Both the position numbers and the translations under genes were made by a program. From Candidatus Shapirobacteria bacterium (GTDB taxonomy: Bacteria; Patescibacteriota; Microgenomatia; UBA12405): a stretch of DNA of 64,000 nt. Positions within the stretch are counted from its first letter, which is position 1. The number at the start of each line of letters is the position of its first letter. The notes under the pieces were generated by a model. It made no database searches, was not told the DNA's origin, and saw nothing but the letters and a program-made list of their open reading frames with translations. The stretch spans positions 2,270 to 66,269 of the forward strand of contig JAGORQ010000003.1 of the NCBI GenBank assembly GCA_018062705.1, written 5' to 3'. Positions 1 through 64,000 of this stretch are shown piece by piece.

Positions 1-512
1 CAAATTAATAAACTGTTCCCAACTTTCACAATCAACCCCAACCGCCTCTCGTCTCAAATCTTCTACGTTCATAATTTCATCCATCACTACTCCGCCCCGA
101 TTAAGCAAATCATCCACCATCTTTTTAATATTTTCTCCATTTTCCAAAATCGGGATCCCCCGACAATCTATCTCTGTCTCATCACCTTTTTTTATAACCC
201 AACCCACCACCAATCGACCCTCAGGATAATTCTCTGGCCCTCCCGGCGGACTTGCCCAAATCACACATTTTTTTTCCTGTGCCAACTCCCATACAGACCT
301 CATCCCATCAGCTTCAGCCTGTTTTAAAAATGTATCTCTACCGTAATCAAAATTTGGTTCGCCATTTTTATCAAATTTTAGCTTGTACGGACTAATTCTC
401 TCATGTTCTTTTTTACCTCTTCCATTTTCTCGGTAAACCAGGGCCAACTCAACCTGCCCCTGTCTTTTTATATCACTTATCAAATACTCTTTTTGTCTAG
501 TAAAAACCATAT
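1..512 (-). CDS. hypothetical protein, truncated by window edge (ATG at 510-512, runs off position 1)
   Basis: Open minus-strand frame from ATG to window start; no recognisable motifs; absent from ORF track because it is truncated. Confidence 0.35.
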
Positions 513-616
513 TACTTAATGCTCGTAAGTTTACCTACCGTTAGGCAAGATTTAGGGCTCGGACTGTTACCGTAGCGGCACTGTCAGGGAATTCCACCCT
601 AGTTCAAAATAAAATT

Positions 617-1030
617 TTATTTCAAAATAAAATTAAAATAAATATAACTTCCCACCACTACTAGAATAATTAGTTTAAACACCCACCCTGCCAACAACTT
701 TCGACTATTATTTTCCTTCCATACCTCACTAGGAATCTCATCTTTTTGATAACCAGTCAAAACTAAAGTTGGTATACTCTCATTCCAATCATTACACTCA
801 ACACACTTCCAGCTATTTCTAACCAAATCTAACTCTTTTCTTCCTTCAACATAAGTCATCCCCGACTCACAATGTTTGCATGATAGTTCAAAGTGCTTCT
901 TCCCACATGTTCTACAAACTGAGTACCCTCCCGCCAAAGTTACAAATACATAATATTTGTTGCCACAATCACAAAATACTTCAAACATATCACTTTTTTT
1001 ATTTAAAAATTCTTGAAAATCATTGTTCAT
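617..1030 (-). CDS. Cys-rich (zinc-ribbon-like) protein with C-terminal TM helix, hypothetical
   Basis: Multiple CxxC pairs (CDCG, CRTCG, CKHCE, CVEC) and hydrophobic C-terminus. Confidence 0.45.
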   Translation of the reverse strand: MNNDFQEFLNKKSDMFEVFCDCGNKYYVFVTLAGGYSVCRTCGKKHFELSCKHCESGMTYVEGRKELDLVRNSWKCVECNDWNESIPTLVLTGYQKDEIPSEVWKENNSRKLLAGWVFKLIILVVVGSYIYFNFILK

Positions 1031-1040
1031 ATTTACTGGT

Positions 1041-1538
1041 TTACCTCGCCGTAGCTTCCTCGCGAAGGCGGGCCATCATAAATAAATAATCTGACAATCT
1101 ATTGATATATATAAGTATGTTTGGATCTATTTGTTGGCTTTGGCTCAATGTCACCAATCGTCTCTCACATCGTCGACACACTGTCCTCACCCAATTAATT
1201 TCCCTCGCCTCTTTATTTTTAAAAATCAAAAAACCAGTGATTGGACCTAAGTTTTTTTCTAACTCTTGCGTTTCTTTCTCCAGATTGAAGATTGAAGTTT
1301 GAAGATTGAAGATCGAGCCATAGGCGATCACCCCCATTATTTCATAAAGGTCTTTCTGAATTTTACTTAGCACTGTGGACTTAGCACTTAGCACCCCCAA
1401 TGATGCCTGCAACTCGTCTAATGTTCCTACCGCCTCCAGTAGTGGCGAATCCTTCACCACTACTTTCCCGCTCCATCTACTCTTCCCATCATCGCCAGTT
1501 TTAGTAGTAATACTCATGAGCATTTCGAATAACCACAA
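1041..1538 (-). CDS. ATP:cob(I)alamin adenosyltransferase, PduO-type
   Basis: N-terminal ITTKTGDDG...LEAVGTLDEL motif typical of PduO-type adenosyltransferases; adjacent to B12-dependent nrdJ; carries in-frame heptamer insert (SIFNLQTSIFNL). Confidence 0.65.
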   Translation of the reverse strand: MWLFEMLMSITTKTGDDGKSRWSGKVVVKDSPLLEAVGTLDELQASLGVLSAKSTVLSKIQKDLYEIMGVIAYGSIFNLQTSIFNLEKETQELEKNLGPITGFLIFKNKEAREINWVRTVCRRCERRLVTLSQSQQIDPNILIYINRLSDYLFMMARLREEATAR

Positions 1539-4093
1539 AATGAATTACTGCATTTAAAACACCCTTCTTCGGCATACAATGGACTACCACAATCCGGGCA
1601 CGAGCTAAATTTACTTTCACTTTCTGCCTGTTTAGATCTAATTTCCGATAATATATTTTTCTGTACGGGCGCAATGCTTTGCGCCCCTACTTCAATTGGA
1701 TTTTTCTCCTCTTCAAACATTGCCAATTGTTCACCTCTCGATACTTCGAGTAATGACTTACCCACTGCATCAAACATGCTCAAAATTGCATTTGGCCCCG
1801 TCCCCACTCTCTGGCCACAAGATATTCCTACCAATTCGTCAGCCAACTCATCCAAACTGGCTCCATATTTTAATGCCAGTGATGCCAATCGACCCGTCAC
1901 TTCAGCCGAGCCGGCCATATAACCACCCGACTTCCCTAGAGTTACAAAAATTTCTACCGGACCATCCCCTTCCTCAAAAAATACTGAGGTATACACCTTC
2001 CCTACATCAGAAGTTTTTCTAAATCTCACCCCCCTGGCCGCCTCCGGCGTCTTCTTCTTGCTAGCCAACTTCAAACTTACTTCTAGTTTCTCGTTTCTCG
2101 TTTCTAGTTTCTTTTCTGTGACCGGTGCAATCACTTCTTTCTCTCTACTTCCACTTCGATAAATTGTGATCCCCTTGGTCCCTAGAGAATAGGCCAATCT
2201 ATAGGCAGTTCGCACATCTTCGACTGTCGCTTCTTTGGGAAAATTAATTGTTTTACTGACTGCATTATCTGTGAATTCCTGAAATGCGGCCTGAAGCTTT
2301 ACATGCCATTCCGGCGTAATCTCCAAAGCCGTCCTAAATATATTTTTTATATCATCTGGCAACTCCTCCATTCCTGACAGCTTACCTCCATTTTTGACAA
2401 TCTTGTCCAAGAGTTGATCATTATATAAATCACGTCTTTTCAATTCTTCTACAAACACTGGGTTCATCATATATAGAGTTTTGCCTTCCACCGTATTCTT
2501 TTGAAAACCCAAACTAAATGCCGGTTCCACTCCACTACTACAGTCGGCAATCATGCTGATTGTTCCGGTTGGAGCAATCGTTGTTAATGCCATATTGCGT
2601 GGTCGGTAATCAGTTCCGAGAAACACCGACACCTCCCAAGCGGGAAACACCCCCCTAGTTTTGGCCAATTCAACAGTTTCTTTTCTTGACTCTTCATTAA
2701 TAAATTTCATCAATTTTCTCGCCCATACAATTCCTTCTTCTGAATCGTAACGAACTCCCAATTTAAACAACATATCTGCAAATCCCATCACTCCCAACCC
2801 AATCCTACGGGTTTTCGACACCATATCCCGGATTTTTTGCACCGGAAACTCGTTTACCTCCACCACATTATCCAAAAAATGAATTGCCTCGTGTACCACC
2901 CTCGCCAACTCATCCCAGTCAATATCTCTTCGTATTATTCCAGTTTCTAGTTTCTCGTTTCTAGTTTCTGTTTCCAAATCTTTCTCTATAATAAATTTGG
3001 AAACATTTATCGACCCCAAATTACACGCATCATACGGCAACAATGGTTGCTCCCCACACGGATTGGTAGCTTCAATTCTACCCAACTTTGGCACTGGGTT
3101 ACTGTTAGCATCATTCATTCTGTCAATAAATACCAACCCCGGATCACCATATTGCCAAGCCAGTCGAGTTACCAAATTAAATACTTTGTAGGCGTTCAAC
3201 TTCATCACTACCTTACAATTTCGTGGATTTATCAATTCATAACCTTCACCCTCATTTGTGGCCTTAGCCCAATCATAAAGTTTTACAATCCATTGTTCAA
3301 TTGTCCTCAATCGCAAATCAACATCTCGCAATCCTTCTGCTTCCCTAATTTTTTCCACTACTTCTTCGGGAAAGGACTCGTCGCTCACAAATCTTTTATC
3401 TGGCTCAATTTGATCCATAAACTTGTTAGTTATCGCCAGAGAAATATTGAAGTTAGTCAACGAATATTCATCCAGTTTTACTACCGCAAATCTCAATACA
3501 TCTGGATGATCTACCGACAACATGCCCATATTTGCCCCCCTACGTACTCCACCTTGCTTGATCTGACTAGTTACATCATTGTAGGCCTGCATAAAACTTA
3601 CCGGCCCAACAGTCGTCCCACCCGATGTGGCAATATAGTCTCCACTTGGTCTCAATCGAGTGAACGAAAACCCAGTGCCTCCACCACTTTTATGGATTTT
3701 GGCCATATCCGTCATTGTTTCCAGTATCGATTCCATCGAATCATCAATTGGCAACACAAAACAAGCTGATAATTGTTGATGTTTTTTGCCAGCATTCACC
3801 AAACAAGGTGTGTTTGGAAAAAATTTTTGCTCGGCCATCATTTCATAAAACACTTTAGCCTGCTGCTCTATATTTGATTGAAGATTGAAGTTTGTAGATT
3901 GAAAATTCTCATCGCCCTTGGCTATGTTACTCGCCACTCTCCAAAAAATATCCTTGGCAGTTTCCACCACCTTCCCCGACTCGTCCTTCATTGCATATCT
4001 TGTTTCGGCAATATACTTTGCGTTTGGCGACAGCATCGGTTCTTTTAATTCAGCACCGTTAATCTGATTATTTCTTTGGTTTAAATCGTTCAT
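1514..4093 (-). CDS. nrdJ: ribonucleotide reductase, class II (adenosylcobalamin-dependent)
   Basis: Motifs LSACFVLPIDDS, NPCGEQPL..YDACNLGSIN, C-terminal CxxC zinc finger; downstream of nrdR. Confidence 0.9.
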   Translation of the reverse strand: MNDLNQRNNQINGAELKEPMLSPNAKYIAETRYAMKDESGKVVETAKDIFWRVASNIAKGDENFQSTNFNLQSNIEQQAKVFYEMMAEQKFFPNTPCLVNAGKKHQQLSACFVLPIDDSMESILETMTDMAKIHKSGGGTGFSFTRLRPSGDYIATSGGTTVGPVSFMQAYNDVTSQIKQGGVRRGANMGMLSVDHPDVLRFAVVKLDEYSLTNFNISLAITNKFMDQIEPDKRFVSDESFPEEVVEKIREAEGLRDVDLRLRTIEQWIVKLYDWAKATNEGEGYELINPRNCKVVMKLNAYKVFNLVTRLAWQYGDPGLVFIDRMNDANSNPVPKLGRIEATNPCGEQPLLPYDACNLGSINVSKFIIEKDLETETRNEKLETGIIRRDIDWDELARVVHEAIHFLDNVVEVNEFPVQKIRDMVSKTRRIGLGVMGFADMLFKLGVRYDSEEGIVWARKLMKFINEESRKETVELAKTRGVFPAWEVSVFLGTDYRPRNMALTTIAPTGTISMIADCSSGVEPAFSLGFQKNTVEGKTLYMMNPVFVEELKRRDLYNDQLLDKIVKNGGKLSGMEELPDDIKNIFRTALEITPEWHVKLQAAFQEFTDNAVSKTINFPKEATVEDVRTAYRLAYSLGTKGITIYRSGSREKEVIAPVTEKKLETRNEKLEVSLKLASKKKTPEAARGVRFRKTSDVGKVYTSVFFEEGDGPVEIFVTLGKSGGYMAGSAEVTGRLASLALKYGASLDELADELVGISCGQRVGTGPNAILSMFDAVGKSLLEVSRGEQLAMFEEEKNPIEVGAQSIAPVQKNILSEIRSKQAESESKFSSCPDCGSPLYAEEGCFKCSNSFCGYSKCS
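1663..1690. repeat. 28-bp palindromic element (family A) in-frame in nrdJ
   Basis: See 20530-20557. Confidence 0.8.
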
Positions 4094-4149
4094 ATAAAGC
4101 CCCGCGCAGCGGCATCTTTTTTAATTAGTAATTAGTAATTTGTAATTAG

Positions 4150-4593
4150 TCATTTTTTAAACTCCTCTACAATCTTCTTAAACTCCCCCACCTCTTTAAT
4201 ATCCAAATAAATCGTCGCAAACCGGATATACGCCACCGGGTCAGTTTTTTTCAAAATATCCATCACCAACTTCCCAATTTCTTTAGAAGGGATTTCCACA
4301 CTCTTCCAGTTAAGAAGCTTCATTTCTATTTCATCAATCAATTTTTGTCGTTCATCTGCCGTCACCCGCCACAAAGCCCTCTCAAAACATCTCTCTAGTT
4401 TTTCTCGTTGATAATCTTCAACTGATCCATCCTTTTTGACCACCTTCAATTCAATACTGCCCACCTTTTCATAGGTTGTGAACCGCTTGGCACACTTGAC
4501 ACACTCCCTTCGACGCCTAGTGGCCTTGCCTTCCATCGCATCCCGCGACTCAAGGACGTTGCTTTCATCAAAACCGCAATAAGGACATAACAT
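4150..4593 (-). CDS. nrdR: transcriptional repressor NrdR
   Basis: MLCPYCG...Zn-ribbon plus ATP-cone sequence; upstream of nrdJ. Confidence 0.9.
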   Translation of the reverse strand: MLCPYCGFDESNVLESRDAMEGKATRRRRECVKCAKRFTTYEKVGSIELKVVKKDGSVEDYQREKLERCFERALWRVTADERQKLIDEIEMKLLNWKSVEIPSKEIGKLVMDILKKTDPVAYIRFATIYLDIKEVGEFKKIVEEFKK

Positions 4594-4643
4594 TTTTGTC
4601 TGTCATTCCCGCGAAAGCGGGAATCTATATAAAAATTAACAAT

Positions 4644-4659
4644 CCACTATCCATAGTGG
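4644..4659. promoter_or_regulatory. NrdR-box-like palindrome CCACTATCCATAGTGG upstream of nrdR-nrdJ
   Basis: 16-bp palindrome resembling NrdR box consensus (acaCwAtATaTwGtgt), about 50 bp upstream of nrdR start. Confidence 0.5.
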
Positions 4660-4764
4660 ATGACTTCTATCTTATCCGCCACCCCAAGTGCCCGTCAACT
4701 ATTAACTAGTGTAACAATGTATCCCCAATCCCCCTCAAACACCCTGAACAATTTATTTATACAC

Positions 4765-4968
4765 TTACTCAAACTCCCTTTGCGCTTTCTCCAGCTCAAT
4801 CAACATTTTCTCATTAACTCCTTTTAATAAATTCTTTAAATACTCAAAATCAAGCACACCAAACTTCACCTTGCCTCTCACACTAATCAACCTATACTTT
4901 TCTTTTTTAACCTTACCTAAGGTAACTGCCAAATTACTTCTCAATTTTGTACTACTAACAATATTCAT
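4765..4968 (-). CDS. Phd/YefM-family antitoxin-like protein (apparently orphan)
   Basis: 67 aa, pattern S.T.LRSNL...V.....LISVRGK..FGVL.FEYL typical of Phd/YefM. Confidence 0.45.
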   Translation of the reverse strand: MNIVSSTKLRSNLAVTLGKVKKEKYRLISVRGKVKFGVLDFEYLKNLLKGVNEKMLIELEKAQREFE

Positions 4969-5035
4969 ATGTACATAACAAATGTACAGTTAATAATGGT
5001 CAACCCGTCCCGTAACAAGTCACAAGCAACACCAA

Positions 5036-5734
5036 CTATTCACTAATTTTATGTGCATCCCAATCAAAATCTCCCGTCTGCATTTTCACTTCAAAAGCAT
5101 TCTCTGGTTGTTTGAACCCTTTTAAATGTATTTCTACAACTGAAGGACTGTGCCTCTTCCTTGTACCATATACATTAGAAGTATCTACTCCTTGAGCAAC
5201 TTTTGCAGTAACAAAACTACACCCTCTAAAATTTATTTCATCAGCCGTACCACCAGCAAATCCTTTCGACAGAATTACCTGACCAGGATCACCACTAGCA
5301 TGTATCACCATCGGATTGTTAGTGAACGTATCTGCCACCATCACCCAATCTTCACCATTTCCCAACTTTGTCATTACTTCATCATTCAAAGGTGTTTGAT
5401 ACAAAACTCTAGCTGCCTCCTGATCGGTGTTACCCATATCACCACCACCTTTTCTCGTCATACCCATCTCTTTACCAACAAATAATGCTAAATCATATAC
5501 CGCTCTCGCATATCCACTAGTATCTCCAGCTTCTTGAGCATTGGTTATTAAACCATTTAATCTTTCATACTCTCCTACAATCGACACTTCTCCTATCCTG
5601 ATACCAGGCGAATCGGGCAAAGATATACCAGTTCTAATAGTTTTATCACCAAATCTGGCAATAAATTTCTGCTTATCAAAACCCTGAGCTGATGTATTAA
5701 CTGCGTCGTGCAAATCTCGAAGATTGTCAAACAT
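5036..5734 (-). CDS. hypothetical protein
   Basis: 232-aa ORF between nrdR and secE, no recognised motif. Confidence 0.45.
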   Translation of the reverse strand: MFDNLRDLHDAVNTSAQGFDKQKFIARFGDKTIRTGISLPDSPGIRIGEVSIVGEYERLNGLITNAQEAGDTSGYARAVYDLALFVGKEMGMTRKGGGDMGNTDQEAARVLYQTPLNDEVMTKLGNGEDWVMVADTFTNNPMVIHASGDPGQVILSKGFAGGTADEINFRGCSFVTAKVAQGVDTSNVYGTRKRHSPSVVEIHLKGFKQPENAFEVKMQTGDFDWDAHKISE

Positions 5735-5813
5735 TTATATTATTAACAATTATTACCCAAATTCTACCAAATTTATCGATTTATTAACAACGATATATAA
5801 GGTACAATACCTC

Positions 5814-6095
5814 ATGCGTCAAATCGTTAAGTTTCTCTCTGAAGTCAGAGCCGAATTTAAAAATATAACTTGGCCTTCTCGACAGTCTTTAATTCAGCTC
5901 ACATTTGTGGTAATATCAATCTCCATCATCATCTCCCTGATTTTAGGGGGTTTCGATTATATTTTTACTCAATCAATCGCCCTTTTGGGCCAAAATAAAC
6001 AAACCGTAGCACCAACTGTTATCAGCACTGCTACCCCCACCCCCGACAAATTTCCACCAATTCTTCCTACAACCAAGCCAACAATTAAAAAATAA
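5814..6095 (+). CDS. secE: preprotein translocase subunit SecE (track ORF starts 5724; ATG at 5814 more plausible)
   Basis: KFLSEVRAEFKNITWPSR + TM helix; immediately upstream of nusG; C-terminal Pro/Thr-rich extension. Confidence 0.7.
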   Translation: MRQIVKFLSEVRAEFKNITWPSRQSLIQLTFVVISISIIISLILGGFDYIFTQSIALLGQNKQTVAPTVISTATPTPDKFPPILPTTKPTIKK

Positions 6096-6096
6096 T

Positions 6097-6693
6097 ATGC
6101 CAAATAACTCTACTAAGACCAAAAACAAAGACTACTTATTCAAACTCTCTCCTCTCGAACCTTCCTTTGATGCTGCCTGGTATGTCCTCAATACCTATTC
6201 TGGTCACGAATACAAAGTTATTGATGCTCTAAAAATCCGTATCAAAACCATGGGTTTGGAAGATCAAATTTTTCAAGCCATTGTCCCAATTCAATCCAAA
6301 ATGGTTATCCGCCGTGGTCAAAAAGTCAAAACCCAAGAAAAAACTTTCCCCGGTTATGTCTTAATCCAAATGGCTCTCAATGATGATTCCTGGATCACTG
6401 TTCGCACCACCCAAGGTGTCACTGGCTTTATCGGTATTGAAAATCAGCCCACTCCCATTTCCCAGGCTGAAGTTGATGTCATTATCAAAGGTGTCGTTGA
6501 AGACAAGCCCAAATTCCAAACTCCGTTTGCTCAGGGCGATGTCGTCAAAATCACCAATGGTCCCTTTACCGACTACATTGGTACTATTGATACTATCGAT
6601 CAAGAACGTGGCCGTCTTCGTGTTCTCGTCTCTTTCTTCGAGCGCGAAACCCCAGTTGAACTTGATTTCTTGCAAGTAACCAAAGAGCTTTAA
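6097..6693 (+). CDS. nusG: transcription termination/antitermination factor NusG
   Basis: NGN and KOW regions (VVKITNGPFTDYIGTI), conserved synteny secE-nusG-rplK. Confidence 0.9.
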   Translation: MPNNSTKTKNKDYLFKLSPLEPSFDAAWYVLNTYSGHEYKVIDALKIRIKTMGLEDQIFQAIVPIQSKMVIRRGQKVKTQEKTFPGYVLIQMALNDDSWITVRTTQGVTGFIGIENQPTPISQAEVDVIIKGVVEDKPKFQTPFAQGDVVKITNGPFTDYIGTIDTIDQERGRLRVLVSFFERETPVELDFLQVTKEL

Positions 6694-6696
6694 TCT

Positions 6697-7053
6697 ATGC
6701 CCGGATTTAATCGAAAAAAAGGTGAGATTATCAATATATTCGCCACCTCTGTCGCTCAAAAAATTACTGAAGGCAATGCTTTTAGACGAACCGATCTTGG
6801 GGAAATATGGACAAGTACCTTCGCACCTCTTTGTGGTGAGGTCGGCAACGGCACACCACTAGCAATTTTGGAAACTAAAGTTCGAACTAAGTATTACGAG
6901 TTAAATAAACATAATCTAGCAACAAGGCGCACTCACGACGGATTTGTCACTTACGACCCAACAATAAGTGCCAGTCAAGTAGCTTTCGAACAGATACAGC
7001 ATAACTCCTCGGCAGAAAAAACCCAAGCTCGTCTAAAAAACAAACAAGGTTGA
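6697..7053 (+). CDS. hypothetical protein inserted between nusG and rplK
   Basis: 118-aa ORF starting 3 nt after nusG stop; no known motif; atypical position. Confidence 0.3.
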   Translation: MPGFNRKKGEIINIFATSVAQKITEGNAFRRTDLGEIWTSTFAPLCGEVGNGTPLAILETKVRTKYYELNKHNLATRRTHDGFVTYDPTISASQVAFEQIQHNSSAEKTQARLKNKQG

Positions 7054-7157
7054 TTCGATTCCTAGACTTTTACCGCAATTTATTAGATAATACCAACATT
7101 CCTCAAGCTCTGTCGTGAACCAGAGGCTTCACTTTAGGACTATAAATTTTTCAAACT

Positions 7158-7583
7158 ATGGCAAAAAAAATAAAAACAGTTGTTAAGCTCGCTCTCCAGG
7201 CCGGCATGGCCAATCCCGCTCCTCCAGTTGGTACTGCTCTCGGTCCTCAAGGTATCAAAATCATGGATTTCTGCAACGAATTCAACGAACGCACCAAAGA
7301 CATGAAAGGTTCTTTGATTCCTGCTTTAATCACTATTTACGAGGATAGATCTTTTGATTTCATCATCAAAAAACCACCAGTTTCTGACATGATCAAAAAA
7401 ATTACCGGTATCACCAAAGGTTCTGGTACCACCGGTCGTGAGAAAATCGGCATAATTACCCAAGACCAAATCACCAAGGTCGCTACCGACAAAATGTCCG
7501 ATTTAAATACCCAAGACATTGAGGCCGCCAAGCGCATGGTCACCGGCACCGCCCGCTCCATGGGTTTTGAGATTGTTGGTTAA
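7158..7583 (+). CDS. rplK: 50S ribosomal protein L11
   Basis: MAKKI...GMANPAPPVGTALGPQGI... canonical L11. Confidence 0.95.
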   Translation: MAKKIKTVVKLALQAGMANPAPPVGTALGPQGIKIMDFCNEFNERTKDMKGSLIPALITIYEDRSFDFIIKKPPVSDMIKKITGITKGSGTTGREKIGIITQDQITKVATDKMSDLNTQDIEAAKRMVTGTARSMGFEIVG

Positions 7584-7600
7584 TCAATTTAAAAATCCTT

Positions 7601-7891
7601 ATGGAAACAACCAAGGGATTTAGAGAAAACTACAAACACCTCTTTGAGGGCTCCCAAACAAGTTTACCTGAACGATCGAATAATTTAGAGTGTCATTTTA
7701 CCCCTGGAGGTGTCACTACTTGCTGTGAAAATGCCGGTCATGAATACCTCGTAGAGCCAATGCCTCAAGGCAGGATGGGGCTAACTAAATTACCAACAAT
7801 CATCGGCTTTAAAGGGACATGTGTTCCTGGTTGCAGTTCCTGTCGAGTAACCGGCAATGAAAATATGCAAGATAAGTTTTTTAGAGATTAA
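7601..7891 (+). CDS. small Cys-containing hypothetical protein
   Basis: 96-aa ORF with CC, CxxGC, CSSC motifs between rplK and rplA. Confidence 0.3.
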   Translation: METTKGFRENYKHLFEGSQTSLPERSNNLECHFTPGGVTTCCENAGHEYLVEPMPQGRMGLTKLPTIIGFKGTCVPGCSSCRVTGNENMQDKFFRD

Positions 7892-7899
7892 CTTTCCAT

Positions 7900-8154
7900 A
7901 TGCCAAAAGGCTTGCCAGAACTAAATCCAGCTACTGAAACAAGATATTCACACCTTACAGTTGTCGAGGTTGACGAAGTCACCGATGGGACAGCTAAGTT
8001 TAATAGCTACGGTTTGGGTTGTGACCTGTTGGGTGAAGGTTGTCGAAGGCTAAGTCATGTAGTTCCTATAACAACCGCCGACGGTTTAATCGTACCAATT
8101 GCCCGTTTTTCGTCATGCAAAAAATGTATTGAATACGGAATAAACAGGAAATAA
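7900..8154 (+). CDS. small Cys-containing hypothetical protein
   Basis: 84-aa ORF with GCDLLGEGC and CKKC motifs, follows previous ORF by 8 nt. Confidence 0.3.
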   Translation: MPKGLPELNPATETRYSHLTVVEVDEVTDGTAKFNSYGLGCDLLGEGCRRLSHVVPITTADGLIVPIARFSSCKKCIEYGINRK

Positions 8155-8201
8155 CCAACGGTTATCTGTTATAATTACCCACTTATAATTTTCCAAATCA
8201 T

Positions 8202-8963
8202 ATGAGCAAAACCTCACAAGAAAACAAAAAGAAAAAGCTTGTTGTGGAAGATCAAGTAATTGATCACAAGGCTTCAGAATCCGTCGAAGAAACTGGAGTA
8301 AATCCCGAAATCGTTAATGAGGAGACCGTTTCCGCCGAAGGCGGATCCGCCTCTGGCGGAAAAAGAACTGCCAAAGTTCGCGGCAAAAAATATCAAACCG
8401 CCAAGAAAAAGGTTGACGTAGCCAAATTTTACCCCATCAAAGACGCTGCCAAATTGGTCAAAGAAACTTCTTTCTCCAAATTTGAAGGCAAAATCGAAGC
8501 TCACATCACTGTGACCGAAGAGGGTAACTTAGGTGAAATTGTCTTCCCCCACCTCGAAACAGCCAGCAAAAAAATCGTCATCTTAAACGATGCTATTTTG
8601 GCTGAAATCAAAGACGGTAAAGTCGATTTTGATATTCTTATCGCCACTCCCGCCACCATGCCCAAGCTTTTACCTTTTGCCAAGGTTCTTGGTCCCAAAG
8701 GTTTAATGCCCAATCCCAAGAGTGGCACCTTAACCGACAAACCCGAAGAAGCTGTCAAAAAGCTGTCAGTAGCCAAAACCATGATCAAAACCGAGAAAAA
8801 AGCTCCGGTTGTTCATATCATTGTTGGAAAAGTTTCCCAACCGGTCGAAGAGCTCAGTGCCAATGTGGCTGAACTCATCAAGGTTGTCAAACCAATTCGT
8901 ATCAAAAAATTGGCTCTTTGTGCCACCATGGGCCCATCAGTCAAAGTCGAGGTCCTAAAATAA
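8202..8963 (+). CDS. rplA: 50S ribosomal protein L1 (with about 65-aa Lys/Glu-rich N-terminal extension)
   Basis: Conserved L1 core from about residue 70 (FEGKIEAHITV...KVLGPKGLMPNPKSGT). Confidence 0.9.
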   Translation: MSKTSQENKKKKLVVEDQVIDHKASESVEETGVNPEIVNEETVSAEGGSASGGKRTAKVRGKKYQTAKKKVDVAKFYPIKDAAKLVKETSFSKFEGKIEAHITVTEEGNLGEIVFPHLETASKKIVILNDAILAEIKDGKVDFDILIATPATMPKLLPFAKVLGPKGLMPNPKSGTLTDKPEEAVKKLSVAKTMIKTEKKAPVVHIIVGKVSQPVEELSANVAELIKVVKPIRIKKLALCATMGPSVKVEVLK

Positions 8964-8966
8964 CAA

Positions 8967-8990
8967 GTCATTCCTGCGAAGGCAGGAATC
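8967..8990. repeat. GC hairpin element GTCATTCCTGCGAAGGCAGGAATC (family B copy)
   Basis: Near-identical copies at 4602-4625 and 45557-45580, variant at 1056-1075. Confidence 0.7.
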
Positions 8991-9006
8991 TATTTAAATT
9001 TTCAAT

Positions 9007-9034
9007 CCCCCTCCCCCGAGGGGGATTTTTATTT
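9007..9034 (+). terminator. rho-independent terminator after rplA
   Basis: CCCCCTC-cccc-GAGGGGG hairpin followed by T-run. Confidence 0.7.
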
Positions 9035-9037
9035 CCC

Positions 9038-9086
9038 TTGACACCCCAACATAGTTATGTTATCATATACATATTCGTATATGATA
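9038..9086 (+). promoter_or_regulatory. sigma70-like promoter (TTGACA-N17-TATCAT) overlapping 10-bp palindrome TATCATATAC-N6-GTATATGATA (putative AbiEi operator)
   Basis: Exact -35, 17-nt spacer, near-consensus -10; perfect inverted repeat spans -10 and start region. Confidence 0.5.
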
Positions 9087-9620
9087 AACAAACTATCCAT
9101 TTTACTTCAGCAACCACAAAAGATCTTCCACACCGCCGACCTTCGCATTTTGTGGGGTATTTACAACCAGAACACTCTCCGTCAAACTGTTAGCCGTTAC
9201 ACCCAAAAAAAGTCTCTTTTTCGCATCTACAAAGGTGTTTACAGCACTATTGATCCCCAAAAACTCGACACTACCGAACTAGGCTACCGACTCTTTAATC
9301 GCTACTGTTATCTCACCACCGAGACTGTTTTGTCCCAAAACGGTCTAATCAATCATTCCCCTACCAAAATTACTTTTGTTTCCAGTCTTTCTCAAAATAT
9401 TATTCTCAATCAACACACTTTTCTCAGCCGTCAGCTCAAATCACAATATCTTCATAACACCGCAGGCATTACCCAACTACCAAACGGTGTCCTCATCGCC
9501 TCTTCCGCCCGAGCTGTTGCCGATCTACTATATTTCCAGCCCAACTTCCATTTTGATGCCGGTAGTATTATTAATTGGGACCAGGTTAAACAAATTCAAC
9601 AGGAGGTTTACTCACAATGA
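9057..9620 (+). CDS. AbiEi-family antitoxin / transcriptional regulator (alternative start at 9081)
   Basis: about 185 aa, ETVLSQNGLI motif like AbiEi; 4-bp overlap with downstream AbiEii-like gene. Confidence 0.5.
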   Translation: MLSYTYSYMINKLSILLQQPQKIFHTADLRILWGIYNQNTLRQTVSRYTQKKSLFRIYKGVYSTIDPQKLDTTELGYRLFNRYCYLTTETVLSQNGLINHSPTKITFVSSLSQNIILNQHTFLSRQLKSQYLHNTAGITQLPNGVLIASSARAVADLLYFQPNFHFDAGSIINWDQVKQIQQEVYSQ

Positions 9621-10348
9621 TTACCGTCAGACCAGAAGATGCAATTCACAAAGCCTATTTATTTCGAGTTCTTACGGAAATTATCGACAACCCCCTACTT
9701 TCCCAGTCACTCTATTTTAAAGGCGGCACCTGTGCCTCACTTATGGGAATTCTTGATCGTTTTTCTATAGATTTAGACTTTGATCAAAAACCAGGAGTAT
9801 CCGAAGCCAGACTTCGTACCGAATTTCACCAATTATTTAAAAAGAACGACCTAACTATTAGTCAAGAAAGCCAAAAAACTCTCGAATTTTTTGTTAAATA
9901 CCAAAATACCGCCAATCAACGTAATACTTTAAAAATTGATGCCTTAAATTTTCAGGTCAAATCAAACCGTTATGCCCCATTTTTTTTAGCTGAAATTAAT
10001 CGAACAATTAATTGCCAAACTTCCGAAACTATTTTTGCCAACAAATTAGTAGCTGTAACCGACAGATACATTTTGCACCAATCAATTGCCGGTCGTGATC
10101 TTTACGATATTCATCACTTTTTTATGAACAACTTGCGTTACCTACCAGAAATTATCATCGAGAGAACTAGTCTGTCGCCCAAAAAATATTTTGAAAAATT
10201 AATTAAATTTATTAACTCTAAAATAACTCAAACTTTAATTGATCAAGATCTCAATACCCTCCTACCAACCGATAAATTTAAAACCATCCGTCGCCACCTC
10301 AAATCCGAAACTATCATGTTTCTCCAAAACGAGTTGGCCAGACACTAA
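9617..10348 (+). CDS. AbiEii/AbiGii-family nucleotidyltransferase toxin (DUF1814)
   Basis: YFKGGTCASLMGILDRFSIDLDFD motif diagnostic of DUF1814 nucleotidyltransferases. Confidence 0.7.
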   Translation: MITVRPEDAIHKAYLFRVLTEIIDNPLLSQSLYFKGGTCASLMGILDRFSIDLDFDQKPGVSEARLRTEFHQLFKKNDLTISQESQKTLEFFVKYQNTANQRNTLKIDALNFQVKSNRYAPFFLAEINRTINCQTSETIFANKLVAVTDRYILHQSIAGRDLYDIHHFFMNNLRYLPEIIIERTSLSPKKYFEKLIKFINSKITQTLIDQDLNTLLPTDKFKTIRRHLKSETIMFLQNELARH

Positions 10349-10364
10349 AAATAATGTTGGCCTA

Positions 10365-11777
10365 TTACATCATTTTGGTTGTTAAGTTTAAGTCAATATC
10401 AGCCAAACTATCATAGTCACCAACTTTCAGTGCTTTATCCATTTGCTCAATAGAATCTTTTAAAAAACCATTGAACTCTTCATTTCGAACACCATCAAGT
10501 GACTTGTTTTCATATAATCTGGCAAACTTAAACCAATCCCCCCTAACTTCAGCGTAAAAGTTGTCCAAAAAATGTGTCGCCATACCGTCCAAGCCTTTAA
10601 TTATATCCATACCATCAGTTACAGACTCCGTTTCTCTGTATTTATTAACTGCCCCAATTATCGAATGATAACCTTCTTTTATAATTCCTGCTTGCGAAGT
10701 TCTTCCTGCATTCATTCTTTTAATAGCAATTTCCTCACCCCCCAATAAATCTTCCACACCAAATCCATAATGCATAATTAAAATATCAACAATATCTTTA
10801 TCAACCTCAAACACTTTTTCTTCAGATAGATTTACTTCAATCAATCCAAGTTCGAGAGCCCTATCTTTAACTATTTTCCACCCTTTCTTGTCTGCTTCCA
10901 AAACTCGTTTTTTATTTCTATCTACTGCCTGTTTATCTGTTAACCACCCCAAAAACCAAGTCTCAGCCTCCCAATCAACCTCTGTCTCGTGCCGAAACCT
11001 CTTCATCAAATCTGCTCCCAACATCTTTTTAAATAATGTCGAACCTTTTACTTCATCACATAACACCGAGTTGCCATCTCCACTATCCATATCCACCACT
11101 TCTGCAAACTTAATCATTTTTTCCCCCAACGTTCTAATTTCATAACCCTGCAATTCAGTGCTGGCTAACTTAGCTGCTTTTTCTGCTTTAATCATTTCAA
11201 CTTCTTTTTTCTGATTTAATACTTCTTCAAAATCATTTCGCCATTTCCATATAGATATCAACCCAGACCACTCAGGCAAAAGTATCGCCCCACTATAATC
11301 AACCATTTCCATATCCGTATCATTTTCAACCAAAATTGCATCGGTTTTAACATCGACCACCGCAATTCCTGCCATATGAGCTTCGGCTATTTTTAATTTC
11401 AAAAAATTTACCAATAGCCTTGCCATTTCCGGCTCGACATTGTCAGTCATAATATTTATAGGTTTTCCATTTTCTCTTGGAACAGCAACCCCCGCCACAC
11501 TAATATCAAAAACTTTCTTACGCAACCTAGTTATTGCCGCCCCTTCAGTTGCCACACCATCAATATCACTCAATTTTAAACCCGCTTTTACTACTAAATC
11601 ATGATTCTTATCATCCTCATGCGTAGAAGCCATAAATCCAGGTGTCCCCAACCTGTCACCTTTTGGATGTTCACTTCTAAAATCTGCTACATTCAAAACC
11701 CTAGGGTCACTCATTACACCAACACCTGCCTTTCTTGCGATTAATCCATCCCATTTTCCCATCCCTAAATATAGCAT
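10365..11777 (-). CDS. hypothetical protein (470 aa)
   Basis: Long ORF, no motif I can assign. Confidence 0.45.
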   Translation of the reverse strand: MLYLGMGKWDGLIARKAGVGVMSDPRVLNVADFRSEHPKGDRLGTPGFMASTHEDDKNHDLVVKAGLKLSDIDGVATEGAAITRLRKKVFDISVAGVAVPRENGKPINIMTDNVEPEMARLLVNFLKLKIAEAHMAGIAVVDVKTDAILVENDTDMEMVDYSGAILLPEWSGLISIWKWRNDFEEVLNQKKEVEMIKAEKAAKLASTELQGYEIRTLGEKMIKFAEVVDMDSGDGNSVLCDEVKGSTLFKKMLGADLMKRFRHETEVDWEAETWFLGWLTDKQAVDRNKKRVLEADKKGWKIVKDRALELGLIEVNLSEEKVFEVDKDIVDILIMHYGFGVEDLLGGEEIAIKRMNAGRTSQAGIIKEGYHSIIGAVNKYRETESVTDGMDIIKGLDGMATHFLDNFYAEVRGDWFKFARLYENKSLDGVRNEEFNGFLKDSIEQMDKALKVGDYDSLADIDLNLTTKMM

Positions 11778-11824
11778 GATTTATTTGCCATTTTTTTGTG
11801 CTATCATAACCTCTCTTTTCCAAC

Positions 11825-13192
11825 ATGTCCAACCCTCTCGCCCCTACATTTTGTGGCATTGATTTTGGCACTTCAAACTCGTCTGTATCTATTATCAGGT
11901 CTGGCATTCCCCAAGTTGTCCCGATCGATAAACACAGTCCTCACCCTCTCATTCTCCGCTCACTGATTTATCTCAATCCAGAACATCAACAATCAGTTGG
12001 CTATGATGCTATTAATCGATATCTAACCGATCTTTCCACTTTAAAATCAGTACCACTCAGACTGGTTGAAACAAGCAAAAAGGTCAAGGTCATGACTCCG
12101 ACTGGCAGTGGTGTCATGAAAGCCGACTGGGTCCCCGAAATTATCGAGGTCGACGACAGTGGTCGTGGTCGTCTGCTTCAATCTCTCAAATCTGTTTTAA
12201 CTAGTCAACTGTTCACCGGCACCAGCATTTTTGGCAAATTTTACACTCTAGAAGAGTTGTTGACTATTTTATTAACCGAAATTAAAACCCGCGCCGAAAC
12301 CGAACTAGACCATGAATTAACCTCGGCTGTTATTGGTCGACCAGTCCGCTACGTTGGTACGGCTGAAAACAAAATTGCCCTCGACCGCATGCATCAAATT
12401 GCCCTTAAATCCGGCTTTAAGCATGTTGAGTTTGAATATGAACCGGTTGGCGCTGCCCTCAACTACGGCATTAATATTACCGATAACCAAAATATTTTAG
12501 TCTACGATTTTGGTGGTGGCACCCTCGATGTTTGTATTATGAAACTCCCCGAGAAAAAAATAATTGCCGTTTCTGGTCGTGGCATTGGTGGTGACCTACT
12601 CGACTCTCGACTCGTCAAATCTCAACTACTTCACCACTTCGGTGCTGATACAGTTATCAATGGCAAATTCACTTTTCCTCGTCATTTTTTTTCCGCCTTT
12701 GACAGTTGGTACCAAACCACTCTCCAAAAAACGATTAAAAATATTGAATCTCTCCGCACCATGTCAATCCAGTCCAATAATCCTCCACTCATTAATAATC
12801 TCATCAGTCTGATTGAAAATGATTATGGTTTTGAGTTTTTTCAATCAGTCGACACCGCCAAAATATCTTTATCAGACAATGATTCCTACGATTTCAAATT
12901 CAAACGACCATCGCTTTACTTATCTCAAATTTTAAGTCGTGCCAACTTCGAATCATCAATCGAAACTGAACTAATCGAATCAGAAAAATGTATTTTTGAA
13001 TCAATTACTCAAGCCGGACTTACCCCAGCCACAGTCGATAAAGTTATTCTCACAGGTGGCTCCTCCCAAGTCCCCATGTTTATCAACCAAATAAGGCATA
13101 TTTTTGGAGCCGATAAAATAGTTACCTCCGACCATTTTACTTCCGTCGCCTCCGGCCTGGCCCTTCGGGCACAAAATCTGTTCTCAAATTAA
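11825..13192 (+). CDS. Hsp70-family ATPase-like protein (truncated, actin-fold)
   Basis: GIDFGTSNS phosphate-1 and DFGGGTLDV phosphate-2 motifs. Confidence 0.65.
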   Translation: MSNPLAPTFCGIDFGTSNSSVSIIRSGIPQVVPIDKHSPHPLILRSLIYLNPEHQQSVGYDAINRYLTDLSTLKSVPLRLVETSKKVKVMTPTGSGVMKADWVPEIIEVDDSGRGRLLQSLKSVLTSQLFTGTSIFGKFYTLEELLTILLTEIKTRAETELDHELTSAVIGRPVRYVGTAENKIALDRMHQIALKSGFKHVEFEYEPVGAALNYGINITDNQNILVYDFGGGTLDVCIMKLPEKKIIAVSGRGIGGDLLDSRLVKSQLLHHFGADTVINGKFTFPRHFFSAFDSWYQTTLQKTIKNIESLRTMSIQSNNPPLINNLISLIENDYGFEFFQSVDTAKISLSDNDSYDFKFKRPSLYLSQILSRANFESSIETELIESEKCIFESITQAGLTPATVDKVILTGGSSQVPMFINQIRHIFGADKIVTSDHFTSVASGLALRAQNLFSN

Positions 13193-13636
13193 CCCGTCTT
13201 CGATCAACTTCGGCACCAAAAACTTTTTGGTACTCTCCGACACTACCAAATCTTTATTCTCAAAATCTGCTCGCAAAAACCACCTCATTTCCCCAATTTC
13301 ACTCGCCAGTTTTATTTTTTCAATATCAATAGTTATCAAATAACAGTCAATTTGTTGCATCCCACCATCATTTTGCAACGGCGCTTGATATTCAATATAT
13401 TTACTAAAATTTAACAACTCAATCGACAACTCTTCCATCAACTCCCTCTTTAATGTCTCCAAATCAGACTCACCATCCTCCACTCTGCCTCCTGGTGTAA
13501 AATAAAAATCTTTATAAAATCCACTATTGCCCCGCACCAATAAAATCTTTTTGTCTTGAATAATCACCGCCGACACCCTTTTTCGCTTTATTTCCATTAT
13601 CCATATTATAATATAGCTAGTGAAAAAAACTCTCAC
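13184..13636 (-). CDS. NUDIX hydrolase
   Basis: Nudix box GGRVEDGESDLETLKRELMEELSI. Confidence 0.75.
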   Translation of the reverse strand: MRVFFTSYIIIWIMEIKRKRVSAVIIQDKKILLVRGNSGFYKDFYFTPGGRVEDGESDLETLKRELMEELSIELLNFSKYIEYQAPLQNDGGMQQIDCYLITIDIEKIKLASEIGEMRWFLRADFENKDLVVSESTKKFLVPKLIEDGLI

Positions 13637-14867
13637 ACTTCTTATCCTCCACTATTTTCGAGTACTAGCCAAAGTCCAAATTTCCAAGGTTAAGCTGCTT
13701 CAAAAAATCGAAGGCAAAACGCTAACCATTGTCGGCATTACTGGTTCGGCCGGTAAATCCTCCACCCTCTCTGCCTGCGAAGCTGTTCTTAAAGATTATT
13801 TTAATGTCAAAACTAATGGTGGTAGTAATTCTGAAACCGGCATTCCTTTTAGCATTCTCGGTATCAAGGCCACATCATACTCCCCAATAGACTGGCTAAA
13901 ATACACCTTACTCGCACTCATCAAACTCATAACTAACTGGCAATCATACGATATTTTTTTGCTTGAAATGGGCATTGACGAACCTGATGAACCCAAAAAC
14001 ATGTCCTACCTCCTAAAAATAGTCCGACCAACGATTGGTATTTTTCTCAATGTAAATTTAGTTCATTCACAGCAATTCGACAAAACTATATCCCAAAACA
14101 TCACTGGCGATCAAAGACAGCCATTAATTTTAAAAAACATCGGCCAAGAAAAAGCTAATCTAATTAACTCGCTTCCCTCAACTGGCCATGCTCTCATCAA
14201 TTCTCAGGATCCAATTGTTTCCTCGACCACTCAAATAACTCTTGCCAAAAAAACTGAACTCAAGCCAATCCATGTTGATCTAAAAAAATACGCTCCCCCA
14301 AAATCGTTTGACGTTTCTGTTTCTGCCGCTATCAATTTAGCCAACATTTTTAAAATAGATAAATCGAAGGCCATTCATTCACTCCAAAAAAACCTGGTTC
14401 TGCCACCTAGCCGGTCAAGTGTTTTTAAGGGGATTAGCAATTCCACCATTATTGATAGTAGCTATAACTCCTCCCCACTTGCCTGTTCCGAAATGCTCGA
14501 TGTGTTATCAAAATACCCCTCGCCCAAAATCGCCATTCTTGGTGATATGCGCGAGCTCGGTCTCCAATCAAAATCCGCTCACGAAAAAATTTACCAAAAA
14601 GCCCTCAAATCAGCCGACACGATAATTAGTGTTGGGGTTGAAACTAGACAATATTTTGGCGCCAAAGCCATCAAATTTACCGACTGGTCTGAAGCTAACG
14701 AATACATCAAACAGAATCTAAAGCCCAATTCCACTATACTTATCAAAGGTTCTCAAAACACCATTTACTTGGAAGAAATAGTTAAGTCACTTTTACAAAA
14801 TCCCGCCGACGCATCACTAATTTGTCGTCAATCCCCCTACTGGCAAAAAGTTAAGTCAACCCTCTAA
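13620..14867 (+). CDS. Mur ligase family protein (MurF-like)
   Basis: IVGITGSAGKSST ATP-binding motif of Mur ligases; GTG start. Confidence 0.6.
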   Translation: MKKTLTLLILHYFRVLAKVQISKVKLLQKIEGKTLTIVGITGSAGKSSTLSACEAVLKDYFNVKTNGGSNSETGIPFSILGIKATSYSPIDWLKYTLLALIKLITNWQSYDIFLLEMGIDEPDEPKNMSYLLKIVRPTIGIFLNVNLVHSQQFDKTISQNITGDQRQPLILKNIGQEKANLINSLPSTGHALINSQDPIVSSTTQITLAKKTELKPIHVDLKKYAPPKSFDVSVSAAINLANIFKIDKSKAIHSLQKNLVLPPSRSSVFKGISNSTIIDSSYNSSPLACSEMLDVLSKYPSPKIAILGDMRELGLQSKSAHEKIYQKALKSADTIISVGVETRQYFGAKAIKFTDWSEANEYIKQNLKPNSTILIKGSQNTIYLEEIVKSLLQNPADASLICRQSPYWQKVKSTL

Positions 14868-14969
14868 TTTTTTATCAAAAATCACCAAATTATCGGATAA
14901 TATGCTACAATAATTGCCTTTGGTGTTTGAAAACAAGACCAACACCTGGAATAATGATTACTGTCATAG

Positions 14970-15641
14970 ATGTTCAAAAATCTAAAAAAACAATTGTTTC
15001 CTAAAAACGAAAGTTTAGAATCAATCTTTCTTGAATACCCAAACGTCTTCAATTACTCTCCTACTGCCAGCATTCAGTATGCTACTAAAGCTTTCACTTA
15101 CATCAATCTAAATCTAGAAATTATTGCCTCCGACCCAAAAAAAAGACAAATCGTCGTTGATAAATTACTTTCTGAAACTAATAATTATTCCGATATTGAT
15201 TATATCTGCGGTATTGAAAGCGGCGGGTCTTACTTTGCCTCAGCAATAGCCGACAGACATCAAAAAAAACTAATTATGCTTCGTCGAAGAGAGAAAATTG
15301 AAAACAACAATCTCTCTCGCTTAGTTGGCCAGTTTCCACCTGCAGGAAGTCGCATATGCCTAATTGATGATGTACTGTCAACCGGCTTAACCTTATTCCA
15401 AGCCAAAAAATTTTTTACAGACATTGGTTGCTCGGTAATTGAAGCCAAAATTATATATAGTTACGGCTTCGAAAAAGCTATTAGTCGTGAGTTGGATCTT
15501 AAAATCAGTGTTATCTCAAATTATAACAACCTTATTAAGATTGCACTTGAAAAAAAGATACTCACCACAAAAGATACCCTAAAACTAAACCGATACATTA
15601 GCTCTTTCAAACAATACTTGACTCGAAAAAAGATTATTTAG
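14970..15641 (+). CDS. phosphoribosyltransferase family protein (type I PRTase)
   Basis: PRPP-binding motif ICLIDDVLSTGLT. Confidence 0.55.
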   Translation: MFKNLKKQLFPKNESLESIFLEYPNVFNYSPTASIQYATKAFTYINLNLEIIASDPKKRQIVVDKLLSETNNYSDIDYICGIESGGSYFASAIADRHQKKLIMLRRREKIENNNLSRLVGQFPPAGSRICLIDDVLSTGLTLFQAKKFFTDIGCSVIEAKIIYSYGFEKAISRELDLKISVISNYNNLIKIALEKKILTTKDTLKLNRYISSFKQYLTRKKII

Positions 15642-15643
15642 AA

Positions 15644-16219
15644 CTAGGTATAATCTTTATCTTTCTTCATTTCCTTTTCAATCAGATCCCGTAAAAATAC
15701 GGAGCGTGGGATCATTCTTTTCTTTGCCACCCAGTCCAAATAAGACAAAATTCTTGGGCTGACAAAAAAGTTGAAACGTACATCAATTATCTTTCTTGCT
15801 TGTTCCAATGCCTCCGTCAACTTTGGCATCAAATTTGATTCGTCATATTCAATCCAAATGACCTTATTATTCTGTATTCCAGTAAAAAGTATCGGCTCAT
15901 GGTCTGCTGTATGTAAAACAATTACCGGCTTTCCCTTTTCGAGAGCAACGGTAATTTCATGACCTATGTGTAAAGTTGAGGGGAAAGATGCTTCAAAAAC
16001 ACAGATATCAGCCTTTTCAATATTTTTCAACATCGTTCTGTATAGACCCAATCTATCATTCTTTGATAAAGAGCTGTATGCACCTGATGGTGATTTAAGT
16101 CTACCGTTGTCAGTAACTTTATATTCCGACTTAACCAACACTTTCATTATATTTTCATAGTTAACCCCAAACTTTTCTCGATAGGCTCTAGGTGCTGAAA
16201 AATATAGTTTCATAGCCAA
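15644..16219 (-). CDS. hypothetical protein, possible ribbon-helix-helix C-terminus
   Basis: C-terminal RSVFLRDLIEKEM resembles RHH antitoxin-like tails. Confidence 0.35.
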   Translation of the reverse strand: MAMKLYFSAPRAYREKFGVNYENIMKVLVKSEYKVTDNGRLKSPSGAYSSLSKNDRLGLYRTMLKNIEKADICVFEASFPSTLHIGHEITVALEKGKPVIVLHTADHEPILFTGIQNNKVIWIEYDESNLMPKLTEALEQARKIIDVRFNFFVSPRILSYLDWVAKKRMIPRSVFLRDLIEKEMKKDKDYT

Positions 16220-17245
16220 TTATCTCAAATTATCAGCAAAAAATCCAATATCCCTCTCCACCGCCTCTTTCCACCCCTTCGTCAAATTATGATCACTTCC
16301 TTCATACACATCCAGTGTGGCATCTTTATCCAGACTTTTTAATTTAGTTACCACTTTTTCCTGCCAACTAAGCTTGACCTGATCATCAATCGTCCCCTGC
16401 TGAATTAATATTGGCGCATTTATCCATTGATAATAATTTTCAAACGCATATCGCCGGGCATCATAATGCTTCTCAAAATCCTCCATTATTTGTTTTATTG
16501 GGCTATCAACATCAATGGTTGACAACACACTGTCCGGAAACGGTTGGGTCATTGGCGCCCACAATACAGCAGGATACTTTTCTCCAGTAATTTCCAACAC
16601 CGACAACACAATCTGCCCACCATTACTATGTGCCCAAATTCCAATTTTAGTTTTATCTACCCAGGGCAATTGCTTAACTGCATTAATTAAATCAAGTACT
16701 TCCGCCACTTTGTGAAATCTAGCCTCAAGTGGATCAATGGATTCTCCATCCGAATTTCCATATCCCAAAAAATCCAAACTAACCGTGGCATAACCTGCCT
16801 CAGCCAATTTGTCCGCTACTCGCCAACTCCCCGACCCCGGGTAATACCCCGCCTTTTCCGCATACCCCCGAACCATTATTATTACTGGCGTCAAGCTGTT
16901 TTTTTCAGGAAAATAATTGATCATTCCCGACACTTTTTTACCATCACTCTCAAAGCTAATTTCTCGTGTATCAAATTGACGGTCATACTTCAACTTTTGT
17001 TGCTTTCTCCGATCTTCTACAGGCTTTAAGTTTCCCAATATTTTAAAATTTCCTGCAGATTGCAGTTTGTAGATTGAAGATTGCCGTAGACTATCAAAAT
17101 CGTACCTCAGCAAACTTTGCTCAATCTTTTCTTTTTCTTCCCCCTTTGGATCCATCCACCCTCTCGGCCAAAAATAATACCCCACCGCCACCAATATGGT
17201 TGCCACTCCAATTCCTATTAACCATTTGCCTAAACTTTTTCTCAC
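16220..17245 (-). CDS. alpha/beta hydrolase (membrane-anchored)
   Basis: N-terminal TM helix, GIWAHSNGG nucleophile-elbow-like motif; in-frame heptamer insert at 17056-17085. Confidence 0.55.
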   Translation of the reverse strand: MRKSLGKWLIGIGVATILVAVGYYFWPRGWMDPKGEEKEKIEQSLLRYDFDSLRQSSIYKLQSAGNFKILGNLKPVEDRRKQQKLKYDRQFDTREISFESDGKKVSGMINYFPEKNSLTPVIIMVRGYAEKAGYYPGSGSWRVADKLAEAGYATVSLDFLGYGNSDGESIDPLEARFHKVAEVLDLINAVKQLPWVDKTKIGIWAHSNGGQIVLSVLEITGEKYPAVLWAPMTQPFPDSVLSTIDVDSPIKQIMEDFEKHYDARRYAFENYYQWINAPILIQQGTIDDQVKLSWQEKVVTKLKSLDKDATLDVYEGSDHNLTKGWKEAVERDIGFFADNLR

Positions 17246-17263
17246 TACTCATTTTACCCCAAA

Positions 17264-17626
17264 CTAATCTACCAGTTCTAATCCAGGCACTCGCTCAAAA
17301 TGTTTCCGATTTAATGTCCACAGTTTTCCTCTTCCTTCAACACAACTGCTAGCAATTAGTAGATCTTTTTCATCAATTGGACTTTGTCTTAATAGTATTT
17401 TTAATTTTGTATATATTCTAGCTGTTTGTAATCCTATATCTACCAAATTTACTTTATTTATCTTCAACCATATTTCCCAATCATCAAGGCTTTTTCCAAT
17501 TCGCAAAAACCCATACCCAACTTCAGCATAAACAGTTGCATTTATCCAATACTCATCTTTTTGATTCAACAAAATTCTCTCTTTTATTTTTTCTATAATT
17601 ACACAAGAGTCTAAAAATATTTTCAT
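17264..17626 (-). CDS. PIN-domain toxin (VapC-like)
   Basis: MKIFLDSCVII N-terminus, about 120 aa, 4-bp overlap with upstream Phd-like gene. Confidence 0.65.
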   Translation of the reverse strand: MKIFLDSCVIIEKIKERILLNQKDEYWINATVYAEVGYGFLRIGKSLDDWEIWLKINKVNLVDIGLQTARIYTKLKILLRQSPIDEKDLLIASSCVEGRGKLWTLNRKHFERVPGLELVD

Positions 17627-17853
17627 CTATCAAAATCCATTTTAAACGATTCTCTAAATTCTTTCATCCCTGCTTCGATTCCATCAATTTCTTCATCGGT
17701 CAAATTAAATTCATAGTCATTAAACACTGGTGAAATAATTACAGCCGGTTTTTTGCCCCGATTAACAGTCACCTTAATTCTTTTACTAATCACATCATCC
17801 ATTAGTTTTCCAAAGTTGTTTTTGGCATACGTCGCCGTTACTGTTGTCATCAT
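17623..17853 (-). CDS. Phd/YefM-family antitoxin
   Basis: TATYAKNNFGKLMDDV...VNRGKKPAVIIS pattern. Confidence 0.7.
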   Translation of the reverse strand: MMTTVTATYAKNNFGKLMDDVISKRIKVTVNRGKKPAVIISPVFNDYEFNLTDEEIDGIEAGMKEFRESFKMDFDR

Positions 17854-17883
17854 TAGCTATTTTAGCTAATTTAGCTAAAGCTG

Positions 17884-18159
17884 TCAAACAATTTTTGATT
17901 CTTTATCCATCCTCTCACTCAAATATATCTTCATCAGCGATTGGTAAGGTACATCTTTTTTATTGGCAGTTTGCTTAATTCTGGCCAACAAACTCACTGG
18001 CAACCTTAAAGAAATTGAGACAGTTGACGGTTTTAGGTTAGGGAAAATAGCTTTCTCTGCCTTTGACCAATCAACATAATCAGTCGAATCATGAGTCGCC
18101 CAAAAGTCTCTTTCCTCGTCTTCATTTTTAAATATTGGTATTTTCTTAAACTTTTTCAT
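17884..18159 (-). CDS. BrnA-family antitoxin
   Basis: FKNEDEERDFWATHDSTDYVDWSKA...ISLRLP...VPYQSLMKIYL signature. Confidence 0.75.
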   Translation of the reverse strand: MKKFKKIPIFKNEDEERDFWATHDSTDYVDWSKAEKAIFPNLKPSTVSISLRLPVSLLARIKQTANKKDVPYQSLMKIYLSERMDKESKIV

Positions 18160-18439
18160 AATTATTTTTCTCCTTTTTATTCATATCTCTAATAGAAATA
18201 ATTCTAATTTTTTCATCTCTTTTGGTAAAAGAGACAAAAAGCAACCGACTTTGATTTGTTTTTCCCAGACCTTTGTACCTTTGTTCTCTTTCTGAATGAA
18301 TAATGTCTAAAGCTATTATCAGAGGTTCATTACTAAAAACCTCCTCAGCCTCCTGATTAGTTACATTATGTCTAATAAAATTTTTATCAATATTTCCTTC
18401 ATCCCACTCAAATAATATAGGTTCAGGAATTATTTTCAT
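18146..18439 (-). CDS. BrnT-family toxin (DUF497)
   Basis: FEWDEGN...HNVTNQEAEEVF...IRIISIRD signature; overlaps BrnA start. Confidence 0.75.
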   Translation of the reverse strand: MKIIPEPILFEWDEGNIDKNFIRHNVTNQEAEEVFSNEPLIIALDIIHSEREQRYKGLGKTNQSRLLFVSFTKRDEKIRIISIRDMNKKEKNNYEKV

Positions 18440-18504
18440 TCTAAATTAGTATATTACTCCAATATACATTTGTCAATAAATCAAACTATTCCACTTTTTT
18501 CAAA

Positions 18505-18650
18505 ACTCTGTTATAATCACACCTGTCCTACCGAAGACAGCCGGTTTTCTGAAAAGATATAAATCCCGCCGAGGCCAAAACTAGATTCTTTTATCTACGC
18601 CTCGAATTTCGAGGCTATTTCGTTTTTAAATTTTAAATTTTTAAATTTAA
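18505..18650 (+). promoter_or_regulatory. putative rplJ leader with strong hairpin GCCTCGAATTTCGAGGC
   Basis: Structured region directly upstream of rplJ; perfect 8-bp stem at about 18600-18617. Confidence 0.3.
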
Positions 18651-18655
18651 TAAAA

Positions 18656-19174
18656 ATGCCATCTATCGCTAAAACAAAAAGTATCAACAAGGTTGATGAA
18701 GTTGTCGTCAAATTAACCGACTCCAAATCAGCTGCCCTAATCCAATATCAAGGTCTAACCGCTGCTGACGTCGCTTCCCTCCGTGCCAATGTCAAAAAAA
18801 CTGGTGGTGAGCTTGAAGTTGTCAAAAATACTCTTATTCACCGCGCCCTTCTCAAGCTCGGTATTTCTCTTCCCCAAACCCTAACTGGTCCCACCGCTAT
18901 TGCCTACAGCAATACCGACGAAATTGCTCCACTCAAGGAAATTGACTCTGTCAACAAAGCCAAAGAAAAAACCTTTTTCAAATACGGTATTTACGACAAA
19001 AAACTTTTGTCTGCTGACGAACTCAAAGCTTTCCTATCGCTTCCTTCTAAATCTACCCTCATTGCCCAACTTATTGGCGGTTTGAAGAATCCTCTTCAAA
19101 GAATGGTCTATGCCATGCGCTACAACCAAACCAAGCTGGTCATGACCCTTAAAGCCATATCGGAAAAAATTTAA
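18656..19174 (+). CDS. rplJ: 50S ribosomal protein L10
   Basis: Canonical L10 sequence, followed by rplL. Confidence 0.9.
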   Translation: MPSIAKTKSINKVDEVVVKLTDSKSAALIQYQGLTAADVASLRANVKKTGGELEVVKNTLIHRALLKLGISLPQTLTGPTAIAYSNTDEIAPLKEIDSVNKAKEKTFFKYGIYDKKLLSADELKAFLSLPSKSTLIAQLIGGLKNPLQRMVYAMRYNQTKLVMTLKAISEKI

Positions 19175-19333
19175 CCATTTAACCATTTTTCATTTATCAA
19201 AAAACCAAAATATCAAATCAATGATAAATGGTTCTCAAATATCCTTATATACACTGAGAAATTAAATTTCCTCTTTGAATAAGTTTATTCTAATAGTCTT
19301 TTATAAATTATTAATTAATTTTTTTATAAAAAT

Positions 19334-19711
19334 ATGGATAAAAAATTAGAAAAAATCCTAACCGACATTTCTGAACTTTCAGTTCTCGAATTGTCCGAAC
19401 TCGTTAAAGCTCTCGAAGAAAAATTCGATGTCAAAGCTGTCGCTATGGCTGCTGCTCCAGCCGCTGGTGCCGCCGCTGCCGCTCCTGTTGCCGAAGAGAA
19501 GACCGAATTTGATGTTGTCATCAGCAATGCTGGCACCAACAAAATCGCCGTCATCAAAGTCGTCCGCGAATTCAAACCAGAACTTGGTTTGAAAGAAGCT
19601 AAAGACATGGTTGATGCTGCTCCAGCCAACCTCGGTACCATGAAAAAAGACGCCGCCAACGATGCTAAGACCAAACTCGAAGCTGCAGGCGCCACCGTCG
19701 AACTCAAATAA
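19334..19711 (+). CDS. rplL: 50S ribosomal protein L7/L12
   Basis: Ala-rich hinge, C-terminal KEAKDMVD...AGATVELK. Confidence 0.95.
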
Positions 19712-19732
19712 GAGAAACATTTCTTTTAAACT

Positions 19733-19762
19733 AAAACCCCCGCCTCCGCGGGGGATTTTTTT
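19733..19762 (+). terminator. rho-independent terminator after rplL
   Basis: CCCCCGC-ctcc-GCGGGGG hairpin followed by T7. Confidence 0.75.
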
Positions 19763-19774
19763 ACAACACTCCAA

Positions 19775-19942
19775 TTACTCTCTTGCTTTATATTCAGCCT
19801 CTGTCCACAATTCAACCGACGAATAACACTTTGCATCACCATCTTTCGTGGTGACATAAACATCATTACCGTCAATACGACTAATAACACACCTTTTGAG
19901 CGTTGCCTTGTGATAAACGATATCACCTAAATTTAGATTCAT
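19775..19942 (-). CDS. small hypothetical protein (55 aa), below track size cutoff
   Basis: ATG..TAA minus-strand ORF MNLNLGDIVYHKATLKRC...; low-complexity-free. Confidence 0.25.
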   Translation of the reverse strand: MNLNLGDIVYHKATLKRCVISRIDGNDVYVTTKDGDAKCYSSVELWTEAEYKARE

Positions 19943-20296
19943 ACTACTAGTTAACTAATAACACATCCTCTTTACAACTCAAACTCATTACTTAATAATA
20001 AGGTTGCACATGAGAAACGGGAGGATGAATAATCTTTCCGTTTTTTATTTTCCTCTTCTTTGTCTCAAAGCAGAACCTGCGACAGATTTTTCTTTTTTAC
20101 GAGAAAGATCTTTCTTTAGGAGCTTTGAAGCAATAGAGCCGATTTTTTTTGATGTTTTGGCCATATTTTTTCTTAAATAAATAACATTAGCGCTCAATAT
20201 AATTGATTGCTAATGTAATTTTATTTCAAGCATAAATATCTTCAAGAGAGAAAAATGTAACAAATTAATTACTTGAGCATATTCTGCGGAGATTAG

Positions 20297-21904
20297 TTAT
20301 CCGCGACACTTTTTTACAAACTCCACAAATATCGGATGTGGAGCCAACGGTCGGCTCTTATACTCCGGATGAAACTGTGTCCCCACAAAAAAGGGATGAT
20401 TTTTTAATTCAATTGCCTCCACCAATTTTCCATCTGGACTGGTGCCACTAATCACCATCCCCGCTTTTTCCAACTGCTCTCTAAATTCATTGTTCACCTC
20501 ATATCGATGACGATGCCTTTCTTGCACCTGTACGGGCGCAATGCATTGCGCCCCTACATCCATATATATATATTCCAAAATACTGCCTTTTTTAACTTTA
20601 CATGGCCAACCCCCCAATCTAATTGTCCCACCATATTGATGCGCTTCCAAATATTTTTTTTGATCCGGCATCACATGCACTACCGGATATTTCGTCTTCG
20701 GATCCACCTCTTCCGAATTAGCATTTTTCAATCCCAGCACGTTTCGACTAAATTCAATCACTGCCATTTGCATTCCAAAACAAAGACCCAAATAAGGAAT
20801 CTTGTTCTCCCTAGCAATCCGCACCGTTTCAATAATTCCCTCCGTCCCCCGGCTCCCCCATCCTTGTGGCACCACAATGCCACTATATTTTTTCAACATT
20901 TCTTCATTAACTTCTTCAGAGCAAATCGAATCAATCTGTAAATTTACACTATTCGCAATTCCCCCATGCTTCAACGCCTCCATTACCGACACATACACAT
21001 CAGCATGCTTCCCTCCCCCATGATTCACATATTTTCCCACCAACGCTATTCGTACGGGCGCAATGCTTTGCGCCCCTACAATTAATTTTTTCCACTCTCC
21101 TAAATTAGCCTTTCTATTTTTTATTTTAAAATGCTTAAATATTTTTTTTAATATTTTTTGTTTTTCCAAAACTAACGGTACTTCATAAATTGATTTACAG
21201 TCTGCATCCTCAAAAATTGCATCATTTTCCAAAAAACATCTTTTGGCCAAAGTCTCCCTCCTTGGTTCATCCAGTTCAATTTCGCTTCGGGTTATCAAAA
21301 TATCCGGAATAATACCCGTTGACCTCAATTCGGCAATCGCCTGCTGAGTTGGTTTAGTTTTTAGCTCACCCACATTTTTCAAAAACGGCACGTAAGTCAC
21401 CATCACATACATCGCCTTGCGCTCCCGCCCCACCTCTCGTGCCGCATACAAAAATGGCAAGTTTTCTATATCCCCAGTGCTTCCCCCAATCTCTACGACG
21501 ACAAAATCAAAACCACTTTCTAATTCATAAAATCTCCTCTTCACCTCATTTGGCACATCCGGAATCATTTCCACATCTCGTCCCTCATATTTAAACGCCC
21601 GCTCGTTATTAATAATCGTCTGATAAATTTTCCCAGAGGTAATATTATTGTCTTTGGAAAAATTTTGATTCAAAAATCTCTCGTAATTTCCCAAATCCTG
21701 GTCAATTTCCCCGCCATCTTCGGTCACAAAAGTTTCTCCGTGTTCCTGCGGTCGCATTGTCCCGGCATCCACATTCAAATACGGATCAATTTTTATCATG
21801 TTCACCTTAAAACCAGATGCTTTCAAAAGCATTCCTATAGATGATGCCACAATTCCTTTACCCAAACCACTCACTACCCCCCCAATTACAAAAATATATT
21901 TCAT
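20297..21904 (-). CDS. pyrG: CTP synthase
   Basis: N-terminal MKYIFVIGGVVSGLGKG and C-terminal GATase domain; contains two in-frame 28-bp palindromic inserts. Confidence 0.95.
   Translation of the reverse strand: MKYIFVIGGVVSGLGKGIVASSIGMLLKASGFKVNMIKIDPYLNVDAGTMRPQEHGETFVTEDGGEIDQDLGNYERFLNQNFSKDNNITSGKIYQTIINNERAFKYEGRDVEMIPDVPNEVKRRFYELESGFDFVVVEIGGSTGDIENLPFLYAAREVGRERKAMYVMVTYVPFLKNVGELKTKPTQQAIAELRSTGIIPDILITRSEIELDEPRRETLAKRCFLENDAIFEDADCKSIYEVPLVLEKQKILKKIFKHFKIKNRKANLGEWKKLIVGAQSIAPVRIALVGKYVNHGGGKHADVYVSVMEALKHGGIANSVNLQIDSICSEEVNEEMLKKYSGIVVPQGWGSRGTEGIIETVRIARENKIPYLGLCFGMQMAVIEFSRNVLGLKNANSEEVDPKTKYPVVHVMPDQKKYLEAHQYGGTIRLGGWPCKVKKGSILEYIYMDVGAQCIAPVQVQERHRHRYEVNNEFREQLEKAGMVISGTSPDGKLVEAIELKNHPFFVGTQFHPEYKSRPLAPHPIFVEFVKKCRG
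20530..20557. repeat. 28-bp palindromic element GTACGGGCGCAATGCATTGCGCCCCTAC (family A) in-frame in pyrG
   Basis: Copies at 1663-1690 (nrdJ) and 21052-21079 (pyrG); all encode VGAQ[S/C]IAPV. Confidence 0.8.
21052..21079. repeat. 28-bp palindromic element (family A) in-frame in pyrG
   Basis: See 20530-20557. Confidence 0.8.
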
Positions 21905-21983
21905 GCTCCCATTCTATATATGACTCAGTTTGAATCAATGGATTTCTTTTGATTAAAGTCTATACTATCTTTATTCCCACCCC

Positions 21984-22799
21984 CTAAACTCTCGCTTCGC
22001 CTTTCTCATTGATGATTTTCATTACTTTCGCCTGATTCCACAGACTCTCAAACAACTGTCTTTGCATATCCGCCATCTTTTGATTATAAATTTCAACACA
22101 AAACACCTCCTCTCCACCAATATACTGACACCAACAATAAACATTGTTGTAAATAAACACATCAGCGCTAATTTCTAAAGTACTCCTATCAATTGATTTT
22201 ATTTTCCAAAAGTTTTTTACCAACTCTTCAACCTTAGTATACGGTTCTATCCTTGTTTTGTTCGTAATTGTTCTTACTAGTATTTTATGGTCAACTATCC
22301 CCTGTCTCAGCTTTTCTGCCTCAATTTCTGGCAAATAGGCATCAGCTGTCGCCACTTCATAACTCAATACTCCACCTGTAGCCCGTAGCAGATTCCAATT
22401 AACTTGACTCAATCCTCTTTGGCCTTGGTAGTACAGCACTTTCGAATTTGATTTTTGCAATCCTACCAAATTTTTCATTTCATCTACCAAATCAGTTACC
22501 CCATTTTTCAATTCCTGCACCTCAACTTCTTTTTGGATAATTAATTCTTCTATCTTTCCTGGATCATCAGCCACAAATCTAAATCCACCACTCATTTGTT
22601 TTAAAATTACCAGTCTTTTCTCAATTAATCTGTCCAAAATCCGGTACACTCTGGTTCTGGCAATTTTCAATTTTCGACTAATTTCCAGTGCAGACAAGTC
22701 ACTGTTTTCCAGTAATATTAGGTATATTCTGGACTCGTCTATCTCCAGACCGTATTTACTCAAGCTATTAATTATTCTGTCTGTCTCTTCGGACATCAC
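21984..22799 (-). CDS. TrmB-family transcriptional regulator
   Basis: N-terminal wHTH (LEISRKLKIARTRVYRILDRL) and C-terminal TrmB-like domain. Confidence 0.6.
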   Translation of the reverse strand: MMSEETDRIINSLSKYGLEIDESRIYLILLENSDLSALEISRKLKIARTRVYRILDRLIEKRLVILKQMSGGFRFVADDPGKIEELIIQKEVEVQELKNGVTDLVDEMKNLVGLQKSNSKVLYYQGQRGLSQVNWNLLRATGGVLSYEVATADAYLPEIEAEKLRQGIVDHKILVRTITNKTRIEPYTKVEELVKNFWKIKSIDRSTLEISADVFIYNNVYCWCQYIGGEEVFCVEIYNQKMADMQRQLFESLWNQAKVMKIINEKGEARV

Positions 22800-22969
22800 C
22801 TGTAATTATCATTCACTCTAACCTAAACTGTCAACATGGAAAAAATATCACCACAATTTATTACCGACAAAACCGATCCTCGTTATTATCAACAATTTCA
22901 TTCAATCATGAACGGCAAACACACCCAAGATCTAAGATTTGGTAAAAAATTACCAGTTCCAACACCATT

Positions 22970-23368
22970 ATGTCAAGAGAAATCACCTTTGGTCGAATCA
23001 GAGGCCAAATAGAATATACTAGTCAACCGCAAACCATTGATGGTTATGATCTTGAATTTATCACTTTTAAGTTTATTGGATTATCCGGTCAAATAATTGA
23101 TGGTGCCAGAATCAAACTTGGTAAACAAACACCTCCACAATTAGTTGTCAGGGGAACTTTTCGTGAACTAGTCAAATTAGGAAAAGTCAGAATCGATGTT
23201 GTATCTAACAATCAAACAACTTCGCACTACCCAAATCCATACGACAATTCTCCCATTTTAGTTGAGGAAAATTCACGCATGCAAATTACCAACCTAGGTA
23301 CCACTCCAGCCGAAATAATCGAACTGTCTCTTCCTGGCTTCGAAAAATGTATTCTCATAAATCTCTAA
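22970..23368 (+). CDS. hypothetical protein
   Basis: ORF only; a 58-codon ORF (22836-23010) in another frame precedes it. Confidence 0.3.
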   Translation: MSREITFGRIRGQIEYTSQPQTIDGYDLEFITFKFIGLSGQIIDGARIKLGKQTPPQLVVRGTFRELVKLGKVRIDVVSNNQTTSHYPNPYDNSPILVEENSRMQITNLGTTPAEIIELSLPGFEKCILINL

Positions 23369-24414
23369 ACCAACTCATTTTTTCCATCCGCCTTCAGTTT
23401 ATCCACAATCTCCCCCACCCTACCAGTTTGATCTTTTTTACAAATTAAAATTGCATCATCCGTTTCTACTACAACCAAATCCTCGACCCCAACTAACGCC
23501 ACATATTTTTTCGACCTCACATAATTATTTTTTGCTTGAATTTCTATTCCGTTTTTTAATTCGTAATTATTAATTAATAATTCGTAATTAATTAAAGATT
23601 CCCAAGTTCCAAAATCAATCCACTCAAAAGGCAGTTCCACCATTATTCCGTTACCATCACGGTGAACTTTCTGGGTCAATTCTTCCTGCATTCCCTTTGG
23701 CATATCTCTAAAATTCAAGTCCACATCACCACCATTTACCACTTTCATTAGAGGCTCATACCAGTCCATCCGATATTTCTGGTACATTTTTAAATAATTG
23801 TTTGGCGTCATGGTTGTGTGATTGCTGTGAATCATCAATTCATCCGTCCCCATATATTTTTGCAATTTATCTTCTTCTGTCCGATCAATAAAATCTGCTA
23901 CTTCATAAACATTTACTCCATTTTCATTACTCAACAATTTCCCCTTAACCAAATAATCCACACCACGAACGACCCTATCCGGTTTAATACACCCAGTAAC
24001 ATACTTATTTGTCGATAGAGCAAATTTATTCAATACCTCCGCCATATCAAACAGTCTTTCCACCGGTTTTCTTAAATCATCAGCCTGTATCAACATAAAC
24101 GGTTCATCTCCGTAGCCTTTTCTAGCTAAAAGTGCCGCCGTTAAACCAATTGCCGGACCAGTGTTACGTACCTCAGGCTCTAACAGAATATTGTCCCTGC
24201 TAATTTCTGATACTTGTCCTAGTGCCAACTCTGCTTGCAATGGGTTTGTCTGCAAAAAGATATCATTAGCTTCAAACTTTTTACGCAAATCCTCCCAATT
24301 TATCTGGAATAGTGACTTTCCCTTAATAAGTGGCAAAAAATGTTTTGGTAAAGACTGCCGACTTTCCGGCCACATTTTAGTGCCCACACCTCCACAAATT
24401 ATTACCATCTTCAT
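23365..24414 (-). CDS. nucleotidyltransferase, mannose-1-phosphate guanylyltransferase-like
   Basis: MKMVIICGGVGTKMWPESRQSLPKHFLPL N-terminus typical of ManC/GMP family; in-frame heptamer insert YELLINNYEL. Confidence 0.65.
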   Translation of the reverse strand: MKMVIICGGVGTKMWPESRQSLPKHFLPLIKGKSLFQINWEDLRKKFEANDIFLQTNPLQAELALGQVSEISRDNILLEPEVRNTGPAIGLTAALLARKGYGDEPFMLIQADDLRKPVERLFDMAEVLNKFALSTNKYVTGCIKPDRVVRGVDYLVKGKLLSNENGVNVYEVADFIDRTEEDKLQKYMGTDELMIHSNHTTMTPNNYLKMYQKYRMDWYEPLMKVVNGGDVDLNFRDMPKGMQEELTQKVHRDGNGIMVELPFEWIDFGTWESLINYELLINNYELKNGIEIQAKNNYVRSKKYVALVGVEDLVVVETDDAILICKKDQTGRVGEIVDKLKADGKNELV

Positions 24415-24445
24415 AGTTAGACTTCCAGTATATCAACAAAAAATC

Positions 24446-24727
24446 TCAAATTGAACCAAGTTCTTTTTTTACAATATCTGCCAGATAGACTTTTATCAAA
24501 GATTGGTATGGCACATCTTTCTTGTTGGCTATCATCTTTAAATCAGAAATAAGCGAAGTAGGAAACCTAATCAGCACAGACTTTGTCGAAAACTTTAGGT
24601 TTGGCAAAGATGGGTTTACTATTACCTTCTTTAAATCAACAAAATCAAGAAAACTATTTTTAGCCCAGAATTCCCTTTCTTGATCCTCATCTTTAAATAT
24701 TGGTATTTTTTTTATTTTATTTTTCAT
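24446..24727 (-). CDS. BrnA-family antitoxin (second copy)
   Basis: Paralog of 17884-18159. Confidence 0.75.
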   Translation of the reverse strand: MKNKIKKIPIFKDEDQEREFWAKNSFLDFVDLKKVIVNPSLPNLKFSTKSVLIRFPTSLISDLKMIANKKDVPYQSLIKVYLADIVKKELGSI

Positions 24728-25013
24728 ATTTTTTATAAAACATTTTTTCTCTTTTATTTTGATCTCTAGCCGAAATTATTCTTATTTTATTGTGCCTAAT
24801 AGTATAGATCACAACCAACAGTCGGCCCTTGGATGTTTTTCCATAAACTCCTTCCCGAATCTCACTTTTTGAATGTTTGTCATCTGCAAACATCAACAAT
24901 GGAACTATTTTAAAAACTTCCTCTGCCTCATCCCAAGTTACCCCATGAGATAAGTTGTTTTTACTTTGATTTCCCAAATCCCACTCAAAGCCTTCGGTTT
25001 TGGTTAGCTCCAT
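24717..25013 (-). CDS. BrnT-family toxin (second copy)
   Basis: FEWDLGN...AEEVF...IRIISARD; paralog of 18146-18439. Confidence 0.75.
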   Translation of the reverse strand: MELTKTEGFEWDLGNQSKNNLSHGVTWDEAEEVFKIVPLLMFADDKHSKSEIREGVYGKTSKGRLLVVIYTIRHNKIRIISARDQNKREKMFYKKYEK

Positions 25014-25068
25014 ATTTTTAAAGTGTATACAATGATAGTATACAAATTATTATTTGTCAATACTAATT

Positions 25069-26079
25069 TTACGAACTTGAAGAACTTTTTAACTTGATGA
25101 ACTTATTTATATTCTCCACCGTAGTCCGAATAATTCTCTCAATCGCCTCTTTAGTATTAAACGCATTGTGGGGTGTAAACACCACATCGTCTCGATCGCG
25201 TAGCAAATGGTAGCTTAACACCTCCTGCAAATCATCTTTGGATGGCTCTCGGCTAGTCACCATCGCCACATTTTCTAGCTTATCTTCTTCTTCAGTCACA
25301 TCTAGTCCTGCCCCCCACAAAATTTTATTATTCAGCGCCCAAATAATTGCCTCCGTCTCCACTACCGCCCCACGTGAGGTATTAATCAGGATTGATCCCG
25401 GCTTCATCAATTTAATATTTTTTCGATTAATCAAATGGTGTGTCTCTTTGCAGGCAGGAACATGAATAGTTAGCACATCCGATTTTTTTAGACACTCTTC
25501 CAAACCAACATAATCAAACTTCAACTTCTTCGCCAACGCCTTGTCATGATGCTGTTCCACACCTAGCACTTTCATCCCAAAAGCCCTCGCCATCTTCACC
25601 ACATTTTGACCAATTCTACCCACTCCTACTACCCCCAAAGTCCGTCCAACTAGATCAATTCCGGTAAGCCCTTCCGGGCTAAACTCACCATTTTCCACCG
25701 ACTGATGTGCCGGCACAATTCTTTTGGCCACCGAGAGCATTAATGCCATTGTGTATTCCGCCACTGTTGATGAGCCATAAGCTGGTACGTTGGCCACCAC
25801 AATTTTTCGCCGATTACATTCTTTACAATCAACATTATCAATTCCGGTTGACCTCGCCGCCACCATTTTCAAGTTTGGCAACTTATCCAAAGTTTTTTTA
25901 TCCGCCATCGAGTAAATAAACACTGACACCACTTCGTATCTTTTTGCCAATTCAATATTATCTTGCAACTCACCTTCAAAAATTCCTACCCCTTCAGCCT
26001 CAAGCTCTACAATCTCTCTTTCTATAATCGGTCTTTCCCAACTTTTCACCCCAAAAAACCCTACTTTAAGATTGTTCAT
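25069..26079 (-). CDS. D-isomer-specific 2-hydroxyacid dehydrogenase
   Basis: NAD-binding GVVGVGRIGQNV motif and catalytic-domain layout. Confidence 0.75.
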   Translation of the reverse strand: MNNLKVGFFGVKSWERPIIEREIVELEAEGVGIFEGELQDNIELAKRYEVVSVFIYSMADKKTLDKLPNLKMVAARSTGIDNVDCKECNRRKIVVANVPAYGSSTVAEYTMALMLSVAKRIVPAHQSVENGEFSPEGLTGIDLVGRTLGVVGVGRIGQNVVKMARAFGMKVLGVEQHHDKALAKKLKFDYVGLEECLKKSDVLTIHVPACKETHHLINRKNIKLMKPGSILINTSRGAVVETEAIIWALNNKILWGAGLDVTEEEDKLENVAMVTSREPSKDDLQEVLSYHLLRDRDDVVFTPHNAFNTKEAIERIIRTTVENINKFIKLKSSSSS

Positions 26080-26102
26080 ACTTCATTCTAGCGCAAATAA
26101 CA

Positions 26103-26690
26103 CTATATTTCTAAACACACCTGTGGCTTGAAATGAGAATTTGGATATTCCGACACTCTCAAGCACATCGAATTTTTTAAGATACAATAGGCCACATATT
26201 GAACATCAACATATGTTTTATACCTTCCAGCATTTCCCGAAATAGATAATAGACAGTAAGCCAGCCACTCACCCAGCTCATTTTCGTCGAGCAACCGCTC
26301 AGTTCCAATAAAGTGATAAGAATTATCAGTCTCTACAAAAACTCCCCTACCAAATTTTGGCACCATAAGTTTTTTCCATACCGTAGATATTTTTTTTAAA
26401 TTTTTTTCTGATTTTTTTATAGAAAAATCCATCATCGGAATATGCCTTATGTTCCTGTTAATTACCACTTTTGATTCAATGCCAATATTTCTATTTTTCT
26501 GCAAATGAGAAATAATAAAATCAATTTTGCCCAGCTTATCTACACCAATATGGTGAATAACATCTCCAATCGCTGGTAATGTTCCTGGTGGCATTCCCGG
26601 ATATACGTACTCTCTGAGATCTACACTTTCAACGTCTTTATTATTAAGTACTATTTTTTTTAAGATATCCAAAGTGCTACTACCTAGCAT
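26103..26690 (-). CDS. hypothetical protein
   Basis: ORF only. Confidence 0.4.
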   Translation of the reverse strand: MLGSSTLDILKKIVLNNKDVESVDLREYVYPGMPPGTLPAIGDVIHHIGVDKLGKIDFIISHLQKNRNIGIESKVVINRNIRHIPMMDFSIKKSEKNLKKISTVWKKLMVPKFGRGVFVETDNSYHFIGTERLLDENELGEWLAYCLLSISGNAGRYKTYVDVQYVAYCILKNSMCLRVSEYPNSHFKPQVCLEI

Positions 26691-26702
26691 GGCACTATTT
26701 TA

Positions 26703-26998
26703 CACCAAACATCTTTTTTCCTGTCTTTACGGATTACGTATTACGGTTTACGGATTACGTCTTTTTGACACGTTGACCCACTAGTATCCGACATGCTTTA
26801 CCACCAAACATCTTTTTTCCTTTTTTTCGGTCATTAGTAATTAGTCATTAGTAATTAGTAATTTTGTTCCATTGACCCACAAGTATCCGACATGCTTTGT
26901 CCCCAAACATCTTTTTTCCTGTCTTTTCCTCATTTGTCATTAGACATTAGTCATTTGTCATTTTGTTCCATTGACCCACTAGTATCCCTTATGCTTTA
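26703..26998. repeat. three tandem about 99-bp repeats in divergent intergenic region; conserved flanks with variable heptamer-repeat cores
   Basis: Units 26703-26800, 26801-26899, 26900-26998 share CAAACATCTTTTTTCCT and TTGACCCACTAGTATCCGACATGCTTT. Confidence 0.8.
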
Positions 26999-27043
26999 AT
27001 GAATAAGAGTTAATCATTAGAAAGATACAAAAGGAGATACCCT

Positions 27044-27301
27044 ATGAACGATCAAACAGTCCCACAAGATAAAGTAGTGGAACAAAAAGCCTCTCCCAAA
27101 AAGATCAATGGTGTCAGTATCGACAACCTCCCTGATCTTTTAACTGTGGCTGAAGTGGCCGACCTTCTCCGTGTGTCCAAGCTCACCATCAAACGCTGGG
27201 GTAAGCGAGGTAAACTCCCCGCCATCCGCATCAATGCTCGTGGTGACCGACGCTACCGCAAAGAAGCTGTTCTCTGGCTACTCGGTATCCAAAGCGAATA
27301 A
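27044..27301 (+). CDS. excisionase/MerR-family HTH DNA-binding protein
   Basis: LLTVAEVADLLRVSKLTIKRWGKRGKLPAIRI resembles excisionase-family HTH. Confidence 0.6.
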   Translation: MNDQTVPQDKVVEQKASPKKINGVSIDNLPDLLTVAEVADLLRVSKLTIKRWGKRGKLPAIRINARGDRRYRKEAVLWLLGIQSE

Positions 27302-27358
27302 CCAAAATCGCTTTCCTGCCCCGGAAAGCAATTTTGGTATATCAAACAATCACTTAAG

Positions 27359-28279
27359 TTAAACTTGTAGTAAGTTTCGCAACCCTGCCACTCTTTCCTC
27401 ATCCAAATGCCAAGTGTCCTTTATTGCCTGATAATACCCCTCTGTTATTATTTCTTGATAGTCAGCGTCAAAACCACCAACCTTTTTGTCCACCATTGGA
27501 ATTTCATAGCACGGTATTGCCATTCGTAGTACATCCATTCCATCTGTCAATCTAGTTGGCCCTCCATTTTCTATTTTCATGCCGGGCAAATCAATGATCA
27601 TAAAGCTAAATGTATTTGTCCACTTATCCCAAAGCAAATTTATATAATCACCAAAACTTACTCCGGACAACTTTTGCCACTCACGATTTGCAGAGATTAT
27701 TTCAAAAGCCTTATTAACTTCTTTACCGTCCCACCCTGATTCTTTTAAAATATTCTTCAAAGTCTCGCCGTTATCTTTAGCAAAAATATCAGCCGTTACT
27801 ACTGCCGAGCCCCACTTTTCCCCCTCAATTGCAGTCAGTGTCGATTTACCCTGCTCCGACCTACTTGACCCTATTGTCAACATGGCTGGACCCTTGATAT
27901 AAGAATATTTCTCCATTATCTCAGCCAAATCCACCTCAGTATTCATAGCTAAATTAAAAATAAAAATTGGTGGTAAGTTTGTTCGTGCTAAAATTTTCAA
28001 CCTCTCTTTTTTTATCGGATCCAAATCAACCATCACTGCTTTATCCTTATACCCACTTCCCTCCAACCATTTATCCCAACCATCCTCCCTTCCTTCTGGA
28101 ATAAATAATCCCATCCACGTCCCCTGATCATTTTTACCAGCAAACCTTACTAATCTGACCGTCTCCTTTTTCCCACTTTTTAGTTCAATATTACCCAATT
28201 CAATAAACTCCAAATTTTCATTTAATTTATCCTTTGGCGCTGTCATATCAACAGTCGCTTTTAAATCCATTGCTACCAT
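27359..28279 (-). CDS. hypothetical protein; possible divergent SIMIBI-type NTPase
   Basis: GSSRSEQGKST (Walker-A-like) and FMIIDLPG (hhhhDxPG Walker-B-like); weak. Confidence 0.4.
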   Translation of the reverse strand: MVAMDLKATVDMTAPKDKLNENLEFIELGNIELKSGKKETVRLVRFAGKNDQGTWMGLFIPEGREDGWDKWLEGSGYKDKAVMVDLDPIKKERLKILARTNLPPIFIFNLAMNTEVDLAEIMEKYSYIKGPAMLTIGSSRSEQGKSTLTAIEGEKWGSAVVTADIFAKDNGETLKNILKESGWDGKEVNKAFEIISANREWQKLSGVSFGDYINLLWDKWTNTFSFMIIDLPGMKIENGGPTRLTDGMDVLRMAIPCYEIPMVDKKVGGFDADYQEIITEGYYQAIKDTWHLDEERVAGLRNLLQV

Positions 28280-28280
28280 A

Positions 28281-29225
28281 TTATTTTTTAGTCAACTTAA
28301 AACCAGTCTTCCAAATAGTCTCAATTTTGTAAACTTTCATCTTTGACGACAATCGCCTCATGGTTTTATTAATTGCCTGATCAGAAAAATCAGTAAAATT
28401 TTCGCTCCCCCATTTTATGCCTGCTACTTTTTCCCGAGGTAAACACCCATTATTTTGCAACATTGCAGTCAATATATCTTTTTCCACCCTAGCCAGCTTC
28501 TCTCCCCTATTACCATCTTCACATATCGTCAAATCGTTCTCAATTTTAATACTTGTTGATAACCAAATATCACTAAGTAGTTTACGGAGTATTTCAGATT
28601 TTACTTGTCCCTTATCAACAATTTTTAATTTTTCCAAATAACTTGTCGATGAATTCTTAATTACCTCTATCATCGGTCGGCATATCGATTGCAACGTAGT
28701 GTCTTCTAGTAGTTCTTTTATACTCACACCGTTATCTTTTAGACACAGATACTTTACCAATCGACTAATACCACCGCTTAATTTGTAGACATCATCACGA
28801 CAATTTTTTTTAAATTCACTAACTAACAACTGAGTACTCGTTTCGTCAAACGCACCATGCCAATAATATTCATATATCCGACCAGATAAAAGTGAGCTTT
28901 TAAACTCTTCACTGTCTAGTACCCCGGGATCATCAATTACCATAATCATCTTCTGTTCAGACCCCGCTATCCTCAAGTAATCATCAACCGTCTTTAGAAC
29001 TAAATTATTTCCCACAAAACTCATTAAAACAATATTGAAATCCCCCAATTCCTCCCCTTCTTTCACTAGATAGTTTGTATCACGATTTTTTTCAACATAT
29101 TTATTCAACCTAAAAGTTAACCCACAACCAGGAAAAGTGATTATTGCCCCATTTGTTTTTGCTTTTTTTTGAGCATCCAGCCATTCAGCCAATCTGCTAT
29201 AAGAATCATTATTTTTCGTGCTCAC
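28281..29225 (-). CDS. winged-helix (OmpR/PhoB trans_reg_C-like) DNA-binding protein with uncharacterised N-terminal domain
   Basis: C-terminal LTICEDGNRGEKLARVEKDILTAML...KIETIWKTGFKL matches trans_reg_C pattern; N-terminus has MIMVIDDPG. Confidence 0.5.
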   Translation of the reverse strand: MSTKNNDSYSRLAEWLDAQKKAKTNGAIITFPGCGLTFRLNKYVEKNRDTNYLVKEGEELGDFNIVLMSFVGNNLVLKTVDDYLRIAGSEQKMIMVIDDPGVLDSEEFKSSLLSGRIYEYYWHGAFDETSTQLLVSEFKKNCRDDVYKLSGGISRLVKYLCLKDNGVSIKELLEDTTLQSICRPMIEVIKNSSTSYLEKLKIVDKGQVKSEILRKLLSDIWLSTSIKIENDLTICEDGNRGEKLARVEKDILTAMLQNNGCLPREKVAGIKWGSENFTDFSDQAINKTMRRLSSKMKVYKIETIWKTGFKLTKK

Positions 29226-29439
29226 AATTTACTATAGCATATTCAAATCGGACAAAACTGTCCGAATTCTATCCATCTTTTGTCATGTATATAACTCATT
29301 ATTATAAGATAATAATCTTAACTTAATTGGAACTACCAATCAAGTTAGTCCCCCATCGGGGCAGATGGAAATCATCACTGCGATGAATCTTCCGTCAGCA
29401 CTTTAAAAATTCGGGCTATATAAAAAAGGAGAAAAAGCC

Positions 29440-29946
29440 ATGATTACTTTCGACATTGTTACCGAATCACTATATATTGCAATGGAAGCCTTGTTTGGAA
29501 TCAGTATTGGATTAGATATTTGTTTTGTTGGCTTTATGATACTAGTCTGGTTTGATGAAAAAAAGATCCGTCTACCAAAAATCGGGGAGTGGAAAACATT
29601 TTGCTACATCACCTTGATTCTTGGTGGGATAGTCTTTCTTTTTGGGTTTTTTCTGAACCTCAGTATCTTAAACAGGGAACAACACGACCAACAGATTAGT
29701 CAAATATGTGTACCCGCCATCCTTGGCGATAGTTACATTATCAATGATACAGAAATTATCATTGGTACTGCATATCGACTTGATGACCGGCCCACAAGAT
29801 GGGGACGTGTGAACTACACTTACGAAGAGACCACGATCTTCATTCAAGGAACACCAGTCGAAAATTTTCAAGGATACAGAATCATCAAGGACAACCAACT
29901 AAAAGAATACCTCTGTTCACCACAAGCCATCGAAACAATATATTGA
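29440..29946 (+). CDS. hypothetical membrane protein
   Basis: Two N-terminal TM helices. Confidence 0.4.
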   Translation: MITFDIVTESLYIAMEALFGISIGLDICFVGFMILVWFDEKKIRLPKIGEWKTFCYITLILGGIVFLFGFFLNLSILNREQHDQQISQICVPAILGDSYIINDTEIIIGTAYRLDDRPTRWGRVNYTYEETTIFIQGTPVENFQGYRIIKDNQLKEYLCSPQAIETIY

Positions 29947-30075
29947 CCACAACTAAATAGCCCGAAGCGGCGCAACTATTCCTAATTGGACTCAGGCTAT
30001 TGCCTGAGTCCAACCCAAGGTTTTAGTTGCGTCGTATTTTTTTTAAATTATTAATTATTAATTAAATATAAAATT

Positions 30076-30546
30076 ATGAAACATATTGATAATAGTGAAC
30101 CTCGCATTATAGATGACCTAGTCCATTTAGCCCAAGTCGCCAAAAAAGTCCTCAGGGATCAGATACCTCTATATGGCGTGGTTAAACAACGTGAAGAATT
30201 GCGCCAAGAAATAAATGCCCAAGCCAGGGTAGTTGGCAATAGTCCCAAGACCTATCGTTCGGTTGAAGATTATACAAACCGAACGGAAGAATGGTATCTC
30301 GAAGGGGGCAGTGCCTTTAACGAAAATCCATATTGGCCTGTTCTTGGAAAATTCATGATGTTTATGAATGATATAAGCGAATCTACTATTTTACCAATTG
30401 CCTTGGTTGCTACTAGTAAACCTACCGTCGAGGAAGCTATCGCTCTAACTAGTTATCATCTAATTGTCCACGGAATAGCTGGATTAAATCATCAACGAGA
30501 GTTAGAAGCTGTTAGAAAAGAAACTGCAAAATATACCATAAAATAA
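30076..30546 (+). CDS. hypothetical protein
   Basis: ORF only. Confidence 0.4.
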   Translation: MKHIDNSEPRIIDDLVHLAQVAKKVLRDQIPLYGVVKQREELRQEINAQARVVGNSPKTYRSVEDYTNRTEEWYLEGGSAFNENPYWPVLGKFMMFMNDISESTILPIALVATSKPTVEEAIALTSYHLIVHGIAGLNHQRELEAVRKETAKYTIK

Positions 30547-30547
30547 T

Positions 30548-30889
30548 ATGACCACCACTAACCAACCAACCAACTTTAGTCTAAAAAATCTTCATGATTC
30601 TTTTATTCTTGCCATTACTAAAATTGGCCAACTCCAACTAAAAGATTTTGAGTCGAGAATCACTATTGAAAAAATGTGGTTGGACTTATTATCAGAATCA
30701 GCCACTACTCATGATATCACCAACAACAATTCCCAGCTTACAGAATCTATACTCAAATCAACCAACGAATATATTAATACCCTGCCAAATGAATCAAAAG
30801 ATGTTTTTGGTAATCAGCTTCTGACCAATATGGAACAAAAAATAGACAATTTTGTTACCACAGTTGCCAGCAAGCTGACAGACCAGTAA
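30548..30889 (+). CDS. hypothetical protein
   Basis: ORF only, 1-nt gap to previous gene. Confidence 0.4.
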   Translation: MTTTNQPTNFSLKNLHDSFILAITKIGQLQLKDFESRITIEKMWLDLLSESATTHDITNNNSQLTESILKSTNEYINTLPNESKDVFGNQLLTNMEQKIDNFVTTVASKLTDQ

Positions 30890-30933
30890 TAATTTACCTT
30901 GGTTTAACCCAAGGTTTTAGTTGCGTCGTATTT

Positions 30934-31581
30934 TTATATATCAAACTTTTCTACCATTTTTTCTTTGTTCTCGATCACAATCGCGTCTTCTCCTTGAAAA
31001 ATCAATCCCTCATTTTCAATTCTTTTTATTTGAATACTGGCAGTCTCGCGACTAACACCCAACATACTGGCGATTAATTGATGAGTGGTTTTAAACTCAA
31101 TCACTTCTTTACCATCAACTACTTTTCCGTAATCTCTGGCCAGCATCAATAGTAACCTACCAACTCGCACATAAGCATCCCCACTAATTGAGTTTTCCCA
31201 GGCTGTCAAAGTTTCATTAAACGATCCTAAACTCAACATCGTCAAATCAATTACTAACTGTGACTCTAGCTTCAAAAATTTTTCAAAATCATCCAACGGT
31301 GCCTTCCAGATTTCCAAATCCGTTAATGCTTGAAAAAAATATTTATTGGCTGTTTTCTTTTTTGCCAAAAAATAACTCATTAAAAAAATCGGTTTAAAAC
31401 CTGAATATGTGATCTCTCTACCCGACTTATCATAGTTGTATAGCCGTACATAACCTTGCTTCACAAATGCCACTTGCTCCACCATTTCGTCTGGTCGGTA
31501 AACAATATCTTTTTCTTGATACTTCAACACTGAATATCTCTCAAAAAAACTCTTCAACTTTTCCATTAAGTTTTCATTCAT
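30934..31581 (-). CDS. Crp/Fnr-family transcriptional regulator
   Basis: cNMP-binding fold plus C-terminal HTH ASMLGVSRETASIQIKRI. Confidence 0.7.
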   Translation of the reverse strand: MNENLMEKLKSFFERYSVLKYQEKDIVYRPDEMVEQVAFVKQGYVRLYNYDKSGREITYSGFKPIFLMSYFLAKKKTANKYFFQALTDLEIWKAPLDDFEKFLKLESQLVIDLTMLSLGSFNETLTAWENSISGDAYVRVGRLLLMLARDYGKVVDGKEVIEFKTTHQLIASMLGVSRETASIQIKRIENEGLIFQGEDAIVIENKEKMVEKFDI

Positions 31582-31653
31582 AACCCAATAATACCACCAT
31601 ATCTCTGTTAGACATCTAACTTACAAAAACCCTTCTCTATCAGACAATTCTTC

Positions 31654-32100
31654 ATGTTCTTTTTAACTTCATTAATCATGTTAGCTTTAATAACCGCCCC
31701 ACCACCTTTAGATGCCAGCGAAATAATTCAGCTCACCAACATTATCCGTCTCGAAAACCATTTACCAGCACTAGAATCAAGTCCAAAACTCAATTTAGCT
31801 GCCAAACTAAAGGCTGATGATATGATCAAAAATCACTATTGGTCCCACGTTTCCCCATCTGGACTAACTCCCTGGTATTGGTTTAATAAAGTTAACTACC
31901 AGTACGTTTATGGTGGTGAAAATTTAGCTCAAGGGTTTGGTGTCTCTGCCGAAGTTGTTGGTGCTTGGATGGCTTCACCATTACACAAAGAAAATATACT
32001 TTCTCCGAATTTTTGCCAAATTGGTATCGCCAAAGTCCAAGGTGTGGTCGAAAACAAAAACACCAATCTGATTGTTCAAACTTTTGGTTGTACTAAATAG
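31654..32100 (+). CDS. CAP/SCP-domain secreted protein
   Basis: Signal peptide; HYWSHV...YGGENLAQG...[12 protein letters not shown] motifs. Confidence 0.65.
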
Positions 32101-33058
32101 TCACCCTCCCCCGCGGTGTTCTTTTAACCAGTCCCCGTTTCATCAAATACGGTTCATACACATCCATAATTGTCCCCACATCTTCCGTTAGGGCCGCTGC
32201 AATATTTTCCACCCCCACTGGTCCACCACCATACTGATTTTTGACTACATCCAAATACCGCCTATCTGCATCAGACAAACCCATTTCGTCCACCCCCAAT
32301 TTATCCAAAGCCAGTTTTGATTCTTTCAAAGTTATTTGTCCATCATTGTTTATCTGGGCATAATCCCTGACTCTCCTTAATAATCTGTTGGCAATTCGTG
32401 GCGTCCCCCGCGCTCTCTTAGCAATTTCCTCAGATGCCTCTTTTTCAATTTTAGTTTTCAATACTTCGGCTGTCCGACTGACAATTTGTGCCAGATTATC
32501 CTCTCCATAAAAATCAATTTGCTGAACTATTCCAAACCGGTCTCTCATTGGGCTACTAATCAAACCAATTCGAGTAGTGGCTCCCACAATTGTAAATTTT
32601 GGTAATTTAAGTCTGACCGAGCGAGCACTTGGGCCTTTACCTAGAACAATATCCAGCGCAAAATCCTCCATCGCACTATAGAGGGTTTCTTCGACAATTT
32701 TATTGAGTCGGTGCACCTCATCAATAAACAAAATATCACCTTTTTTGAGTCCAGTTAATATGGAAGCCAAATCCCCTGCCCGCGTTAATGCCGGACCAGA
32801 GGTGATTCGAATATTTGTTCCCATTTCGGCTGCCAAAAGCATGGCCAAAGTTGTTTTCCCTAGTCCTGGCGGACCATAAAACAAAATGTGGTCTAACTGT
32901 TCTTGTCTCTCTCTCGCTGCCCGAATAAAAATATCTAGCTGGTCTTTCAATTTCTTCTGACCAATAAATTCCGACAACTTCTTTGGTCGCAAAGACAGCT
33001 CTAATTCTTTGTCTTCTAATTTTCTATTTGGATCTAAATTTTCAGTTGTTTTATTCAT
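32093..33058 (-). CDS. ruvB: Holliday junction branch migration ATPase RuvB
   Basis: [11 protein letters not shown] Walker A and full RuvB collinearity. Confidence 0.95.
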
Positions 33059-33083
33059 ACATCTTACTTCTTACATCTTAAAT

Positions 33084-33653
33084 CTATTTCCTATTTTTCA
33101 AAGCATATTCTAACTTCTCTTCTGTGGTTACCAGATCCGTCGGCACACCCTTAACCATTTGTTCAATCTCTTTTTTCTCAAATCCTAACTGTTGCAAACT
33201 CGCCGTTAAGTCATCGTCAAGCAACGGTCTTTCGTCTTTTAAATTTAACTCCCCTAGTCCACCAATTTTTGATTTTAAATCCACAATAATTCTCTGCGCC
33301 GTTTTCAATCCAATCCCCTTAATCTTTTTGAAAAAATCCACATCCGCATCACCTATTGCCTTCATAATATCCAGCGAACTTTTCTCGGCCACAATTCCCG
33401 CCGCTGTCTTCGGTCCCACTCCCGACACCGTAATCAACATTTTAAATAAATCCAATTCCTCCACAGTTTTAAACCCAAATAAAGTAATTGCACTCTCATT
33501 CATCGACGTATAAATAAACAACTTCAACTCTTTCCCTACTGTGAACTCAGCACTTTGCACTTTGCACTGTATCTCATATCCCACTCCACCCACCTCCACC
33601 TCAATTCCCCCATTCCAAATTCGGGAAACAATTCCCCTCAAGCTACTGATCAT
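33084..33653 (-). CDS. ruvA: Holliday junction DNA helicase RuvA
   Basis: MISSLRGIV... OB and HhH domains. Confidence 0.9.
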   Translation of the reverse strand: MISSLRGIVSRIWNGGIEVEVGGVGYEIQCKVQSAEFTVGKELKLFIYTSMNESAITLFGFKTVEELDLFKMLITVSGVGPKTAAGIVAEKSSLDIMKAIGDADVDFFKKIKGIGLKTAQRIIVDLKSKIGGLGELNLKDERPLLDDDLTASLQQLGFEKKEIEQMVKGVPTDLVTTEEKLEYALKNRK

Positions 33654-33717
33654 TACTCATCATAACATGTTCACCACCCGAACAAAAGACAAAGATATGC
33701 TATAATTTACCACTTTT

Positions 33718-34740
33718 ATGACGTCATCAAATCTCCCTACAGTCACCTGGGAAACTAGTATTGAACACGAAGCTCTCCGAATCATTTATTACCTAATGCG
33801 CCTCCCCGAACGCGAGCTCCAAAATCGTGGCTTTTTAGTACTTCCGTCAAGCAACCCCCAAAATTCAAATCGCACAATAGTTGTTCCTGATCTCCCCTAT
33901 CATCTAGTTTCTAGAATCTGGTTTCTAGTTTCTAAATTAATCCCCACCACCCCCATGACCGCCCCATCTTCACTCACTGATCAAATTGTTGAATTACTCA
34001 AACCCACTTACCACCCACCCAATCTCCAAATATTTCAAACCGATTTTGGCACCATCAAAGAATCTTTTTTTAAATCACTCTTTTTCCTCCTCCCAAATTC
34101 TAAGAACCGACTCCAAAAAATAAACATCATCGTCACCCATTCAGGCACCTGTTCTCAATTTAACATGCTGACACCAACCAAAACCACTCTCACTGTCTAC
34201 CTTCGTTCCGATTCCAAAATTACCGATCTTATCCAGGTTATTGTCTTATCTCTAATTCGTCACGACCTCCAACATATTGAACACAGAAGCTGGGAAGAAA
34301 TCCAAACCGTGGCCGATTTTTTGCTCACTCACACTTCACTCAATGAATCAATAAAACCCTTCAACCACCTCACCATGATGCCTCGGCTCCAACAAAAACA
34401 ATCAGGCAAATTGATCAAGGCTTCTCAAAATTACCAATCTAAACTCGGTATCCCCACCCAAAACAATTGGCGAATATCGAGCAATGAAATTTTTTATCAA
34501 AGCATCAAAATAGATCAATTGACCCCTCGCCAAAGCAAATTACTAAAATTACTTATCAAAAAATATGGCGAGGTGGTCAGCAATGATCAAATTGCCGATG
34601 CTCTTTGGCCTAATGGTGAAAACTATTCGCTCTGGGCCATTGTCAAAGAAATCGCCCGCATCCGTGCCTGTATTGTCAGCTCTGGCCTCCCCGGCTCCCT
34701 CCTCCAATCCCATCGAAAACTGGGGTATAGCTTGCGTTAA
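33718..34740 (+). CDS. winged-helix (trans_reg_C-like) DNA-binding protein, no receiver domain
   Basis: C-terminal LTPRQSKLLKLLIKKYGEVVSNDQIADALW...RKLGYSL; in-frame heptamer insert HLVSRIWFLVSKL. Confidence 0.5.
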   Translation: MTSSNLPTVTWETSIEHEALRIIYYLMRLPERELQNRGFLVLPSSNPQNSNRTIVVPDLPYHLVSRIWFLVSKLIPTTPMTAPSSLTDQIVELLKPTYHPPNLQIFQTDFGTIKESFFKSLFFLLPNSKNRLQKINIIVTHSGTCSQFNMLTPTKTTLTVYLRSDSKITDLIQVIVLSLIRHDLQHIEHRSWEEIQTVADFLLTHTSLNESIKPFNHLTMMPRLQQKQSGKLIKASQNYQSKLGIPTQNNWRISSNEIFYQSIKIDQLTPRQSKLLKLLIKKYGEVVSNDQIADALWPNGENYSLWAIVKEIARIRACIVSSGLPGSLLQSHRKLGYSLR

Positions 34741-34741
34741 G

Positions 34742-35321
34742 TCACCAGGAAAGCGTCCCTTTTCTTTGTGACCGCCTAAACCCTTTATGACCTACAGCTC
34801 GCACACAACTCACTATTTCTGCCACATGTTTTACTACATTCTGCCTACCATTCTTTTTTAAAGCGCTAGCAACTCTCGGAGAAAATCCTTCAATTTGTAG
34901 ATTAGTTTCCTTATCTTCATCCAGATGTGACTCAACCATACCATTACTACCGAATACAGTTCCTTCAATTTTTGTATAATTTGTCGACATTCTATAATTC
35001 TCCCCTATTCCTAGCCGATTCATCTCTCAGCGACATTACTACACTATAGACAGCTCGCGAAGCCTCTATTGCCTCCGGTGAGGATGTTCTTCCATGAAAG
35101 TTAAATAATGGCTTAGCTTTTTCCTGTTTATGTCTATCGATTATTTCCTGCTCAGTTTCTGTAAGAGTTCTGCCGATTGTTACAGAATCTCTTTTTGGTT
35201 CAATATTTGTTCTAAACCGAACTGTCGTTATTTTAACCGAATTACGTTCAACGACATTTACACCCAAAATATCTGCTGTATTCGTCTCTAGTAAATTCAT
35301 AAACTGTATCTTACCGACCAA
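34742..35321 (-). CDS. hypothetical protein, possibly one gene disrupted by frameshift (track ORFs 34992-35321 and 34742-35023)
   Basis: Two consecutive same-strand ORFs overlapping by 32 bp in different frames. Confidence 0.25.
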
Positions 35322-35376
35322 ATCAAAGATTATCTTGACTTTTTTATGACGTTAGAATTTCTGTTATTCTCATACC

Positions 35377-36006
35377 ATGAAGCAATACTTAAAATTTCTT
35401 GGCGAGACTTTTATTATTCTCCTAATCCCTGTCATCATCTTAACCTCAAACACAACTCTGATGGCTTACCGTTGGTATTTTTTTGGACTTAGTCTATTTT
35501 TTATCCTCTGGCAAACTATAAAAAACCAACTAACTTTTGCCACTTTTGGCCTAAACAACAACAACTTCTACTCCTCTTTCAAGGCATTAATTCTGCCAAC
35601 AATTTTAATAATTATTTTTATGATTACCACCACCAAAATTTTTCCACCAGTGCAACTTCATTCACTTTTTTCAACCGACAATTTCAACCTATCTCCAAAT
35701 TTGTTAATCATCAGCTATTGTCTAATTTCTGTCCCCATCCAAGAACTCATTTTCCGTGGTTTTTATACTTGGCGACTGTCTCGTCTAACTAAAAAACAAA
35801 ATTACCTAGTCTTTTTTTCAACCACTATCTTCACTATTCTTCATTTTCCGTTTGGGATTGCCATGACTATTGGTACTGCCATTCTCGGTTATATCTATGT
35901 TCGCCACTTTCTCAAATATCATAATCTGTACCCCATTATCTTGTCCCACATGATAATTGGGCTTATCAATATCATTATTAGATTCAATTTAGGAAAGTTT
36001 GTTTAA
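35377..36006 (+). CDS. CPBP-family intramembrane metalloprotease (CAAX protease-like)
   Basis: Multi-TM, QELIFRGF motif, His-rich TM later. Confidence 0.65.
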   Translation: MKQYLKFLGETFIILLIPVIILTSNTTLMAYRWYFFGLSLFFILWQTIKNQLTFATFGLNNNNFYSSFKALILPTILIIIFMITTTKIFPPVQLHSLFSTDNFNLSPNLLIISYCLISVPIQELIFRGFYTWRLSRLTKKQNYLVFFSTTIFTILHFPFGIAMTIGTAILGYIYVRHFLKYHNLYPIILSHMIIGLINIIIRFNLGKFV

Positions 36007-36494
36007 GCTATTTTCATCGTAAACCCGGCCGTTAGTGCCACCGCCACTGCATCCGACGCATGCGACGGTGATATTGGCTTGTCCAGCCCCAATTCCATCC
36101 TCACCATTGTTTCCACCTGATCCTTTTCTGCTCGACCATAGCCCACCAACGCCATTTTTACCTGCAATGGCGTAAATTCCTTTACCGCCAAACCATTATT
36201 AATTCCACACAGCTTCACCACCCCTATTGCCTCAGCTACTTTTAGCGCCGACTTGGCATTTTTGGCAAAAAACAAACTCTCCATCGCCATTTCTGTCACT
36301 TTATATTTTTTAATAATCTTTTCCAATTCATCATAAATAAACTTTAACCTCTCCTCGCTTCTTTTCCCCGCCTTCTTGCTAACAATCACCCCACAATAAA
36401 CTAGTTTTATTCTAGAATCTAGAATCTCGTTTCTAGTTTCTACTATCCCCCATCCTGTATTTTCCAATCCCGGATCAATTCCTAATATAATCAA
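36003..36494 (-). CDS. ruvC: crossover junction endodeoxyribonuclease RuvC
   Basis: MIILGIDPGLENTGWGIVE; in-frame heptamer insert ETRNEILDSRI. Confidence 0.9.
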   Translation of the reverse strand: MIILGIDPGLENTGWGIVETRNEILDSRIKLVYCGVIVSKKAGKRSEERLKFIYDELEKIIKKYKVTEMAMESLFFAKNAKSALKVAEAIGVVKLCGINNGLAVKEFTPLQVKMALVGYGRAEKDQVETMVRMELGLDKPISPSHASDAVAVALTAGFTMKIA

Positions 36495-36513
36495 TGGTTA
36501 AATGGTTAAATGG

Positions 36514-37386
36514 TTAAATAATCAATTTTACTTTATTCTCAACGTTTCCATCATCAAAGACTGTCACCTCAGAATACCTCGGTGTCTGAGTATTTCTCTC
36601 CTTTGATATCGCCCCCACCAGCACCGTCTCCCAGCCATCAACCGTGTAGCTCGACGAATAATGCAAATGTCCTGAGTACCCAGTCGTGACCTTATTTTCC
36701 AATAAAATGTTTTTCAACCACACCGCTTCCATTGCCGTTGTTTTACTATATTCCCCCATTACATGCTTGGAAAAATTATTTAGTAGTGGCATGTGCATCA
36801 CCGCCACACACCGAATAATCTTGCACTCCGGCAATTCATCACCCAACCATCTTTTTTGACCATCCCCCAACCCCCGCCAATTACTATTGTCGATTAATAA
36901 AAATTTTAGACCACCTTTTCTCACACTCTGAAATTTCTCCTGCCACAACCACACGTTTTTGTAAGTATCATGATTCCCCGGCACTACAAAATACTCTATA
37001 CCACCATCTTCTAGGGTTGTTTTAATTTTCTCTTCTTCGGCCTTGGTACCATCTATAGTCAAATCACCAGCCACCAAAACCATTTCATCTCCATTTGCTC
37101 TGGCGTGCACCAAAGCCTTGGCCAGAGACTCAGTGTCATTGTGTATATCCGCCATCACCGCGAATTTTAGAGTTTCCACCTTTTCCGTCTTTTGTTCTAT
37201 TCCAGTTTCCAGAATCTCGTTTCTAGTTTCTTTTCTTGAATTACTCATAACCATCCCACCAACCACTATCACCAAAATCAATGCCACTCCCACCAACCAC
37301 CACTTTTTCATTACCAATTTTACCTCATCAATAACTATAGGCCACCACCCCCTTTCTCCACTTTTCCACACAAACATCCCATACAC
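36514..37386 (-). CDS. metallophosphoesterase (calcineurin-like), membrane-anchored
   Basis: DIHND...GDLT...GNHD motifs; in-frame heptamer insert ETRNEILETG. Confidence 0.65.
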   Translation of the reverse strand: MYGMFVWKSGERGWWPIVIDEVKLVMKKWWLVGVALILVIVVGGMVMSNSRKETRNEILETGIEQKTEKVETLKFAVMADIHNDTESLAKALVHARANGDEMVLVAGDLTIDGTKAEEEKIKTTLEDGGIEYFVVPGNHDTYKNVWLWQEKFQSVRKGGLKFLLIDNSNWRGLGDGQKRWLGDELPECKIIRCVAVMHMPLLNNFSKHVMGEYSKTTAMEAVWLKNILLENKVTTGYSGHLHYSSSYTVDGWETVLVGAISKERNTQTPRYSEVTVFDDGNVENKVKLII

Positions 37387-37431
37387 ATATACTCTAGGAT
37401 TAAATACATTAATTTAATGATATTTATCGCT

Positions 37432-37486
37432 AAATTAGTAATTAGTAATTAGTAATTGGTAATTAGTAATTAGTAATTAGTAATTA
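37432..37486. repeat. (TAATTAG)n heptanucleotide tandem array, about 8 units
   Basis: aaattagtaattagtaattagtaattggtaattagtaattagtaattagtaatt. Confidence 0.9.
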
Positions 37487-37507
37487 GTAATTAAAGTATA
37501 ATCAAGT

Positions 37508-38593
37508 ATGTCCCTCTACGACGACCTACGCTTAAAACTCCCCCAACTCGACATTCGCCAAAACTCTCCCCTCGCCCCCTACACCACTCTTCGCATTGGC
37601 GGTCCTGCTGAATGTTTGGTTGTGGTCACCAAACAATCCGAACTTTTTTCCATTCTAAAATTTATTTCCCAACAAATTGTAGATTGTAAATTGAAGATTG
37701 AAGATTTTCGTATTCTCGGCAAAGGCTCCGATCTGGTAATTTCCGACTCTGGCCTACCCGGTCTAACCATTATCAATCGTGCCTCCCAGATCCATATTCA
37801 CCCCAAAGTTGAAATGATAAATGGTTCAACGAAAAATGATAAATTTTCCCCAATCAGCACTCAGCGGAATGAAAATGAACCAGAAAAATATCTTGATTTT
37901 GGGAAAATCGATTATGACGAATCAGGACTACCCACTCAACTAGTTACTCTCCAAGCCGGTACACCACTTCCCTTTGCCATCAACCAATTACTCAACGAAG
38001 GTCTTACTGGGCTCCAATGGTTTGCCTATATTCCCGGTACTGTCGGCGGTGCTGTTTATCAAAACATTCATGGTGGCAAATACCATTTTTCCGATTATAT
38101 CGACTCTATAAAAACTTTTAATCTCAAAACTGGTAAAACTCAACTTTTCAAAAAAACCGATTTAAATTGGCACTACGAAACCAGTTTTTTTCAATCAAAC
38201 TACCATTTAATAATACTTTCTGCCACACTTCGACTTTTTCGGGGCGACGCCAACCTGGCTCGACAAGTAACCACCGCTTGGATCGCTCAAAAAACCAAGG
38301 TTCAACCCATGAATTCCGCCGGCTCAGTTTTTGCCAACCCGTCACCCGAAATTTGTCAAAAAATTTGGGGCGAACAAAAATCAGCCGGTTGGATCATCGA
38401 CCACGAGTTGGGCTGGAAGGGTAAAGCTATCGGCGGTGCTCAAATTAGCCCGCTTCACTCCAATTTTATTGTCAACACTGGTACCGCCACCGCAAAAGAC
38501 TACCACTCCCTAGTCAAACAAATCATCGCCGAAGTTAAAACTCGTTTTGACTTTGAACTTATCCCTGAAATAAAGTTTTTAGGACAAATTTAG
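37508..38593 (+). CDS. murB: UDP-N-acetylenolpyruvoylglucosamine reductase
   Basis: FAD-binding N-terminus and MurB C-terminal collinearity; in-frame heptamer insert IVDCKLKIEDF. Confidence 0.8.
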   Translation: MSLYDDLRLKLPQLDIRQNSPLAPYTTLRIGGPAECLVVVTKQSELFSILKFISQQIVDCKLKIEDFRILGKGSDLVISDSGLPGLTIINRASQIHIHPKVEMINGSTKNDKFSPISTQRNENEPEKYLDFGKIDYDESGLPTQLVTLQAGTPLPFAINQLLNEGLTGLQWFAYIPGTVGGAVYQNIHGGKYHFSDYIDSIKTFNLKTGKTQLFKKTDLNWHYETSFFQSNYHLIILSATLRLFRGDANLARQVTTAWIAQKTKVQPMNSAGSVFANPSPEICQKIWGEQKSAGWIIDHELGWKGKAIGGAQISPLHSNFIVNTGTATAKDYHSLVKQIIAEVKTRFDFELIPEIKFLGQI

Positions 38594-39374
38594 GTAAATC
38601 CAACTTCCTTTTCCTTCTCCCCTTATCAGTAAAAAACGAGTAGAGCCACTCCAGTCCCATCCCCCTCACCCACCTTGGCGCTCGAGGCAATTCTCCAGAA
38701 TAATAATCAAAAGTCCTCCCCAACCCAATCACCACCCCCACCTTAAGCTCGTGAAGATGTTCGTTTATCCACTCTTCTTGTTTCTTCATTGCCCGACAAA
38801 CAAATAAAAAATCTACTTTTATTTCAAAATTAAAATCCTCGGCCTGTGCCCCTACCACTTTTAATTTTGGATATTTTTTCAAAAAATATTTCGCTGTCCG
38901 CTCCGACCTATCATCCCAACCCCCATAAAAAAACACCGTCTTATTAGTTTTCTCCGCCAAGGCACACAACTCATCGACCAAGTCTACCCCCGAAATAATT
39001 TTATTTTTATATCCTCCGCCCAAAACTTTAACCCCTTCTATCGCTCCAAAAAATATTCTTTTTACTATTTTAATAATTCGTAATTCGTCATTCGTAATTC
39101 GTAATTGAACTTCATTGGCCCAGGCTAATCCTACTCCATCAACCACGTTAACCGATGTCCGCTCTTGCAACATTTTCAAAAATTCCCCATCCTTCCATGT
39201 AGCCATCACAAACTCCGGATTCACAGTAGCTATCCAAACCGGTTTTTTAAGTTCACCCGATTCTACCATTTTTAGCAGTAAGCCCATCGAACTGCCAAAT
39301 AGTGGAATTCCGTACATATAGTCTATCTTTCCGCATTTTTCTATTATCAGTCTAGACTCTTCTCCAGTCCTCAT
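38559..39374 (-). CDS. WecB/TagA/CpsF-family glycosyltransferase
   Basis: Collinear with TagA family; in-frame heptamer insert LRITNDELRI. Confidence 0.65.
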   Translation of the reverse strand: MRTGEESRLIIEKCGKIDYMYGIPLFGSSMGLLLKMVESGELKKPVWIATVNPEFVMATWKDGEFLKMLQERTSVNVVDGVGLAWANEVQLRITNDELRIIKIVKRIFFGAIEGVKVLGGGYKNKIISGVDLVDELCALAEKTNKTVFFYGGWDDRSERTAKYFLKKYPKLKVVGAQAEDFNFEIKVDFLFVCRAMKKQEEWINEHLHELKVGVVIGLGRTFDYYSGELPRAPRWVRGMGLEWLYSFFTDKGRRKRKLDLPKFVLKTLFQG

Positions 39375-39776
39375 AGCTCCATTTTAGCAAATATTTCCCT
39401 ATACTCCCCTAGCAAAAACAGTTACTGGATAAGAAAATATTTTGCGACCTGTTTTTGCCCACCAACAACCACATCAAACTAGTCAAAAAACCCTCGATAC
39501 CAATAATTATACAGGTTAGTCAACATAACTATATCACCCGTTAAATACCTAATTTACTATAAGTTTTAAAACCAACTATATCATCTTTCAAAAAACAATC
39601 GTTTAGAACAACATTTTTATTCAACATAATTACCTATGACCAAAGCAATTAATCTAAATATTTACCAAAAATATACCAAAACTCTACCAAGAACAATATA
39701 AGTTAAAAAGACAATGATAAATGACAAATGATAAATGATAAATATTCAAAATTACAGGATGTAATTTTGAAGTATA

Positions 39777-40778
39777 TCATCTAATCGCCCGACGATACGC
39801 CTCAATATTTTCCAACGCTATCCCAGTCCCCTTAATTACACAATGTTGTGGCTCCAATGCCACATGGACCGACACCCCAATTTCTCGGGTTGCCAAAATA
39901 TTAAAATTTCTCAACTGTGATCCGCCACCCGACAACACCATCCCCCGATCCAAAATATCTGCCACCAACTCTGGTGGAGTTACTTCCAATGTATCTTTGA
40001 CCATCCGAATAATATTGTCCAGTTGTGGTCTAATCCAATCGTACACCATATCCGAATCAACCAATACCATTTTTGGCATTCCGTTAATCGAATCCCTACC
40101 ATTAACCTCCATCGTTTCTGCTCTCTTCAGTTTAATTGCACTGCCAATTTTTATTTTTATCGCCTCAGCTGTCTGCTCGCCAATTATTAAATTATTTTTT
40201 TTCCTCAGGCCTTCCATTATTGCCCAATCCAATTTATTTCCGCCCACCCTAACTGCTTTGTGAGTCACCACCCCACCCAAAGAAATGACTGCTGCCTCTG
40301 ACGCTCCCCCTCCTATATCGACAATCATGTTTCCATAAGGCTCAGATACTGGTATCTTGGCACCAATTGCCGCCGCCAAAGGTTTGTCAATTAAATAAGC
40401 CCTTCGTGCCCCTGCCGACAAAGTTGCATCCAGAACCGCTCTCTGCTCAACCTGAGTTACTCCCGCTGGCACACACACCATCACTTCTGGTCCAAAAAAC
40501 CACGCCATACCCATAACTTGCCTTAAAAAAGCCTTTATCATCGCCTCTGTTACCTCATAATCTGATATTACCCCGTCCTCCATCGGCCGAATAACTTCAA
40601 TATATTCTGGAGTCTTACCCAACATCTTCTTAGCTTCGTTTCCCACTGCCAACACCTTCCGATCATCCACCCCCACCGCCACCACCGAAGGTTCATTTAA
40701 GACAATTCCCACCCCCGCCTCCCACACCAAACAATTGGCCGTCCCCAAATCAATTCCTAATTTCTTAAAAAATTTCAT
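39777..40778 (-). CDS. mreB: rod shape-determining protein MreB
   Basis: LGIDLGTANCLV... actin-fold motifs throughout. Confidence 0.95.
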   Translation of the reverse strand: MKFFKKLGIDLGTANCLVWEAGVGIVLNEPSVVAVGVDDRKVLAVGNEAKKMLGKTPEYIEVIRPMEDGVISDYEVTEAMIKAFLRQVMGMAWFFGPEVMVCVPAGVTQVEQRAVLDATLSAGARRAYLIDKPLAAAIGAKIPVSEPYGNMIVDIGGGASEAAVISLGGVVTHKAVRVGGNKLDWAIMEGLRKKNNLIIGEQTAEAIKIKIGSAIKLKRAETMEVNGRDSINGMPKMVLVDSDMVYDWIRPQLDNIIRMVKDTLEVTPPELVADILDRGMVLSGGGSQLRNFNILATREIGVSVHVALEPQHCVIKGTGIALENIEAYRRAIR

Positions 40779-40886
40779 AAAAATATTCTCCTACCAAATC
40801 ATTCTATCAAAAAGAACCACCTCCACTATCACTTTCCTTCATTATTAATTATTAATTATTAATTAGTAATTAGGTATAATATCTTT

Positions 40887-42089
40887 ATGCACAACCGATC
40901 TGATAGGCGAAGCCTATTCTTCGTTCTTTCCGTCTTTTCTTTAGTTATTATCTCCACCTATTTTGTTATCCTCTTCGCCCGAGGCTATCGTCTCGAATTC
41001 AAAAAAGACGGCCCCAGTCTCCAGGTTACCGGCATTCTTTCTTTTACTTCCAAGCCCAAAGGTGGTTCTGTTTACCTAAACGATCGCTTAATCACCGCCA
41101 CCGATGACACCCTTAACCTACCCCCCGGTAGTTACACCGTCAAAATTACTAAGGATGGCTATACCACTTGGCAAAAAACCTACCAAGTCAAAAAGGAGGT
41201 CGTCTACCAAACCGATGCCGAACTCTTCCGCTCCGCCCCAGAGCTTCGACCACTTACACTCAGTGGTGCCATCAACCCTGTCTTGAGCCCAGATGGTTCA
41301 AAGGTTATTTTTGCGGTAGCCTCTGCCTCTGCCACAAAAGACAACGGACTCTATCTACTTGAAACTTCCGACAATCTCATCCCCCTTGCCAAAACCACCA
41401 CCCGCCAAATTGCACCCAACTTTACTGGAACCGATTGGGCAAAGGCCACATTCACTTTTTCACCAGATTCGCGCCAAGTAGTAGCCACTTTCAAAAACCA
41501 ACTTAATTATCTACTAAATATAGATACGACAATTACTGAGAAAAATCTAACTGATATCACGAGCCAGCTACCTCAAATTAACAAAAGTTGGTCTCAAGAC
41601 GAACTTCAAATAATAAAAAGTCGATTAAACCGACTTCCTCCAGAAATTAGCACCCTGGTCGCTACCGATTCTGCCCGAGACATTGCCATCAACCAAAACG
41701 ACGACAAAGTTTTTTATCTTGCCTCCAAAGATGGAACAATCGACTCACAAACCACTCCACCACCAGCCCAAAGCTCCCAAACCCAAGACCGTCATGTGGC
41801 CAAAAACAATTTTTATGTCTACGACATCAAAGATGACACCAATTTTGCCATCGGCTCAAGTGAAACAGTTCGTAATTTAAGCTGGCTTCCCTACACCAAC
41901 AACCTTATTTACGTTGAAGACAACAGTATAAAAATAGTTGACTACGACAACACCAATAAAAATGTGATTTACGCAGGAAAGTTTAGTGCCGACTTAGTCT
42001 TTCCTTGGTCTGATGGTAGCCGAATAATCACCCTTACCTCTGCCTATACAGGAGCCACAAACAATCTCTATTCGATTAGTTTAAAGTAA
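40887..42089 (+). CDS. PEGA-domain membrane protein with beta-propeller-like C-terminus
   Basis: N-terminal TM, PEGA-like GSVYLNDRLI..PGSYTVKITKDGY, TolB-like SPDGSKV repeats. Confidence 0.45.
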   Translation: MHNRSDRRSLFFVLSVFSLVIISTYFVILFARGYRLEFKKDGPSLQVTGILSFTSKPKGGSVYLNDRLITATDDTLNLPPGSYTVKITKDGYTTWQKTYQVKKEVVYQTDAELFRSAPELRPLTLSGAINPVLSPDGSKVIFAVASASATKDNGLYLLETSDNLIPLAKTTTRQIAPNFTGTDWAKATFTFSPDSRQVVATFKNQLNYLLNIDTTITEKNLTDITSQLPQINKSWSQDELQIIKSRLNRLPPEISTLVATDSARDIAINQNDDKVFYLASKDGTIDSQTTPPPAQSSQTQDRHVAKNNFYVYDIKDDTNFAIGSSETVRNLSWLPYTNNLIYVEDNSIKIVDYDNTNKNVIYAGKFSADLVFPWSDGSRIITLTSAYTGATNNLYSISLK

Positions 42090-42096
42090 AAATAAG

Positions 42097-42444
42097 CTAA
42101 TTTTTACAAACTTCCATCTGTACCCCAGCAACCTGGCTTAATATATCGTATGTCTGTTGTTCAGTTAAGTCACCTGAATTTAATCTACCTTCGAGTTGAC
42201 TAACTTTTATGTTTGCCTCGTCTATTGTCAGGCAAGATTTATATACCCCATTTTCAATTTCAGCATAAGGTGCTTCCAAGGCAGGCAACTCGACCTGTTG
42301 GTTTGTCACTGTCTCCCCCAAAACCACAGGAGTAGAAACTACTACAGATTGACCCGCCTCGACAAAGCGAAGTGGAATCAACACCATAATGGCCACCACA
42401 AAACTAACAATCAGAGTTCGGCTATTTTGATTAAATTCATTCAT
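42097..42444 (-). CDS. hypothetical membrane-anchored protein
   Basis: ORF with N-terminal TM. Confidence 0.4.
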   Translation of the reverse strand: MNEFNQNSRTLIVSFVVAIMVLIPLRFVEAGQSVVVSTPVVLGETVTNQQVELPALEAPYAEIENGVYKSCLTIDEANIKVSQLEGRLNSGDLTEQQTYDILSQVAGVQMEVCKN

Positions 42445-42706
42445 AATTAATAATAGTCACCCATTTACAATTAAGTCAAGAACAAGACAAAACTAGTCTA
42501 TTTTTCAAGCAAAAGTATAAATAAAATCTATTAGCAGGAGTTAACTATTAATGCTAACACTTTTCGACACAATGGAATCAAATAACTACATATAACAAAC
42601 TTGTATATCAAATAGTCCCCATCGCACTTTAATTATTCTTCCTATATAATCATCTCAACTCTCAAAAAGTTCCCGACATTTGAGAATTTAACAAACTAAT
42701 TGTTTA

Positions 42707-42899
42707 CCGGCGGACAAGTCCCCTTCTTACCAAAACGGGCGTTGCCCGCCGTAGTCCCGCAATCGCGGGACGTAGGCGGGGACCCGCCTGCAAAAGCTGT
42801 CGCTTTAGCAACTGCGAGCAGGTTGGCGCAATTTCAGCCAGAGGCCGATCGGCCGGCCGAGGCTAGCGCAATAGAAATATGCCTAAATAGTCGTATATT
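42707..42899 (+). ncRNA. GC-rich structured element (candidate ncRNA / long tRNA leader) immediately 5' of tRNA-Pro
   Basis: Local GC far above window average; nested palindromes CCCGCAATCGCGGG, GGCGGGGACCCGCC, long imperfect hairpin CCGCC-GTAG-TCCCGC..GCGGGA-CGTAG-GCGGG. Confidence 0.35.
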
Positions 42900-42976
42900 C
42901 GGGGATTGGCGCAATTGGCTAGCGCGCACGGTTCGGGATCGTGAGGTTGCTGGTTCGAATCCAGTATCCCCGACCA
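42900..42976 (+). tRNA. tRNA-Pro (anticodon CGG), CCA encoded
   Basis: Manual cloverleaf: acceptor CGGGGAT/ATCCCCG, D-stem GCGC/GCGC, anticodon loop TTCGGGA, T-arm GCTGG-TTCGAAT-CCAGT. Confidence 0.85.
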
Positions 42977-43100
42977 GTCGGATACTGGATGAGAAGTTTA
43001 TCCTGAGCGAAGTCGAAGGAAATCCAGTATCCCCGACCAGTCGGATACTGGATGAGAAGTTTATCCTGAGCGAAGTCGAAGGAAATCCAGTATCCCCGAC
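42961..43100 (+). repeat. 2.2 tandem copies of a 63-bp unit beginning with the tRNA-Pro 3' end (CCAGTATCCCCGACCA...)
   Basis: Units 42961-43023, 43024-43086, partial 43087-43100 identical. Confidence 0.9.
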
Positions 43101-43254
43101 AAAAATAATTAATAATTAACAATTAATAATTACTAATTAAGAACAACTGTCCATTCTCTGATGATTGAGCAATCCAATCATCACAAGTTTTTTGTATTGA
43201 TAGTTTTCAACTACTAATTATTAATTCGTAATTAGTAATTAGTAGTTAATGTTC

Positions 43255-43326
43255 GTCCCTATAGTTCAATGGATAGAACGGAGGTTTCCTAAACCTTAAA
43301 TGGCAGTTCGATTCTGCCTGGGGATA
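43255..43326 (+). tRNA. tRNA-Arg (anticodon CCT), CCA not encoded
   Basis: Manual cloverleaf: acceptor GTCCCTA/TGGGGAT, D-stem GTTC/GAAC, anticodon loop TTCCTAA, T-arm GGCAG-TTCGATT-CTGCC. Confidence 0.8.
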
Positions 43327-43480
43327 CATTTACAGAATCTAATTGCCCCAGGTACGACCTGTTTCGCGAGTTCACGAGCGAAGTTCCTGGTGGGGATACT
43401 TTTTACAGTTCGACTTGTTTCGACGAACCATTTCATTTTTTTTGTGAGTCGAAGTTCTGCCTGAGGATACTTTTTTAACA
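43314..43480 (+). repeat. three spaced (about 71 bp) copies of the tRNA-Arg 3' end (CTGCCTGGGGATAC / TCCTGGTGGGGATAC / CTGCCTGAGGATAC + T-run)
   Basis: Degenerate direct repeats of T-arm/acceptor 3' half downstream of the tRNA. Confidence 0.7.
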
Positions 43481-43978
43481 AACCCTCTAGTTTCACGGAC
43501 AAGTTTTTCTCCTCAATTTCCTTTTACCGCATAATCTATAGATGAATTGTCTGATTAACCGCACATATCTGCACAATTTCCGCAACATTTTTTCCTTATC
43601 TAATAAAAAAATTATAAGTCAATTAAGATATCATTAACCGCATTTAAAAGAAAATTTTCTTATACCTGTATATATCTTTTATACTACTAATATGGTCAGT
43701 ATAACCGTACACATGACATTATGACAGTTATTTCCTAGTTACATTTTTTCACACTCGATTATTTTTCCGCAATTTTTATATGCCTTCACCCACTATCTTT
43801 ATGAAGTGAATCAATTAGAATCAATGTATTACATCAAGCTACGACGAATTATTAGACATTTTTAATGTTTAATATCAACTTGTCCCACGCGGTTAATTAA
43901 ACATTTTATGCGTATTTAGACATAAAATATTCTACTAGAAAATGTTTATCACTCACACAGCTTAATTGCTAAAACTCC

Positions 43979-45202
43979 CTAAACTAACTTCAAACTATAC
44001 AGTTTATTAACCGACACTAAGTCTTTTGCCAAACCGACTACCCCACTTATAGCCACCTTGTTTATCTTCGCCAATTCCTCCTCAATATCCACCAGTTTAT
44101 TTTCCAGCAACAATTTCTCACCCAGATAACTTGTCCAAAAATCAGTTCGGTCCATTGCCAGTTTCGTTCTGCCTCTCAAGTACTCCTTGGCTCGGGATAT
44201 CTCATCACTGGTCAAATTGTTACCAATCGTCAATATCTCTTGTTTGACTAAATCCATTGCTTCATCAATTTTCTCTTTAACCACTCCAGATTGGACCGCC
44301 CAAACACCTGCTTCAGTAATGCTCTCACTGACACTATAAACATAGTAAGCCAACCCTCTATCTTCTCTAATCTTTTGAAATAGCCGTGAAGAAGAATTAC
44401 CTGAAAGAACTACATCAAGAATTCTAAATTCATACTTTCTTGGATCAACAGAGCTAATACCAGGTATTCCCATGACAAAATGCCCTTGTTCATTTTTACG
44501 CCCAATTTTTCTGTCTAATTCTGTTGCCCAAGTTATTTCAATCCGTGGTGGAGTATGATCTTGACTGTTCCATTTACTAAAATAATCTTCCACCAATCCC
44601 AACTCATCACCTTGCAAATCACCAGCCATCACTATCACCACCTTATTTGGATCATAATGTCTTCGCCAATAATCAACAACGTCTTTTTGTTCATATCTCA
44701 AGACCTCCTCGGTTTCACCTGATATATTCCAACAACCAATTCTGGATCCTCCCCAGATAAATTTCGTAAAATCTGATGCCAATCCAGACATTGGGTTGTC
44801 TTGATACATCTTGATCTCTTCGCTAATCACCACCTTTTCTTTTAACAACTCTTTTTTATCAAAAGTTGAATAGATCAAAATATCACTAAGTAATTCAATC
44901 GCCCATTCACGGTGTTCTTTTACCGTTGTAACATAATATGAAGTTGTTTCTTGTCCAGTACCTGCGTTTGAGACAGCTCCTTTTGCGTCAATTTCTTTAT
45001 TTATTATCTCAGCTGTCGGCCTTTTCAGAGTGCCTTTAAACATCATGTGTTCCACAAAATGACTCAAACCATGCTCTCCCAACTCCTCATACTTCGAACC
45101 AACACCCACCAACACCTCAACTGTAATTGCCTTAAGACCGGTCAGTGGTTTACAAACTACCCGTATACCATTGGCTAATTTATTAATCCTTATTTTATTC
45201 AT
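43979..45202 (-). CDS. M16-family zinc peptidase
   Basis: HFVEHMMFKGT (HxxEH) motif. Confidence 0.8.
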   Translation of the reverse strand: MNKIRINKLANGIRVVCKPLTGLKAITVEVLVGVGSKYEELGEHGLSHFVEHMMFKGTLKRPTAEIINKEIDAKGAVSNAGTGQETTSYYVTTVKEHREWAIELLSDILIYSTFDKKELLKEKVVISEEIKMYQDNPMSGLASDFTKFIWGGSRIGCWNISGETEEVLRYEQKDVVDYWRRHYDPNKVVIVMAGDLQGDELGLVEDYFSKWNSQDHTPPRIEITWATELDRKIGRKNEQGHFVMGIPGISSVDPRKYEFRILDVVLSGNSSSRLFQKIREDRGLAYYVYSVSESITEAGVWAVQSGVVKEKIDEAMDLVKQEILTIGNNLTSDEISRAKEYLRGRTKLAMDRTDFWTSYLGEKLLLENKLVDIEEELAKINKVAISGVVGLAKDLVSVNKLYSLKLV

Positions 45203-45289
45203 CTATCCATCCATTATAACCTATCACTCCACCCACTAACAGCCAACAACCCACTCTGCCAATCACCAGGCTTACAAGTAGATCCCTAA

Positions 45290-47878
45290 CTATCTAACTA
45301 CAAAGTTGACCATCCTGCCTGGCACATAAATTTCCTTAACCACCTCTTTTCCCTCCAACCACTGCGTCATCTTCGGCAACTCCTTTGCCAGTTTTATTAT
45401 TTCTTCTTGGCTTTTAACTCGTAACTCGTCACTGTTAACTGATAACTGTTCTCTGACTTTTCCATTCACCGCCACCATAATGGTAACTGACTCCTCCGCC
45501 AGATACTTCTCATCCGCCACCGGCCACTCTTGATCATGAATCGATGAAAAAATCTCGTCATTCCCGCGAAAGCGGGAATCCATTCTTTGCCACATTTCTT
45601 CCGCCGTGTACGGTGCCATTGGTGCCATTAATTTCAAAAAAGTCTCTAAATCATTTCTCGAAACCATTTCTTTGTTATCTTCAAAATCATTTAATAATTT
45701 CATCAATTTTGCCACTACGGTATTGTATCCAAAACTTGCCATATCTTCGGTAATACTTTTTATGGCTTTATTAATGATTATCAGTAGTTCTTTATTACTG
45801 TCAGCAGACTTATTATTTAATTGCTCATTAGTAATTCGTAATTCGTAATTCGTAATTGATTTTTCCACTCTATCCAAAAATCGTTTCACCCCCATGAGAG
45901 TCTTCTCATTCCACGCCATCGTTCCATCAAATGGTCCCATAAACATCAAATACATCCTCACTACATCGACCCCGTACTTATCCGCTACCACCTCTGGCAC
46001 CACCACGTTCCCCTTCGACTTACTCATCCGATTATTGTCTGGTCCCAAAATTACCCCATGGGAAATTCTTTTAAAATATGGCTCGGGTAACTCTTTGGGT
46101 ACTGCGCCAATGTCGTGCAGAAACTGGTAAATAAACCTCGAATACAAAAGATGCAGTGTGTTATGTTCATCGCCACCTATGTAGACATCCACCGGACCCC
46201 AATATTTAATCATCTTTTGGGATGCCAGCTCTTTATTGTTGTGCGGATCCATATATCTTAAAAAGTACCAGTCACTCCCCGCCCAATTTGGCATCGTATC
46301 AGTTTCCCGCACTGCATCACCGTCACAAACTGGACATTTGCAATTCACAAACTCTGGAATTTTTGACAATGGTGACTTGCCATCATCCGTCGGCTCGTAA
46401 GCCTCCACCTCTGGCAACACAATCGGCAACTGTTCTTCCGGCACCGGAATCCACCCCACATTTTTCAATAAATTATTTTTTTCGTCTTCATTTTGGATTT
46501 TAGAATTTAGAATTTGGGATTTTTGATTTTCTGCACATTTATTACAGAAAATCATGGGTATCGGCTCACCCCAATAATGCTGTCTAGAAAAAATCCAATC
46601 TCTTAAGTGATATGACACCACTCTCTTCCCCCAACCCTTTTCTTCAAAATAATCCATCGTCTTCTGCATCGCCTTCGTAAAGTCCATTCCATTTAAAAAA
46701 TCAGAATTCACCATTACACCCTTATCACCCGAATGAACTTGAAAACATTCTTTTTCAACATCCCTCTCTTCTCCATCAACTCCATCTACCACTTTAATAA
46801 TTGGGATTCCAAACTTTTTGGCAAAATCCCAATCTCTCTGGTCATGACCTGGACAACCTTGAACTGCGCCAGTCCCAAAAGTCGCCAACACAAAATCAGT
46901 TATCCAAATTGGAATCTCTTTACCATCAACATGATTTATTGCATAAAGCCCAGAAAACACTCCTGTCTTTTCTTTTCCTAATTCAGTTCTTTCAATCTCG
47001 CTCTTTCGCCTTGCTACTGATATATACTTTTTTATTTCTTCAATCTGTTTCTGATCAACACCAAACTTCCCCGACACGATATCCTGCACAAACTTGTGTT
47101 CTGGTGCCACTACCAAAAAAGTCGCCCCAAAATTTACCGGTGTTGTTGTAAAAATAGCCAGTTTCTCACTCGTGCCCTTAACTTGGAAATCGATATTTAT
47201 CCCCTCTTTTCTCCCAATCCAGTTTATTTGTGCTTGTTTCACTTTCTCAATAAAATCCGTCTTCGCAAGTCCCGACACCAATTTATCTGCATAATCAGTT
47301 ATTTTTACTATCCACTGGCTGATGTTTCTTCTCGATACTTCAGAATGACACCGCTCGCACTTCCCATCGACAACTTCTTCATTGGCCAAACCAATTTTAC
47401 AACTTGGACACCAGTTAATCGGCATCTCCTCTTTGTAGGCCAAACCCTTTTTAAATAATTGAACAAAAATCCACTGTGTCCATTTATAATAGTCTGGGCT
47501 AGTCGTATTTACCTCCCTCTCCCAATCAAACGAAAACGCCAACCGTTTCATCTGACTTCTAAACATATCGGTATTTTCCTTGGTCACTTCTTGCGGTTTC
47601 CGCTTCATCTTTATCGCATAGTTTTCCGTTGGCAAACCAAAGGCATCCCAACCCATCGGAAACATCACCTCATACCCCTGCATTCGCTTAAATCTGGCAT
47701 AGACATCTCCACCAGTAAACGAAAAAGCATGACCTACATGGAGACCCGATCCTGAGGGATAAGGGAACTCATTTAGCACATAAAACTTCCCTTTGCTAGC
47801 TACTCTTTTACTATTTTTTTTGCCCCACTCAGTAATCCATTTTTTCTCGATTTCTAAAAACTTTTTATCTTCGTTCAT
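45290..47878 (-). CDS. leuS: leucine--tRNA ligase
   Basis: HVGHAFSF (HIGH) and KMSKSKGN motifs, editing domain; three in-frame heptamer inserts and one in-frame family-B hairpin (SRFRGNDE). Confidence 0.95.
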   Translation of the reverse strand: MNEDKKFLEIEKKWITEWGKKNSKRVASKGKFYVLNEFPYPSGSGLHVGHAFSFTGGDVYARFKRMQGYEVMFPMGWDAFGLPTENYAIKMKRKPQEVTKENTDMFRSQMKRLAFSFDWEREVNTTSPDYYKWTQWIFVQLFKKGLAYKEEMPINWCPSCKIGLANEEVVDGKCERCHSEVSRRNISQWIVKITDYADKLVSGLAKTDFIEKVKQAQINWIGRKEGINIDFQVKGTSEKLAIFTTTPVNFGATFLVVAPEHKFVQDIVSGKFGVDQKQIEEIKKYISVARRKSEIERTELGKEKTGVFSGLYAINHVDGKEIPIWITDFVLATFGTGAVQGCPGHDQRDWDFAKKFGIPIIKVVDGVDGEERDVEKECFQVHSGDKGVMVNSDFLNGMDFTKAMQKTMDYFEEKGWGKRVVSYHLRDWIFSRQHYWGEPIPMIFCNKCAENQKSQILNSKIQNEDEKNNLLKNVGWIPVPEEQLPIVLPEVEAYEPTDDGKSPLSKIPEFVNCKCPVCDGDAVRETDTMPNWAGSDWYFLRYMDPHNNKELASQKMIKYWGPVDVYIGGDEHNTLHLLYSRFIYQFLHDIGAVPKELPEPYFKRISHGVILGPDNNRMSKSKGNVVVPEVVADKYGVDVVRMYLMFMGPFDGTMAWNEKTLMGVKRFLDRVEKSITNYELRITNEQLNNKSADSNKELLIIINKAIKSITEDMASFGYNTVVAKLMKLLNDFEDNKEMVSRNDLETFLKLMAPMAPYTAEEMWQRMDSRFRGNDEIFSSIHDQEWPVADEKYLAEESVTIMVAVNGKVREQLSVNSDELRVKSQEEIIKLAKELPKMTQWLEGKEVVKEIYVPGRMVNFVVR

Positions 47879-48095
47879 AATTATAATGTTATTCTATCCT
47901 TCTTTTTTAGAATTTAGAATTTAGAGTTTAGGATTTTAATTGATATTAAAAAAGCCCCTCTTGGGGGCTTACCAAAAAATGCCCCCCAATCAACTAAGAA
48001 GTAAGGCAATCAACATTTTTTGCATAGGAAATTATATCACAGTCTAAAATATACATATCTGTTATTTATTTCTCTATTTTCCAACAAATATCTTC

Positions 48096-49121
48096 TTGAA
48101 TAATATTCATATATTTTGCACAATGTACCCAATGTCTTTTTTCAAAAGATATTCGTTTGTAACCATCTACATCGCCTGTTTTACAGCCGGTTTTTTTAGT
48201 TACGCCATCATTACCCGTTATACCAAGACCCCGCCACTTGCCTTCATAGAAACTCGCCAGCCAGGAGATTTTAAATTTATTAATCCTTTGATCGAATGTG
48301 ACTCCGCCAATTTTAATCTCGACACCAACTTTAGTGATCTCAAAAAAAACGTCACTGACTACATCGACAGTCAAAAAAAGGCTGACACTATTACCCATAC
48401 CAGTGTCTACTACCGCGACATGAACAACGGACCTTGGTTTGGTATCGATGAAAACGAAGCTTTTTCCCCAGCCAGCCTGGTTAAAGTGCCTCTGTTAGTC
48501 ACCTACTACAAATTAGCTGAAAAAGATCACACTATTTTACAAAAGACTTTGTCTGTTGGTAGCACCTTTAACCACAATGACCAAAACGTTCCCCCTGAAG
48601 TCACCCTCATCCCTACAAAAACCTACACTGTCGATGAACTAATAAATCAGATGATTATCTACTCTGATAACCAGGCCTACGACATACTTATTAAAAATAT
48701 TGATCCAACAATACTATCCTCTACTTATAATGATTTGGGGGTGACCATAGAAAATGACTCAAACAACTTAGCTGGCAACATTCTCTCAGTCAAATCTTAC
48801 GCTTCTTTTTTCCGAATTCTCTATAACTCGTCATATCTTTCAAAAGAAATGTCTGAAAAAACACTTAAACTATTAAGTCAAATTAAATACACAGATGGTC
48901 TTGTTGCCAGTGTTCCTCCAGTTGTCACTATTGCGCATAAATTTGGCGAAAGAAGCTACATCGAAACCTCCGAAAAACAAATGCATGATTGCGGTATAGT
49001 CTACCTACCCAAAAAGCCCTATCTTGTTTGTATTATGACCCGCGGAAAAGATTTTCAAAAACTAAACTCTACCATCAAAAACATCTCCAATATTATCTAT
49101 AAACACTTAACTACCAACTAG
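48096..49121 (+). CDS. class A beta-lactamase-like serine hydrolase (membrane-anchored)
   Basis: SxxK (ASLVK), SDN (YSDNQA), KxG (HKFG) motifs. Confidence 0.6.
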   Translation: MNNIHIFCTMYPMSFFKRYSFVTIYIACFTAGFFSYAIITRYTKTPPLAFIETRQPGDFKFINPLIECDSANFNLDTNFSDLKKNVTDYIDSQKKADTITHTSVYYRDMNNGPWFGIDENEAFSPASLVKVPLLVTYYKLAEKDHTILQKTLSVGSTFNHNDQNVPPEVTLIPTKTYTVDELINQMIIYSDNQAYDILIKNIDPTILSSTYNDLGVTIENDSNNLAGNILSVKSYASFFRILYNSSYLSKEMSEKTLKLLSQIKYTDGLVASVPPVVTIAHKFGERSYIETSEKQMHDCGIVYLPKKPYLVCIMTRGKDFQKLNSTIKNISNIIYKHLTTN

Positions 49122-49890
49122 GCATAAAATCACCATCTAAATCAGTTCGCCAAATTTCCCTGACTCCTGATGTTTTCAATCTATCTATTACTTCTCTATT
49201 TGGATGGCCAAATTTATTGTTTTTCCCCACCGATATTACTGCCACGCCAGGTTTCCAATAATCCAGCAACTCCTCCGACGTCCCTGTATTCGACCCATGG
49301 TGGCTCACCTTTAAAACACCGTCAGTATTTTTATTTATCAAGTTTCGCCAAACCAACTTTTGTTCAATTTCTACCGGAGCATCACCAGTAAACAAATAAT
49401 TCTTGTCTAAAAGCTTTACCTCCATCACCACCGAGTCAGTATTACTGTCACCACTAATTTCCTCCGGCCACCTTACATCAAACTCAATCCCGCTAATTCT
49501 TAATGAATCATCTTGGCGTAAATCAGCCGAATAAAATTTTTGTTCAAACTTGTCTGCCGGTAATTGATTGGCATACAAACTTCCTACTTTATATTTTTCT
49601 AATATACCTTTTAGTCCACCACTGTGATCCGCATCCCAATGACTAACAATTATCATTTCCAAATCCCTGTCCCAAAACGGCAAATACCGGCTCAAACACT
49701 TTTCCATTTGCCCATTATCTGGCCCAACATCGATTAATACCTGTGTCTCACCTTTTATAATTAACGCCCCATCTCCCTGCCCCACATCGCAAAACACCAC
49801 TCTCGCCTTTTCCTCTGGCATAGACACCCACCACAATATTCCCAATACCAGAATACTAAGGATGATTATGATTTTAAATTTAGTATTCAT
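49111..49890 (-). CDS. ComEC-type MBL-fold metallo-hydrolase domain protein
   Basis: HWDADHSGGL motif; N-terminal signal/TM; adjacent to ComEC membrane-domain gene. Confidence 0.7.
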   Translation of the reverse strand: MNTKFKIIIILSILVLGILWWVSMPEEKARVVFCDVGQGDGALIIKGETQVLIDVGPDNGQMEKCLSRYLPFWDRDLEMIIVSHWDADHSGGLKGILEKYKVGSLYANQLPADKFEQKFYSADLRQDDSLRISGIEFDVRWPEEISGDSNTDSVVMEVKLLDKNYLFTGDAPVEIEQKLVWRNLINKNTDGVLKVSHHGSNTGTSEELLDYWKPGVAVISVGKNNKFGHPNREVIDRLKTSGVREIWRTDLDGDFMPSW

Positions 49891-49987
49891 TTAAAAAAAC
49901 AGAAAAGCGCGCGTAGTAATCTAATTTTCCGAGCAAGACCGCCGAGGGGTTTATCCCCGAAGGGATGCGCAGTGAGGAAAATTATGG

Positions 49988-50875
49988 TTACAAGTGCGCT
50001 CTGTTTTTTAATAAAAAATAAATTATGATGATGTACCATCCAACTAGCATCATCCAATTAAATTTAATATCTATCACCCCCACCCCACTTCCTCCTACCT
50101 CAATCACCCATCTCAAATACTTTAGTCCAGGTAAAGCCAGCCAAAAAAATATTTTTAACCCAGTCACCATCCCAATTCCTCCAATCACCGTCAAGAATTC
50201 CACTAGTGGTACTACCAACAAATTAGTAGCCACCCCCACCAAACTAATTTTTCCAAAAACTAGAGCTAACACTGGTGTTATCAGTATTGTTACCCACAAA
50301 GAACTAGTTACTGTTTCTATCACCACACCTTTTTTGTTTGATTTTTCGGCTAACAATACTCCTCCAAATGCCAACATTGTCAACCAGAAGCTAACTTGAG
50401 TTAACACCCTAACATCAGCCAAAAACATAATAAAAACCAACAATATAATCGCCCTGCTTTTATTAAATTTTCTCCCTACTAGCTGGGCACCGTATTTTAT
50501 TAATACCAGTAGACCAGCCCTCAACACCGGTATTTGCCACCCCACCAAAGACGTATACTCAACCAACAAAATTAGCCCCAAAATAATTGCCCTCCGTCTT
50601 CCCAAATATTTTGCCCACCACTCGATTGTCATTGTCGCCAACAGCATCACATTTGCTCCCGACACCACTACCAAATGAATTAGCCCACTATTTTGCAACT
50701 CTGTTTTTAGACCAGCACCCGCTTTTCCTAGATCACCCAGTATCATTCCACCTAGTAATCCAGCCTCTTCAAACGGCAGATTTCTCTGAATCACTACCAT
50801 CAAACTATTCTTGTCTACAAACTTGTAGATCAGAAAAACAGCGAGAACTAGTACTAGCCAGCTATTTATTTTCAA
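49988..50875 (-). CDS. comEC: ComEC/Rec2 competence membrane-channel domain protein
   Basis: GLIHLVVVSGANVMLL competence-domain motif, multi-TM. Confidence 0.7.
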   Translation of the reverse strand: MKINSWLVLVLAVFLIYKFVDKNSLMVVIQRNLPFEEAGLLGGMILGDLGKAGAGLKTELQNSGLIHLVVVSGANVMLLATMTIEWWAKYLGRRRAIILGLILLVEYTSLVGWQIPVLRAGLLVLIKYGAQLVGRKFNKSRAIILLVFIMFLADVRVLTQVSFWLTMLAFGGVLLAEKSNKKGVVIETVTSSLWVTILITPVLALVFGKISLVGVATNLLVVPLVEFLTVIGGIGMVTGLKIFFWLALPGLKYLRWVIEVGGSGVGVIDIKFNWMMLVGWYIIIIYFLLKNRAHL

Positions 50876-51410
50876 GGTAATTTTTCCTAATAGAATATAA
50901 CTTCTCAGTCAACCCACCCTCTTGGGCAAATTTCTCAATTTCTACCTTAATTTGTCGATCCAGCAAAAAAGTCACTTGATGGCACAAAGTCAACAGAAAG
51001 TTTGCATCCACTTCGGGCTTTCCTGTCAGCTTAGGTCTTTTTATTAAGTTTCCTAAGTTACCTAAGTTTCTTAAGTTGCTTAATTCATAAGCAAATTGTC
51101 GAAATTTTGTCACCCTAGGATCTGTTTTCTGATAAAGATTTAGTCCTTTTTGCCTCAAAAAATCCTCATAGTCCATTAGCAATTCTTCAAAAGAAGCCTT
51201 CGCCACGCCTAGCAGTTTTATTAGTCCTTTCTTGGAAGTTTGTTCCTGTCCCACTCCCTCCACAATATTTTGTTTACCCGATCTAGCTGCCTGTTCCATC
51301 TGATCGCGAGTTCGCGATTTATAGTCAATATTATTTTCCACAAAATCCATAGTCAAATCATGTATCATTTCGGCATATCGGTAAGATAGTAAGTATTTAA
51401 CTTTATTCAT
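50862..51410 (-). CDS. four-helix-bundle-like protein (23S rRNA IVS protein family-like), between comEA and comEC
   Basis: QNIVEGVG...LLGVAKASFEEL resembles TIGR02436 family; in-frame heptamer insert NLRNLGNLGNL. Confidence 0.4.
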   Translation of the reverse strand: MNKVKYLLSYRYAEMIHDLTMDFVENNIDYKSRTRDQMEQAARSGKQNIVEGVGQEQTSKKGLIKLLGVAKASFEELLMDYEDFLRQKGLNLYQKTDPRVTKFRQFAYELSNLRNLGNLGNLIKRPKLTGKPEVDANFLLTLCHQVTFLLDRQIKVEIEKFAQEGGLTEKLYSIRKNYLENK

Positions 51411-52039
51411 AGTGACAATTTGTCCTTAATCTTTTCAAAAACTTTATCCCCAATTCCCGATACCAGCTTTATCTCCTCAATATTTTTAAATCCCCCATTT
51501 TTCTCCCGATAATCAATAATCCTTTGTGCCAATGCCGGCCCAATTCCTGACAATGTATCCAAATCTTCCACCGTCGCCGTATTTAGGCTAATTATTTCCG
51601 TCTTCACCCCCAATATGTTTGAAGTTGTCGTTTTTTCAATAATTTGGGCTTTAGAGTTTAGAGTTTGGATTTTTTCTGGAATATATATTTTCTCCCCATC
51701 CTTTAGTATCTCCGCCTTATTAATATTCCTCTCCACCCACTCCCTATCCGCCTTGGCAGCTAAACCACCAGCCAGAATCAATGCATCATTAATCCTGCTA
51801 CCTGCGCTTAATTTATAAACTGCTGGTTTGATTACCTCACCAGCCACCTCCACCGTTAATTGGACTATCTTTGTCGGCCCCACTCCGGTTGGAGTAACTT
51901 TTCCTTTTACCAATTCCACTTTTTGACCAGTCTGTTTAAATTTATCAGCCCAACTCATTCCCAAACCAATTACTACCAGTGCCAATCCCAAAATTAGCAA
52001 TCCATCAACCCAGTTTACCTTTCGTAAACTTTCATACAT
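51407..52039 (-). CDS. comEA: competence protein ComEA (TM + SLBB + HhH)
   Basis: C-terminal LNTATVEDLDTLSGIGPALAQRIIDYREKNGGF HhH motif. Confidence 0.8.
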   Translation of the reverse strand: MYESLRKVNWVDGLLILGLALVVIGLGMSWADKFKQTGQKVELVKGKVTPTGVGPTKIVQLTVEVAGEVIKPAVYKLSAGSRINDALILAGGLAAKADREWVERNINKAEILKDGEKIYIPEKIQTLNSKAQIIEKTTTSNILGVKTEIISLNTATVEDLDTLSGIGPALAQRIIDYREKNGGFKNIEEIKLVSGIGDKVFEKIKDKLSL

Positions 52040-52060
52040 AGATTCATCTTACCACTTTCT

Positions 52061-52717
52061 TTGCTACACTTAATTGTGTCAGCTTTTATCATTATTTTCC
52101 TACTTACCTCAACAGCTTTGTTTGGCTTCGGCATTTCCCTAACACCACTTGTTAATTTTACCCCTCAGTTAATTGCTCTAGTCGGCATCCTCTTTGTAGT
52201 TTTTTTTAAAAATAAAAAAATCTATCTATACCTCCTCGCTCTACTAACCAACTTGATTATTTTTTCTACCGGCGGACTCAATTCACCTGCCTTTTTTCTC
52301 ACCTATTTTTCCTTATTTTTAATTGCTTTTCAAAATTTACCCTCAGTCACTCTCGGCTATTCACTGGCACTAATTTTACTTTTATCTCAATCGCTCAACT
52401 CACCTCTATCACTGATCCCTCTTTTATCACTTTTACTCATCACTCCACTTGTTTGGTTCACCGGCCATGAATTTCTTCAAAAAATTAAAACTGAAAAAAC
52501 CATTAGCCAGGACGAAACCGACTTCCTCCTTTGGCTCAATTTAAAGTTCAAAACTGGCATCACCACTATTGCCGACCTCGCCTCCCAAGTCGCCTCCGAC
52601 CCATCACTTTCACACTCCCAAAAAGAAAATCTCAAAAAAATTAAAAGTAGCGCCCACAACCTACTCAATTCCGCCACCAAATTATCCGCCGAAATTAGCG
52701 ATCAGGACAATGAATAA
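52061..52717 (+). CDS. hypothetical polytopic membrane protein (TTG start)
   Basis: Five or more hydrophobic helices; 8-bp overlap with next gene. Confidence 0.4.
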   Translation: MLHLIVSAFIIIFLLTSTALFGFGISLTPLVNFTPQLIALVGILFVVFFKNKKIYLYLLALLTNLIIFSTGGLNSPAFFLTYFSLFLIAFQNLPSVTLGYSLALILLLSQSLNSPLSLIPLLSLLLITPLVWFTGHEFLQKIKTEKTISQDETDFLLWLNLKFKTGITTIADLASQVASDPSLSHSQKENLKKIKSSAHNLLNSATKLSAEISDQDNE

Positions 52718-53474
52718 AAAATTATTTTTCGTTTTATTCTTACTTCTTACATCTTACTTCTTAAATCTTAATGCTCCGCCCGCCAGGGCGCAACATTTCA
52801 CCTCTACTAATTACATCATCGATTGGGGTAATTTTAATATCACCTCTGGTTCCAAAACTTCTACCAGCTTTAACCTCACCGACACCGTTGGCCAAAACGC
52901 TCCTGGTGCCAACACCTCCACCAGCTACACTCTTAAATCGGGCTTTCAGTATATTTACGATACTTTTAATCAATTTTCTTTCCAAATCAGCAGTCTTTCC
53001 ATTCCCCTAGGCACCTTGGTGCCCGGTGTCGGCACTTCTGCCACCAACACCCTCACCATTACTACCCCCTCTGGTCATGGTTACGAAATATACGCCCTCG
53101 AAAATCACCCACTAGCCCTACTCTCCTCTGGCACTACCATTCCCGACACGAAGTGCGACTCCAACACCTGCTCCGAGACTAGTTCTGGTGTCTGGACCAG
53201 TTCTTCAGCTTATGGTTTTGGTTTCAACACACTTGGAACTAATAGTAGTGGTGCGATTACCCACGTCGGCACCTCGGGTATTTTTACCGACTCAACTTAT
53301 TATCGTCAGTTTGCCAATATTCTCGCCGGTGAAACACCTCAGGTTATTATGACGGAAAATTCTCCAGTCAAAAATCGCACCGCCCAAGTTACCTACAAAT
53401 CCCTCATCTCCGGCATTCAATCTGCCGGCGTTTACCAAAACGCAATTACTTTTATTGCTATACCTAAATACTAA
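52710..53474 (+). CDS. secreted protein; signal peptide encoded by CTTAAAT-type heptamer repeats; C-terminal domain shared with 54910-56394
   Basis: ATG at 52710 (track ORF extends upstream to 52569); MNKKLFFVLFLLLTSYFLNLNAPPARA signal; C-term IPDTKCDSNTCS..WTSSSAYGFGFN homologous to 54910 protein. Confidence 0.5.
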   Translation: MNKKLFFVLFLLLTSYFLNLNAPPARAQHFTSTNYIIDWGNFNITSGSKTSTSFNLTDTVGQNAPGANTSTSYTLKSGFQYIYDTFNQFSFQISSLSIPLGTLVPGVGTSATNTLTITTPSGHGYEIYALENHPLALLSSGTTIPDTKCDSNTCSETSSGVWTSSSAYGFGFNTLGTNSSGAITHVGTSGIFTDSTYYRQFANILAGETPQVIMTENSPVKNRTAQVTYKSLISGIQSAGVYQNAITFIAIPKY

Positions 53475-53478
53475 TACA

Positions 53479-53925
53479 TAGATTTAAGAAGTAAGATTTA
53501 AGATTTATGAATAACACAATAAAAAGTTTTACAGATTTATTTTCTTGGAAAGAAAGTCACCAACTAGTATTAATGGTCTACAAACTTTTAAGAAAATTTC
53601 CTCAAGAAGAAAAATATGCGCTTGGTGATCAAATGCGACGAGCCTCAATTTCTATAACCAGTAATATTGCTGAAGGGTTTGGCAGACAATCGATCAAGGA
53701 AAAAATTCAGTTTTACTATTTAGCTCAAGGATCTCTAACTGAAATAAAAAACCAATTAATTACTTCAAGAGACTTGGGTTACATATCTGGTGAAGAATAC
53801 GATCAAATAATCAAACAGGCAGATTTAGCACACCAAATCCTCCAGGGACTAATTACCAAAACTAAATCTTATTTGAAATAATATTTTATTCTTAAATCTT
53901 ACTTCTTAAATCTTAAATCTAAATT
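53479..53925. mobile_element. candidate cassette: 4HB gene bounded by 22-bp perfect inverted repeats (GATTTAAGAAGTAAGATTTAAG ... CTTAAATCTTACTTCTTAAATC)
   Basis: Left IR 53479-53500, right IR about 53888-53909 are exact reverse complements; built from CTTAAAT heptamers. Confidence 0.45.
53507..53881 (+). CDS. four-helix-bundle protein (TIGR02436 / 23S rRNA intervening-sequence protein family)
   Basis: SITSNIAEGFGRQS...FYYLAQGSLTE signature. Confidence 0.8.
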   Translation: MNNTIKSFTDLFSWKESHQLVLMVYKLLRKFPQEEKYALGDQMRRASISITSNIAEGFGRQSIKEKIQFYYLAQGSLTEIKNQLITSRDLGYISGEEYDQIIKQADLAHQILQGLITKTKSYLK

Positions 53926-53975
53926 AAAATATGTTTTTTGTTTTATTCTTAAATCTTACGTCTTAAATCTTAACT

Positions 53976-54854
53976 ATGGATTTTAATCTCACAATCAGTC
54001 CCGCACAAGCCGAATATTTGGTCAAACCCGGCGCGACTATTATTCAGGCCTACACTGCCACCAATAATTCTCAAAACAATTTGATTCTCAAAACCAGTGT
54101 TGAACCCTGGGTCCCCAAAGGCACTGATGGTTCTGTTGATTATCAAAATGCAACTGCCAACTCCGATCTCCAATTTTCATTGGGTAATTCCGACCTGCAA
54201 CTTGGCCAAAATTTTACCCTCAAACCTGGCGAAAAACGCCAGCTCGTTCTCAAAATAAAATCCAACCCCAACTCTGAACCAATCGATTCTTATTACACTT
54301 TTTTCCTCACTCAAGACCAGAGTGGCTCTCTTGGTGGCTCTGATAATCAGGCCCTGGCTCAAGCCAAAATCGGCTCCCATTTGCTTTTATCTTATTCCCC
54401 CACCGAAAATTATCCCGAAACTGCCACCGTCAGCCAACTTAATGTTTTCCCTGGTCTGATCGACACGTTTTTTCCTAAAATTAATATTTCCGGTGAAATT
54501 ACCAACACCTCGACCCACTTTTTCAAAACCGATGGCAAAATCACTGTCACCAAAGGCGGTGCCACTATCAAAGAATTAAAACTCTTTCCTCACAATATTC
54601 TAGCTCAAAATTCCCGATCAATTAATTGTCTTCAAGACAAAGATACTCAAATCGACTGCACCCTCTCCCCACCCTATTGGCCCGGCCTCTACACTGCCAC
54701 CCTCGAGCTCAACTCCCCCATCAAATCCACCCCACTGTCAATTAATTTTTATGTGTTTCCGTATACAGTGGTGGCTTCGATTATTTTTCTAACCTCTATC
54801 GGTTACTTATTACTACGTAAAAAATCAATCAAAAAACAACTTTCTTCCAGTTGA
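53976..54854 (+). CDS. surface protein with C-terminal TM anchor, no signal peptide in current frame
   Basis: Beta-rich ectodomain, C-terminal hydrophobic anchor + KKSIKK; upstream in-frame remnant MFFVLFLNLTS-stop at 53931-53966. Confidence 0.45.
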   Translation: MDFNLTISPAQAEYLVKPGATIIQAYTATNNSQNNLILKTSVEPWVPKGTDGSVDYQNATANSDLQFSLGNSDLQLGQNFTLKPGEKRQLVLKIKSNPNSEPIDSYYTFFLTQDQSGSLGGSDNQALAQAKIGSHLLLSYSPTENYPETATVSQLNVFPGLIDTFFPKINISGEITNTSTHFFKTDGKITVTKGGATIKELKLFPHNILAQNSRSINCLQDKDTQIDCTLSPPYWPGLYTATLELNSPIKSTPLSINFYVFPYTVVASIIFLTSIGYLLLRKKSIKKQLSSS

Positions 54855-54909
54855 CACCTACATCACCACGCTATATCTTTAATTGTATAGAAATATATAC
54901 ACCTAATTA

Positions 54910-56394
54910 ATGAAATCGAGCCTGATAAAACTGGTTGTACTAGCAATTTTAATGTCCGGTGTTTATTTGGCTATTCATCCAAAAAAATTAGTCTCTGCCC
55001 CACCCACTAACGTCAAGGACGTTTTGAGCAATTCTCAACTGTCCTACTTTGGCCGTCTAGGAGTTGGCAATAGTCAAGGTTCGTCCATTCTTACCATCAA
55101 TCTTGATTCTGGCACTCAACCAAACATCACTACTAACAACCTATTCGTCGGCGACACCATTGCTATTGGTACTACTGGCGCTGGTGCTGGTTCTACCGGT
55201 CCTACCACCAAATACATCGTCAAAGACATTGCCAATACTGGCGTTTTCCAAATCAACACCGGCCTGGGTCAAAGCAACACCTTTGTTGGTGCAGCCATTA
55301 TCGCCACCCGCTCAGCTATTCACACGATCACCTTTACTCCTCAATCAAATTCAACCGGCGGTTTTTGGCAGTTTTTGATCAAAGCCACCAGTCGTGCTGG
55401 AGAGGAATATAACGACGGCACACCCGACCAACAAGGCTTCGATTTAGGTCAAGATGTTGGCGGCACCACAGTAGGTTTGGGTACACGACTTAAGGTTACC
55501 GACGTCACTTGTCCCAACTGGGGTATAGGTACTACTACTGCTTATAGTGTTGGCACCACCGCAGTGGTTGATGGCAGTTCTTACCATGTCATCACCTGTT
55601 CGCTTGGAGTTGGTGGTACCAATCAAGTTGGTGTCGGCTACTCAGCCTCTATCGGACGCGACCTCGCCACCGGTAGTCAGCTAATTAACCCATCGGCTGC
55701 CAACGCCCACACTGAAGGTAACGCCGATGTCTACACTTTCTATCTGCGTCATTTAGATAATTCCCAAACATTAATTTCCTCTGACACTCTTCAAGGAAAA
55801 ATTGCTGTTGTCGAAGCTGTTCGTGTTACTGCCACTGTCGACCCGACTCTTACCTTCACTATCGACGCTACCGGCGTTGGTGTTGGTGCCACCCCTTGTG
55901 GTTTAAGTGCTTTTGGCGCCCCAGCCGGCAATACCACCGCCACAGCAGTTTCTTATGGATCACTCGCCCTCGGATCTGCCAACGATTTGGCCCAACGTCT
56001 CTCTTGTGTTACCAACTCAGACGGTGGTTATGTTGTCACTGCTTATGAAGATTCACCGATGCGTAATATTGCCGATGGTACCACTATTCCCAACACTGAT
56101 TGCGGTGGTAATGGTTGCACTGCCTCAGGAGTTGGAACTAGCTGGACTACTTATACTGCCTCCGGCTGGGGCTATACCATGCACAATATCAATGTTACTA
56201 ACCCAATTTTTAGTTATGGCAATTACCGTCCTTTCGGCAGCGGTTCCAGCAACGCCCAAGAAATAATGAAAAATACCGGTGTGCCTACCGCCACTGAACG
56301 AGCCTATATCTGCTACCGTCTAACTGCTTCCACTACTCAACAAGCTGGTAATTATGAGAGTAAACTTGTTTACACTGCCACTTCTACCTTCTAA
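54910..56394 (+). CDS. secreted Thr/Gly-rich protein
   Basis: Signal peptide, C-terminal Cys-containing domain shared with 52710 protein. Confidence 0.5.
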   Translation: MKSSLIKLVVLAILMSGVYLAIHPKKLVSAPPTNVKDVLSNSQLSYFGRLGVGNSQGSSILTINLDSGTQPNITTNNLFVGDTIAIGTTGAGAGSTGPTTKYIVKDIANTGVFQINTGLGQSNTFVGAAIIATRSAIHTITFTPQSNSTGGFWQFLIKATSRAGEEYNDGTPDQQGFDLGQDVGGTTVGLGTRLKVTDVTCPNWGIGTTTAYSVGTTAVVDGSSYHVITCSLGVGGTNQVGVGYSASIGRDLATGSQLINPSAANAHTEGNADVYTFYLRHLDNSQTLISSDTLQGKIAVVEAVRVTATVDPTLTFTIDATGVGVGATPCGLSAFGAPAGNTTATAVSYGSLALGSANDLAQRLSCVTNSDGGYVVTAYEDSPMRNIADGTTIPNTDCGGNGCTASGVGTSWTTYTASGWGYTMHNINVTNPIFSYGNYRPFGSGSSNAQEIMKNTGVPTATERAYICYRLTASTTQQAGNYESKLVYTATSTF

Positions 56395-56454
56395 ACTAAA
56401 TTTACAAATCACAAATCTACAATTTCCAAACAATTACCAATTACCAAATCACAA

Positions 56455-57471
56455 ATGAAACATATTAGTCAAAATAAAAAAAATATTGGAACTTGGAAAT
56501 TGTTATTTGTATTTTGTTTGGAATTTGTTTTTTGGAATTTGAAATTTACTCAAACGGTCAACGCGCAGAGCGCATTGGGTTTGAGCGCCATTCCTCCCCG
56601 CCTCGAGCTCACAGTCAAACCTGGTGAAGTAGTCACCAAAGAAATTAAAATTAGAAACGAATCAAAGAATGTAAGAAGCATTACAGTATCTGCTCGTGAT
56701 TTTATCGTCACCGACGATGCCGGCACCCCCATTCAAATTGAAGGAGATTCAACCCAAAATCGTTGGGCATCCAGCAATTGGATTAGTGTCTCCCCCTCTT
56801 CTTTTCGCCTTGATCCCGGTGAAACAAAATCATTAATGTTGACTGTCATTGCTCCAGAAGAAGCTCTTCCTGGTGGACACTATGCCATGGTACTTCACAG
56901 TCCCAAAAATGAGGCTGTTTTAAACGACACCGGCTCTGTCATTCAAACCAATGTTGGCACCCTCGTGTACATCACCGTGCCGGGAGATATTACTGAAAAA
57001 GCCCTAGTCAAAGATTTTACCGCCCCCAAATTTTCCGAATATGGACCTGTCGACTTTAAAACCAATATCACCAATTTGTCAGATATTCATATTGCCCCAA
57101 TTGGTAGTGTTGACATCAAAAACCTATTTGGTGGTCGTACCGCTTCGCTCCCTCTATCCAATACCAACATCTTTCCCCAAACCAGTCGCGAGTTCACCAA
57201 CACTCTAGCTCGCAAATGGTTGTTTGGTCGTTACGCCGCCACCCTCAATGCTGGCTATGGCACCACTGGCCAAGCCCTGACTGCCACCATATTCTTCTGG
57301 GTAATTCCCTGGAGACTAATTACTCTCGCTTTAGTAGCCTTAGCGTTAATTGTCACCATCTTTATTCTGGTCCGTCAGCGTCAAACTCCCCCTCCAGAAT
57401 CAACCGACACTCAGGTTGAAGAGCTTGAAAAAGAACTCGCCAAATTAAAACAAAAATATAAAGACCGCTAG
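56455..57471 (+). CDS. cell-surface protein, DUF916/DUF3324-like with C-terminal TM anchor
   Basis: Signal peptide, LELTVKPGEVVTKEIKIRNES... pattern, C-terminal TM + charged tail. Confidence 0.4.
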   Translation: MKHISQNKKNIGTWKLLFVFCLEFVFWNLKFTQTVNAQSALGLSAIPPRLELTVKPGEVVTKEIKIRNESKNVRSITVSARDFIVTDDAGTPIQIEGDSTQNRWASSNWISVSPSSFRLDPGETKSLMLTVIAPEEALPGGHYAMVLHSPKNEAVLNDTGSVIQTNVGTLVYITVPGDITEKALVKDFTAPKFSEYGPVDFKTNITNLSDIHIAPIGSVDIKNLFGGRTASLPLSNTNIFPQTSREFTNTLARKWLFGRYAATLNAGYGTTGQALTATIFFWVIPWRLITLALVALALIVTIFILVRQRQTPPPESTDTQVEELEKELAKLKQKYKDR

Positions 57472-57483
57472 AAAAGTAGATTT

Positions 57484-58293
57484 ATGATTTTCGTCGTCCT
57501 GGTCTTATTCTTAAATCTTAAATCTTACTTCTTAAATCCTTTTCCTCTCCAGGCTATCGCTTCTTCTTCACAGAAATCTGTCGCCATATCCGCCTCTATT
57601 GGCATCAATCGAGTCACCATTCATGGCTACACTTCACCCAACAGTCGAGTCGAATTAAATTCGCCTCGGGTTTTTGCTGTTACTTACAGCAATGATACCG
57701 GAGAGTTTGTCTTTGATAAAACCATACTTCCCAAAAACCCTTCAGATCTTTGCCTGACTTCGATTAATGTGGCCCAAATTCGCACCACTCCAGTGTGTAT
57801 CCCCCCACCTCCATCTACCAACTACCACACCAATATTGGCCCCATATTACTACCTCCTACAGTTGCCCTCGACACCTCGACTATTAAACCAAACAGTACA
57901 GCAATTATTAGTGTTCTAGCCATCCCCAACTCAACAGTAGACATTTATTTCTTTCAAAACTCTCACCACGCCTCAATTTTTCCTTCAGCCCTAGCTTTCT
58001 CTCTCCCCAAAATATCCACCACCACTTCAGCAGACGGCACCTACTCACTTAGTTTACCTACCACTTATTCTAGTGATTATCGAGTTTACGCTAGCGTTTT
58101 TTATCAAGAATTTGCTTCTCCCAAATCAAACACCCTCCTCTACAAACTCCCTTCTCTCTGGTATCTTTTTTGGATAGCCAATCAATATCAAATAATCAGT
58201 TTTATATTTTTAACCTTAATTATCGGTATAATTATCTATTTGATATATTCAAAACAGTATGGACCAAAACCCAGATCAACAGTATCAAAATAG
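57484..58293 (+). CDS. surface protein with heptamer-encoded signal peptide and C-terminal TM anchor
   Basis: MIFVVLVLFLNLKSYFLN signal from CTTAAAT repeats; C-terminal TM. Confidence 0.45.
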   Translation: MIFVVLVLFLNLKSYFLNPFPLQAIASSSQKSVAISASIGINRVTIHGYTSPNSRVELNSPRVFAVTYSNDTGEFVFDKTILPKNPSDLCLTSINVAQIRTTPVCIPPPPSTNYHTNIGPILLPPTVALDTSTIKPNSTAIISVLAIPNSTVDIYFFQNSHHASIFPSALAFSLPKISTTTSADGTYSLSLPTTYSSDYRVYASVFYQEFASPKSNTLLYKLPSLWYLFWIANQYQIISFIFLTLIIGIIIYLIYSKQYGPKPRSTVSK

Positions 58294-58711
58294 ACACAAT
58301 AGTAACAATGGTCTCTACATCCTAATCTTTCTTTTGGTTGCTTTGTTTTTTTCACTTTTATTAGTTTTTCGTACCACAGTCTTCTTTGGTAAAGCCACTT
58401 CATCCAATTCTTCTCCTATTGTCCTTGAAAATTCATACCTTTTCGCCTCACCACTCCAAGCGCTTGCCGACAATCAAGAGCAAATTCGCATCACCGCTTT
58501 TTTGCTAGACGGTCGAGGCCTGGGTGTTGGCAACCAAAAAGTTGACTTGATCTACCCCCAATCACTTCAAATGAACCCTGTTCAACCTTACACTGATGAA
58601 ACTGGTAAGGCTGTGTTTGACCTTCACACTCCAACGACCGGCACCTATTTTATAGAAGCCTCGGTTAACAACAAAAAAATCCCTCAAAAAATAAAGCTAA
58701 TATTTTATTAG
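58259..58711 (+). CDS. membrane-anchored Ig-like (Big-like) domain protein
   Basis: N-terminal TM; ITAFLLDGRGLGVGNQKV...DETGKAVFDL...GTYFIEASV pattern. Confidence 0.4.
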   Translation: MDQNPDQQYQNRHNSNNGLYILIFLLVALFFSLLLVFRTTVFFGKATSSNSSPIVLENSYLFASPLQALADNQEQIRITAFLLDGRGLGVGNQKVDLIYPQSLQMNPVQPYTDETGKAVFDLHTPTTGTYFIEASVNNKKIPQKIKLIFY

Positions 58712-59136
58712 TTTCTAAAAGTAACCCTTACTTCTCTTGCTAATGGAACGCCAGCCACCTGAGCTGTTAATGTAAACTGTCCCTCTACTTTTGATACCAC
58801 CTCAAAAACAACCTTACCTTCACTATTTGTAATCGGCGATTTTGATTTAATACCCTCTATCCCACCCATAGAGACTAGCTTTCCTGGAATACCCTTACCA
58901 CTGGCATCCAGGACAAAAACATTTACCAAACATTTGTCAGTGCCATCAGCCCGGGCTAATATTTTCTCACCCAAAACGTAAGAGCTCTTCACCGACACTG
59001 TTTGAGATGGTGCAGCCTTGGTAAAAGTGACCAAAGTTCGTGGCACCAACACAGTCGCCACATAATATATCAACACCAAACCTGCTACAGCAGAAAATCC
59101 AATCAAATAAGTTTTGGTTGTTGGCTTCATAGCCAA
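58708..59136 (-). CDS. membrane-anchored Ig-like domain protein, paralog of 58259-58711, convergent and overlapping 4 bp
   Basis: VFVLDASGKGIPGKLV...NSEGKVVFEV...GQFTLTAQV. Confidence 0.4.
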   Translation of the reverse strand: MAMKPTTKTYLIGFSAVAGLVLIYYVATVLVPRTLVTFTKAAPSQTVSVKSSYVLGEKILARADGTDKCLVNVFVLDASGKGIPGKLVSMGGIEGIKSKSPITNSEGKVVFEVVSKVEGQFTLTAQVAGVPLAREVRVTFRN

Positions 59137-59769
59137 TCATAGCATATTTCAATTTTGACTGCTAGTGATTTCTACCAACAAATAACCTAGAACTTTCAAC
59201 CAAAACGATCTAAAAATATATTTTCCGAAACTCCGCCTATTCCAGCACCTTTCTAATGTCTTTCTCTCTGAGCAAAAACTATATCAGTCTCAAATCCCTA
59301 ACCACCAACAAAACCAATCGACTAAATGCTCGAACTTAACTGGAAATATTTATCTTAGTTAAAACACCTAATAAACGGGACAGTATACCATCATTTAATA
59401 TCAAACTATCTTTACCGCACATAACCGCACAAATAATTTACCAACTGTCGTCTTAAAATACTAATTAGACTAGTTAACATGAGATTGATAGTAGACAAAG
59501 TGCTCGTGTAAACTAAAGTGAAAAATAACCGCAATACTTTTCGGTAAAATTAGTAAGCTATGTATACTATCAAACTACAACAACTTCTACCTCTTTGTTC
59601 CTGCTTGACACCATTTTCCTAATAGTAGATAGTTAATTAATATATTAATTAATTCAGATAAACATGTATAAACTATCTAATTTTGAATCTAAAAGATTAT
59701 TACCGCTATTTGAACGATTAACTCCGTTCTTAATTATTACCGCCGCCTTCGCTTGGCTCTGGAACTAAC

Positions 59770-60192
59770 ATGCTTCAATCTTTTCGCACCTGGCTTATTT
59801 CCAAAAAATACACCGAGTCAACTGTCAAAAACTATGTCACCGATATCAATCGCTATCTTGATTTTGTTGGTCCCAGCTCGAATGTTGCCCACATTTTTTT
59901 AGACTCAGTATTATCAAACTATTTGTCGCAAATATCCTTCGATATTAACTACCCCCGCTACTTAGCATCTCTTAACCAGTTTTGCCAATTTGGCATTTCT
60001 CAAAACATCATTTCCCAAAACCCTCTCAAAAAAGTTAGACACCAAATTGAAGCCACCCCTCAAACCGACCTAAAACATCTTTTAACCGAATTTTCCCAAT
60101 ATTTAATTAAACACAAAAGTTCTGATTCAACTATAAAAAACTACATCAATGATGTTAACTTATATATCAATTGGCTAAACTCTGAATCTTAA
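59770..60192 (+). CDS. N-terminal segment of giant envelope protein: two phage-integrase SAM-like (core-binding) domains
   Basis: TVKNYVTDINRYLDF and TIKNYINDVNLYINWL repeats; ends at TAA 60190-60192 but downstream +1 frame continues. Confidence 0.55.
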   Translation: MLQSFRTWLISKKYTESTVKNYVTDINRYLDFVGPSSNVAHIFLDSVLSNYLSQISFDINYPRYLASLNQFCQFGISQNIISQNPLKKVRHQIEATPQTDLKHLLTEFSQYLIKHKSSDSTIKNYINDVNLYINWLNSES

Positions 60193-60193
60193 A

Positions 60194-63100
60194 GCAATAT
60201 TTAACCAGTCTAATTTTGAAAAGTACCTTCGTCTAAAACAGACAGAGGGTCTTTCGCTCTCCAGTCTAAAACGGAAACAATCTTCGCTCACATCGTTTCA
60301 AAAATTTTTAGTCAAAAAAGGCTATCTTGATCAAATTTCTCCACTCCAAGTTGATCTTCACAAAACCCCAACTTTATCCTCTTTGCCCACCATCAATCCT
60401 CAACCCGCCAAACAATCTTTCTTGACTGGCTATATCCTTACTGCTTTAGTAGCTTTAATTTTCACTGGATTAGGTTTCGGACTTTATTATCAAACAATTG
60501 TCCGTTCTACCAAAAATCTGGCATTTTCAACTGCCGCCTCCCCTGTCCGTCCCGGGCGTATTCTTTCGTTTCAGGGTCGACTTACTGATTCGGCTGGTAA
60601 CCCTATCACCAGCTCTACCGGGATTGTCTTCAAATTGTTCAACAATAGTATTGGCGGTACTGAACTTTACAACTCAAATATTGGCAACAGTCAAACCGTC
60701 GTCCCCGACACCAATGGTATTTTTTCTGTCGTCATAGGTTCAAGTCATGGCACTGAAATCCCCTCTACAGTCTTCTCTGAAAATCAAAACGTCTACTTAG
60801 AAATTACTGCTGGTGGTGAGACCATGAACCCTCGCCAGCCTATCGCCACTGTCGGTTACGCTCTCAACTCAGAAACTTTGCAAGGCCTGCCTCCTTCTGC
60901 TAGCGGTTTAAAAAACACAGTGATGGTCATCGACGGCTCTGGTAATCTTAATCTAGGTGAAACAAGCCCTTCAATAATTTCCAATTCTGGCACTCTAGGT
61001 ATTGAGGGTCAGGCCATGCTTCTAAAAACTGGCTCCGGATCAGCCGGCAATATTACCATTGCCCCTGATGCTGGTGGCCAACTCAATCTATCTTTTGGTA
61101 GTACCTCACCCAGTAACGGCGGTTTAATCAACATTACCAACGCCAATTTTGCTGCCGGTAACATTATCAACGCTAGTATCAACAATGACAATCGTGGTTA
61201 CAACTTTGTCAGTTTTAATAACTATGACGTCGGCACTACCCAAACCGCCTCTCGCTTTTCCGTCGACTCATACGGTAATACTTCAGTTGGTGGCACATTG
61301 ACTTTGTCAGGCACTGCAGTCGGGGTGGGCACCTCCGCCTTGTTTATCGATGCCTCCACTGGAGCAGTTTCTCGTCGGGTACTCGGATCTATGGCTTTTG
61401 ACTCTGGTACTTACGATAATTATCAGCGCTGGATTGCCAATGTCGGTACCAGCAACACCACTATTAGTTCCGGCACCACTCTCTCTTATGCTGCTGGCGC
61501 CGGTCTATCAATCTCACTTATAGGCAATACTCTTACTTTCACCAATACTAGTACCGGCACCACCTACTCCTTTACCAACGGACTAACAAATAATTCCGGA
61601 ATTGTCGGACTCGGCGGCACTTTTACTCAAAACTCTCAAATTGGTACCAGTAATTTTTCTTTGGCATTCCTCGGTTTGGGAAACAGTCTAGGTCTAGCCC
61701 AAAGCTCGTCAGGAAACGTTGGCATCGGCACTTCCAGCCCCTCCCAAAAATTAGACATCAACGGCTCAGTCAGCATTGGTGGATCACTCGCCATCGGCTC
61801 AACCTTTCTCGTAACTAATCTCAATGCCGATTTATTAGACGGACTAAACTCCTCTTCCTTCCTTTACACCGCTGGTACTGGTATCAGTTTGTCTTCCGGT
61901 AATGTCTTCAGTAACATCGGCGTCACCTCCATTCTTGGCACTGCTAATCAAATCACTGCTTCTAATCCTACAGGTGCAGTTACCCTATCTCTACCACAAA
62001 ACATCGATACTGCTGCCAATGTTCAGTTTGGATCACTCTATCTATCTGCATCAGGTATTGGTCTTTCTACTGCTAGCAATGTATCAGTTGGTGGCACGCT
62101 TATCCTTGCCGGTACACCAGTCGGCACCGGAACCACCATTCTTTATATTAATTCAAACAATGAAGTCACTCGAGGTACCTTTGGTCCTTACGAATCACCA
62201 CTAACTTTTCAAAACGGCCTCACCAGATCTACCAACACTATTTCAATTGGAGGAACTTTAACTCAACATACTCAAATTGGCACAAGTAGTTTCGGATTAT
62301 CGTTTCTCGGTTTGGGCAACAGCATCGGTTTATCCCAATCAAGTTCTGGTTGGGTCGGAATCGGCAATTCTTCACCCAACTATCAACTTGATGTTACTGG
62401 TGATGCTGGTATCGGTGGCAACTTAAATGTAGGTGGCACACTAACTCTAGCTGGCACACCAGTTGGAACTGGTACAACCATTCTCTATCTAAATGCCAGC
62501 AATCAAGTTACCAAAGGTGTCTTTGGTCCTTACGACAATTACCAACGATGGGTATTGTCAAATTCCGGCACCCAAGCAAACATTACTACTGGTGTTACCT
62601 TAGCAATTGGGTCAGGTGGAGGTATCAATACTTCTCTGGTTGGCACTTCACTTACTGTAATTAATACAGGTGTTACCAACATCTTTGGCACTGCCAATCA
62701 GATAACTGCTTCCGGTTCAACTGGGGCCATCACTCTTTCTTTACCCCAAAATATTGACACCGCCGCCTCAGTCCAATTTAGTTCCTTATCTCTATCATCA
62801 ATTGGTACGGGTTTGTCTACCGCCGGCGGTCTCCGCGTCGGTACTTCACTTAGTACAGCTGGTAACTTAACAATTGGCGGTACCCTAAATCTTTCCAACA
62901 CCAATACAGTTGTCTCAACCGGGACTACTGCACTATTAATCGACACTAGTGGCAATATTAGCAAAAGAATGCTTGGCTCCATGGCCTTTGATTCTGGCAC
63001 TTATGACAACTATAACAATTGGGGACTCCGAAATAATAGTGGTGCTACTACACCAGTCACCTCTGGGTTAAGTGTTAACTTTGTTAATGGTGTTGGTATC

Positions 63101-64000
63101 TCAATTTCTCAAATTGGTACCTCTATTTCCTTTGCCAACATTGGTGTCACCTCCATTCTTGGTACAGCTAATCAAATAACCGCTAGTAATCCTACCGGTG
63201 CAGTTACTCTCTCTCTACCTCAAAACATTGATACTGCTGCCAATGTTCAGTTTGGCTCCTTAGCTTTATCATCTGCTGGTATCGGGCTGTCTACTGCTGG
63301 TGCGGTTAGAATTGGAACTTCATTGACGGTTGGCTCCAATTTATCAGTCGGTGGCAGTGTTACCTTATCCTCCCTACCGGTTGGTGTTGGCACCTCAATT
63401 GTTTACATTAACTCTTCAGGAGTCTTGACCCAAGGATTTTTTAACACTGGAGTCGGCACAACTTATGCATTCCAAAACGGCCTGAACGATCCCGGAACTC
63501 ACATCATCGGACTCGGTGGCACCTTAACTCAACACTCCCAGATTGGTACTAGCAACTTCACTCTCTCATTTTTAGGTTTAGGCAATACACTTGGTCTGTC
63601 AATTGGTCCAAGTGGTTTTGTCGGTATTGGCACCTCTTCACCTACCCAAAAACTCGATGTGAATGGCAACGTTGATATTGGAGGTACACTCTTTCTCACC
63701 GCCACCCCTGTTGGTACCGGCACTTCAGCCTTATTTATCGATGCTTCAACTGGAACTGTCTCTCGTCGAGTTCTGGGTACCATGGCCTTTGATTCTGGCA
63801 CTTATGACAATTACAACAATTGGGGTCTCCGAAGTAATAGTGGTGCTACTACACCAGTCACCTCTGGGTTAAGTGTTAACTTTGTTAATGGTGTTGGTAT
63901 CTCAATTTCTCAAATTGGTACCTCTATTTCCTTTGCCAACATTGGTGTCACCTCCATTCTTGGCACTGCTAATCAAATCACTGCTTCTAATCCTACAGGT
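60194..64000 (+). CDS. giant repetitive surface protein (continues beyond window): third SAM-like domain, TM helix, then Gly/Thr/Ser-rich repeats; likely continuous with 59770-60192 via +1 frame break
   Basis: Frame open from stop at 60176-60178 to window end with no stop (more than 1260 codons); encodes FEKYLRLKQTEGLSLSSLKRKQSSLTSFQKFLVKKGYL before any start codon; TM GYILTALVALIFTGLGFGLYY. Confidence 0.6.
63007..63215. repeat. about 200-bp near-identical intragenic repeat (second copy 63803-64000; related copy 61905-62025)
   Basis: Direct comparison shows more than 90 percent identity over about 200 bp. Confidence 0.8.

Follow-up and report, generated by a model that had tools for sequence, protein, structure and literature searches.

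Mobility is a known property of toxin-antitoxin (TA) modules. In the BrnT/BrnA prototype from Brucella, the BrnT gene precedes the BrnA gene, and the AbiE promoter of Streptococcus agalactiae carries two repeats. In groundwater MAGs, AbiE ranks with the most common families of defence systems (PMC12259885). Genes separating rplKA from rplJL have been described in Bradyrhizobium diazoefficiens and Actinomyces israelii (PMC12993453), and the Microgenomates order UBA1400 shows a whole-chromosome C-over-G strand disparity (Ca. Chazhemtobacterium Ch65, Collierbacteria, Beckwithbacteria; PMC7143001); the latter work does not mention Shapirobacteria.

Here, the DNA between rplA and rplJ was analysed within a window of 64,000 nucleotides, the whole stretch of DNA under study, from an uncultured genome of Shapirobacteria type. 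We read this interval, with a probability of about 0.78, as a mosaic of an old clade-wide backbone and several small, separate gene gains in the lineage.

Results

The rplA stop lies at 8963 and the rplJ start at 18656, with 13 ORFs between them; by arithmetic on the ORF coordinates, about 5% of 8964-18655 is intergenic. Upstream are secE (5724..6095, +; PF00584, E 1e-17), for which the gene caller starts at 5814 and gives 93 aa, a length also called in L002, nusG (6097..6693, +; PF02357, 2.1e-26; 78-85% identity in relatives) and rplK (L11; 7158..7583, +; PF03946 and PF00298). In rplA (L1; 8202..8963, +), PF00687 covers residues 128-245 only, and an N-terminal extension of about 55 aa is clade-specific and common to the homologs with 65-78% identity. 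Two terminator-like hairpins (8970-8989 and 9004-9027, +) end the rplKA unit, the second having a 10-bp stem followed by TTTTATTT. On the other side, the rplJ promoter (18489..18517, +; TTCCAC-17-TGtTATAAT) has a -10 element that is invariant across an alignment of nine loci, whatever adjoins upstream. The L10 leader (18513..18630, +; RF00557, E 0.0012, model positions 1-138) scores 40.1 bits against a gathering score of 44 and is kept across the relatives in this alignment. It is followed by rplJ (L10; 18656..19174, +; PF00466, E 3.5e-19), rplL (L7/L12; 19334..19711, +), a bidirectional terminator at 19737-19754 and then pyrG, not rpoB. These elements establish that rplJL retains a conserved promoter of its own and a predicted L10 autoregulatory leader, and that rplKA ends in predicted terminator hairpins. 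The sequence-only reading had placed the terminated end of rplA and the start of rplJ at these same positions, and all of its gene calls in the interval (Hsp70-like, NUDIX, Mur-ligase-like, PRTase, alpha/beta hydrolase and a 470-aa unknown) were reproduced.

Three small ORFs with Cys, which had been regarded as insertions among nusG, rplK and rplA, are all present, and two of the three are Cys-rich. The remaining one, orf118 (6697..7053, +), starts 3 nt after nusG; its annotated frame is the best coding frame, and it had neither a Pfam match at E<=1 nor a tblastn match in relatives. Between rplK and rplA lie orf96 (7601..7891, +; 6 Cys) and orf84 (7900..8154, +; 4 Cys, C-x6-C ... C-x2-C), for which the Pfam search likewise gave no match. 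A 74% identical homolog of orf96 (P0125) occupies the same position in L115/L116, with 17/15/30 differences by codon position. Compared with its L115 ortholog, orf84 shows 17 synonymous and 7 non-synonymous codon differences (3/4/19 by position), a distribution that matches the rplK C-terminus (3/2/14). The codon differences mark orf96 and orf84 as real genes, with a purifying-selection pattern in this closer relative that is strong in orf84 and less so in orf96. They are conserved operon members there rather than obvious insertions.

Four genes of the interval have counterparts at the same site in relatives. The YegD-like Hsp70-family ATPase (11825..13192, +; NF008673, 2.5e-57, positions 2-449 of 450) is a patchy backbone gene, with copies of 59-60% identity placed immediately behind rplA in L091, L093 and L105. 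The MurF-like Mur ligase (13620..14867, +; TIGR01143, 3.1e-45, below its cutoff) has 46-70% identical counterparts between rplA and rplJ in at least 20 loci, and ddl and alr precede it in many relatives' loci. The third, orf191 (191 aa; 15644..16219, -), is a conserved backbone gene that the earlier reading did not mention, with homologs of 38-61% identity in the relatives' intervals. It is identified from sequence profiles as a putative fusion of a DNPH1/Rcl-like 2'-deoxynucleoside-5'-phosphate N-hydrolase domain with a C-terminal ribbon-helix-helix (RHH): a profile of 15 homologs matches PDB 2klh/4fyh (E 3e-18), Nuc_deoxyrib_tr is found in 11 of the 15, and matches to RHH_1/RHH_3 are weak. 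The S9-type alpha/beta hydrolase (16220..17245, -; PF00326, 4.3e-15), whose translation has an N-terminal hydrophobic stretch and possible membrane segment, is 48-65% identical to genes upstream of rplJ in L083, L085, L086, L090 and L105.

Order and orientation of the MurF-like gene, orf191 and the hydrolase between rplA and rplJ are the same in L003, L083-L087 and L089-L108. In at least 15 Shapirobacteria-like loci, the rplA-rplJ gap measures 2.5-9.9 kb, and the backbone consists of the MurF-like gene, orf191, usually the S9 hydrolase and sometimes the YegD-like Hsp70. Since even the smallest interval among the relatives (rplA-murF-orf191-rplJ; L101) already measures 2.5 kb, the split between rplA and rplJ predates this genome. 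Gene order in the relatives demonstrates that predicted housekeeping genes have long held the rplKA/rplJL boundary in the Shapirobacteria-like clade. Other occupants in relatives are ddl, alr, a HAD hydrolase and, between rplA and murF in L091 and L110, a PIN/MazE pair. The patchy distribution of the yegD-like gene, ddl and alr shows frequent losses and moves, an observation that counts against gains. In most non-CPR bacteria sampled, including most Bacillota loci, rplA and rplJ stand 180-430 bp apart, in agreement with the earlier statement that rplKAJL is contiguous in most bacteria. Some of the sampled lactobacilli and Lachnospiraceae have gaps of 1.7-8.3 kb, and in many CPR loci of the sample rplJ lies over 1 kb from rplA or is not present within 10 kb. 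Among the relatives whose flanks are usable, the nearest have only 65-78% identity in L1, and at this distance the content varies at each junction of the surrounding 25-kb backbone.

At this site, nine genes are peculiar to this genome, none of them being found in any interval of more than 15 relatives: the AbiE pair, orf470, NUDIX, the PRTase and the two TA pairs adjoining rplJ. They sit at four or more separate junctions, interleaved with the backbone genes. After the rplA terminator, the first junction holds abiEi-abiEii and orf470 (10365..11777, -), a near-orphan of 470 aa with no family match in profile searches and only four remote homologs among 1.84e9 representatives, all in unrelated contexts. 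NUDIX (13184..13636, -; PF00293, 2e-13) is wedged between the yegD-like and murF-like genes, where relatives have ddl-alr. The PRTase (phosphoribosyltransferase; 14970..15641, +; PF00156, 4.8e-11) occupies the junction between murF and orf191, a gap of only 11-54 bp in nine relatives. The fourth junction, between the hydrolase and the rplJ promoter, holds phd-PIN and brnT-brnA.

The antitoxin gene abiEi (9057..9620, +) is matched by PADLOC AbiEi (9.9e-27) and by NF047376 (4.2e-12), the latter below the cutoff of this NCBIfam equivalog (46 vs 150 bits). Family matches begin at residues 9-12, and ATG 9081 is likely the true start, since the ORF start at 9057 sits upstream of the -10 element. The nucleotidyltransferase toxin gene abiEii (9617..10348, +; PF08843, 2.6e-18, 67 bits vs a cutoff of 22.5; PADLOC AbiEii, 3.7e-23) overlaps abiEi by 4 nt, and its translation shows KGGT and DLD motifs. 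A promoter of its own and an operator had been proposed for the pair; a promoter-like site (9038..9087, +; TTGACA-17-TGtTATCAT, with TG) is indeed present upstream by consensus match, and a perfect 11-bp palindrome, TTATCATATAC-N6-GTATATGATAA, overlaps its -10 element at 9060-9087.

The PIN-domain (VapC-like) toxin gene (17264..17626, -; PF01850, 1e-09) overlaps the Phd/YefM antitoxin gene (17623..17853, -; PF02604, 2.9e-09) by 4 nt. Judged by eye, the toxin appears to have N instead of the fourth acidic residue (TLNRKHF), and its activity may be weakened. At the phd promoter-like site (17853..17887, -; TTGACA-17-TAAAAT), three palindromic TAGCTA repeats lie about 9 bp apart and the -10 element ends 5 nt before the ATG. 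The toxin gene brnT (18146..18439, -; PF04365, 2.6e-23) is first in its operon, followed by brnA for a CopG-type antitoxin (17884..18159, -; PF12441, 8.5e-35), and an inverted repeat, GTATAT-N7-ATATAC, overlaps the -10 element of its promoter-like site (18448..18476, -; TTGACA-17-TATACT). Within 5000-20500, the three best-matching promoter-like sites (11/12 each) fall exactly in front of abiEi, phd and brnT, and each is overlapped by a palindrome. The three TA pairs of the sequence-only reading are real and self-contained, and they are absent from every relative examined. The second BrnT/BrnA pair that it reported, the fourth TA pair here, was confirmed 5 kb downstream at 24446-25013 (-), between 2-hydroxyacid dehydrogenase and ManC-like genes that stand 2-22 bp apart in relatives; it is 54-55% identical to the first.

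The composition of the interval matches that of the window. GC3 skew of the inserted genes is -0.56 to -0.62 on the + strand and +0.42 to +0.75 on the - strand, like their neighbours, and the only GC3 outliers in the interval are PIN (0.198, z = -2.7) and BrnT1 (0.194, z = -2.8). Strand bias is uniform throughout, the + strand of the window having a GC skew of about -0.3, and all Shapirobacteria-like relatives share this skew. The tight packing, with overlapping or 0-18-bp junctions, and the matched strand bias also fit old residents that were lost in relatives, which speaks against gains. No integrase was found among the 13 ORFs, no repeat beyond chance level flanks the interval, and the only tRNAs of the window lie at 42.9 and 43.3 kb, none at the interval; apart from the low GC3 of the two toxin genes, the proposed search for integrase remnants, direct repeats and deviating composition gave no support for an inserted element.

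Discussion

The sequence-only reading described a single 9.6-kb accessory island that split a formerly contiguous rplKAJL. The absence of its three TA pairs from relatives holds, and their proximity within 9.6 kb, the short rplA-rplJ spacing in most Bacillota loci and the low GC3 of PIN and BrnT1 would suit a horizontally acquired genomic or defence island. The backbone genes, however, are shared: the MurF-like gene, orf191 and the hydrolase are syntenic residents in relatives and the Hsp70-like gene in three of them, so that four of the 13 genes contradict one island, and the interleaving at several junctions, the missing mobility marks and the matching composition make it very improbable. 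Shared gene content between rplA and rplJ in related genomes, together with matching composition, had been named beforehand as a refutation, and it holds for part of the interval. The related proposal of an insertion hotspot at secE-nusG-rplKAJL is weak, given that all junctions of the 25-kb backbone vary and that the second BrnTA pair lies between non-ribosomal genes. A chimeric MAG contig joining unrelated fragments is scarcely credible. The sequence does stem from a metagenome bin, and the retrieved Logan contigs leave 12073-17151 uncovered. However, these independently assembled contigs of SRR11088367 match 1-12072 and 17152-19913 at 100% identity, including the outer junctions rplA/abiE and brnT/rplJ, and these joins are therefore not artefacts of the MAG contig. 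Furthermore, the central genes are exactly those that synteny predicts, and the strand bias is uniform.

Alternatively, the whole interval including its TA pairs could be ancestral to a sub-lineage, the sampled relatives having lost genes. This is consistent with the full strand-specific GC3 skew in all genes, the extremely tight junctions and the frequent loss or relocation of the yegD-like gene, ddl and alr, seen even when L091 is compared with L110, although their MurF proteins share 90% identity. The PIN/MazE pair of these two loci is about as conserved as the backbone and therefore vertically inherited. Differential loss nevertheless remains unlikely, since numerous independent losses would be needed to clear nine genes from all these intervals, two toxin genes stand out in composition, orf470 is almost without homologs anywhere, and TA modules move readily. 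Under the preferred mosaic of backbone and gains, the gains would not be recent, because the extreme strand-specific G/C bias of the chromosome at third positions is present in all genes. They are neither cleanly separable from repeated losses nor datable, because the L1 of the nearest relatives is so divergent.

Each TA module would act autonomously, probably under autorepression and with no leader or hardly any, as suggested by near-consensus sigma-70 promoters overlapped by palindromes, which are consensus matches only. The modules may have arrived via recombination and not on an integrating element, a route that we purely infer. They would persist because they are addictive and/or defensive through abortive infection, and because the inter-operon boundary tolerates insertions. 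The abiE pair lies downstream of the rplA terminator, and the pairs adjoining rplJ are transcribed away from it. Overall, the finding is an ordinary one, with known TA families placed at operon boundaries.

The AbiE pair resembles the described type IV TA and abortive infection systems (AbiEi with AbiEii, DUF1814) in that both family HMMs match, the antitoxin gene comes first with a 4-nt overlap, and an inverted repeat covers the promoter, as expected for AbiEi autorepression. It differs in an AbiEi far below the equivalog cutoff and in a predicted operator formed by a single 11-bp palindrome, where S. agalactiae has two longer repeats. The other two pairs agree with type II systems in domains, sizes, overlapping bicistronic layout and promoter palindromes, and BrnT precedes BrnA as in the prototype. 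In contrast to these systems, a Phd-type antitoxin and a PIN toxin form a hybrid pairing here, the PIN toxin apparently has Asn at the fourth acidic position, and the PIN and BrnT genes have unusually low GC3. The strand composition is similar to that of UBA1400, with about 13-14% G and 25% C on the + strand by arithmetic compared with 15% and 30% in Ch65 (PMC7143001), although the disparity spans the whole chromosome there and the skew is known from 64 kb only here. As in other bacteria with split rplKA and rplJL, the break lies at the same inter-operon boundary. Unlike in those bacteria, its occupants are clade-conserved murF-like, DNPH1-like/RHH and hydrolase genes, and rplJL is also unlinked from rpoBC, with pyrG following rplL.

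Gene order between rplA and rplJ

The interruption that the sequence-only reading had noticed between the rplKA and rplJL transcription units was reproduced. The rplA gene, whose L1 product is KBC75_01315 in NCBI, extends to 8963; terminator hairpins come next, at 8970-8989 and 9004-9027, and rplJ starts at 18656. Each gene named for this interval was recovered by ORF listing and by Pfam, NCBIfam and PADLOC scans, and a 191-aa ORF on the minus strand (orf191, 15644-16219) that had been overlooked was added. Downstream of rplL, pyrG is found on the opposite strand and rpoB is not there (window 19711-21904). At the other end of the cluster, neither tuf nor tRNA-Trp lies upstream of secE (5724). 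Logan contigs (SRR11088367) equal window positions 1-12072 and 17152-19913 at 100% identity, and therefore both outer junctions of the interval are independently assembled.

Two sets of loci were used for the synteny comparison, one consisting of flanks fetched around L1 homologs with 65-78% identity and one from metagenomes that were scanned with the mid-interval MurF-like gene as anchor. Among loci with sufficient flank, at least 15 share the order rplK, rplA, a variable segment, the MurF-like gene (+), orf191 (-), a second variable segment, the S9 hydrolase gene (-) where present, rplJ and rplL. Compared with the window genes, the MurF-like protein is 46-70% identical, orf191 38-61% and the hydrolase 48-65%. 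The distance from rplA to rplJ in these relatives extends from 2.5 kb in locus L101, which contains murF and orf191 alone, to 9.9 kb in locus L085, compared to 9.7 kb in the window. A YegD-like Hsp70 gene is located immediately 3' of rplA in three relatives (loci L091, L093 and L105; 59-60% identity), and many relatives carry ddl (D-Ala-D-Ala ligase) and alr (alanine racemase) directly 5' of murF, with a HAD hydrolase gene on its 3' side. Since the relatives share this backbone between rplA and rplJ, the separation of rplKA and rplJL goes back to the ancestor of the clade.

The reading of the interval as a 9.6-kb accessory island therefore stands only in part. The gap and its toxin-antitoxin (TA) pairs are real, but the block is not one island and is not missing as a whole from relatives at an otherwise conserved site, where the murF-like, orf191, hydrolase and yegD-like genes are resident. 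Confined to the window genome are nine genes, namely abiEi, abiEii, orf470, NUDIX, PRTase, phd, PIN, brnA and brnT, which are absent from the rplA-rplJ intervals of all examined relatives. At the site of the PRTase gene, the gap between murF and orf191 is only 11-54 bp in nine relatives, among them L088, the locus with the closest MurF (70% identical). Similarly, the genes for a 2-hydroxyacid dehydrogenase and a ManC-like protein that flank the second BrnTA pair are 2-22 bp apart in relatives. The supposed island thus combines a conserved backbone and, at no fewer than four junctions, genes specific to the window genome. As a separate observation, loci L091 and L110 have MurF proteins that are 90% identical but differ in the yegD-like, ddl and alr genes between rplA and murF, so that even housekeeping genes change place quickly within this part of the interval.

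Toxin-antitoxin modules and their promoters

All three TA pairs proposed for the interval were confirmed by family matches and overlapping genes, and they belong to well-known families. AbiEii matches PF08843 (67.3 bits, cutoff 22.5) and the PADLOC AbiEii model (3.7e-23), and its translation has the KGGT and DLD motifs of the DUF1814 nucleotidyltransferase family. The abiEi gene is directly upstream in the same operon with a 4-nt overlap; its product matches PADLOC AbiEi (9.9e-27) and is under the cutoff of the NCBIfam equivalog (46 vs 150 bits). No relatives of AbiEii were found in viral contigs. The PIN toxin (17264-17626, minus strand) matches PF01850 (39.5 bits, cutoff 23.6) and is preceded by a Phd/YefM antitoxin gene (PF02604, 2.9e-09) with a 4-nt overlap. 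Inspection by eye shows D6, E35 and D88, and the fourth acidic position appears to be N (N105) instead of D (TLNRKHF). This position is the least conserved of the four in PIN domains, and the substitution may attenuate the toxin. BrnT (PF04365, 2.6e-23) and BrnA (PF12441, 8.5e-35) are encoded in one operon adjoining rplJ (17884-18439, minus strand), with brnT first and a 14-nt overlap. The second BrnTA pair, at 24446-25013 on the minus strand, was likewise recovered (domain matches 7e-21 and 6.8e-20). It was considered as a recent duplicate of the first, which was rejected because the pairs are just 54-55% identical. Groundwater and CPR genomes commonly carry TA families like those found here (PMC12259885).

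The top three sigma-70-like matches in 5000-20500, each with 11 of 12 positions, fall precisely in front of the three TA operons. The promoter and operator suggested for abiE would correspond to a plus-strand promoter-like site with a TG element (TTGACA-17-TGtTATCAT, 9038-9066) and a perfect 11-bp palindrome (TTATCATATAC-N6-GTATATGATAA, 9060-9087) that overlaps the -10. The ORF opens at 9057, before this -10, and the likely start of abiEi is the ATG at 9081, 14 nt past the -10. On the minus strand, the phd-PIN site (TTGACA-17-TAAAAT, 17887-17859) is accompanied by three TAGCTA palindromes spaced by about 9 bp, with 5 nt from -10 to ATG, and the site of the first brnTA operon (TTGACA-17-TATACT, 18476-18448) has GTATAT-N7-ATATAC over the -10, with 8 nt to the ATG. 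These layouts fit three operons that would be autorepressed and leaderless or almost so.

The rplJ promoter (TTCCAC-17-TGtTATAAT, 18489-18517) is divergent to the adjoining brnT promoter and is followed by an L10 leader at 18513-18630 (RF00557, 40.1 bits, E 0.0012, slightly below the gathering score). Both are kept in nine relatives regardless of the upstream gene, and therefore the insertions lie at a true transcription-unit boundary. AbiE is located downstream of the rplA terminator, and phd-PIN and the first BrnTA pair read away from rplJ towards the hydrolase gene. Since only 18 bp of upstream spacer remain at the hydrolase gene, it is now probably co-transcribed with these TA pairs.

Marks of mobility and composition

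No integrase, recombinase or transposase was found among the 13 ORFs of the interval with Pfam, NCBIfam and PADLOC, and the closest integrase-like fragment occurs only at 59770-60192. The marks of insertion that had been suggested for 9030 and 18650, direct repeats or remnants of an integrase, were not found, and the only att-type repeats in 8800-18800 are short, imperfect and of low identity, at the chance level for AT-rich DNA. No tRNA adjoins the interval; the window has tRNAs at 42900 and 43255 only, about 24 kb off. Apart from the two ends and 14868-14969, the gene junctions are overlaps or spacers of 0-47 bp, which leaves no space for element remnants.

The assessment of composition depends on the strand. 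The plus strand of the window has a GC skew of about -0.3, ranging from -0.13 to -0.45 throughout, with C far exceeding G. The third-position skew of the coding strand is about -0.5 to -0.7 for plus-strand genes and +0.4 to +0.75 for minus-strand genes, and the rplKAJL genes lie on the C-rich strand. Due to this extreme disparity, composition has to be tested strand by strand. The homologous loci of all Shapirobacteria-like relatives (L003 and L083-L107) share this skew (-0.23 to -0.37), and a skew like theirs was not seen in the other CPR lineages compared. Strand disparity is known for the Microgenomates order UBA1400 in a report that leaves Shapirobacteria unmentioned (PMC7143001), and it extends to the Shapirobacteria-like clade.

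Tested in this way, 11 of the 13 interval genes are inside the window range for GC, GC3 and strand-specific GC3 skew. The only GC3 outliers are PIN (0.198) and the BrnT next to rplJ (0.194), compared to a window mean of 0.371 (SD 0.064). The foreign composition that an inserted island might have shown was thus not observed, as the nine genome-specific genes bear the chromosomal signature apart from the GC3 of these two toxins. This signature argues against a recent arrival of the genome-specific genes, and PIN and BrnT may be of older foreign origin.

Other genes of the interval

The MurF-like protein has the central and C-terminal domains of Mur ligases (PF08245 and PF02875) and scores 154.9 bits against TIGR01143 (cutoff 288.6). 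The presence of ddl and alr beside murF in many relatives makes an assignment as MurF plausible and the backbone one of housekeeping genes. A family profile compared with PDB (E 3e-18) shows the N-terminal domain of orf191 to be homologous to 2'-deoxynucleoside-5'-phosphate N-hydrolases of the DNPH1/Rcl type, and the C-terminal ribbon-helix-helix (RHH) of 45 residues is far more conserved than the N-terminal domain. The gene is kept beside murF clade-wide, and three tandem orf191 paralogs were seen in loci L094 (12954-13535, 13532-14020) and L095 (5972-7113). A speculative and rather improbable idea is that the clade-wide position of ddl-alr-murF and this DNPH1-like/RHH fusion between the stalk-protein operons reflects a link between the regulation of translation and that of genes for the cell wall and nucleotide salvage.

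Defence functions were considered for the PRTase and NUDIX. A ShosTA system of PRTase and orf191 was rejected; it had a ShosT match of just 1.8e-4 over 56 model positions, and orf191 is a poor candidate for the DprA-like partner ShosA, being convergent, DNPH1-like and kept in relatives without the PRTase. The match of NUDIX to the defence candidate PDC-S07 (1.8e-14) is that of a generic NUDIX protein. The orf470 product (10365-11777, minus strand) is nearly an orphan: a word-indexed search returned only itself, a full HMMER search yielded four remote homologs among 1.84 billion representatives, all in unrelated gene contexts, and no close relatives were found in viral contigs. Its single-sequence AlphaFold model was unusable (pLDDT 32.7).

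Small Cys proteins between rplK and rplA

Two small ORFs between rplK and rplA, orf96 (7601-7891) and orf84 (7900-8154), both on the plus strand, are arranged identically in a closer relative of the window (loci L115 and L116, ENA ERZ724538/ERZ724522; 7601-8154 in the window, 184-738 in L115). Over the 54 C-terminal residues of rplK that L115 includes, identity to the window is about 93%. For orf84, 17 synonymous and 7 non-synonymous codon differences separate the window from L115, or 3/4/19 by codon position, which resembles the 3/2/14 of the rplK segment adjoining orf96. Judged by these substitutions, purifying selection on orf84 matches that on L11 in strength. The constraint on orf96 is weaker than that on orf84 (17/15/30 by codon position against the closer relative). 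The codon pattern and shared arrangement identify orf96 and orf84 as genuine genes within the rplKA operon of this sub-lineage.

ORFs of similar size and rich in Cys occur at the same junctions in more distant relatives (loci L083, L090, L094 and L105) and have a terminal C-x-x-C in common. A single clade-wide family was considered for them but is unproven: a profile search gave essentially the inputs plus one orf96 homolog, and leave-one-out HMMs against shuffled sequences reached p values of about 0.02-0.06 for five ORFs and 0.48 for one. The AlphaFold model of orf96 from six sequences was unusable (pLDDT 38.5), and no relatives of the third small ORF, orf118 (6697-7053, plus strand), were found. 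That orf84, and perhaps orf96, would be an unrecognised zinc-binding protein of the ribosome or stalk base in this lineage is a speculative and rather improbable idea. The adjacent L1 protein (8202-8963) has a Lys/Glu-rich N-terminal extension of about 55 residues, with the Pfam L1 domain covering only residues 128-245, and its initial MSKTSQENK varies little or not at all among 24 homologs.

Further features of the window

An AdoCbl-II riboswitch exceeding the gathering score (41.3 bits) was found at 545-623 on the minus strand, adjoining a 137-aa ORF of unknown function and upstream of a cobalamin adenosyltransferase gene and the B12-dependent-type ribonucleotide reductase/NrdR cluster. Just past the second BrnTA pair, 26103-27301 encodes a primase of AEP-like type (PF24387, 1.7e-16) and an ORF resembling HTH_17/MerR excisionases. 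Unknown ORFs continue from there to about 30.9 kb, and this region may be the remnant of an integrated element. A bAvd-like/23S-rRNA-intervening-sequence protein (PF05635, 3.7e-36) is encoded at 53507-53881, surrounded by five ORFs of 269-494 aa without Pfam match (52569-58293) and ORFs with Big_1 domains (58259-59136). It may mark the neighbourhood of a diversity-generating retroelement, although no reverse transcriptase was found. The end of the window (59770-64000) contains a 140-aa ORF with phage-integrase SAM-like fragments at both ends, and then some 4 kb that are poor in long ORFs and have a GC content raised to 0.44, where no Rfam families were found.

Comparison with other lineages

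The recognisable TA pairs of the 64-kb window, four in total, all fall within 9-25 kb, and no further pairs were recognised among ten small ORFs scanned in 26-64 kb. The one other candidate is a solitary 67-aa ORF (orf67, 4765-4968, minus strand) between orf232 and nrdR, which matches Phd/YefM weakly (E 0.005) and has no recognised partner toxin. The idea of secE-nusG-rplKAJL as an insertion hotspot is weak, as at the sampled divergence all junctions from NrdR to the dehydrogenase vary in content, and therefore the ribosomal cluster cannot be singled out. In loci L091 and L110, a PIN/MazE pair is located in the rplA-murF interval; its identity there (70% and 89%) is comparable to that of the backbone (79% and 90%), and therefore it was inherited vertically within that sub-lineage.

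An L1-anchored scan of a genome collection, whose peptide patterns were too generic and which returned at least one Shapirobacteria locus, was used as a cross-phylum control of gap size. Among the matches listed, the rplA-rplJ gap is mostly 180-430 bp in Bacillota, with a minority of 1.7-8.3 kb. In other CPR loci among these matches, it is often more than 1 kb, or rplJ was undetected within 8-10 kb, which is a soft result because tblastn is imperfect for distant rplJ.

The main value of this analysis is a correction: the interruption of a textbook cluster is lineage-typical gene order with ordinary TA modules and not a mobile island. The "universal" linkage secE-nusG-rplKAJL-rpoBC is only loosely kept among CPR bacteria, and TA modules can establish themselves at operon boundaries with no integrase. 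The conserved DNPH1-like/RHH fusion and the small Cys proteins under selection within the rplKA operon are smaller leads. The split itself has precedents, since the rplKA/rplJL locus, while termed widely conserved, contains intervening genes in Bradyrhizobium and Actinomyces (PMC12993453).

Follow-up and report, generated by a model that had tools for sequence, protein, structure and literature searches.

An apparently triplicated divergent promoter beside a BldC-family gene and a candidate accessory regulatory module in a Shapirobacteria genome

Results

The locus described here lies within a window of 64,000 nucleotides (64 kb), the whole stretch of DNA that was analyzed, and its features are collected in Table 1. 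A minus-strand AEP-like gene and a plus-strand gene for a small helix-turn-helix (HTH) protein diverge from a region of tandem repeats. Beyond a terminator-like hairpin, the HTH gene converges on P3, the second gene of a minus-strand operon that begins with P4, and a structured leader RNA followed by a membrane protein gene diverges from P4. All four open reading frames listed in a preliminary description of the locus are present as described there.

Table 1. Features of the locus, in window coordinates
Feature	Position	Strand	Basis
AEP-like (PF24387) gene, predicted leaderless	26103-26690	-	Pfam 1.7e-16
Predicted -10 of the AEP-like gene: TAAAAT, leaderless, 6 nt from ATG	26697-26702	-	Sequence; geometry shared by orthologues
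3 x 99-bp tandem repeat, units ~26699-26797, 26798-26896 and 26897-26998	26699-26998	.	TRF, unit alignment, boundaries against conserved promoter alignment
Unit 1 heptamer array, GATTACG type (TTACGGA, 4.7 copies)	26727-26759	.	TRF
Unit 2 heptamer array, TAATTAG/TCATTAG type (ATTAGTA, 4.4 copies; also period 14)	26830-26865	.	TRF
Unit 3 heptamer array, TCATTTG/TCATTAG type (TCATTTG, 4.9 copies)	26930-26964	.	TRF
Predicted HTH promoter: -35 TTGACC 26972-26977, 18-nt spacer, TG 26993-26994, -10 TTTAAT 26996-27001	26972-27001	+	Conservation
BldC-family small MerR-like wHTH protein, 85 aa, core gene of Microgenomates	27044-27301	+	Pfam, NCBIfam, PDB, synteny
Intrinsic-terminator-like hairpin, bidirectional, where the HTH gene and P3 converge	27301-27338	.	
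P3: probable P-loop NTPase, Walker A GK[ST] K145, Walker B hhhhDxPG D230, N-terminal beta domain; operon gene 2	27359-28279	-	
P4: ORC/Cdc6-RuvB-like AAA+ fold without Walker A lysine, lid, probable C-terminal OmpR-type winged helix; operon gene 1	28281-29225	-	
Predicted -10 TATAGT of the P4-P3 operon, 5 nt from GTG start, leaderless	29231-29236	-	Sequence and family conservation
Predicted P4 operator: TGACA-N6-GGATA-N6-GGACA direct repeats (29285 to 29259) and inverted GGACA 29250-29254 (+ strand)	29250-29285	-	
Predicted divergent promoter: TTGTCA 29280-29285, 17 nt, TATAAG 29303-29308 / GATAAT 29308-29313	29280-29313	+	Conservation
Three-hairpin structured leader RNA, conserved 3' single strand (GCACUUUAAAA), upstream of the membrane protein gene	29314-29412	+	
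Leader-preceded gene, 168-aa membrane protein	29440-29946	+	

TRF reported 3.0 copies of a 99-bp period (78% matches, score 275), in a register that starts 4 bp to the left of position 26703, where the preliminary description had placed the first unit. Over the three aligned units the mean column identity was 84%, with conserved arms and diverged cores. TRF itself placed the heptamer sub-arrays at 26727-26759, 26830/26833-26863 and 26930-26963. TRF and the unit alignment bore out the three tandem units, their conserved ends and their differing heptamer cores, and the position of the repeat within a divergent promoter was likewise upheld. For the predicted HTH promoter, TTGAC followed after 18 nt by TG-n-TTxAxT (T-T-x-A-x-T) is invariant in an alignment of 28 orthologous promoters; on the other side, TAAAAT or TAGAAT followed by 6 nt and ATG is also found upstream of the orthologous 2-hydroxyacid dehydrogenase genes. 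A strict sigma-70 scan called no promoter in 26600-27400, missing the HTH promoter because its -10 has T at position 2, and the promoter assignments at this locus are therefore predictions from conservation only.

The left end of the 99-bp unit falls inside the predicted minus-strand -10 (TAAAAT; ATTTTA on the plus strand) and the right end inside the predicted extended -10 of the HTH gene (TG-n-TTTAAT), with TTTA common to both end points. On sequence comparison, the repeat junctions read TGCTTTACC and TGCTTTGTC, against the intact TGCTTTAAT. Truncated -35 copies at 26773-26778 and 26872-26877 are followed by the defective -10s TTTACC and TTTGTC. The triplication was not found at any of the 30 other orthologous HTH loci (30/30), and the array was not found at other P4-P3 loci or at AEP-like loci; it appears to be unique to this genome, recent and lineage-specific. 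The preliminary description had named an absence of the repeats from homologous loci among the findings that would refute it; by that criterion, the triplication is not part of the module.

The heptamer arrays are far more widespread. The window holds 29 period-7 arrays, against 0 to 2 for other periods (4 to 14) and 0 in shuffles, which excludes chance; related genomes hold 113, against 2 to 27 for other periods, and 164 heptamer arrays with 92 distinct heptamers were found in 1.68 Mb of related DNA. The arrays mostly have about 4 to 5 units and are over-represented between genes, and those at a given site vary among close relatives. At the HTH promoter, the arrays that L002 and L012 have in the corresponding position are not alike. 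About one-third lie in frame inside conserved genes (RNR, LeuRS, RuvA, MurB and others). One heptamer family, AATTACG (translated as ITNYELR), recurs in unrelated genes and genomes, which plain slippage leaves unexplained. The cores of the 99-bp units, correctly recognized by the preliminary description as three heptamer sub-arrays (TRF), are not locus-specific sites but unremarkable examples of the heptamer microsatellites that occur throughout the genome.

The HTH protein matched HTH_17, MerR_1, the TIGR01764 "excise" domain (38.1 bits; cut-off, 28.8) and BldC. HTH_17/MerR_1 span residues 32 to 83, and Pfam gave no second domain. Among PDB entries, BldC was matched at E values of 1e-8 (6amk) and 5e-8 (6ama), and NCBIfam HTH_BldC at 1.4e-11 with 44 bits, below the 77-bit subfamily cut-off. 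At least 410 relatives occur across Microgenomates, and the order 2-Hacid_dh/HTH/ruvB is kept in about 29 Shapirobacteria loci. The excisionase/MerR-type fold proposed earlier was thus correct. The proposed role, excisionase of a degraded mobile element, does not fit a member of the BldC family with so many relatives and fixed chromosomal synteny: the protein is a BldC-family DNA-binding protein, encoded by a vertically inherited Microgenomates core gene. Its identification as an excisionase or recombination directionality factor was rejected, as no integrase domain was seen in annotated neighborhoods of the gene and its synteny is fixed in about 29 genomes.

The closest solved relative is BldC of Streptomyces (PDB 6AMA/6AMK), a MerR-like wHTH protein without dimerization or effector domains. 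Both proteins are single-domain, are about 50% identical over a 51- to 54-residue wHTH core and share the recognition-helix arginine before the conserved Trp. Unlike Streptomyces BldC, the HTH protein has an extra, non-conserved N-terminus of 30 residues and Asp in place of BldC His46, and its host is a CPR bacterium, where the gene is universally conserved.

The gene on the other side of the repeat had not been recognized as AEP-like in the preliminary description. It is an insertion specific to this lineage, separating the promoter from the 2-hydroxyacid dehydrogenase gene, and is absent from this position in relatives. Seven AEP-like homologues are solitary in CPR chromosomes, among housekeeping genes and with no adjacent repeats; in L089-L091, no tandem repeat adjoins the AEP-like gene.

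The AF2 model of P4 (pLDDT 86) was matched by Foldseek to RuvB (9e-7), Orc1/Cdc6 (2e-6) and CED-4 (5e-5), with TnsC within 1e-6 to 1e-4; TM-scores of these top matches (RuvB, Orc1/Cdc6, CED-4/Apaf-1 and TnsC) were low, at about 0.35. The N-terminus has an AAA+/ORC/RuvB-like fold and not a CheY-like receiver domain (AF2, Foldseek). In all 15 of 15 P4 homologues the Walker A lysine is missing, PGxGx[ST] being followed by L, F, V, G or M at the lysine position, and the acidic residues of Walker B show no conservation among the 15 homologues; this domain is most probably nucleotide-dead. The C-terminal OmpR-type winged helix of the preliminary description found support in the P4 family profile, which matched CssR (3.5e-4) and SaeR and others (~7e-3) in the PDB, and in the AF2 model, although P4's own Pfam match to Trans_reg_C is weak and below the cut-off (E 0.007; 16.8 against 26.2 bits). 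P0014 and P0015 have a precomputed PF00486 match.

P3 had no Pfam or NCBIfam match. Among 12 family members the only nearly invariant columns are K145 (GK[ST]) and D230 (FMIIDLPG), and the earlier reading of GSSRSEQGKST and FMIIDLPG as Walker A and B therefore holds. The best Foldseek match had an E value of 7e-3, the best profile match was dephospho-CoA kinase (0.012) and one of the five AF2 models was poor; all of the weak structural and profile matches are P-loop kinases or NTPases. The only SIMIBI structural matches were HypB, FtsY, SRP54 and BcsQ, all at E > 0.01, and the P-loop, SxxSxxGK[ST], is without the ParA signature lysine (deviant KGG). The two conserved residues and these weak fold matches indicate that P3 is a P-loop NTPase with intact Walker residues. 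Two narrower identities were rejected: a ParA/MinD partition ATPase, because P3 has neither a ParA-like fold nor the deviant Walker A KGGxxGK[ST], and a zeta/PezT toxin kinase, PezT being matched only at E 0.52 in the profile search.

In 28 of 32 loci, P3 comes immediately after P4. Among the approximately 29 Shapirobacteria HTH loci, the pair is confined to the window, L001/L002 and L003, with a distant P4 in L034. To judge by this distribution, the operon is a rare accessory insertion between the HTH gene and ruvB in this sub-lineage, for which "accessory island" is therefore a fair term. No integrase or partition Pfam family was found among the called neighbors of loci with listed domains; the remaining P4-P3 loci were grouped by BLAST alone. 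PADLOC gave no significant defense match for P3 or P4 themselves, and PADLOC, PHROG and Pfam together gave no significant match for either. Among the options offered earlier for the operon, a regulator pair is best supported, by the probable winged helix, the Walker residues and the 28/32 adjacency. A partition or defense module of a degraded mobile element is not supported, the annotated contexts holding no integrase, defense or partition evidence.

Upstream of P4, TGTGnTATAGT/TATATT followed by 5 to 6 nt and the start codon is conserved across the family, as is the ATTATC/TATAAT element of the divergent promoter. The predicted P4 operator overlaps the -35 positions of these two divergent promoters. 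Its GGACA-type triple is the only one in the window; triples occupy the corresponding site ahead of P4 in most loci of the family, and none was found in about 1.2 Mb of HTH loci without P4. Family-wide, the P4-P3 promoter carries 3 to 4 GGACA direct repeats at a spacing of about 11 bp.

The leader RNA, whose structure is from RNAalifold, has an MFE z of -4.95 and a score of 113 bits with CM R1. Compensatory change is seen in 24 of its 27 pairs (0 of 500 shuffles), in a model-fitted alignment that leans towards the structure. Rfam gave no match to the leader at E <= 1 in 25000-30500 and none at the leader positions of L004, L007, L107 and L113, and nhmmer matches lie only beside P4-P3; the P4-P3 pair, the GGACA repeats and the leader RNA co-occur exclusively. 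All leader-preceded genes encode signal-anchored or lipoprotein-type proteins, the counterparts elsewhere being non-homologous, Pro/Thr-linker surface proteins. The leader is a new structured, covarying RNA, located family-wide upstream of fast-evolving surface-protein genes.

Discussion

Our main reading, to which we give a probability of about 0.6, is that the locus brings together three independent elements: a triplicated promoter, a core BldC-family gene and an accessory P4-P3 regulatory module. The triple repeat looks like a triplicated segment between the two -10s of a divergent promoter, an ordinary structural variant. Its simplest origin would be slipped or unequal recombination at the TTTA microhomology, 99 bp apart. 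With the end points of the duplication inside both -10s, each gene would retain a single intact -10, that of the HTH gene only in the last unit and that of the minus-strand gene only in the first. The internal copies would carry a -35 TTGACC followed by broken -10s and could serve as weak promoters or binding sites. The heptamer cores would turn over by slippage with within-array homogenization, which would account for three dissimilar cores within similar arms. Heptamer over-representation and the idea of polymerase slippage have been published before (PMC4692102). The period-7 excess of short, intergenic-enriched, variable arrays is shared with cyanobacterial STRR, Xanthomonas GGGAATC and Nostoc GGGGAYT (PMC4692102), whose heptamers are G-rich, whereas those described here are AT-rich and of 92 types. 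Our literature search found no account of such arrays in CPR bacteria.

Several other explanations of the repeat were weighed. The units, with their [A/G/C]ATT heptamer arrays, might be a multimerization platform through which the BldC-like protein regulates its own gene, and the triplication an adaptive increase in operator dosage. The family of the HTH protein favors this, as does the position of the arrays directly upstream of the -35, here and in L002 and L012; BldC binds cooperatively to direct repeats with AATT, in variable number, and AATT, GATT and CATT are among its natural half-sites (PMC5859096). However, BldC forms head-to-tail multimers on AATTNNNN(C) direct repeats, each protomer occupying 9 bp, about one helical turn apart (PMC5859096), and the period here is 7 bp, not 9 to 10 bp. 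BldC His46 is Asp in the HTH protein, equivalent arrays occur genome-wide, even inside essential genes, and only the window, L001/L002 and L012 have one among about 31 orthologous promoters, too few for a conserved operator; we consider such a platform unlikely. A phase-variable (contingency) promoter, in which changes of 7-bp or 99-bp units would switch the HTH gene, the AEP-like gene or both, is a long shot. Heptamer SSRs are prone to slippage, the array at a given site differs from one close relative to another, and tandem 99-bp units can expand or contract by recombination; yet the arrays lie upstream of the -35, so that unit changes leave the -35/-10 spacing unaltered. Moreover, heptamer arrays do not favor the starts of genes over their ends, and the one informative pair of near-identical contigs has identical arrays, with no copy-number polymorphism shown. 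Another reading, in our estimate highly improbable and for the 99-bp repeat already largely refuted, would take the array for the iteron or centromere left by a degraded plasmid or integrated element, with the AEP-like primase and P4 as replicative proteins or P4-P3 as a TubR/TubZ- or ParR/ParM-like pair. The AEP-like gene does abut the repeat, and P4 is Orc1/Cdc6-like. Against these points, the arms of the repeat are a promoter that is conserved for a core chromosomal gene, no other P4-P3 or AEP-like locus has the triplication, the AEP-like homologues are solitary among housekeeping genes, no GC-skew switch occurs anywhere in the window, and no plasmid or integrase genes were found in contexts with listed domains.

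The resemblance to partition cassettes extends to the operon. The gene order recalls tubC-tubR-tubZ (repeats, DNA-binding protein, NTPase), P3 has a SIMIBI-like hhhhDxPG, and TubZRC and ParMRC cassettes combine iterated direct repeats at the operon promoter, a DNA-binding adaptor and an NTPase in the same order as here. Unlike the NTPases of those cassettes, P3 showed no likeness to actin, tubulin or ParA in any test and lacks the deviant KGG Walker A of ParA; P4 has no Walker A lysine. P4-P3 is also chromosomal in a small-genome CPR bacterium and tied to a leader RNA and a surface-protein gene. Alternatively, P4-P3 might be a toxin-antitoxin-like or anti-phage pair, with P4 as an autoregulating antitoxin or sensor and P3 as a zeta-like P-loop kinase effector. 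The DNA-binding gene comes first, the two genes abut or overlap, the pair is patchily distributed in varied genomic contexts, BrnT/BrnA modules hop around the same region, and the weak kinase-fold matches of P3 include PezT (E 0.52). That match is not significant, however, nor is any from PADLOC, PHROG or Pfam; both proteins are large for a type II system, and the constant linkage to the leader RNA and a surface-protein gene fits a regulator better. This explanation, too, we hold to be improbable.

P4 probably shares the C-terminal OmpR-type winged helix with PhoB/OmpR activators, from which it differs in having no receiver domain, no phospho-acceptor aspartate and an always attached separate gene for a P-loop NTPase. 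An alpha/beta P-loop-type domain with a helical lid and a C-terminal winged helix is also found in Orc1/Cdc6, RuvB and STAND regulators (MalT/AfsR class); compared with STAND regulators, P4 is much smaller, its winged helix is probably of the OmpR type and the Walker A lysine is missing in all members. The (T/G)GACA repeats of the predicted operator are the complement of the pho-box TGTCA core, have the geometry of a pho-box (direct repeats at ~11-bp spacing) and, as in a pho-box, extend to the -35 position of a promoter whose sole core element is the -10. Co-occurrence and the analogy with PhoB together suggest that P4 binds the GGACA repeats.

In the proposed mechanism, P4 would bind the 3 to 4 GGACA repeats between its own leaderless promoter and the divergent promoter, and P3, translationally coupled to P4, would supply a nucleotide-dependent switch. 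In the divergent transcript, the three-hairpin leader precedes a fast-evolving surface or membrane protein gene, and this gene would be the likely regulated target; the part of P3 as a switch and the direction of regulation are conjectural. That P4-P3, the GGACA operator and the leader RNA form an undescribed Microgenomates-specific system, in which P3-switched P4 and the leader, as a new cis-regulatory RNA, control rapidly evolving surface proteins, is a tentative proposal that we put at somewhat below even odds.

The composite reading has several implications. It would be a mistake to read the triple repeat as an operator array, origin or centromere; it would be a clean example of a divergent promoter triplicated via 4 bp of microhomology shared by its two -10 boxes. 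A BldC-type protein is very highly conserved in Microgenomates, which also bear a heavy burden of heptamer microsatellites that extends to the interior of essential genes. The accessory operon offers a compact, testable module of a pseudo-AAA+/OmpR protein, a P-loop NTPase, pho-box-like repeats, a new RNA and variable surface proteins. To our knowledge, next to nothing has been learned about how CPR bacteria regulate their genes, and a module that combines a predicted operator with a covarying RNA is therefore a concrete experimental entry point. If the proposed system is real, the surface proteins that it controls would be the likeliest mediators of host attachment in these episymbiotic bacteria.

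The 99-bp triple repeat is a private variant of a conserved promoter

The window is part of a Candidatus Shapirobacteria (CPR/Microgenomates) contig. All four ORFs of the preliminary description are present in it, and TRF and a unit alignment agree on the triple tandem repeat with differing heptamer cores that it reported. TRF returned a 99-bp unit in 3.0 copies (26699-26998; 78% matches, score 275), and in the alignment both arms of the unit are near-identical and the cores divergent. Comparison with orthologous loci, which were retrieved via their proteins, identified the 3' arm shared by the units as the HTH gene's promoter. Across an alignment of 28 orthologous upstream regions, TTGAC, an 18-nt spacer ending in TG and the hexamer T-T-x-A-x-T (TTTAAT in most) are invariant at constant spacing, and the roughly 45-nt 5' UTR downstream of this -10 hexamer is conserved too. 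Units 1 and 2 keep TTGACC and TG, but the unit junction falls within their hexamers (TTTACC and TTTGTC), which thereby lose the invariant A and T.

The first unit begins within TAAAAT (26702-26697, minus strand), 6 nt from the ATG of the AEP-like gene. Orthologous 2-hydroxyacid dehydrogenase genes are preceded by the identical geometry of -10, 6 nt and ATG, which would imply leaderless transcription of the minus-strand gene. The repeat end points on the plus strand are ATTTTA and CTTTAA, and the unit is therefore exactly what lies between two -10 boxes with TTTA in common. Tandem duplication through this microhomology, repeated once, would have given the three units. A strict sigma-70 scan called no promoter in the repeat region; the putative promoters are assigned by conservation.

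The preliminary description had linked the repeat to its neighboring genes and had named absence of the repeats from homologous loci as evidence to the contrary. The triplication was absent from all 30 other orthologous HTH loci (L001-L003 and L009-L037) and is private to the window's genome among the loci compared; the repeat is therefore disconnected from the neighboring genes. It is a recent and unremarkable structural variant of the promoter that carries generic heptamer microsatellites.

Heptamer arrays recur throughout the window and related DNA

The three heptamer cores had been presented as a feature of this locus, but they are not special to the HTH promoter. A strict criterion gives 29 period-7 arrays in the window, and TRF gives about 40; every other period from 4 to 14 yielded 0 to 2 arrays there, and shuffled sequence yielded none. 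Related Microgenomates DNA (1.68 Mb) contained 164 arrays of 92 different heptamers, 95% of them 25 to 42 bp long. Non-coding sequence, about 16% of this related DNA, accounts for about 45 to 63% of the arrays, and the other 60 are intragenic and in frame. The window's arrays span about 26 to 43 bp each, and about a third are in frame within conserved genes; the genes concerned include those for ribonucleotide reductase (3), leucyl-tRNA synthetase (2), MurB, WecG, ComEA and an NTP-transferase. Placement was not promoter specific, distances to gene ends being as short as those to gene starts. At the HTH promoter, an array of another type (CTGTTAA) takes the equivalent place in the orthologous loci L002 and L012, and L003 and most other orthologous loci have none. 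A perfect 63-bp tandem repeat at 42958-43100 (2.3 copies, 100% matches) adjoins the arrays at 43104-43140 and 43215-43248, with a sequence resembling the start of a tRNA gene beside it.

Within the triple repeat, the cores of units 2 and 3 are related (CATTAGT/AATTAGT versus CATTTGT/CATTAGA), and the core of unit 1 (ATTACG) deviates consistently at two positions per heptamer. These consistent per-heptamer differences are a signature of within-array homogenization. An SSR excess specific to heptamers, with arrays of about four units, is documented in Xanthomonas and Nostoc and has been ascribed to polymerase slippage (PMC4692102). Plain slippage does not explain two features of the arrays studied here: the family AATTACG (encoding ITNYELR) recurs across unrelated proteins and genomes (RuvA, a RuvC-like protein, LeuRS and an NTP-transferase of different genomes), and one RuvA position holds different heptamers in different genomes with net length unchanged. 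A literature search returned no account of heptamer arrays in CPR bacteria, and one pair of near-identical contigs, compared for copy-number polymorphism, had identical arrays.

The HTH gene is a core chromosomal gene

The HTH protein (85 aa) matches HTH_17/MerR_1, the BldC subfamily model and the TIGR01764 excisionase domain, the last of which bears out the earlier family assignment; its closest solved relatives are two BldC-DNA structures (E 1e-8). Scanning a single genome for each species gave at least 410 relatives; the top 80 all belong to Microgenomates-type CPR genomes. Between the class-level lineages Shapirobacteria, Levybacteria, Woesebacteria and Daviesbacteria, the proteins are 82-90% identical in their wHTH core. 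The fixed order of 2-hydroxyacid dehydrogenase (divergent), HTH gene and ruvB (convergent) occurs in about 29 Shapirobacteria loci. This synteny and the wide conservation in Microgenomates rule out the proposed excisionase of a degraded mobile element; the gene is a core chromosomal gene of the BldC type. Throughout Shapirobacteria, the DNA sequence of the HTH promoter and 45-nt 5' UTR is conserved; this, together with the wHTH identity, points to an essential role of the BldC-like protein, global or nucleoid-associated.

BldC binds AATT-type direct repeats, with about one helical turn per protomer (PMC5859096), and the heptamer arrays might be regarded as a conserved operator of the BldC-like protein. 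For the present genome this is given a low probability; against it stand the array period of 7 bp, as opposed to about one helical turn per protomer, and the lack of arrays at most orthologous HTH promoters. In relatives, a conserved hairpin that resembles a terminator and shows compensatory changes in its stem (CCUUAAAGGCGGUUGG...CCAGCUGCCUUUUUUGG) lies 3' of the HTH gene; the window's own hairpin at 27301-27338 differs from it.

The AEP-like gene matches PF24387, and among the loci compared it lies between the HTH promoter and the dehydrogenase gene only in the window's genome. An origin with iterons was considered for this gene and rejected, since its seven homologs are solitary, among housekeeping genes and with no adjoining repeats, and GC skew does not switch anywhere in the window. 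Plus-strand GC skew is extreme and uniform (-0.17 to -0.38 in 4-kb windows, sign constant over 1-64000), at about -0.17 even where genes lie on the plus strand. Relative to most relatives, about 4.7 kb is inserted between the HTH gene and ruvB, comprising P3, P4, three small genes, a Crp-like gene and a CAP-domain gene. Around this region, the position of a BrnT/BrnA pair differs between all three of the closest genomes, and these shifting positions fit a local hot spot for small insertions.

The P4-P3 operon

The 314-aa protein P4, encoded by the first gene of the operon, is identical to NCBI KBC75_01455. The N-terminal two thirds of P4 (model pLDDT 86) resemble RuvB, Orc1/Cdc6, CED-4 and TnsC (E 1e-6 to 1e-4), and the C terminus is an OmpR-type winged helix. 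All 15 homologs read PGxGx[ST], without the Walker A lysine, and they do not conserve the acidic pair of Walker B; P4 is therefore a pseudo-ATPase. Its partner P3 is very rare (7 matches among 1.84 billion representatives), with the GK[ST] lysine and the hhhhDxPG aspartate as its sole near-invariant residues. The P3 model (pLDDT 77) and family profile gave weak matches, every one to a P-loop kinase or SIMIBI NTPase; a Foldseek search of the model against PDB and BFVD gave none below E 1e-3 except one implausible long ATPase. Single-sequence PDB searches returned only a weak CssR match for P4 and nothing useful for P3, and PADLOC, PHROGs, NCBIfam and Pfam held nothing significant for either.

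The two genes abut (TAA-n-ATG in the window, 4-nt overlaps elsewhere), and P3 directly follows P4 in 28 of 32 loci; the remaining context varies, and BLAST clustering of the neighbors gave no conserved partner besides P3. F3, seemingly a recurrent 85-aa neighbor, proved to be a GIY-YIG-type protein with no relationship to the HTH protein. The operon had been proposed to be a regulator, partition or defense module. The first of these fits best; no integrase, partition or known defense protein was associated with P4-P3 in the annotated neighborhoods or by PADLOC, and a toxin-antitoxin, defense or partition pair is given a low probability. These genomes encode several further proteins of about 300 aa in which an uncharacterized N terminus precedes a C-terminal Trans_reg_C winged helix; the one in the window has no relationship to P4 detectable at the sequence level.

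The region upstream of P4 is conserved family-wide, even at 30-40% protein identity, and contains four elements (see the table). The extended -10, only a few nucleotides from the start codon, would imply a leaderless P4 transcript. The 64-kb window has a single triple repeat of the (T/G)GACA type, and most P4 loci have one at the corresponding position; P4-less HTH loci, about 1.2 Mb in total, contained no GGACA-type triple and only a few low-complexity GATA matches. OmpR/PhoB winged helices bind pho boxes, whose geometry is the same as that of the GGACA repeats, and by this analogy the repeats are the predicted P4 operator. Triple GGACA sites also occur away from the P4 start (L006 2277, L122 468, L125 3742 and L005 9708) and may add to a small P4 regulon. 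Many genes lack a Shine-Dalgarno sequence and instead show a -10-like hexamer, frequently preceded by TG, just 5-7 nt before their start codon, which suggests that leaderless transcripts are widespread in these genomes.

Coordinates of sequence features in the window and in homologous loci of other genomes (L-numbers)
Feature	Location	Strand	Sequence or note
AEP-like gene	window 26103-26690	-	
HTH gene	window 27044-27301	+	
P3	window 27359-28279	-	
P4	window 28281-29225	-	
Period-7 arrays in triple repeat	window 26727-26759, 26830-26863, 26930-26963		TRF
Other arrays (examples)	window 1279-1317, 2079-2115, 2937-2970, 4118-4154, 23557-23589, 33055-33086, 37430-37496, 45824-45861, 46489-46523		
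Complete HTH promoter	window 26972-26977, 26993-26994, 26996-27001	+	TTGACC, TG, TTTAAT; from conservation
Conserved hairpin after HTH gene	L009 10290-10340, L010, L023, L026, L037, L002 12445-12500, L003 12150-12215		
BrnT/BrnA (CopG) toxin-antitoxin pair	window 24446-25013; L002 11248-11797; L003 5732-6287		
Other Trans_reg_C proteins	window 33718-34740; L002 1516-2373, 16215-17237; L003 1572-2429, 3166-4128		
P4 element 1, extended -10	5-6 nt from P4 start codon		TGTGnTATAGT/TATATT; from conservation
P4 element 2, direct repeats	reaching -35 position		3-4 (T/G)GACA, about 11-bp spacing
Element 2 in window	29285-29281, 29274-29270, 29263-29259; 29250-29254		TGACA, GGATA, GGACA; inverted copy
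P4 element 3, back-to-back -10-like boxes			ATTATC/TATAAT
P4 element 4, leader		opposite to P4	about 100-130 nt
Leader copies	window 29314-29412	+	
	L004 9612-9700, L006 4147-4251, L122 1470-1565, L127 619-711		
Short-distance -10 examples	window 26697-26690, 26079-26100, 29236-29223, 37497-37510, 40872-40889; L089/L090		L089/L090: upstream of AEP-like genes

A leader RNA precedes surface-protein genes

The predicted fold of the window's leader (z = -4.95) consists of three hairpins and, 3' of them, a conserved single strand, GCACUUUAAAA; independent MFE folds of eight homologs have identical architecture with different helix sequences. MAFFT with RNAalifold recovered a single helix, the third, in which 7 of 8 pairs show compensatory changes; a hand-specified structure, covariance model and realignment were then used. 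A covariance model from four sequences gave 15 matches at E below about 0.1, all within loci recovered through P4 and none elsewhere, adjacency to P4-P3 having been checked for the stronger ones only. A 16th match (L026, E 0.78) was dismissed as noise, and an nhmmer search of 1.71 Mb agrees with the model on the leader distribution. In the model-fitted alignment, whose fit biases these figures upwards, 89% of cells pair versus 68.6% in shuffles, double changes occur in 24 of 27 pairs versus 13.4 in shuffles (0 of 500 shuffles reached the observed 24), and slid controls gave 0.04-0.11 versus 0.505. Rfam held no match for the leader.

The genes behind the leader are mutually non-homologous. Their products are all signal-anchored or lipoprotein-type, with Pro/Thr linkers and Cys/Trp-rich domains, and are therefore taken as fast-evolving surface proteins. 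In some loci, a second leader copy lies before another surface-protein gene. A weak match to the type III hammerhead ribozyme (L004 6641-6699, minus strand; 27.7 bits versus a gathering score of 48.5, E 0.075) adjoins the P4 locus of a distant relative.

Collectively, we infer that the operon is a compact accessory regulatory module, in which a pseudo-AAA+/OmpR DNA binder is paired with a P-loop NTPase and accompanied by a pho-box-like operator and a new leader RNA. The P4-P3 module is attached to a variable surface-protein gene. Its parts co-occur; binding, switching and regulation are the steps that we infer. The operon is the interesting part of the locus, and the triple repeat is ordinary.

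What the first reader, a model, noticed from the sequence alone, without database searches (positions are those of the whole stretch)
42707..42899. GC-rich, palindrome-dense 190-nt element directly upstream of tRNA-Pro
In an AT-rich window this stretch is conspicuously GC-rich and packed with inverted repeats (CCCGCAATCGCGGG, GGCGGGGACCCGCC, GCCGATCGGCCGGCCGAGGC). It also has a long hairpin with a symmetric internal loop. It abuts the tRNA with no intervening promoter-like AT-rich gap. The track's protein call here (42700-43119) runs through the tRNA and repeats and is certainly spurious. The element could be a structured ncRNA co-transcribed with tRNA-Pro, a remnant of foreign high-GC DNA, or part of the tRNA-linked repeat system. 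I could not match tmRNA, RNase P RNA, SRP RNA or 6S RNA signatures.
Basis: seen in the sequence. Interest (0 to 1): 0.6.

Follow-up and report, generated by a model that had tools for sequence, protein, structure and literature searches.

The report
Scrambled tRNA-Pro leader with GC hairpins
The GC-rich stretch in front of the proline tRNA gene is real, but it looks like a fast-changing patchwork of pieces of that tRNA gene and small GC-rich hairpins, an upstream counterpart of the "tRNA-linked repeats" known from E. coli, and not like a conserved new RNA gene.

Summary
Positions 42707-42869 form a 163-nt core of 66% GC in a 40% GC window. It is the strongest GC peak in the window, is packed with perfect hairpins, and folds better than shuffled copies on both strands. 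The window comes from a Candidatus Shapirobacteria (CPR) genome assembled from a metagenome. No Rfam family matches even at E<=10, there is no phage or plasmid match, and no protein homologue covers the translated element. In ten independent syntenic Shapirobacteria loci the promoter box (cGTTTATAATA) and tRNA-Pro(CGG) are conserved. The DNA between them varies: 10-25 nt in five loci, 36-145 nt of partly GC-rich insert in three, and a GC-rich insert of unknown length in one contig that breaks off inside it. The last contig ends before this region. The window's insert contains an ordered partial copy of its own tRNA-Pro D-arm, split by a 27-nt palindrome. It shares a 20-nt block with one relative and a 36-column block with another, both at the same position. 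Downstream, the tRNA 3' end is repeated three times, as in E. coli tRNA-linked repeats. Structure is not conserved and there is no strand-specific RNA signal. Best reading: a transcribed but probably functionless 5' leader built by duplication and decay of the tRNA unit plus palindrome growth. Modest interest.

The parts
42645..42650 (+). TATAAT -10 box of the tRNA-Pro promoter, orthologous to the conserved 'cGTTTATAATA' box of the relatives
   Evidence: These are the only invariant upstream columns in the nine-locus alignment A1. Where there is no insert, the relatives carry this box 10-25 nt before tRNA-Pro.
42651..42706 (+). AT-rich promoter-proximal leader with a small hairpin (TCTCAAA 42660-42666 / TTTGAGA 42679-42685)
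   Evidence: Sequence; fold. The resemblance to the 'leader A' of L008/L011/L016 is by eye only and was not tested statistically.
42708..42751 (+). H1: long hairpin with a 6-bp closing stem CGGCGG/CCGCCG and symmetric internal loops. Its left arm is an imperfect inverted copy (12/15) of its right arm.
   Evidence: -19.1 kcal/mol, z = -2.8. The closing stem has no counterpart in L008.
42735..42754 (+). Block ACGGGCGTTGCCCGCCGTAG, shared 19/20 with the L008 leader at the same position after the promoter
   Evidence: p<=0.002 against shuffles of the element. The sub-motif CTTGCCCGCC also occurs in the downstream repeats of L009 (E=0.1).
42754..42771 (+). H2: perfect 7-bp hairpin GTCCCGC-AATC-GCGGGAC, flanked by direct GTAG...GTAG
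   Evidence: L008 has a different small hairpin (CTTC-AGC-GAAG) at this place. The two viral-contig matches to the 18-mer lie in unrelated contexts.
42772..42791 (+). H3: 8-bp hairpin GUAGGCGG-GGAC-CCGCCUGC. Its core CGGGGACCCGCC resembles the L016 leader hairpin CGGGGCCCGCC.
   Evidence: H2+H3 z = -5.3. The L016 similarity is not significant on its own (p=0.11).
42803..42822 (+). Spacer-like segment GCTTTAGCAACTGCGAGCAGG. It aligns with the 'leader B' segment (…CTTTAGYCRAGCAT) that precedes a tRNA-Pro 5' end in L016, L009 and inside the L011 downstream repeat.
   Evidence: Alignment A2. L011 repeat versus L016 leader gives nhmmer E=0.03. The window segment itself is only weakly similar.
42823..42833 (+). 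TTGGCGCAATT: an exact copy of tRNA-Pro positions 7-17 (5' side of the D-arm)
   Evidence: D11; nine shared 7-mers with its own tRNA-Pro, p=0.0005.
42834..42860 (+). 27-nt GC-rich insert that splits the D-arm copy. It contains the overlapping perfect palindromes GGCCGATCGGCC and TCGGCCGGCCGA. The block ATTTCAGCCA…GATC…GGC.GAGGC is shared with the L009 leader.
   Evidence: 36-column alignment, p<=0.002. Positions 42834-42848 are a 2-mismatch inverted variant of the hairpin TCCGCCTCTGGCGGA found in L009 and at window 8346.
42861..42869 (+). GGCTAGCGC: a copy of tRNA-Pro positions 18-25 (D-loop and 3' side of the D-stem), including the extra C specific to this tRNA allele
42870..42899 (+). AT-rich 30-nt proximal leader directly before the tRNA. 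AATAGTCGTATATT resembles the L009 segment TTAGTCGAGTAT that precedes a CGGGG.
   Evidence: The promoter-like match TAGAAA-16-TATATT ends at the tRNA's first base and so cannot serve it.
42900..42976 (+). tRNA-Pro(CGG) with encoded CCA
   Evidence: It is 100% identical to the tRNA-Pro of L009 and L011.
42958..43100 (+). tRNA-linked repeats: the 17-nt 3' end of tRNA-Pro (AATCCAGTATCCCCGAC) occurs three times at 63-nt spacing, with two 100% identical units. Each unit also carries an inverted copy (GGATACTGGAT) of that end.
   Evidence: D1, D5, I12-I15. Homologous to the L011 repeat (E=0.002-0.003).
43159..43193 (+). Intrinsic-terminator-like hairpin plus T-run that would close the tRNA-Pro transcription unit
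   Evidence: it is the only plus-strand terminator-like site in 42000-43800.

Best explanation
The element is the upstream (5') counterpart of tRNA-linked repeats. It is a non-coding, lineage-variable insert between the conserved tRNA-Pro promoter and tRNA-Pro(CGG). It is assembled from fragments of the tRNA-Pro transcription unit (D-arm positions 7-17 and 18-25, plus spacer-like pieces) and several GC-rich (quasi-)palindromes.

Shown: its composition, its position downstream of the orthologous promoter, its patchy and size-variable presence in relatives, its partial identity to the host's own tRNA allele, and module sharing between leader inserts and downstream repeats in related genomes.

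Inferred origin: the [spacer + tRNA-Pro] unit was tandemly duplicated. Redundant copies then decayed by deletion. A copy truncated at its 3' side and lying upstream gives leader debris; a copy truncated at its 5' side and lying downstream gives a classical tRNA-linked repeat. Hairpins were added or extended by template switching, or by insertion of the short GC palindromes that also occur elsewhere in this genome.

Inferred mode of action: the element is transcribed as part of a roughly 250-nt 5' leader and cut off by RNase P. It has no sequence-specific function of its own; at most its stable hairpins alter leader stability or processing kinetics.
For: 1. Orthologous promoter. TATAAT at 42645-42650 aligns with the invariant box of eight relatives. 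No terminator-like site lies between it and the tRNA, and one follows the repeats at 43159.
2. Variability. L001, L002/L003, L007, L010, L011/L012 and L013 have only 10-25 nt between box and tRNA. L016 has a 36-nt GC insert, L006 about 50 nt, L009 about 145 nt. L008 has a GC-rich insert cut off by the contig end.
3. Self-derived pieces. An 11-mer and a 9-mer of the window's own tRNA-Pro lie in the correct order, split by 27 nt (p=0.0005). The L006 and L009 leaders likewise match their own tRNA-Pro alleles (p about 0.04 each) and not each other's.
4. Shared blocks at the same position with L008 (19/20) and L009 (36 columns), each p<=0.002.
5. The downstream repeats are real and homologous between the window and L011 (E=0.002). 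The interior of the L011 repeat matches the sequence that precedes an intact tRNA in L016 (E=0.03), as expected if repeats are internally deleted [spacer + tRNA] units.
6. No RNA-specific signal. The minus strand folds better (-84.7 vs -77.3 kcal/mol) and has more G-U pairs, 4 against 1 on the plus strand. The core has GC skew -0.01, against -0.31 for the window, as expected for DNA palindromes.
7. No Rfam match at E<=10. No homologue of the translated element among 5.8 billion or 1.84 billion proteins.
Against: The H1-H3 half (42707-42791) has no detectable similarity to tRNA-Pro, and its source is unknown. No relative was found that still carries two intact tandem tRNA-Pro genes, so the duplication step is inferred. 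Similarities to L008 and L009 are short; in a position-blind nhmmer search of all held DNA they reach only E=1.7 and 4.6, so their significance rests on the shared position. The nearest relatives are distant (61-63% identity in the neighbouring PEGA protein), so gain or loss cannot be timed. Very stable hairpins, and retention of two blocks in other lineages, could reflect selection. Transcription was not observed.
Confidence: 0.55

Rival explanations
1. A functional structured leader RNA. The element is co-transcribed with tRNA-Pro, released by RNase P, and acts as a stable small RNA (sponge or protein binder), like the tRNA spacer 3'ETS-leuZ or the rrA/rrB/rrF tRNA-linked-repeat RNAs of E. 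coli. Alternatively it acts in cis to tune tRNA-Pro maturation.
For: It lies downstream of the conserved promoter with no intervening terminator. Its hairpins are very stable (H2+H3 z = -5.3). In AT-rich genomes GC-rich islands often mark structured RNAs (general knowledge). Two blocks are retained at the same place in L008 and L009. In E. coli some repeat- and spacer-derived RNAs are functional (PMC8144298).
Against: The insert is absent from five of the nine relatives that show this region, and differs in length and sequence in the others. The predicted structure is not conserved: the H1 closing stem is missing in L008, and L009 folds the shared block differently. There is no strand asymmetry in pairing, no Rfam hit, and no covariation could be measured.
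Confidence: 0.2
2. A nest of small mobile GC-rich palindromic elements, like REP elements or Rickettsia palindromic elements, that landed in a permissive tRNA leader. On this view the tRNA-like pieces are incidental or are target duplications.
For: The window contains about 17 perfect GC-rich hairpins where about 2.5 are expected, including repeated families with conserved flanks. Family A (GTA-CGGGCGCAATGCWTTGCGCCCC-TAC) sits in frame in ribonucleotide reductase and twice in CTP synthase. Family B sits in a variable loop of LeuRS that is absent from the orthologues. The hairpin TCCGCCTCTGGCGGA is in the L009 tRNA-Pro leader but at 8346 (in an N-terminal extension of the ribosomal protein L1 gene) in the window. 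H2 and H3 begin with GTAG, as REP sequences do (from memory of the REP/RAYT literature).
Against: None of H1, H2 or H3 recurs elsewhere in the 64-kb window. H2 shares only a 6-bp stem with Family B, which is not significant. No transposase of the REP-associated type was looked for or seen. This model does not explain the ordered D-arm copy matching the host's tRNA allele.
Confidence: 0.15
3. A scar of one or more integrative elements (phage or genomic island) that used tRNA-Pro as attachment site, or a remnant of foreign high-GC DNA.
For: tRNA genes are classical integration sites (general knowledge). tRNA segments are duplicated on both sides. Distribution is patchy. The tRNA-Pro allele is 100% identical to those of L009 and L011 although the neighbouring proteins are only about 55-63% identical, which hints at exchange of the cassette.
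Against: No integrase or cargo genes lie nearby: the syntenic genes are MurB, WecG, MreB, PEGA, a small protein, M16 peptidase and LeuRS. The units are 60-190 nt. The upstream duplicate is the D-arm, not the 3' segment that integrases normally duplicate. There is no similarity to phage or plasmid collections. The only viral contig with the tRNA 3'-end 17-mer carries a complete phage tRNA-Pro(TGG), not an attachment site.
Confidence: 0.07
4. An assembly artefact: a chimeric join in a metagenome-assembled genome.
For: The source is a metagenome-assembled genome. Four of the short-read contigs fetched from relatives break exactly in this region: L007, L010 and L012 inside the tRNA-Pro 5' half and L008 inside its insert.
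Against: Homologous blocks occur at the same position in independent assemblies from other samples (L008, L009). The element contains the host's own tRNA allele. The flanks are collinear with the relatives.
Confidence: 0.03

Closest known systems
tRNA-linked repeats (TLRs) of Escherichia coli (Egan & Landy 1978; Rudd 1999; as summarised in PMC8144298)
   Same: These are short non-coding units inside tRNA transcription units that re-use a piece of the adjacent tRNA gene. They are variable in number, mostly of unknown function, and presumably co-transcribed and processed. The window's downstream repeats (42958-43100, and 43312-43474 after tRNA-Arg) fit the definition directly: 17 nt and about 16 nt of the tRNA 3' end are repeated.
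   Different: The element under review lies upstream of the tRNA, not downstream. It copies the 5' D-arm rather than the 3' end, is interrupted by GC palindromes, and is in a CPR bacterium. Upstream counterparts are not part of the E. coli definition.
tRNA spacer-derived small RNAs (for example 3'ETS-leuZ of E. coli)
   Same: A by-product of pre-tRNA processing, transcribed with the tRNA and released by the processing nucleases.
   Different: 3'ETS-leuZ is conserved and has demonstrated base-pairing targets. Here there is no conservation, no target and no expression data.
REP/REPIN elements and Rickettsia palindromic elements (RPEs)
   Same: Short GC-rich imperfect palindromes in an otherwise AT-rich or compact genome. 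H2 and H3 start with GTAG. The same genome has palindromes inserted in frame in essential genes, as RPEs are.
   Different: The hairpins of this element are single-copy in the 64-kb window. No associated transposase is known here. REPs are typically present in many dispersed copies.
Attachment-site scars of tRNA-targeting integrative elements
   Same: Duplicated tRNA segments next to a tRNA gene, with patchy distribution.
   Different: There is no integrase, and the units are tiny. The duplicated piece on this side is an internal 5' segment rather than the 3' portion.

Membership tests
E. coli-type tRNA-linked repeat (TLR) | [quoted passage not shown] | tested here: not met
   The element lies upstream of tRNA-Pro (42707-42899 versus tRNA 42900-42976). 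The separate repeats at 42958-43100 do meet this feature.
E. coli-type tRNA-linked repeat (TLR) | The last 18-19 nt of each unit are identical to the 3' end of the preceding tRNA (PMC8144298) | tested here: not met
   No 7-mer of the tRNA 3' end or of the repeat unit occurs in the element. Instead it copies tRNA positions 7-17 and 18-25. The downstream units carry 17 identical nt (D5).
Any described RNA family (Rfam 15, including tmRNA, RNase P, SRP, 6S, riboswitches, ribozymes) | Covariance-model score at or near the family's gathering threshold | tested here: not met
   No hit inside 42707-42899 at gathering score or at E<=10 with lax filters. Nothing other than tRNAs at gathering score in the five relatives' loci scanned, which include all four with leader inserts. 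ARAGORN finds no tmRNA or extra tRNA.
Conserved structured ncRNA (generic) | Presence and covariation-supported structure in related genomes | tested here: not met
   Absent in L001, L002/L003, L007, L010, L011 and L013. Inserts of different length and fold in L006, L009 and L016. Only two short blocks are shared. There are too few sequences for covariation statistics.
REP elements (associated with RAYT transposases) | GTAG-type head followed by an imperfect GC-rich palindrome | tested here: inconclusive
   H2 and H3 each follow a GTAG (42751-42754, 42772-42775). However, GTAG is also a common tRNA 5' motif and also occurs in the L006 and L008 leaders.
REP elements (associated with RAYT transposases) | Many dispersed copies in intergenic regions, and a RAYT gene in the genome | tested here: not met
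   No second copy of H1, H2 or H3 in the 64-kb window at up to 3 substitutions. The presence of a RAYT gene was not tested; only 64 kb of the genome is available.
Integrative-element attachment scar | Direct repeats of the tRNA 3' segment bounding DNA that encodes, or once encoded, an integrase | tested here: not met
   No integrase among the neighbouring genes or in the syntenic gene tables. The repeat units are 63 nt. No phage or plasmid similarity.
Protein-coding gene (the ORF called at 42700-43119) | Homologues or domains covering the ORF, and no overlap with RNA genes | tested here: not met
   It overlaps tRNA-Pro. It has no Pfam domain. There is no word-sharing homologue for residues 1-67. 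The phmmer hits have their best matches in or reaching the tRNA-derived residues (about 60-100), and none covers residues 1-40.

The most novel reading that the evidence does not exclude
In Shapirobacteria the tRNA-Pro(CGG) gene is embedded in a modular cassette. Upstream lie tRNA-fragment and hairpin modules; downstream lie 3'-end repeats that fold as acceptor/T-arm-like minihelices. On this reading the cassette is exchanged between lineages by recombination at the identical tRNA, and its modules are functional. They might yield leader- or trailer-derived small RNAs, or act as decoys for tRNA-processing or tRNA-targeting enzymes. That would extend tRNA-linked repeats from an E. coli curiosity to a widespread two-sided functional class, possibly seeded by a CPR family of GC-rich palindromic mobile elements that also insert in frame into essential genes.
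Probability: 0.12. Interest if true: 0.6.

Novelty: new variant of a known kind. Interest (0 to 1): 0.3.

Why it matters
If the reading is right, the stretch is not a new RNA gene, and its called ORF should be removed from annotation. It does show that tRNA-linked repeats, described in E. coli in 1978 and still unexplained, also occur in an ultra-small CPR genome, and that they have an upstream mirror image. The comparison of ten loci gives a concrete origin model (duplication of the tRNA unit, decay from either end, growth of palindromes) that closer genomes could test. The locus also marks a hypervariable spot that breaks short-read assemblies of these organisms. It points to GC-rich palindromes as an active source of sequence change in an AT-rich, reduced genome.

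Tried and rejected
- Rfam at gathering score and at E<=10: nothing.
- By-eye comparison with RNase P conserved regions (GGACAAGUCC resembles CR-I) and with SRP RNA domain IV: the required P4 partner and the GNRA loop are absent, so both were rejected (reasoning, with no model hit).
- Minus-strand riboswitch or 5' UTR for the 115-aa gene: rejected. That gene has its own good promoter at 42479-42450, between it and the element.
- Coding potential: none of the six frames is convincing. Protein searches with the translated element found nothing.
- Phage and plasmid blastn: no match.
- Viral-contig scans: the H2 18-mer gave two chance hits. The shared 18-mer of block 42737-42754 gave none. The tRNA 3'-end 17-mer hit only a phage tRNA-Pro(TGG) gene.
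- Permuted, split or intron-bearing tRNA readings of the D-arm copy: no matching acceptor 3' strand, anticodon arm or T-arm could be found.
- Smith-Waterman alignment of the element against tRNA plus repeats: no extended homology beyond the D-arm pieces.
- Element versus the window's own downstream repeat unit: no shared 7-mer.
- Exact look-ups of the window's proteins in the contig index failed, so the source genome itself could not be extended.
- L014 and L015 ended before the tRNA.
- Literature searches for CPR palindromic insertions or tRNA integration in Patescibacteria returned nothing relevant.
Full report
OBSERVATION

The window is AT-rich (39.6% GC) with a strong negative GC skew throughout. 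Positions 42707-42869 form a 163-nt core of 65.6% GC. The spacer to its left has 27.5% GC, and a 30-nt stretch of 23% GC (42870-42899) separates the core from tRNA-Pro(CGG) at 42900-42976. This is the highest 120-nt GC peak in the window, at 0.675.

The plus strand folds into five units:
- H2 (42754-42771), a 7-bp stem with loop AAUC.
- H3 (42772-42791), an 8-bp stem with loop GGAC.
- A weak H4.
- H5 (42826-42868).

Minimum free energy z-scores are -3.2 on the plus strand and -4.0 on the minus strand; H2+H3 alone score -5.3. Two perfect hairpins with stems of at least 6 bp occur in 200 nt, where block shuffles give 0.1. The one error is the claim that no AT-rich gap precedes the tRNA.

The ORF called at 42700-43119 is spurious. 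It reads through the tRNA and the repeats. It has no Pfam domain. Among 1.84 billion representative proteins, apart from itself all 60 other hits have their best match in or reaching the tRNA-derived residues (about 60-100), and none covers residues 1-40. The translated element alone has no word-sharing homologue among 5.8 billion proteins.

WHAT IT IS NOT

Rfam gives only the two tRNAs and a distant AdoCbl riboswitch at gathering score. Nothing falls inside the element even at E<=10 on either strand. ARAGORN finds no tmRNA. No phage or plasmid record matches.

A role in the minus-strand 5' UTR of the 115-aa gene is unlikely. That gene has a 10/12 promoter match at 42479-42450, between it and the element.

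The element is single-copy in the window.

SOURCE AND RELATIVES

The neighbouring PEGA-domain protein is 100% identical to an NCBI entry from a Candidatus Shapirobacteria bacterium (contig of 72,489 bp). Its nearest homologues are only 61-63% identical, so no close relative exists in the collections.

I fetched twelve syntenic loci. After merging duplicate assemblies and dropping two contigs that end before the tRNA, they represent ten independent loci. All share the gene order PEGA (+), small gene (-), AT-rich spacer, tRNA-Pro(CGG), tRNA-Arg(CCT). Nine of the loci, including the window, align on a promoter box 'cGTTTATAATA', which provides the only invariant upstream columns. In the window this box is TATAAT at 42645-42650 (alignment A1).

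The distance from box to tRNA varies:
- 10-25 nt in L001, L002/L003, L007, L010, L011/L012 and L013.
- About 58 nt, including a 36-nt GC-rich insert, in L016.
- About 50 nt in L006.
- About 145 nt in L009.
- 249 nt in the window.
- L008 has a GC-rich insert that is cut off by the contig end.

The insert therefore lies between the orthologous promoter and the tRNA. No plus-strand terminator-like site occurs before 43159. It is thus very probably part of the transcribed 5' leader; this is an inference, since no expression data exist.

ANATOMY BY COMPARISON

(a) The element contains TTGGCGCAATT (42823-42833) and GGCTAGCGC (42861-42869). These are positions 7-17 and 18-25 of the adjacent tRNA-Pro, in order, including this allele's extra D-loop C. 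They are separated by a 27-nt insert built of overlapping perfect palindromes. The leader shares nine 7-mers with its own tRNA, against 1.0 expected (p=0.0005). The L006 and L009 leaders likewise contain pieces of their own tRNA-Pro alleles: TAGCTC…GTAGAGCG in L006, and CGGGGATT…CTAGCGC in L009 (p about 0.04 each). They do not contain pieces of the other lineage's allele.

(b) Block 42735-42754 (ACGGGCGTTGCCCGCCGTAG) matches L008 at 19 of 20 positions, at the same place after the promoter. The block ATTTCAGCCA…GATC…GGC.GAGGC (42831-42864) aligns over 36 columns with the L009 leader. Each is significant at p<=0.002 against shuffles of the element. In a position-blind nhmmer search of all held DNA these matches reach only E=1.7 and 4.6, so their weight depends on the shared position.

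(c) Downstream, the 17-nt 3' end of tRNA-Pro occurs three times at 63-nt spacing, with two 100% identical units. The 3' end of tRNA-Arg also occurs three times, at about 71-nt spacing. This is exactly the defining property of the E. coli tRNA-linked repeats (PMC8144298). L006, L009 and L011 also carry such repeats, whereas L001, L002, L013 and L016 do not.

(d) The window's repeat unit is homologous to that of L011 (E=0.002-0.003). The interior of the L011 repeat (…GATCGAGACTTTAGTCGAGCAT|CGG|aaaATCCAGTATCCCCGAC) matches the sequence that directly precedes an intact tRNA-Pro in L016 (E=0.03). It also resembles the sequence preceding a truncated CGGGGATT in the L009 leader. The L011 repeat therefore looks like a [spacer + tRNA-Pro] unit with an internal deletion. 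The leader inserts look like the same kind of unit truncated from the other side.

(e) GC motifs are shared across the two contexts. CTTGCCCGCC occurs in the L008 leader and in the L009 downstream repeats. CCGCCTCTGG occurs in both the L009 leader and the L009 repeats. These matches are only suggestive (E about 0.1-0.7).

STRUCTURE VERSUS SEQUENCE

Where sequence is shared, the fold is not:
- L008 has no partner for the H1 closing stem.
- L008 carries a different small hairpin where the window has H2.
- L009 folds the shared 3' block into different hairpins.

The core folds better as minus strand (-84.7 kcal/mol, 4 G-U pairs) than as plus strand (-77.3 kcal/mol, 1 G-U pair). Its GC skew is -0.01, against -0.31 for the window. 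This is what DNA-level palindromes give. It is not the asymmetry expected of an RNA selected on the tRNA strand. With two or three partial homologues, no covariation test has any power.

GENOMIC BACKGROUND

The window contains about 17 distinct perfect GC-rich hairpins, against about 2.5 expected. They include repeated families with conserved flanks:
- Family A, GTA-CGGGCGCAATGC[T/A]TTGCGCCCC-TAC, occurs three times. Each copy is in frame and encodes VGAQ[S/C]IAPV: once in a class II ribonucleotide reductase and twice in CTP synthase.
- Family B, GTC-ATTCCCGCGAAAGCGGGAATC, occurs in an intergenic site and in a LeuRS loop (DSRFRGND). The orthologues lack this sequence at a loop that varies in length.
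- The hairpin TCCGCCTCTGGCGGA lies at 8346 in an N-terminal extension of the L1 gene and, identically, in the L009 tRNA-Pro leader. A 2-mismatch inverted variant lies inside the element at 42834-42848.

These genomes therefore generate or spread short GC palindromes, which plausibly supplied the hairpins of the element. None of H1-H3 recurs in the window, however.

MOST LIKELY EXPLANATION (confidence 0.55)

The element is a lineage-variable 5' counterpart of tRNA-linked repeats. It is debris of duplicated [spacer + tRNA-Pro] units, enlarged by GC palindromes. It sits in the transcribed leader and is removed by RNase P, without a sequence-specific role.

Shown: composition, position relative to the conserved promoter, variability among relatives, self-derived tRNA pieces, and module sharing with downstream repeats. 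Inferred: transcription, the duplication-decay route, and the lack of function.

RIVALS
- A functional leader-derived RNA (0.2).
- A nest of REP- or RPE-like mobile palindromes as the primary cause (0.15).
- An integrative-element scar or foreign DNA (0.07).
- An assembly artefact (0.03).

Two observations keep the more interesting readings alive. First, the window's tRNA-Pro is 100% identical to those of L009 and L011 and 96% to that of L016, but only 79-83% to those of L001, L002, L006 and L013, while the PEGA proteins are all 55-61% identical. This hints that the cassette may be exchanged between lineages. Second, four contigs from relatives break inside the tRNA-Pro 5' half or the insert. 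That is consistent with repeats or with strain-level heterogeneity at this locus.

COMPARISON WITH KNOWN SYSTEMS

The downstream repeats qualify as tRNA-linked repeats. The element itself fails both defining features, since it lies upstream of the tRNA and copies the D-arm rather than the 3' end. I therefore file it as a new variant that probably arises in the same way, and not as a member of that family.

It is not a member of any Rfam family. It does not meet the copy-number criterion for REP elements within the available 64 kb. It lacks the integrase context of an attachment-site scar.

VERDICT

The feature is real, and the quoted sequence details are correctly described, apart from the claim that it abuts the tRNA. 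It is best explained as non-conserved, repeat-derived leader sequence. Interest is modest (0.3).

Noticed in passing
window 1664-1689, 20531-20556, 21053-21078: A 28-bp GC-rich palindrome, GTA-CGGGCGCAATGC[T/A]TTGCGCCCC-TAC, occurs three times. Each copy is in frame and in the same orientation, encoding VGAQ[S/C]IAPV. One copy is inside a class II ribonucleotide reductase-like ORF (1514..4093) and two are inside a CTP synthase-like ORF (20297..21904). This resembles the in-frame insertions of Rickettsia palindromic elements. Protein identities were judged from the sequence only.
   Followed up: partly
window 4602-4625, 45557-45580, about 8966-8992: A second palindrome family, GTC-ATTCCCGCGAAAGCGGGAATC. 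One copy is intergenic. One lies inside LeuRS and encodes DSRFRGND in a variable-length loop; three orthologues lack this sequence there. A third copy carries compensated stem changes (ATTCCTGCGAAGGCAGGAAT). LeuRS also carries an extra 'NYELRITNE' segment that resembles the AT-rich aattacgaatta-type repeats seen in the intergenic DNA at 43101-43250.
   Followed up: partly
window 8331-8360; L009 4889-4907: Tandem hairpins TCCGCC-GAA-GGCGGA and TCCGCC-TCT-GGCGGA encode SAEGGSASGG in an N-terminal extension of a ribosomal protein L1-like ORF (8202..8963). The second hairpin is identical to one in the tRNA-Pro leader of a different Shapirobacteria genome (nhmmer E=0.007).
   Followed up: partly
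window 42958-43100 and 43312-43474: Classical tRNA-linked repeats. The tRNA-Pro 3' end (17 nt) occurs three times at 63-nt spacing, with two 100% identical units, each also containing an inverted copy of that end. The tRNA-Arg 3' end (about 16 nt) occurs three times at about 71-nt spacing. A motif GAGCGAAG / GAGTCGAAG precedes the repeated tRNA end at both tRNAs. Homologous repeats occur after tRNA-Pro in L006, L009 and L011.
   Followed up: partly
window 43490-43800; also L001, L002, L006, L009, L011, L013, L016 downstream of tRNA-Arg: A field of repeated (t/c)tCCGCA(t/a) / ttaCCGCAt motifs in the AT-rich region between tRNA-Arg and the M16 peptidase gene, conserved in all relatives. It could be an array of protein-binding sites (DnaA-box-like). 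The cumulative GC skew does not turn here, so it is probably not the replication origin.
   Followed up: no
window 1-64000: Very strong negative GC skew (about -0.1 to -0.5 per kb, mean -0.31) over the whole window, regardless of gene orientation.
   Followed up: no
window 545-623 (-): AdoCbl-II riboswitch aptamer above Rfam's gathering score (41.3 bits). It lies downstream of, rather than in front of, the B12-dependent ribonucleotide reductase-like gene on the same strand, so it probably controls the next gene.
   Followed up: no
L007, L008, L010, L012 (contig ends): Four independent short-read contigs of related Shapirobacteria end inside the 5' half of tRNA-Pro or inside its leader insert. 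This suggests that the locus is repeated or heterogeneous in natural populations.
   Followed up: no
L017 8715-8792 and 10174-10270: An IMG/VR viral contig encodes its own tRNA-Pro(TGG), with the same 3' end (AATCCAGTATCCCCGACCA) as the Shapirobacteria tRNA-Pro(CGG), plus an unusually long tRNA-Pro(AGG) call. It may be a phage of CPR bacteria.
   Followed up: no
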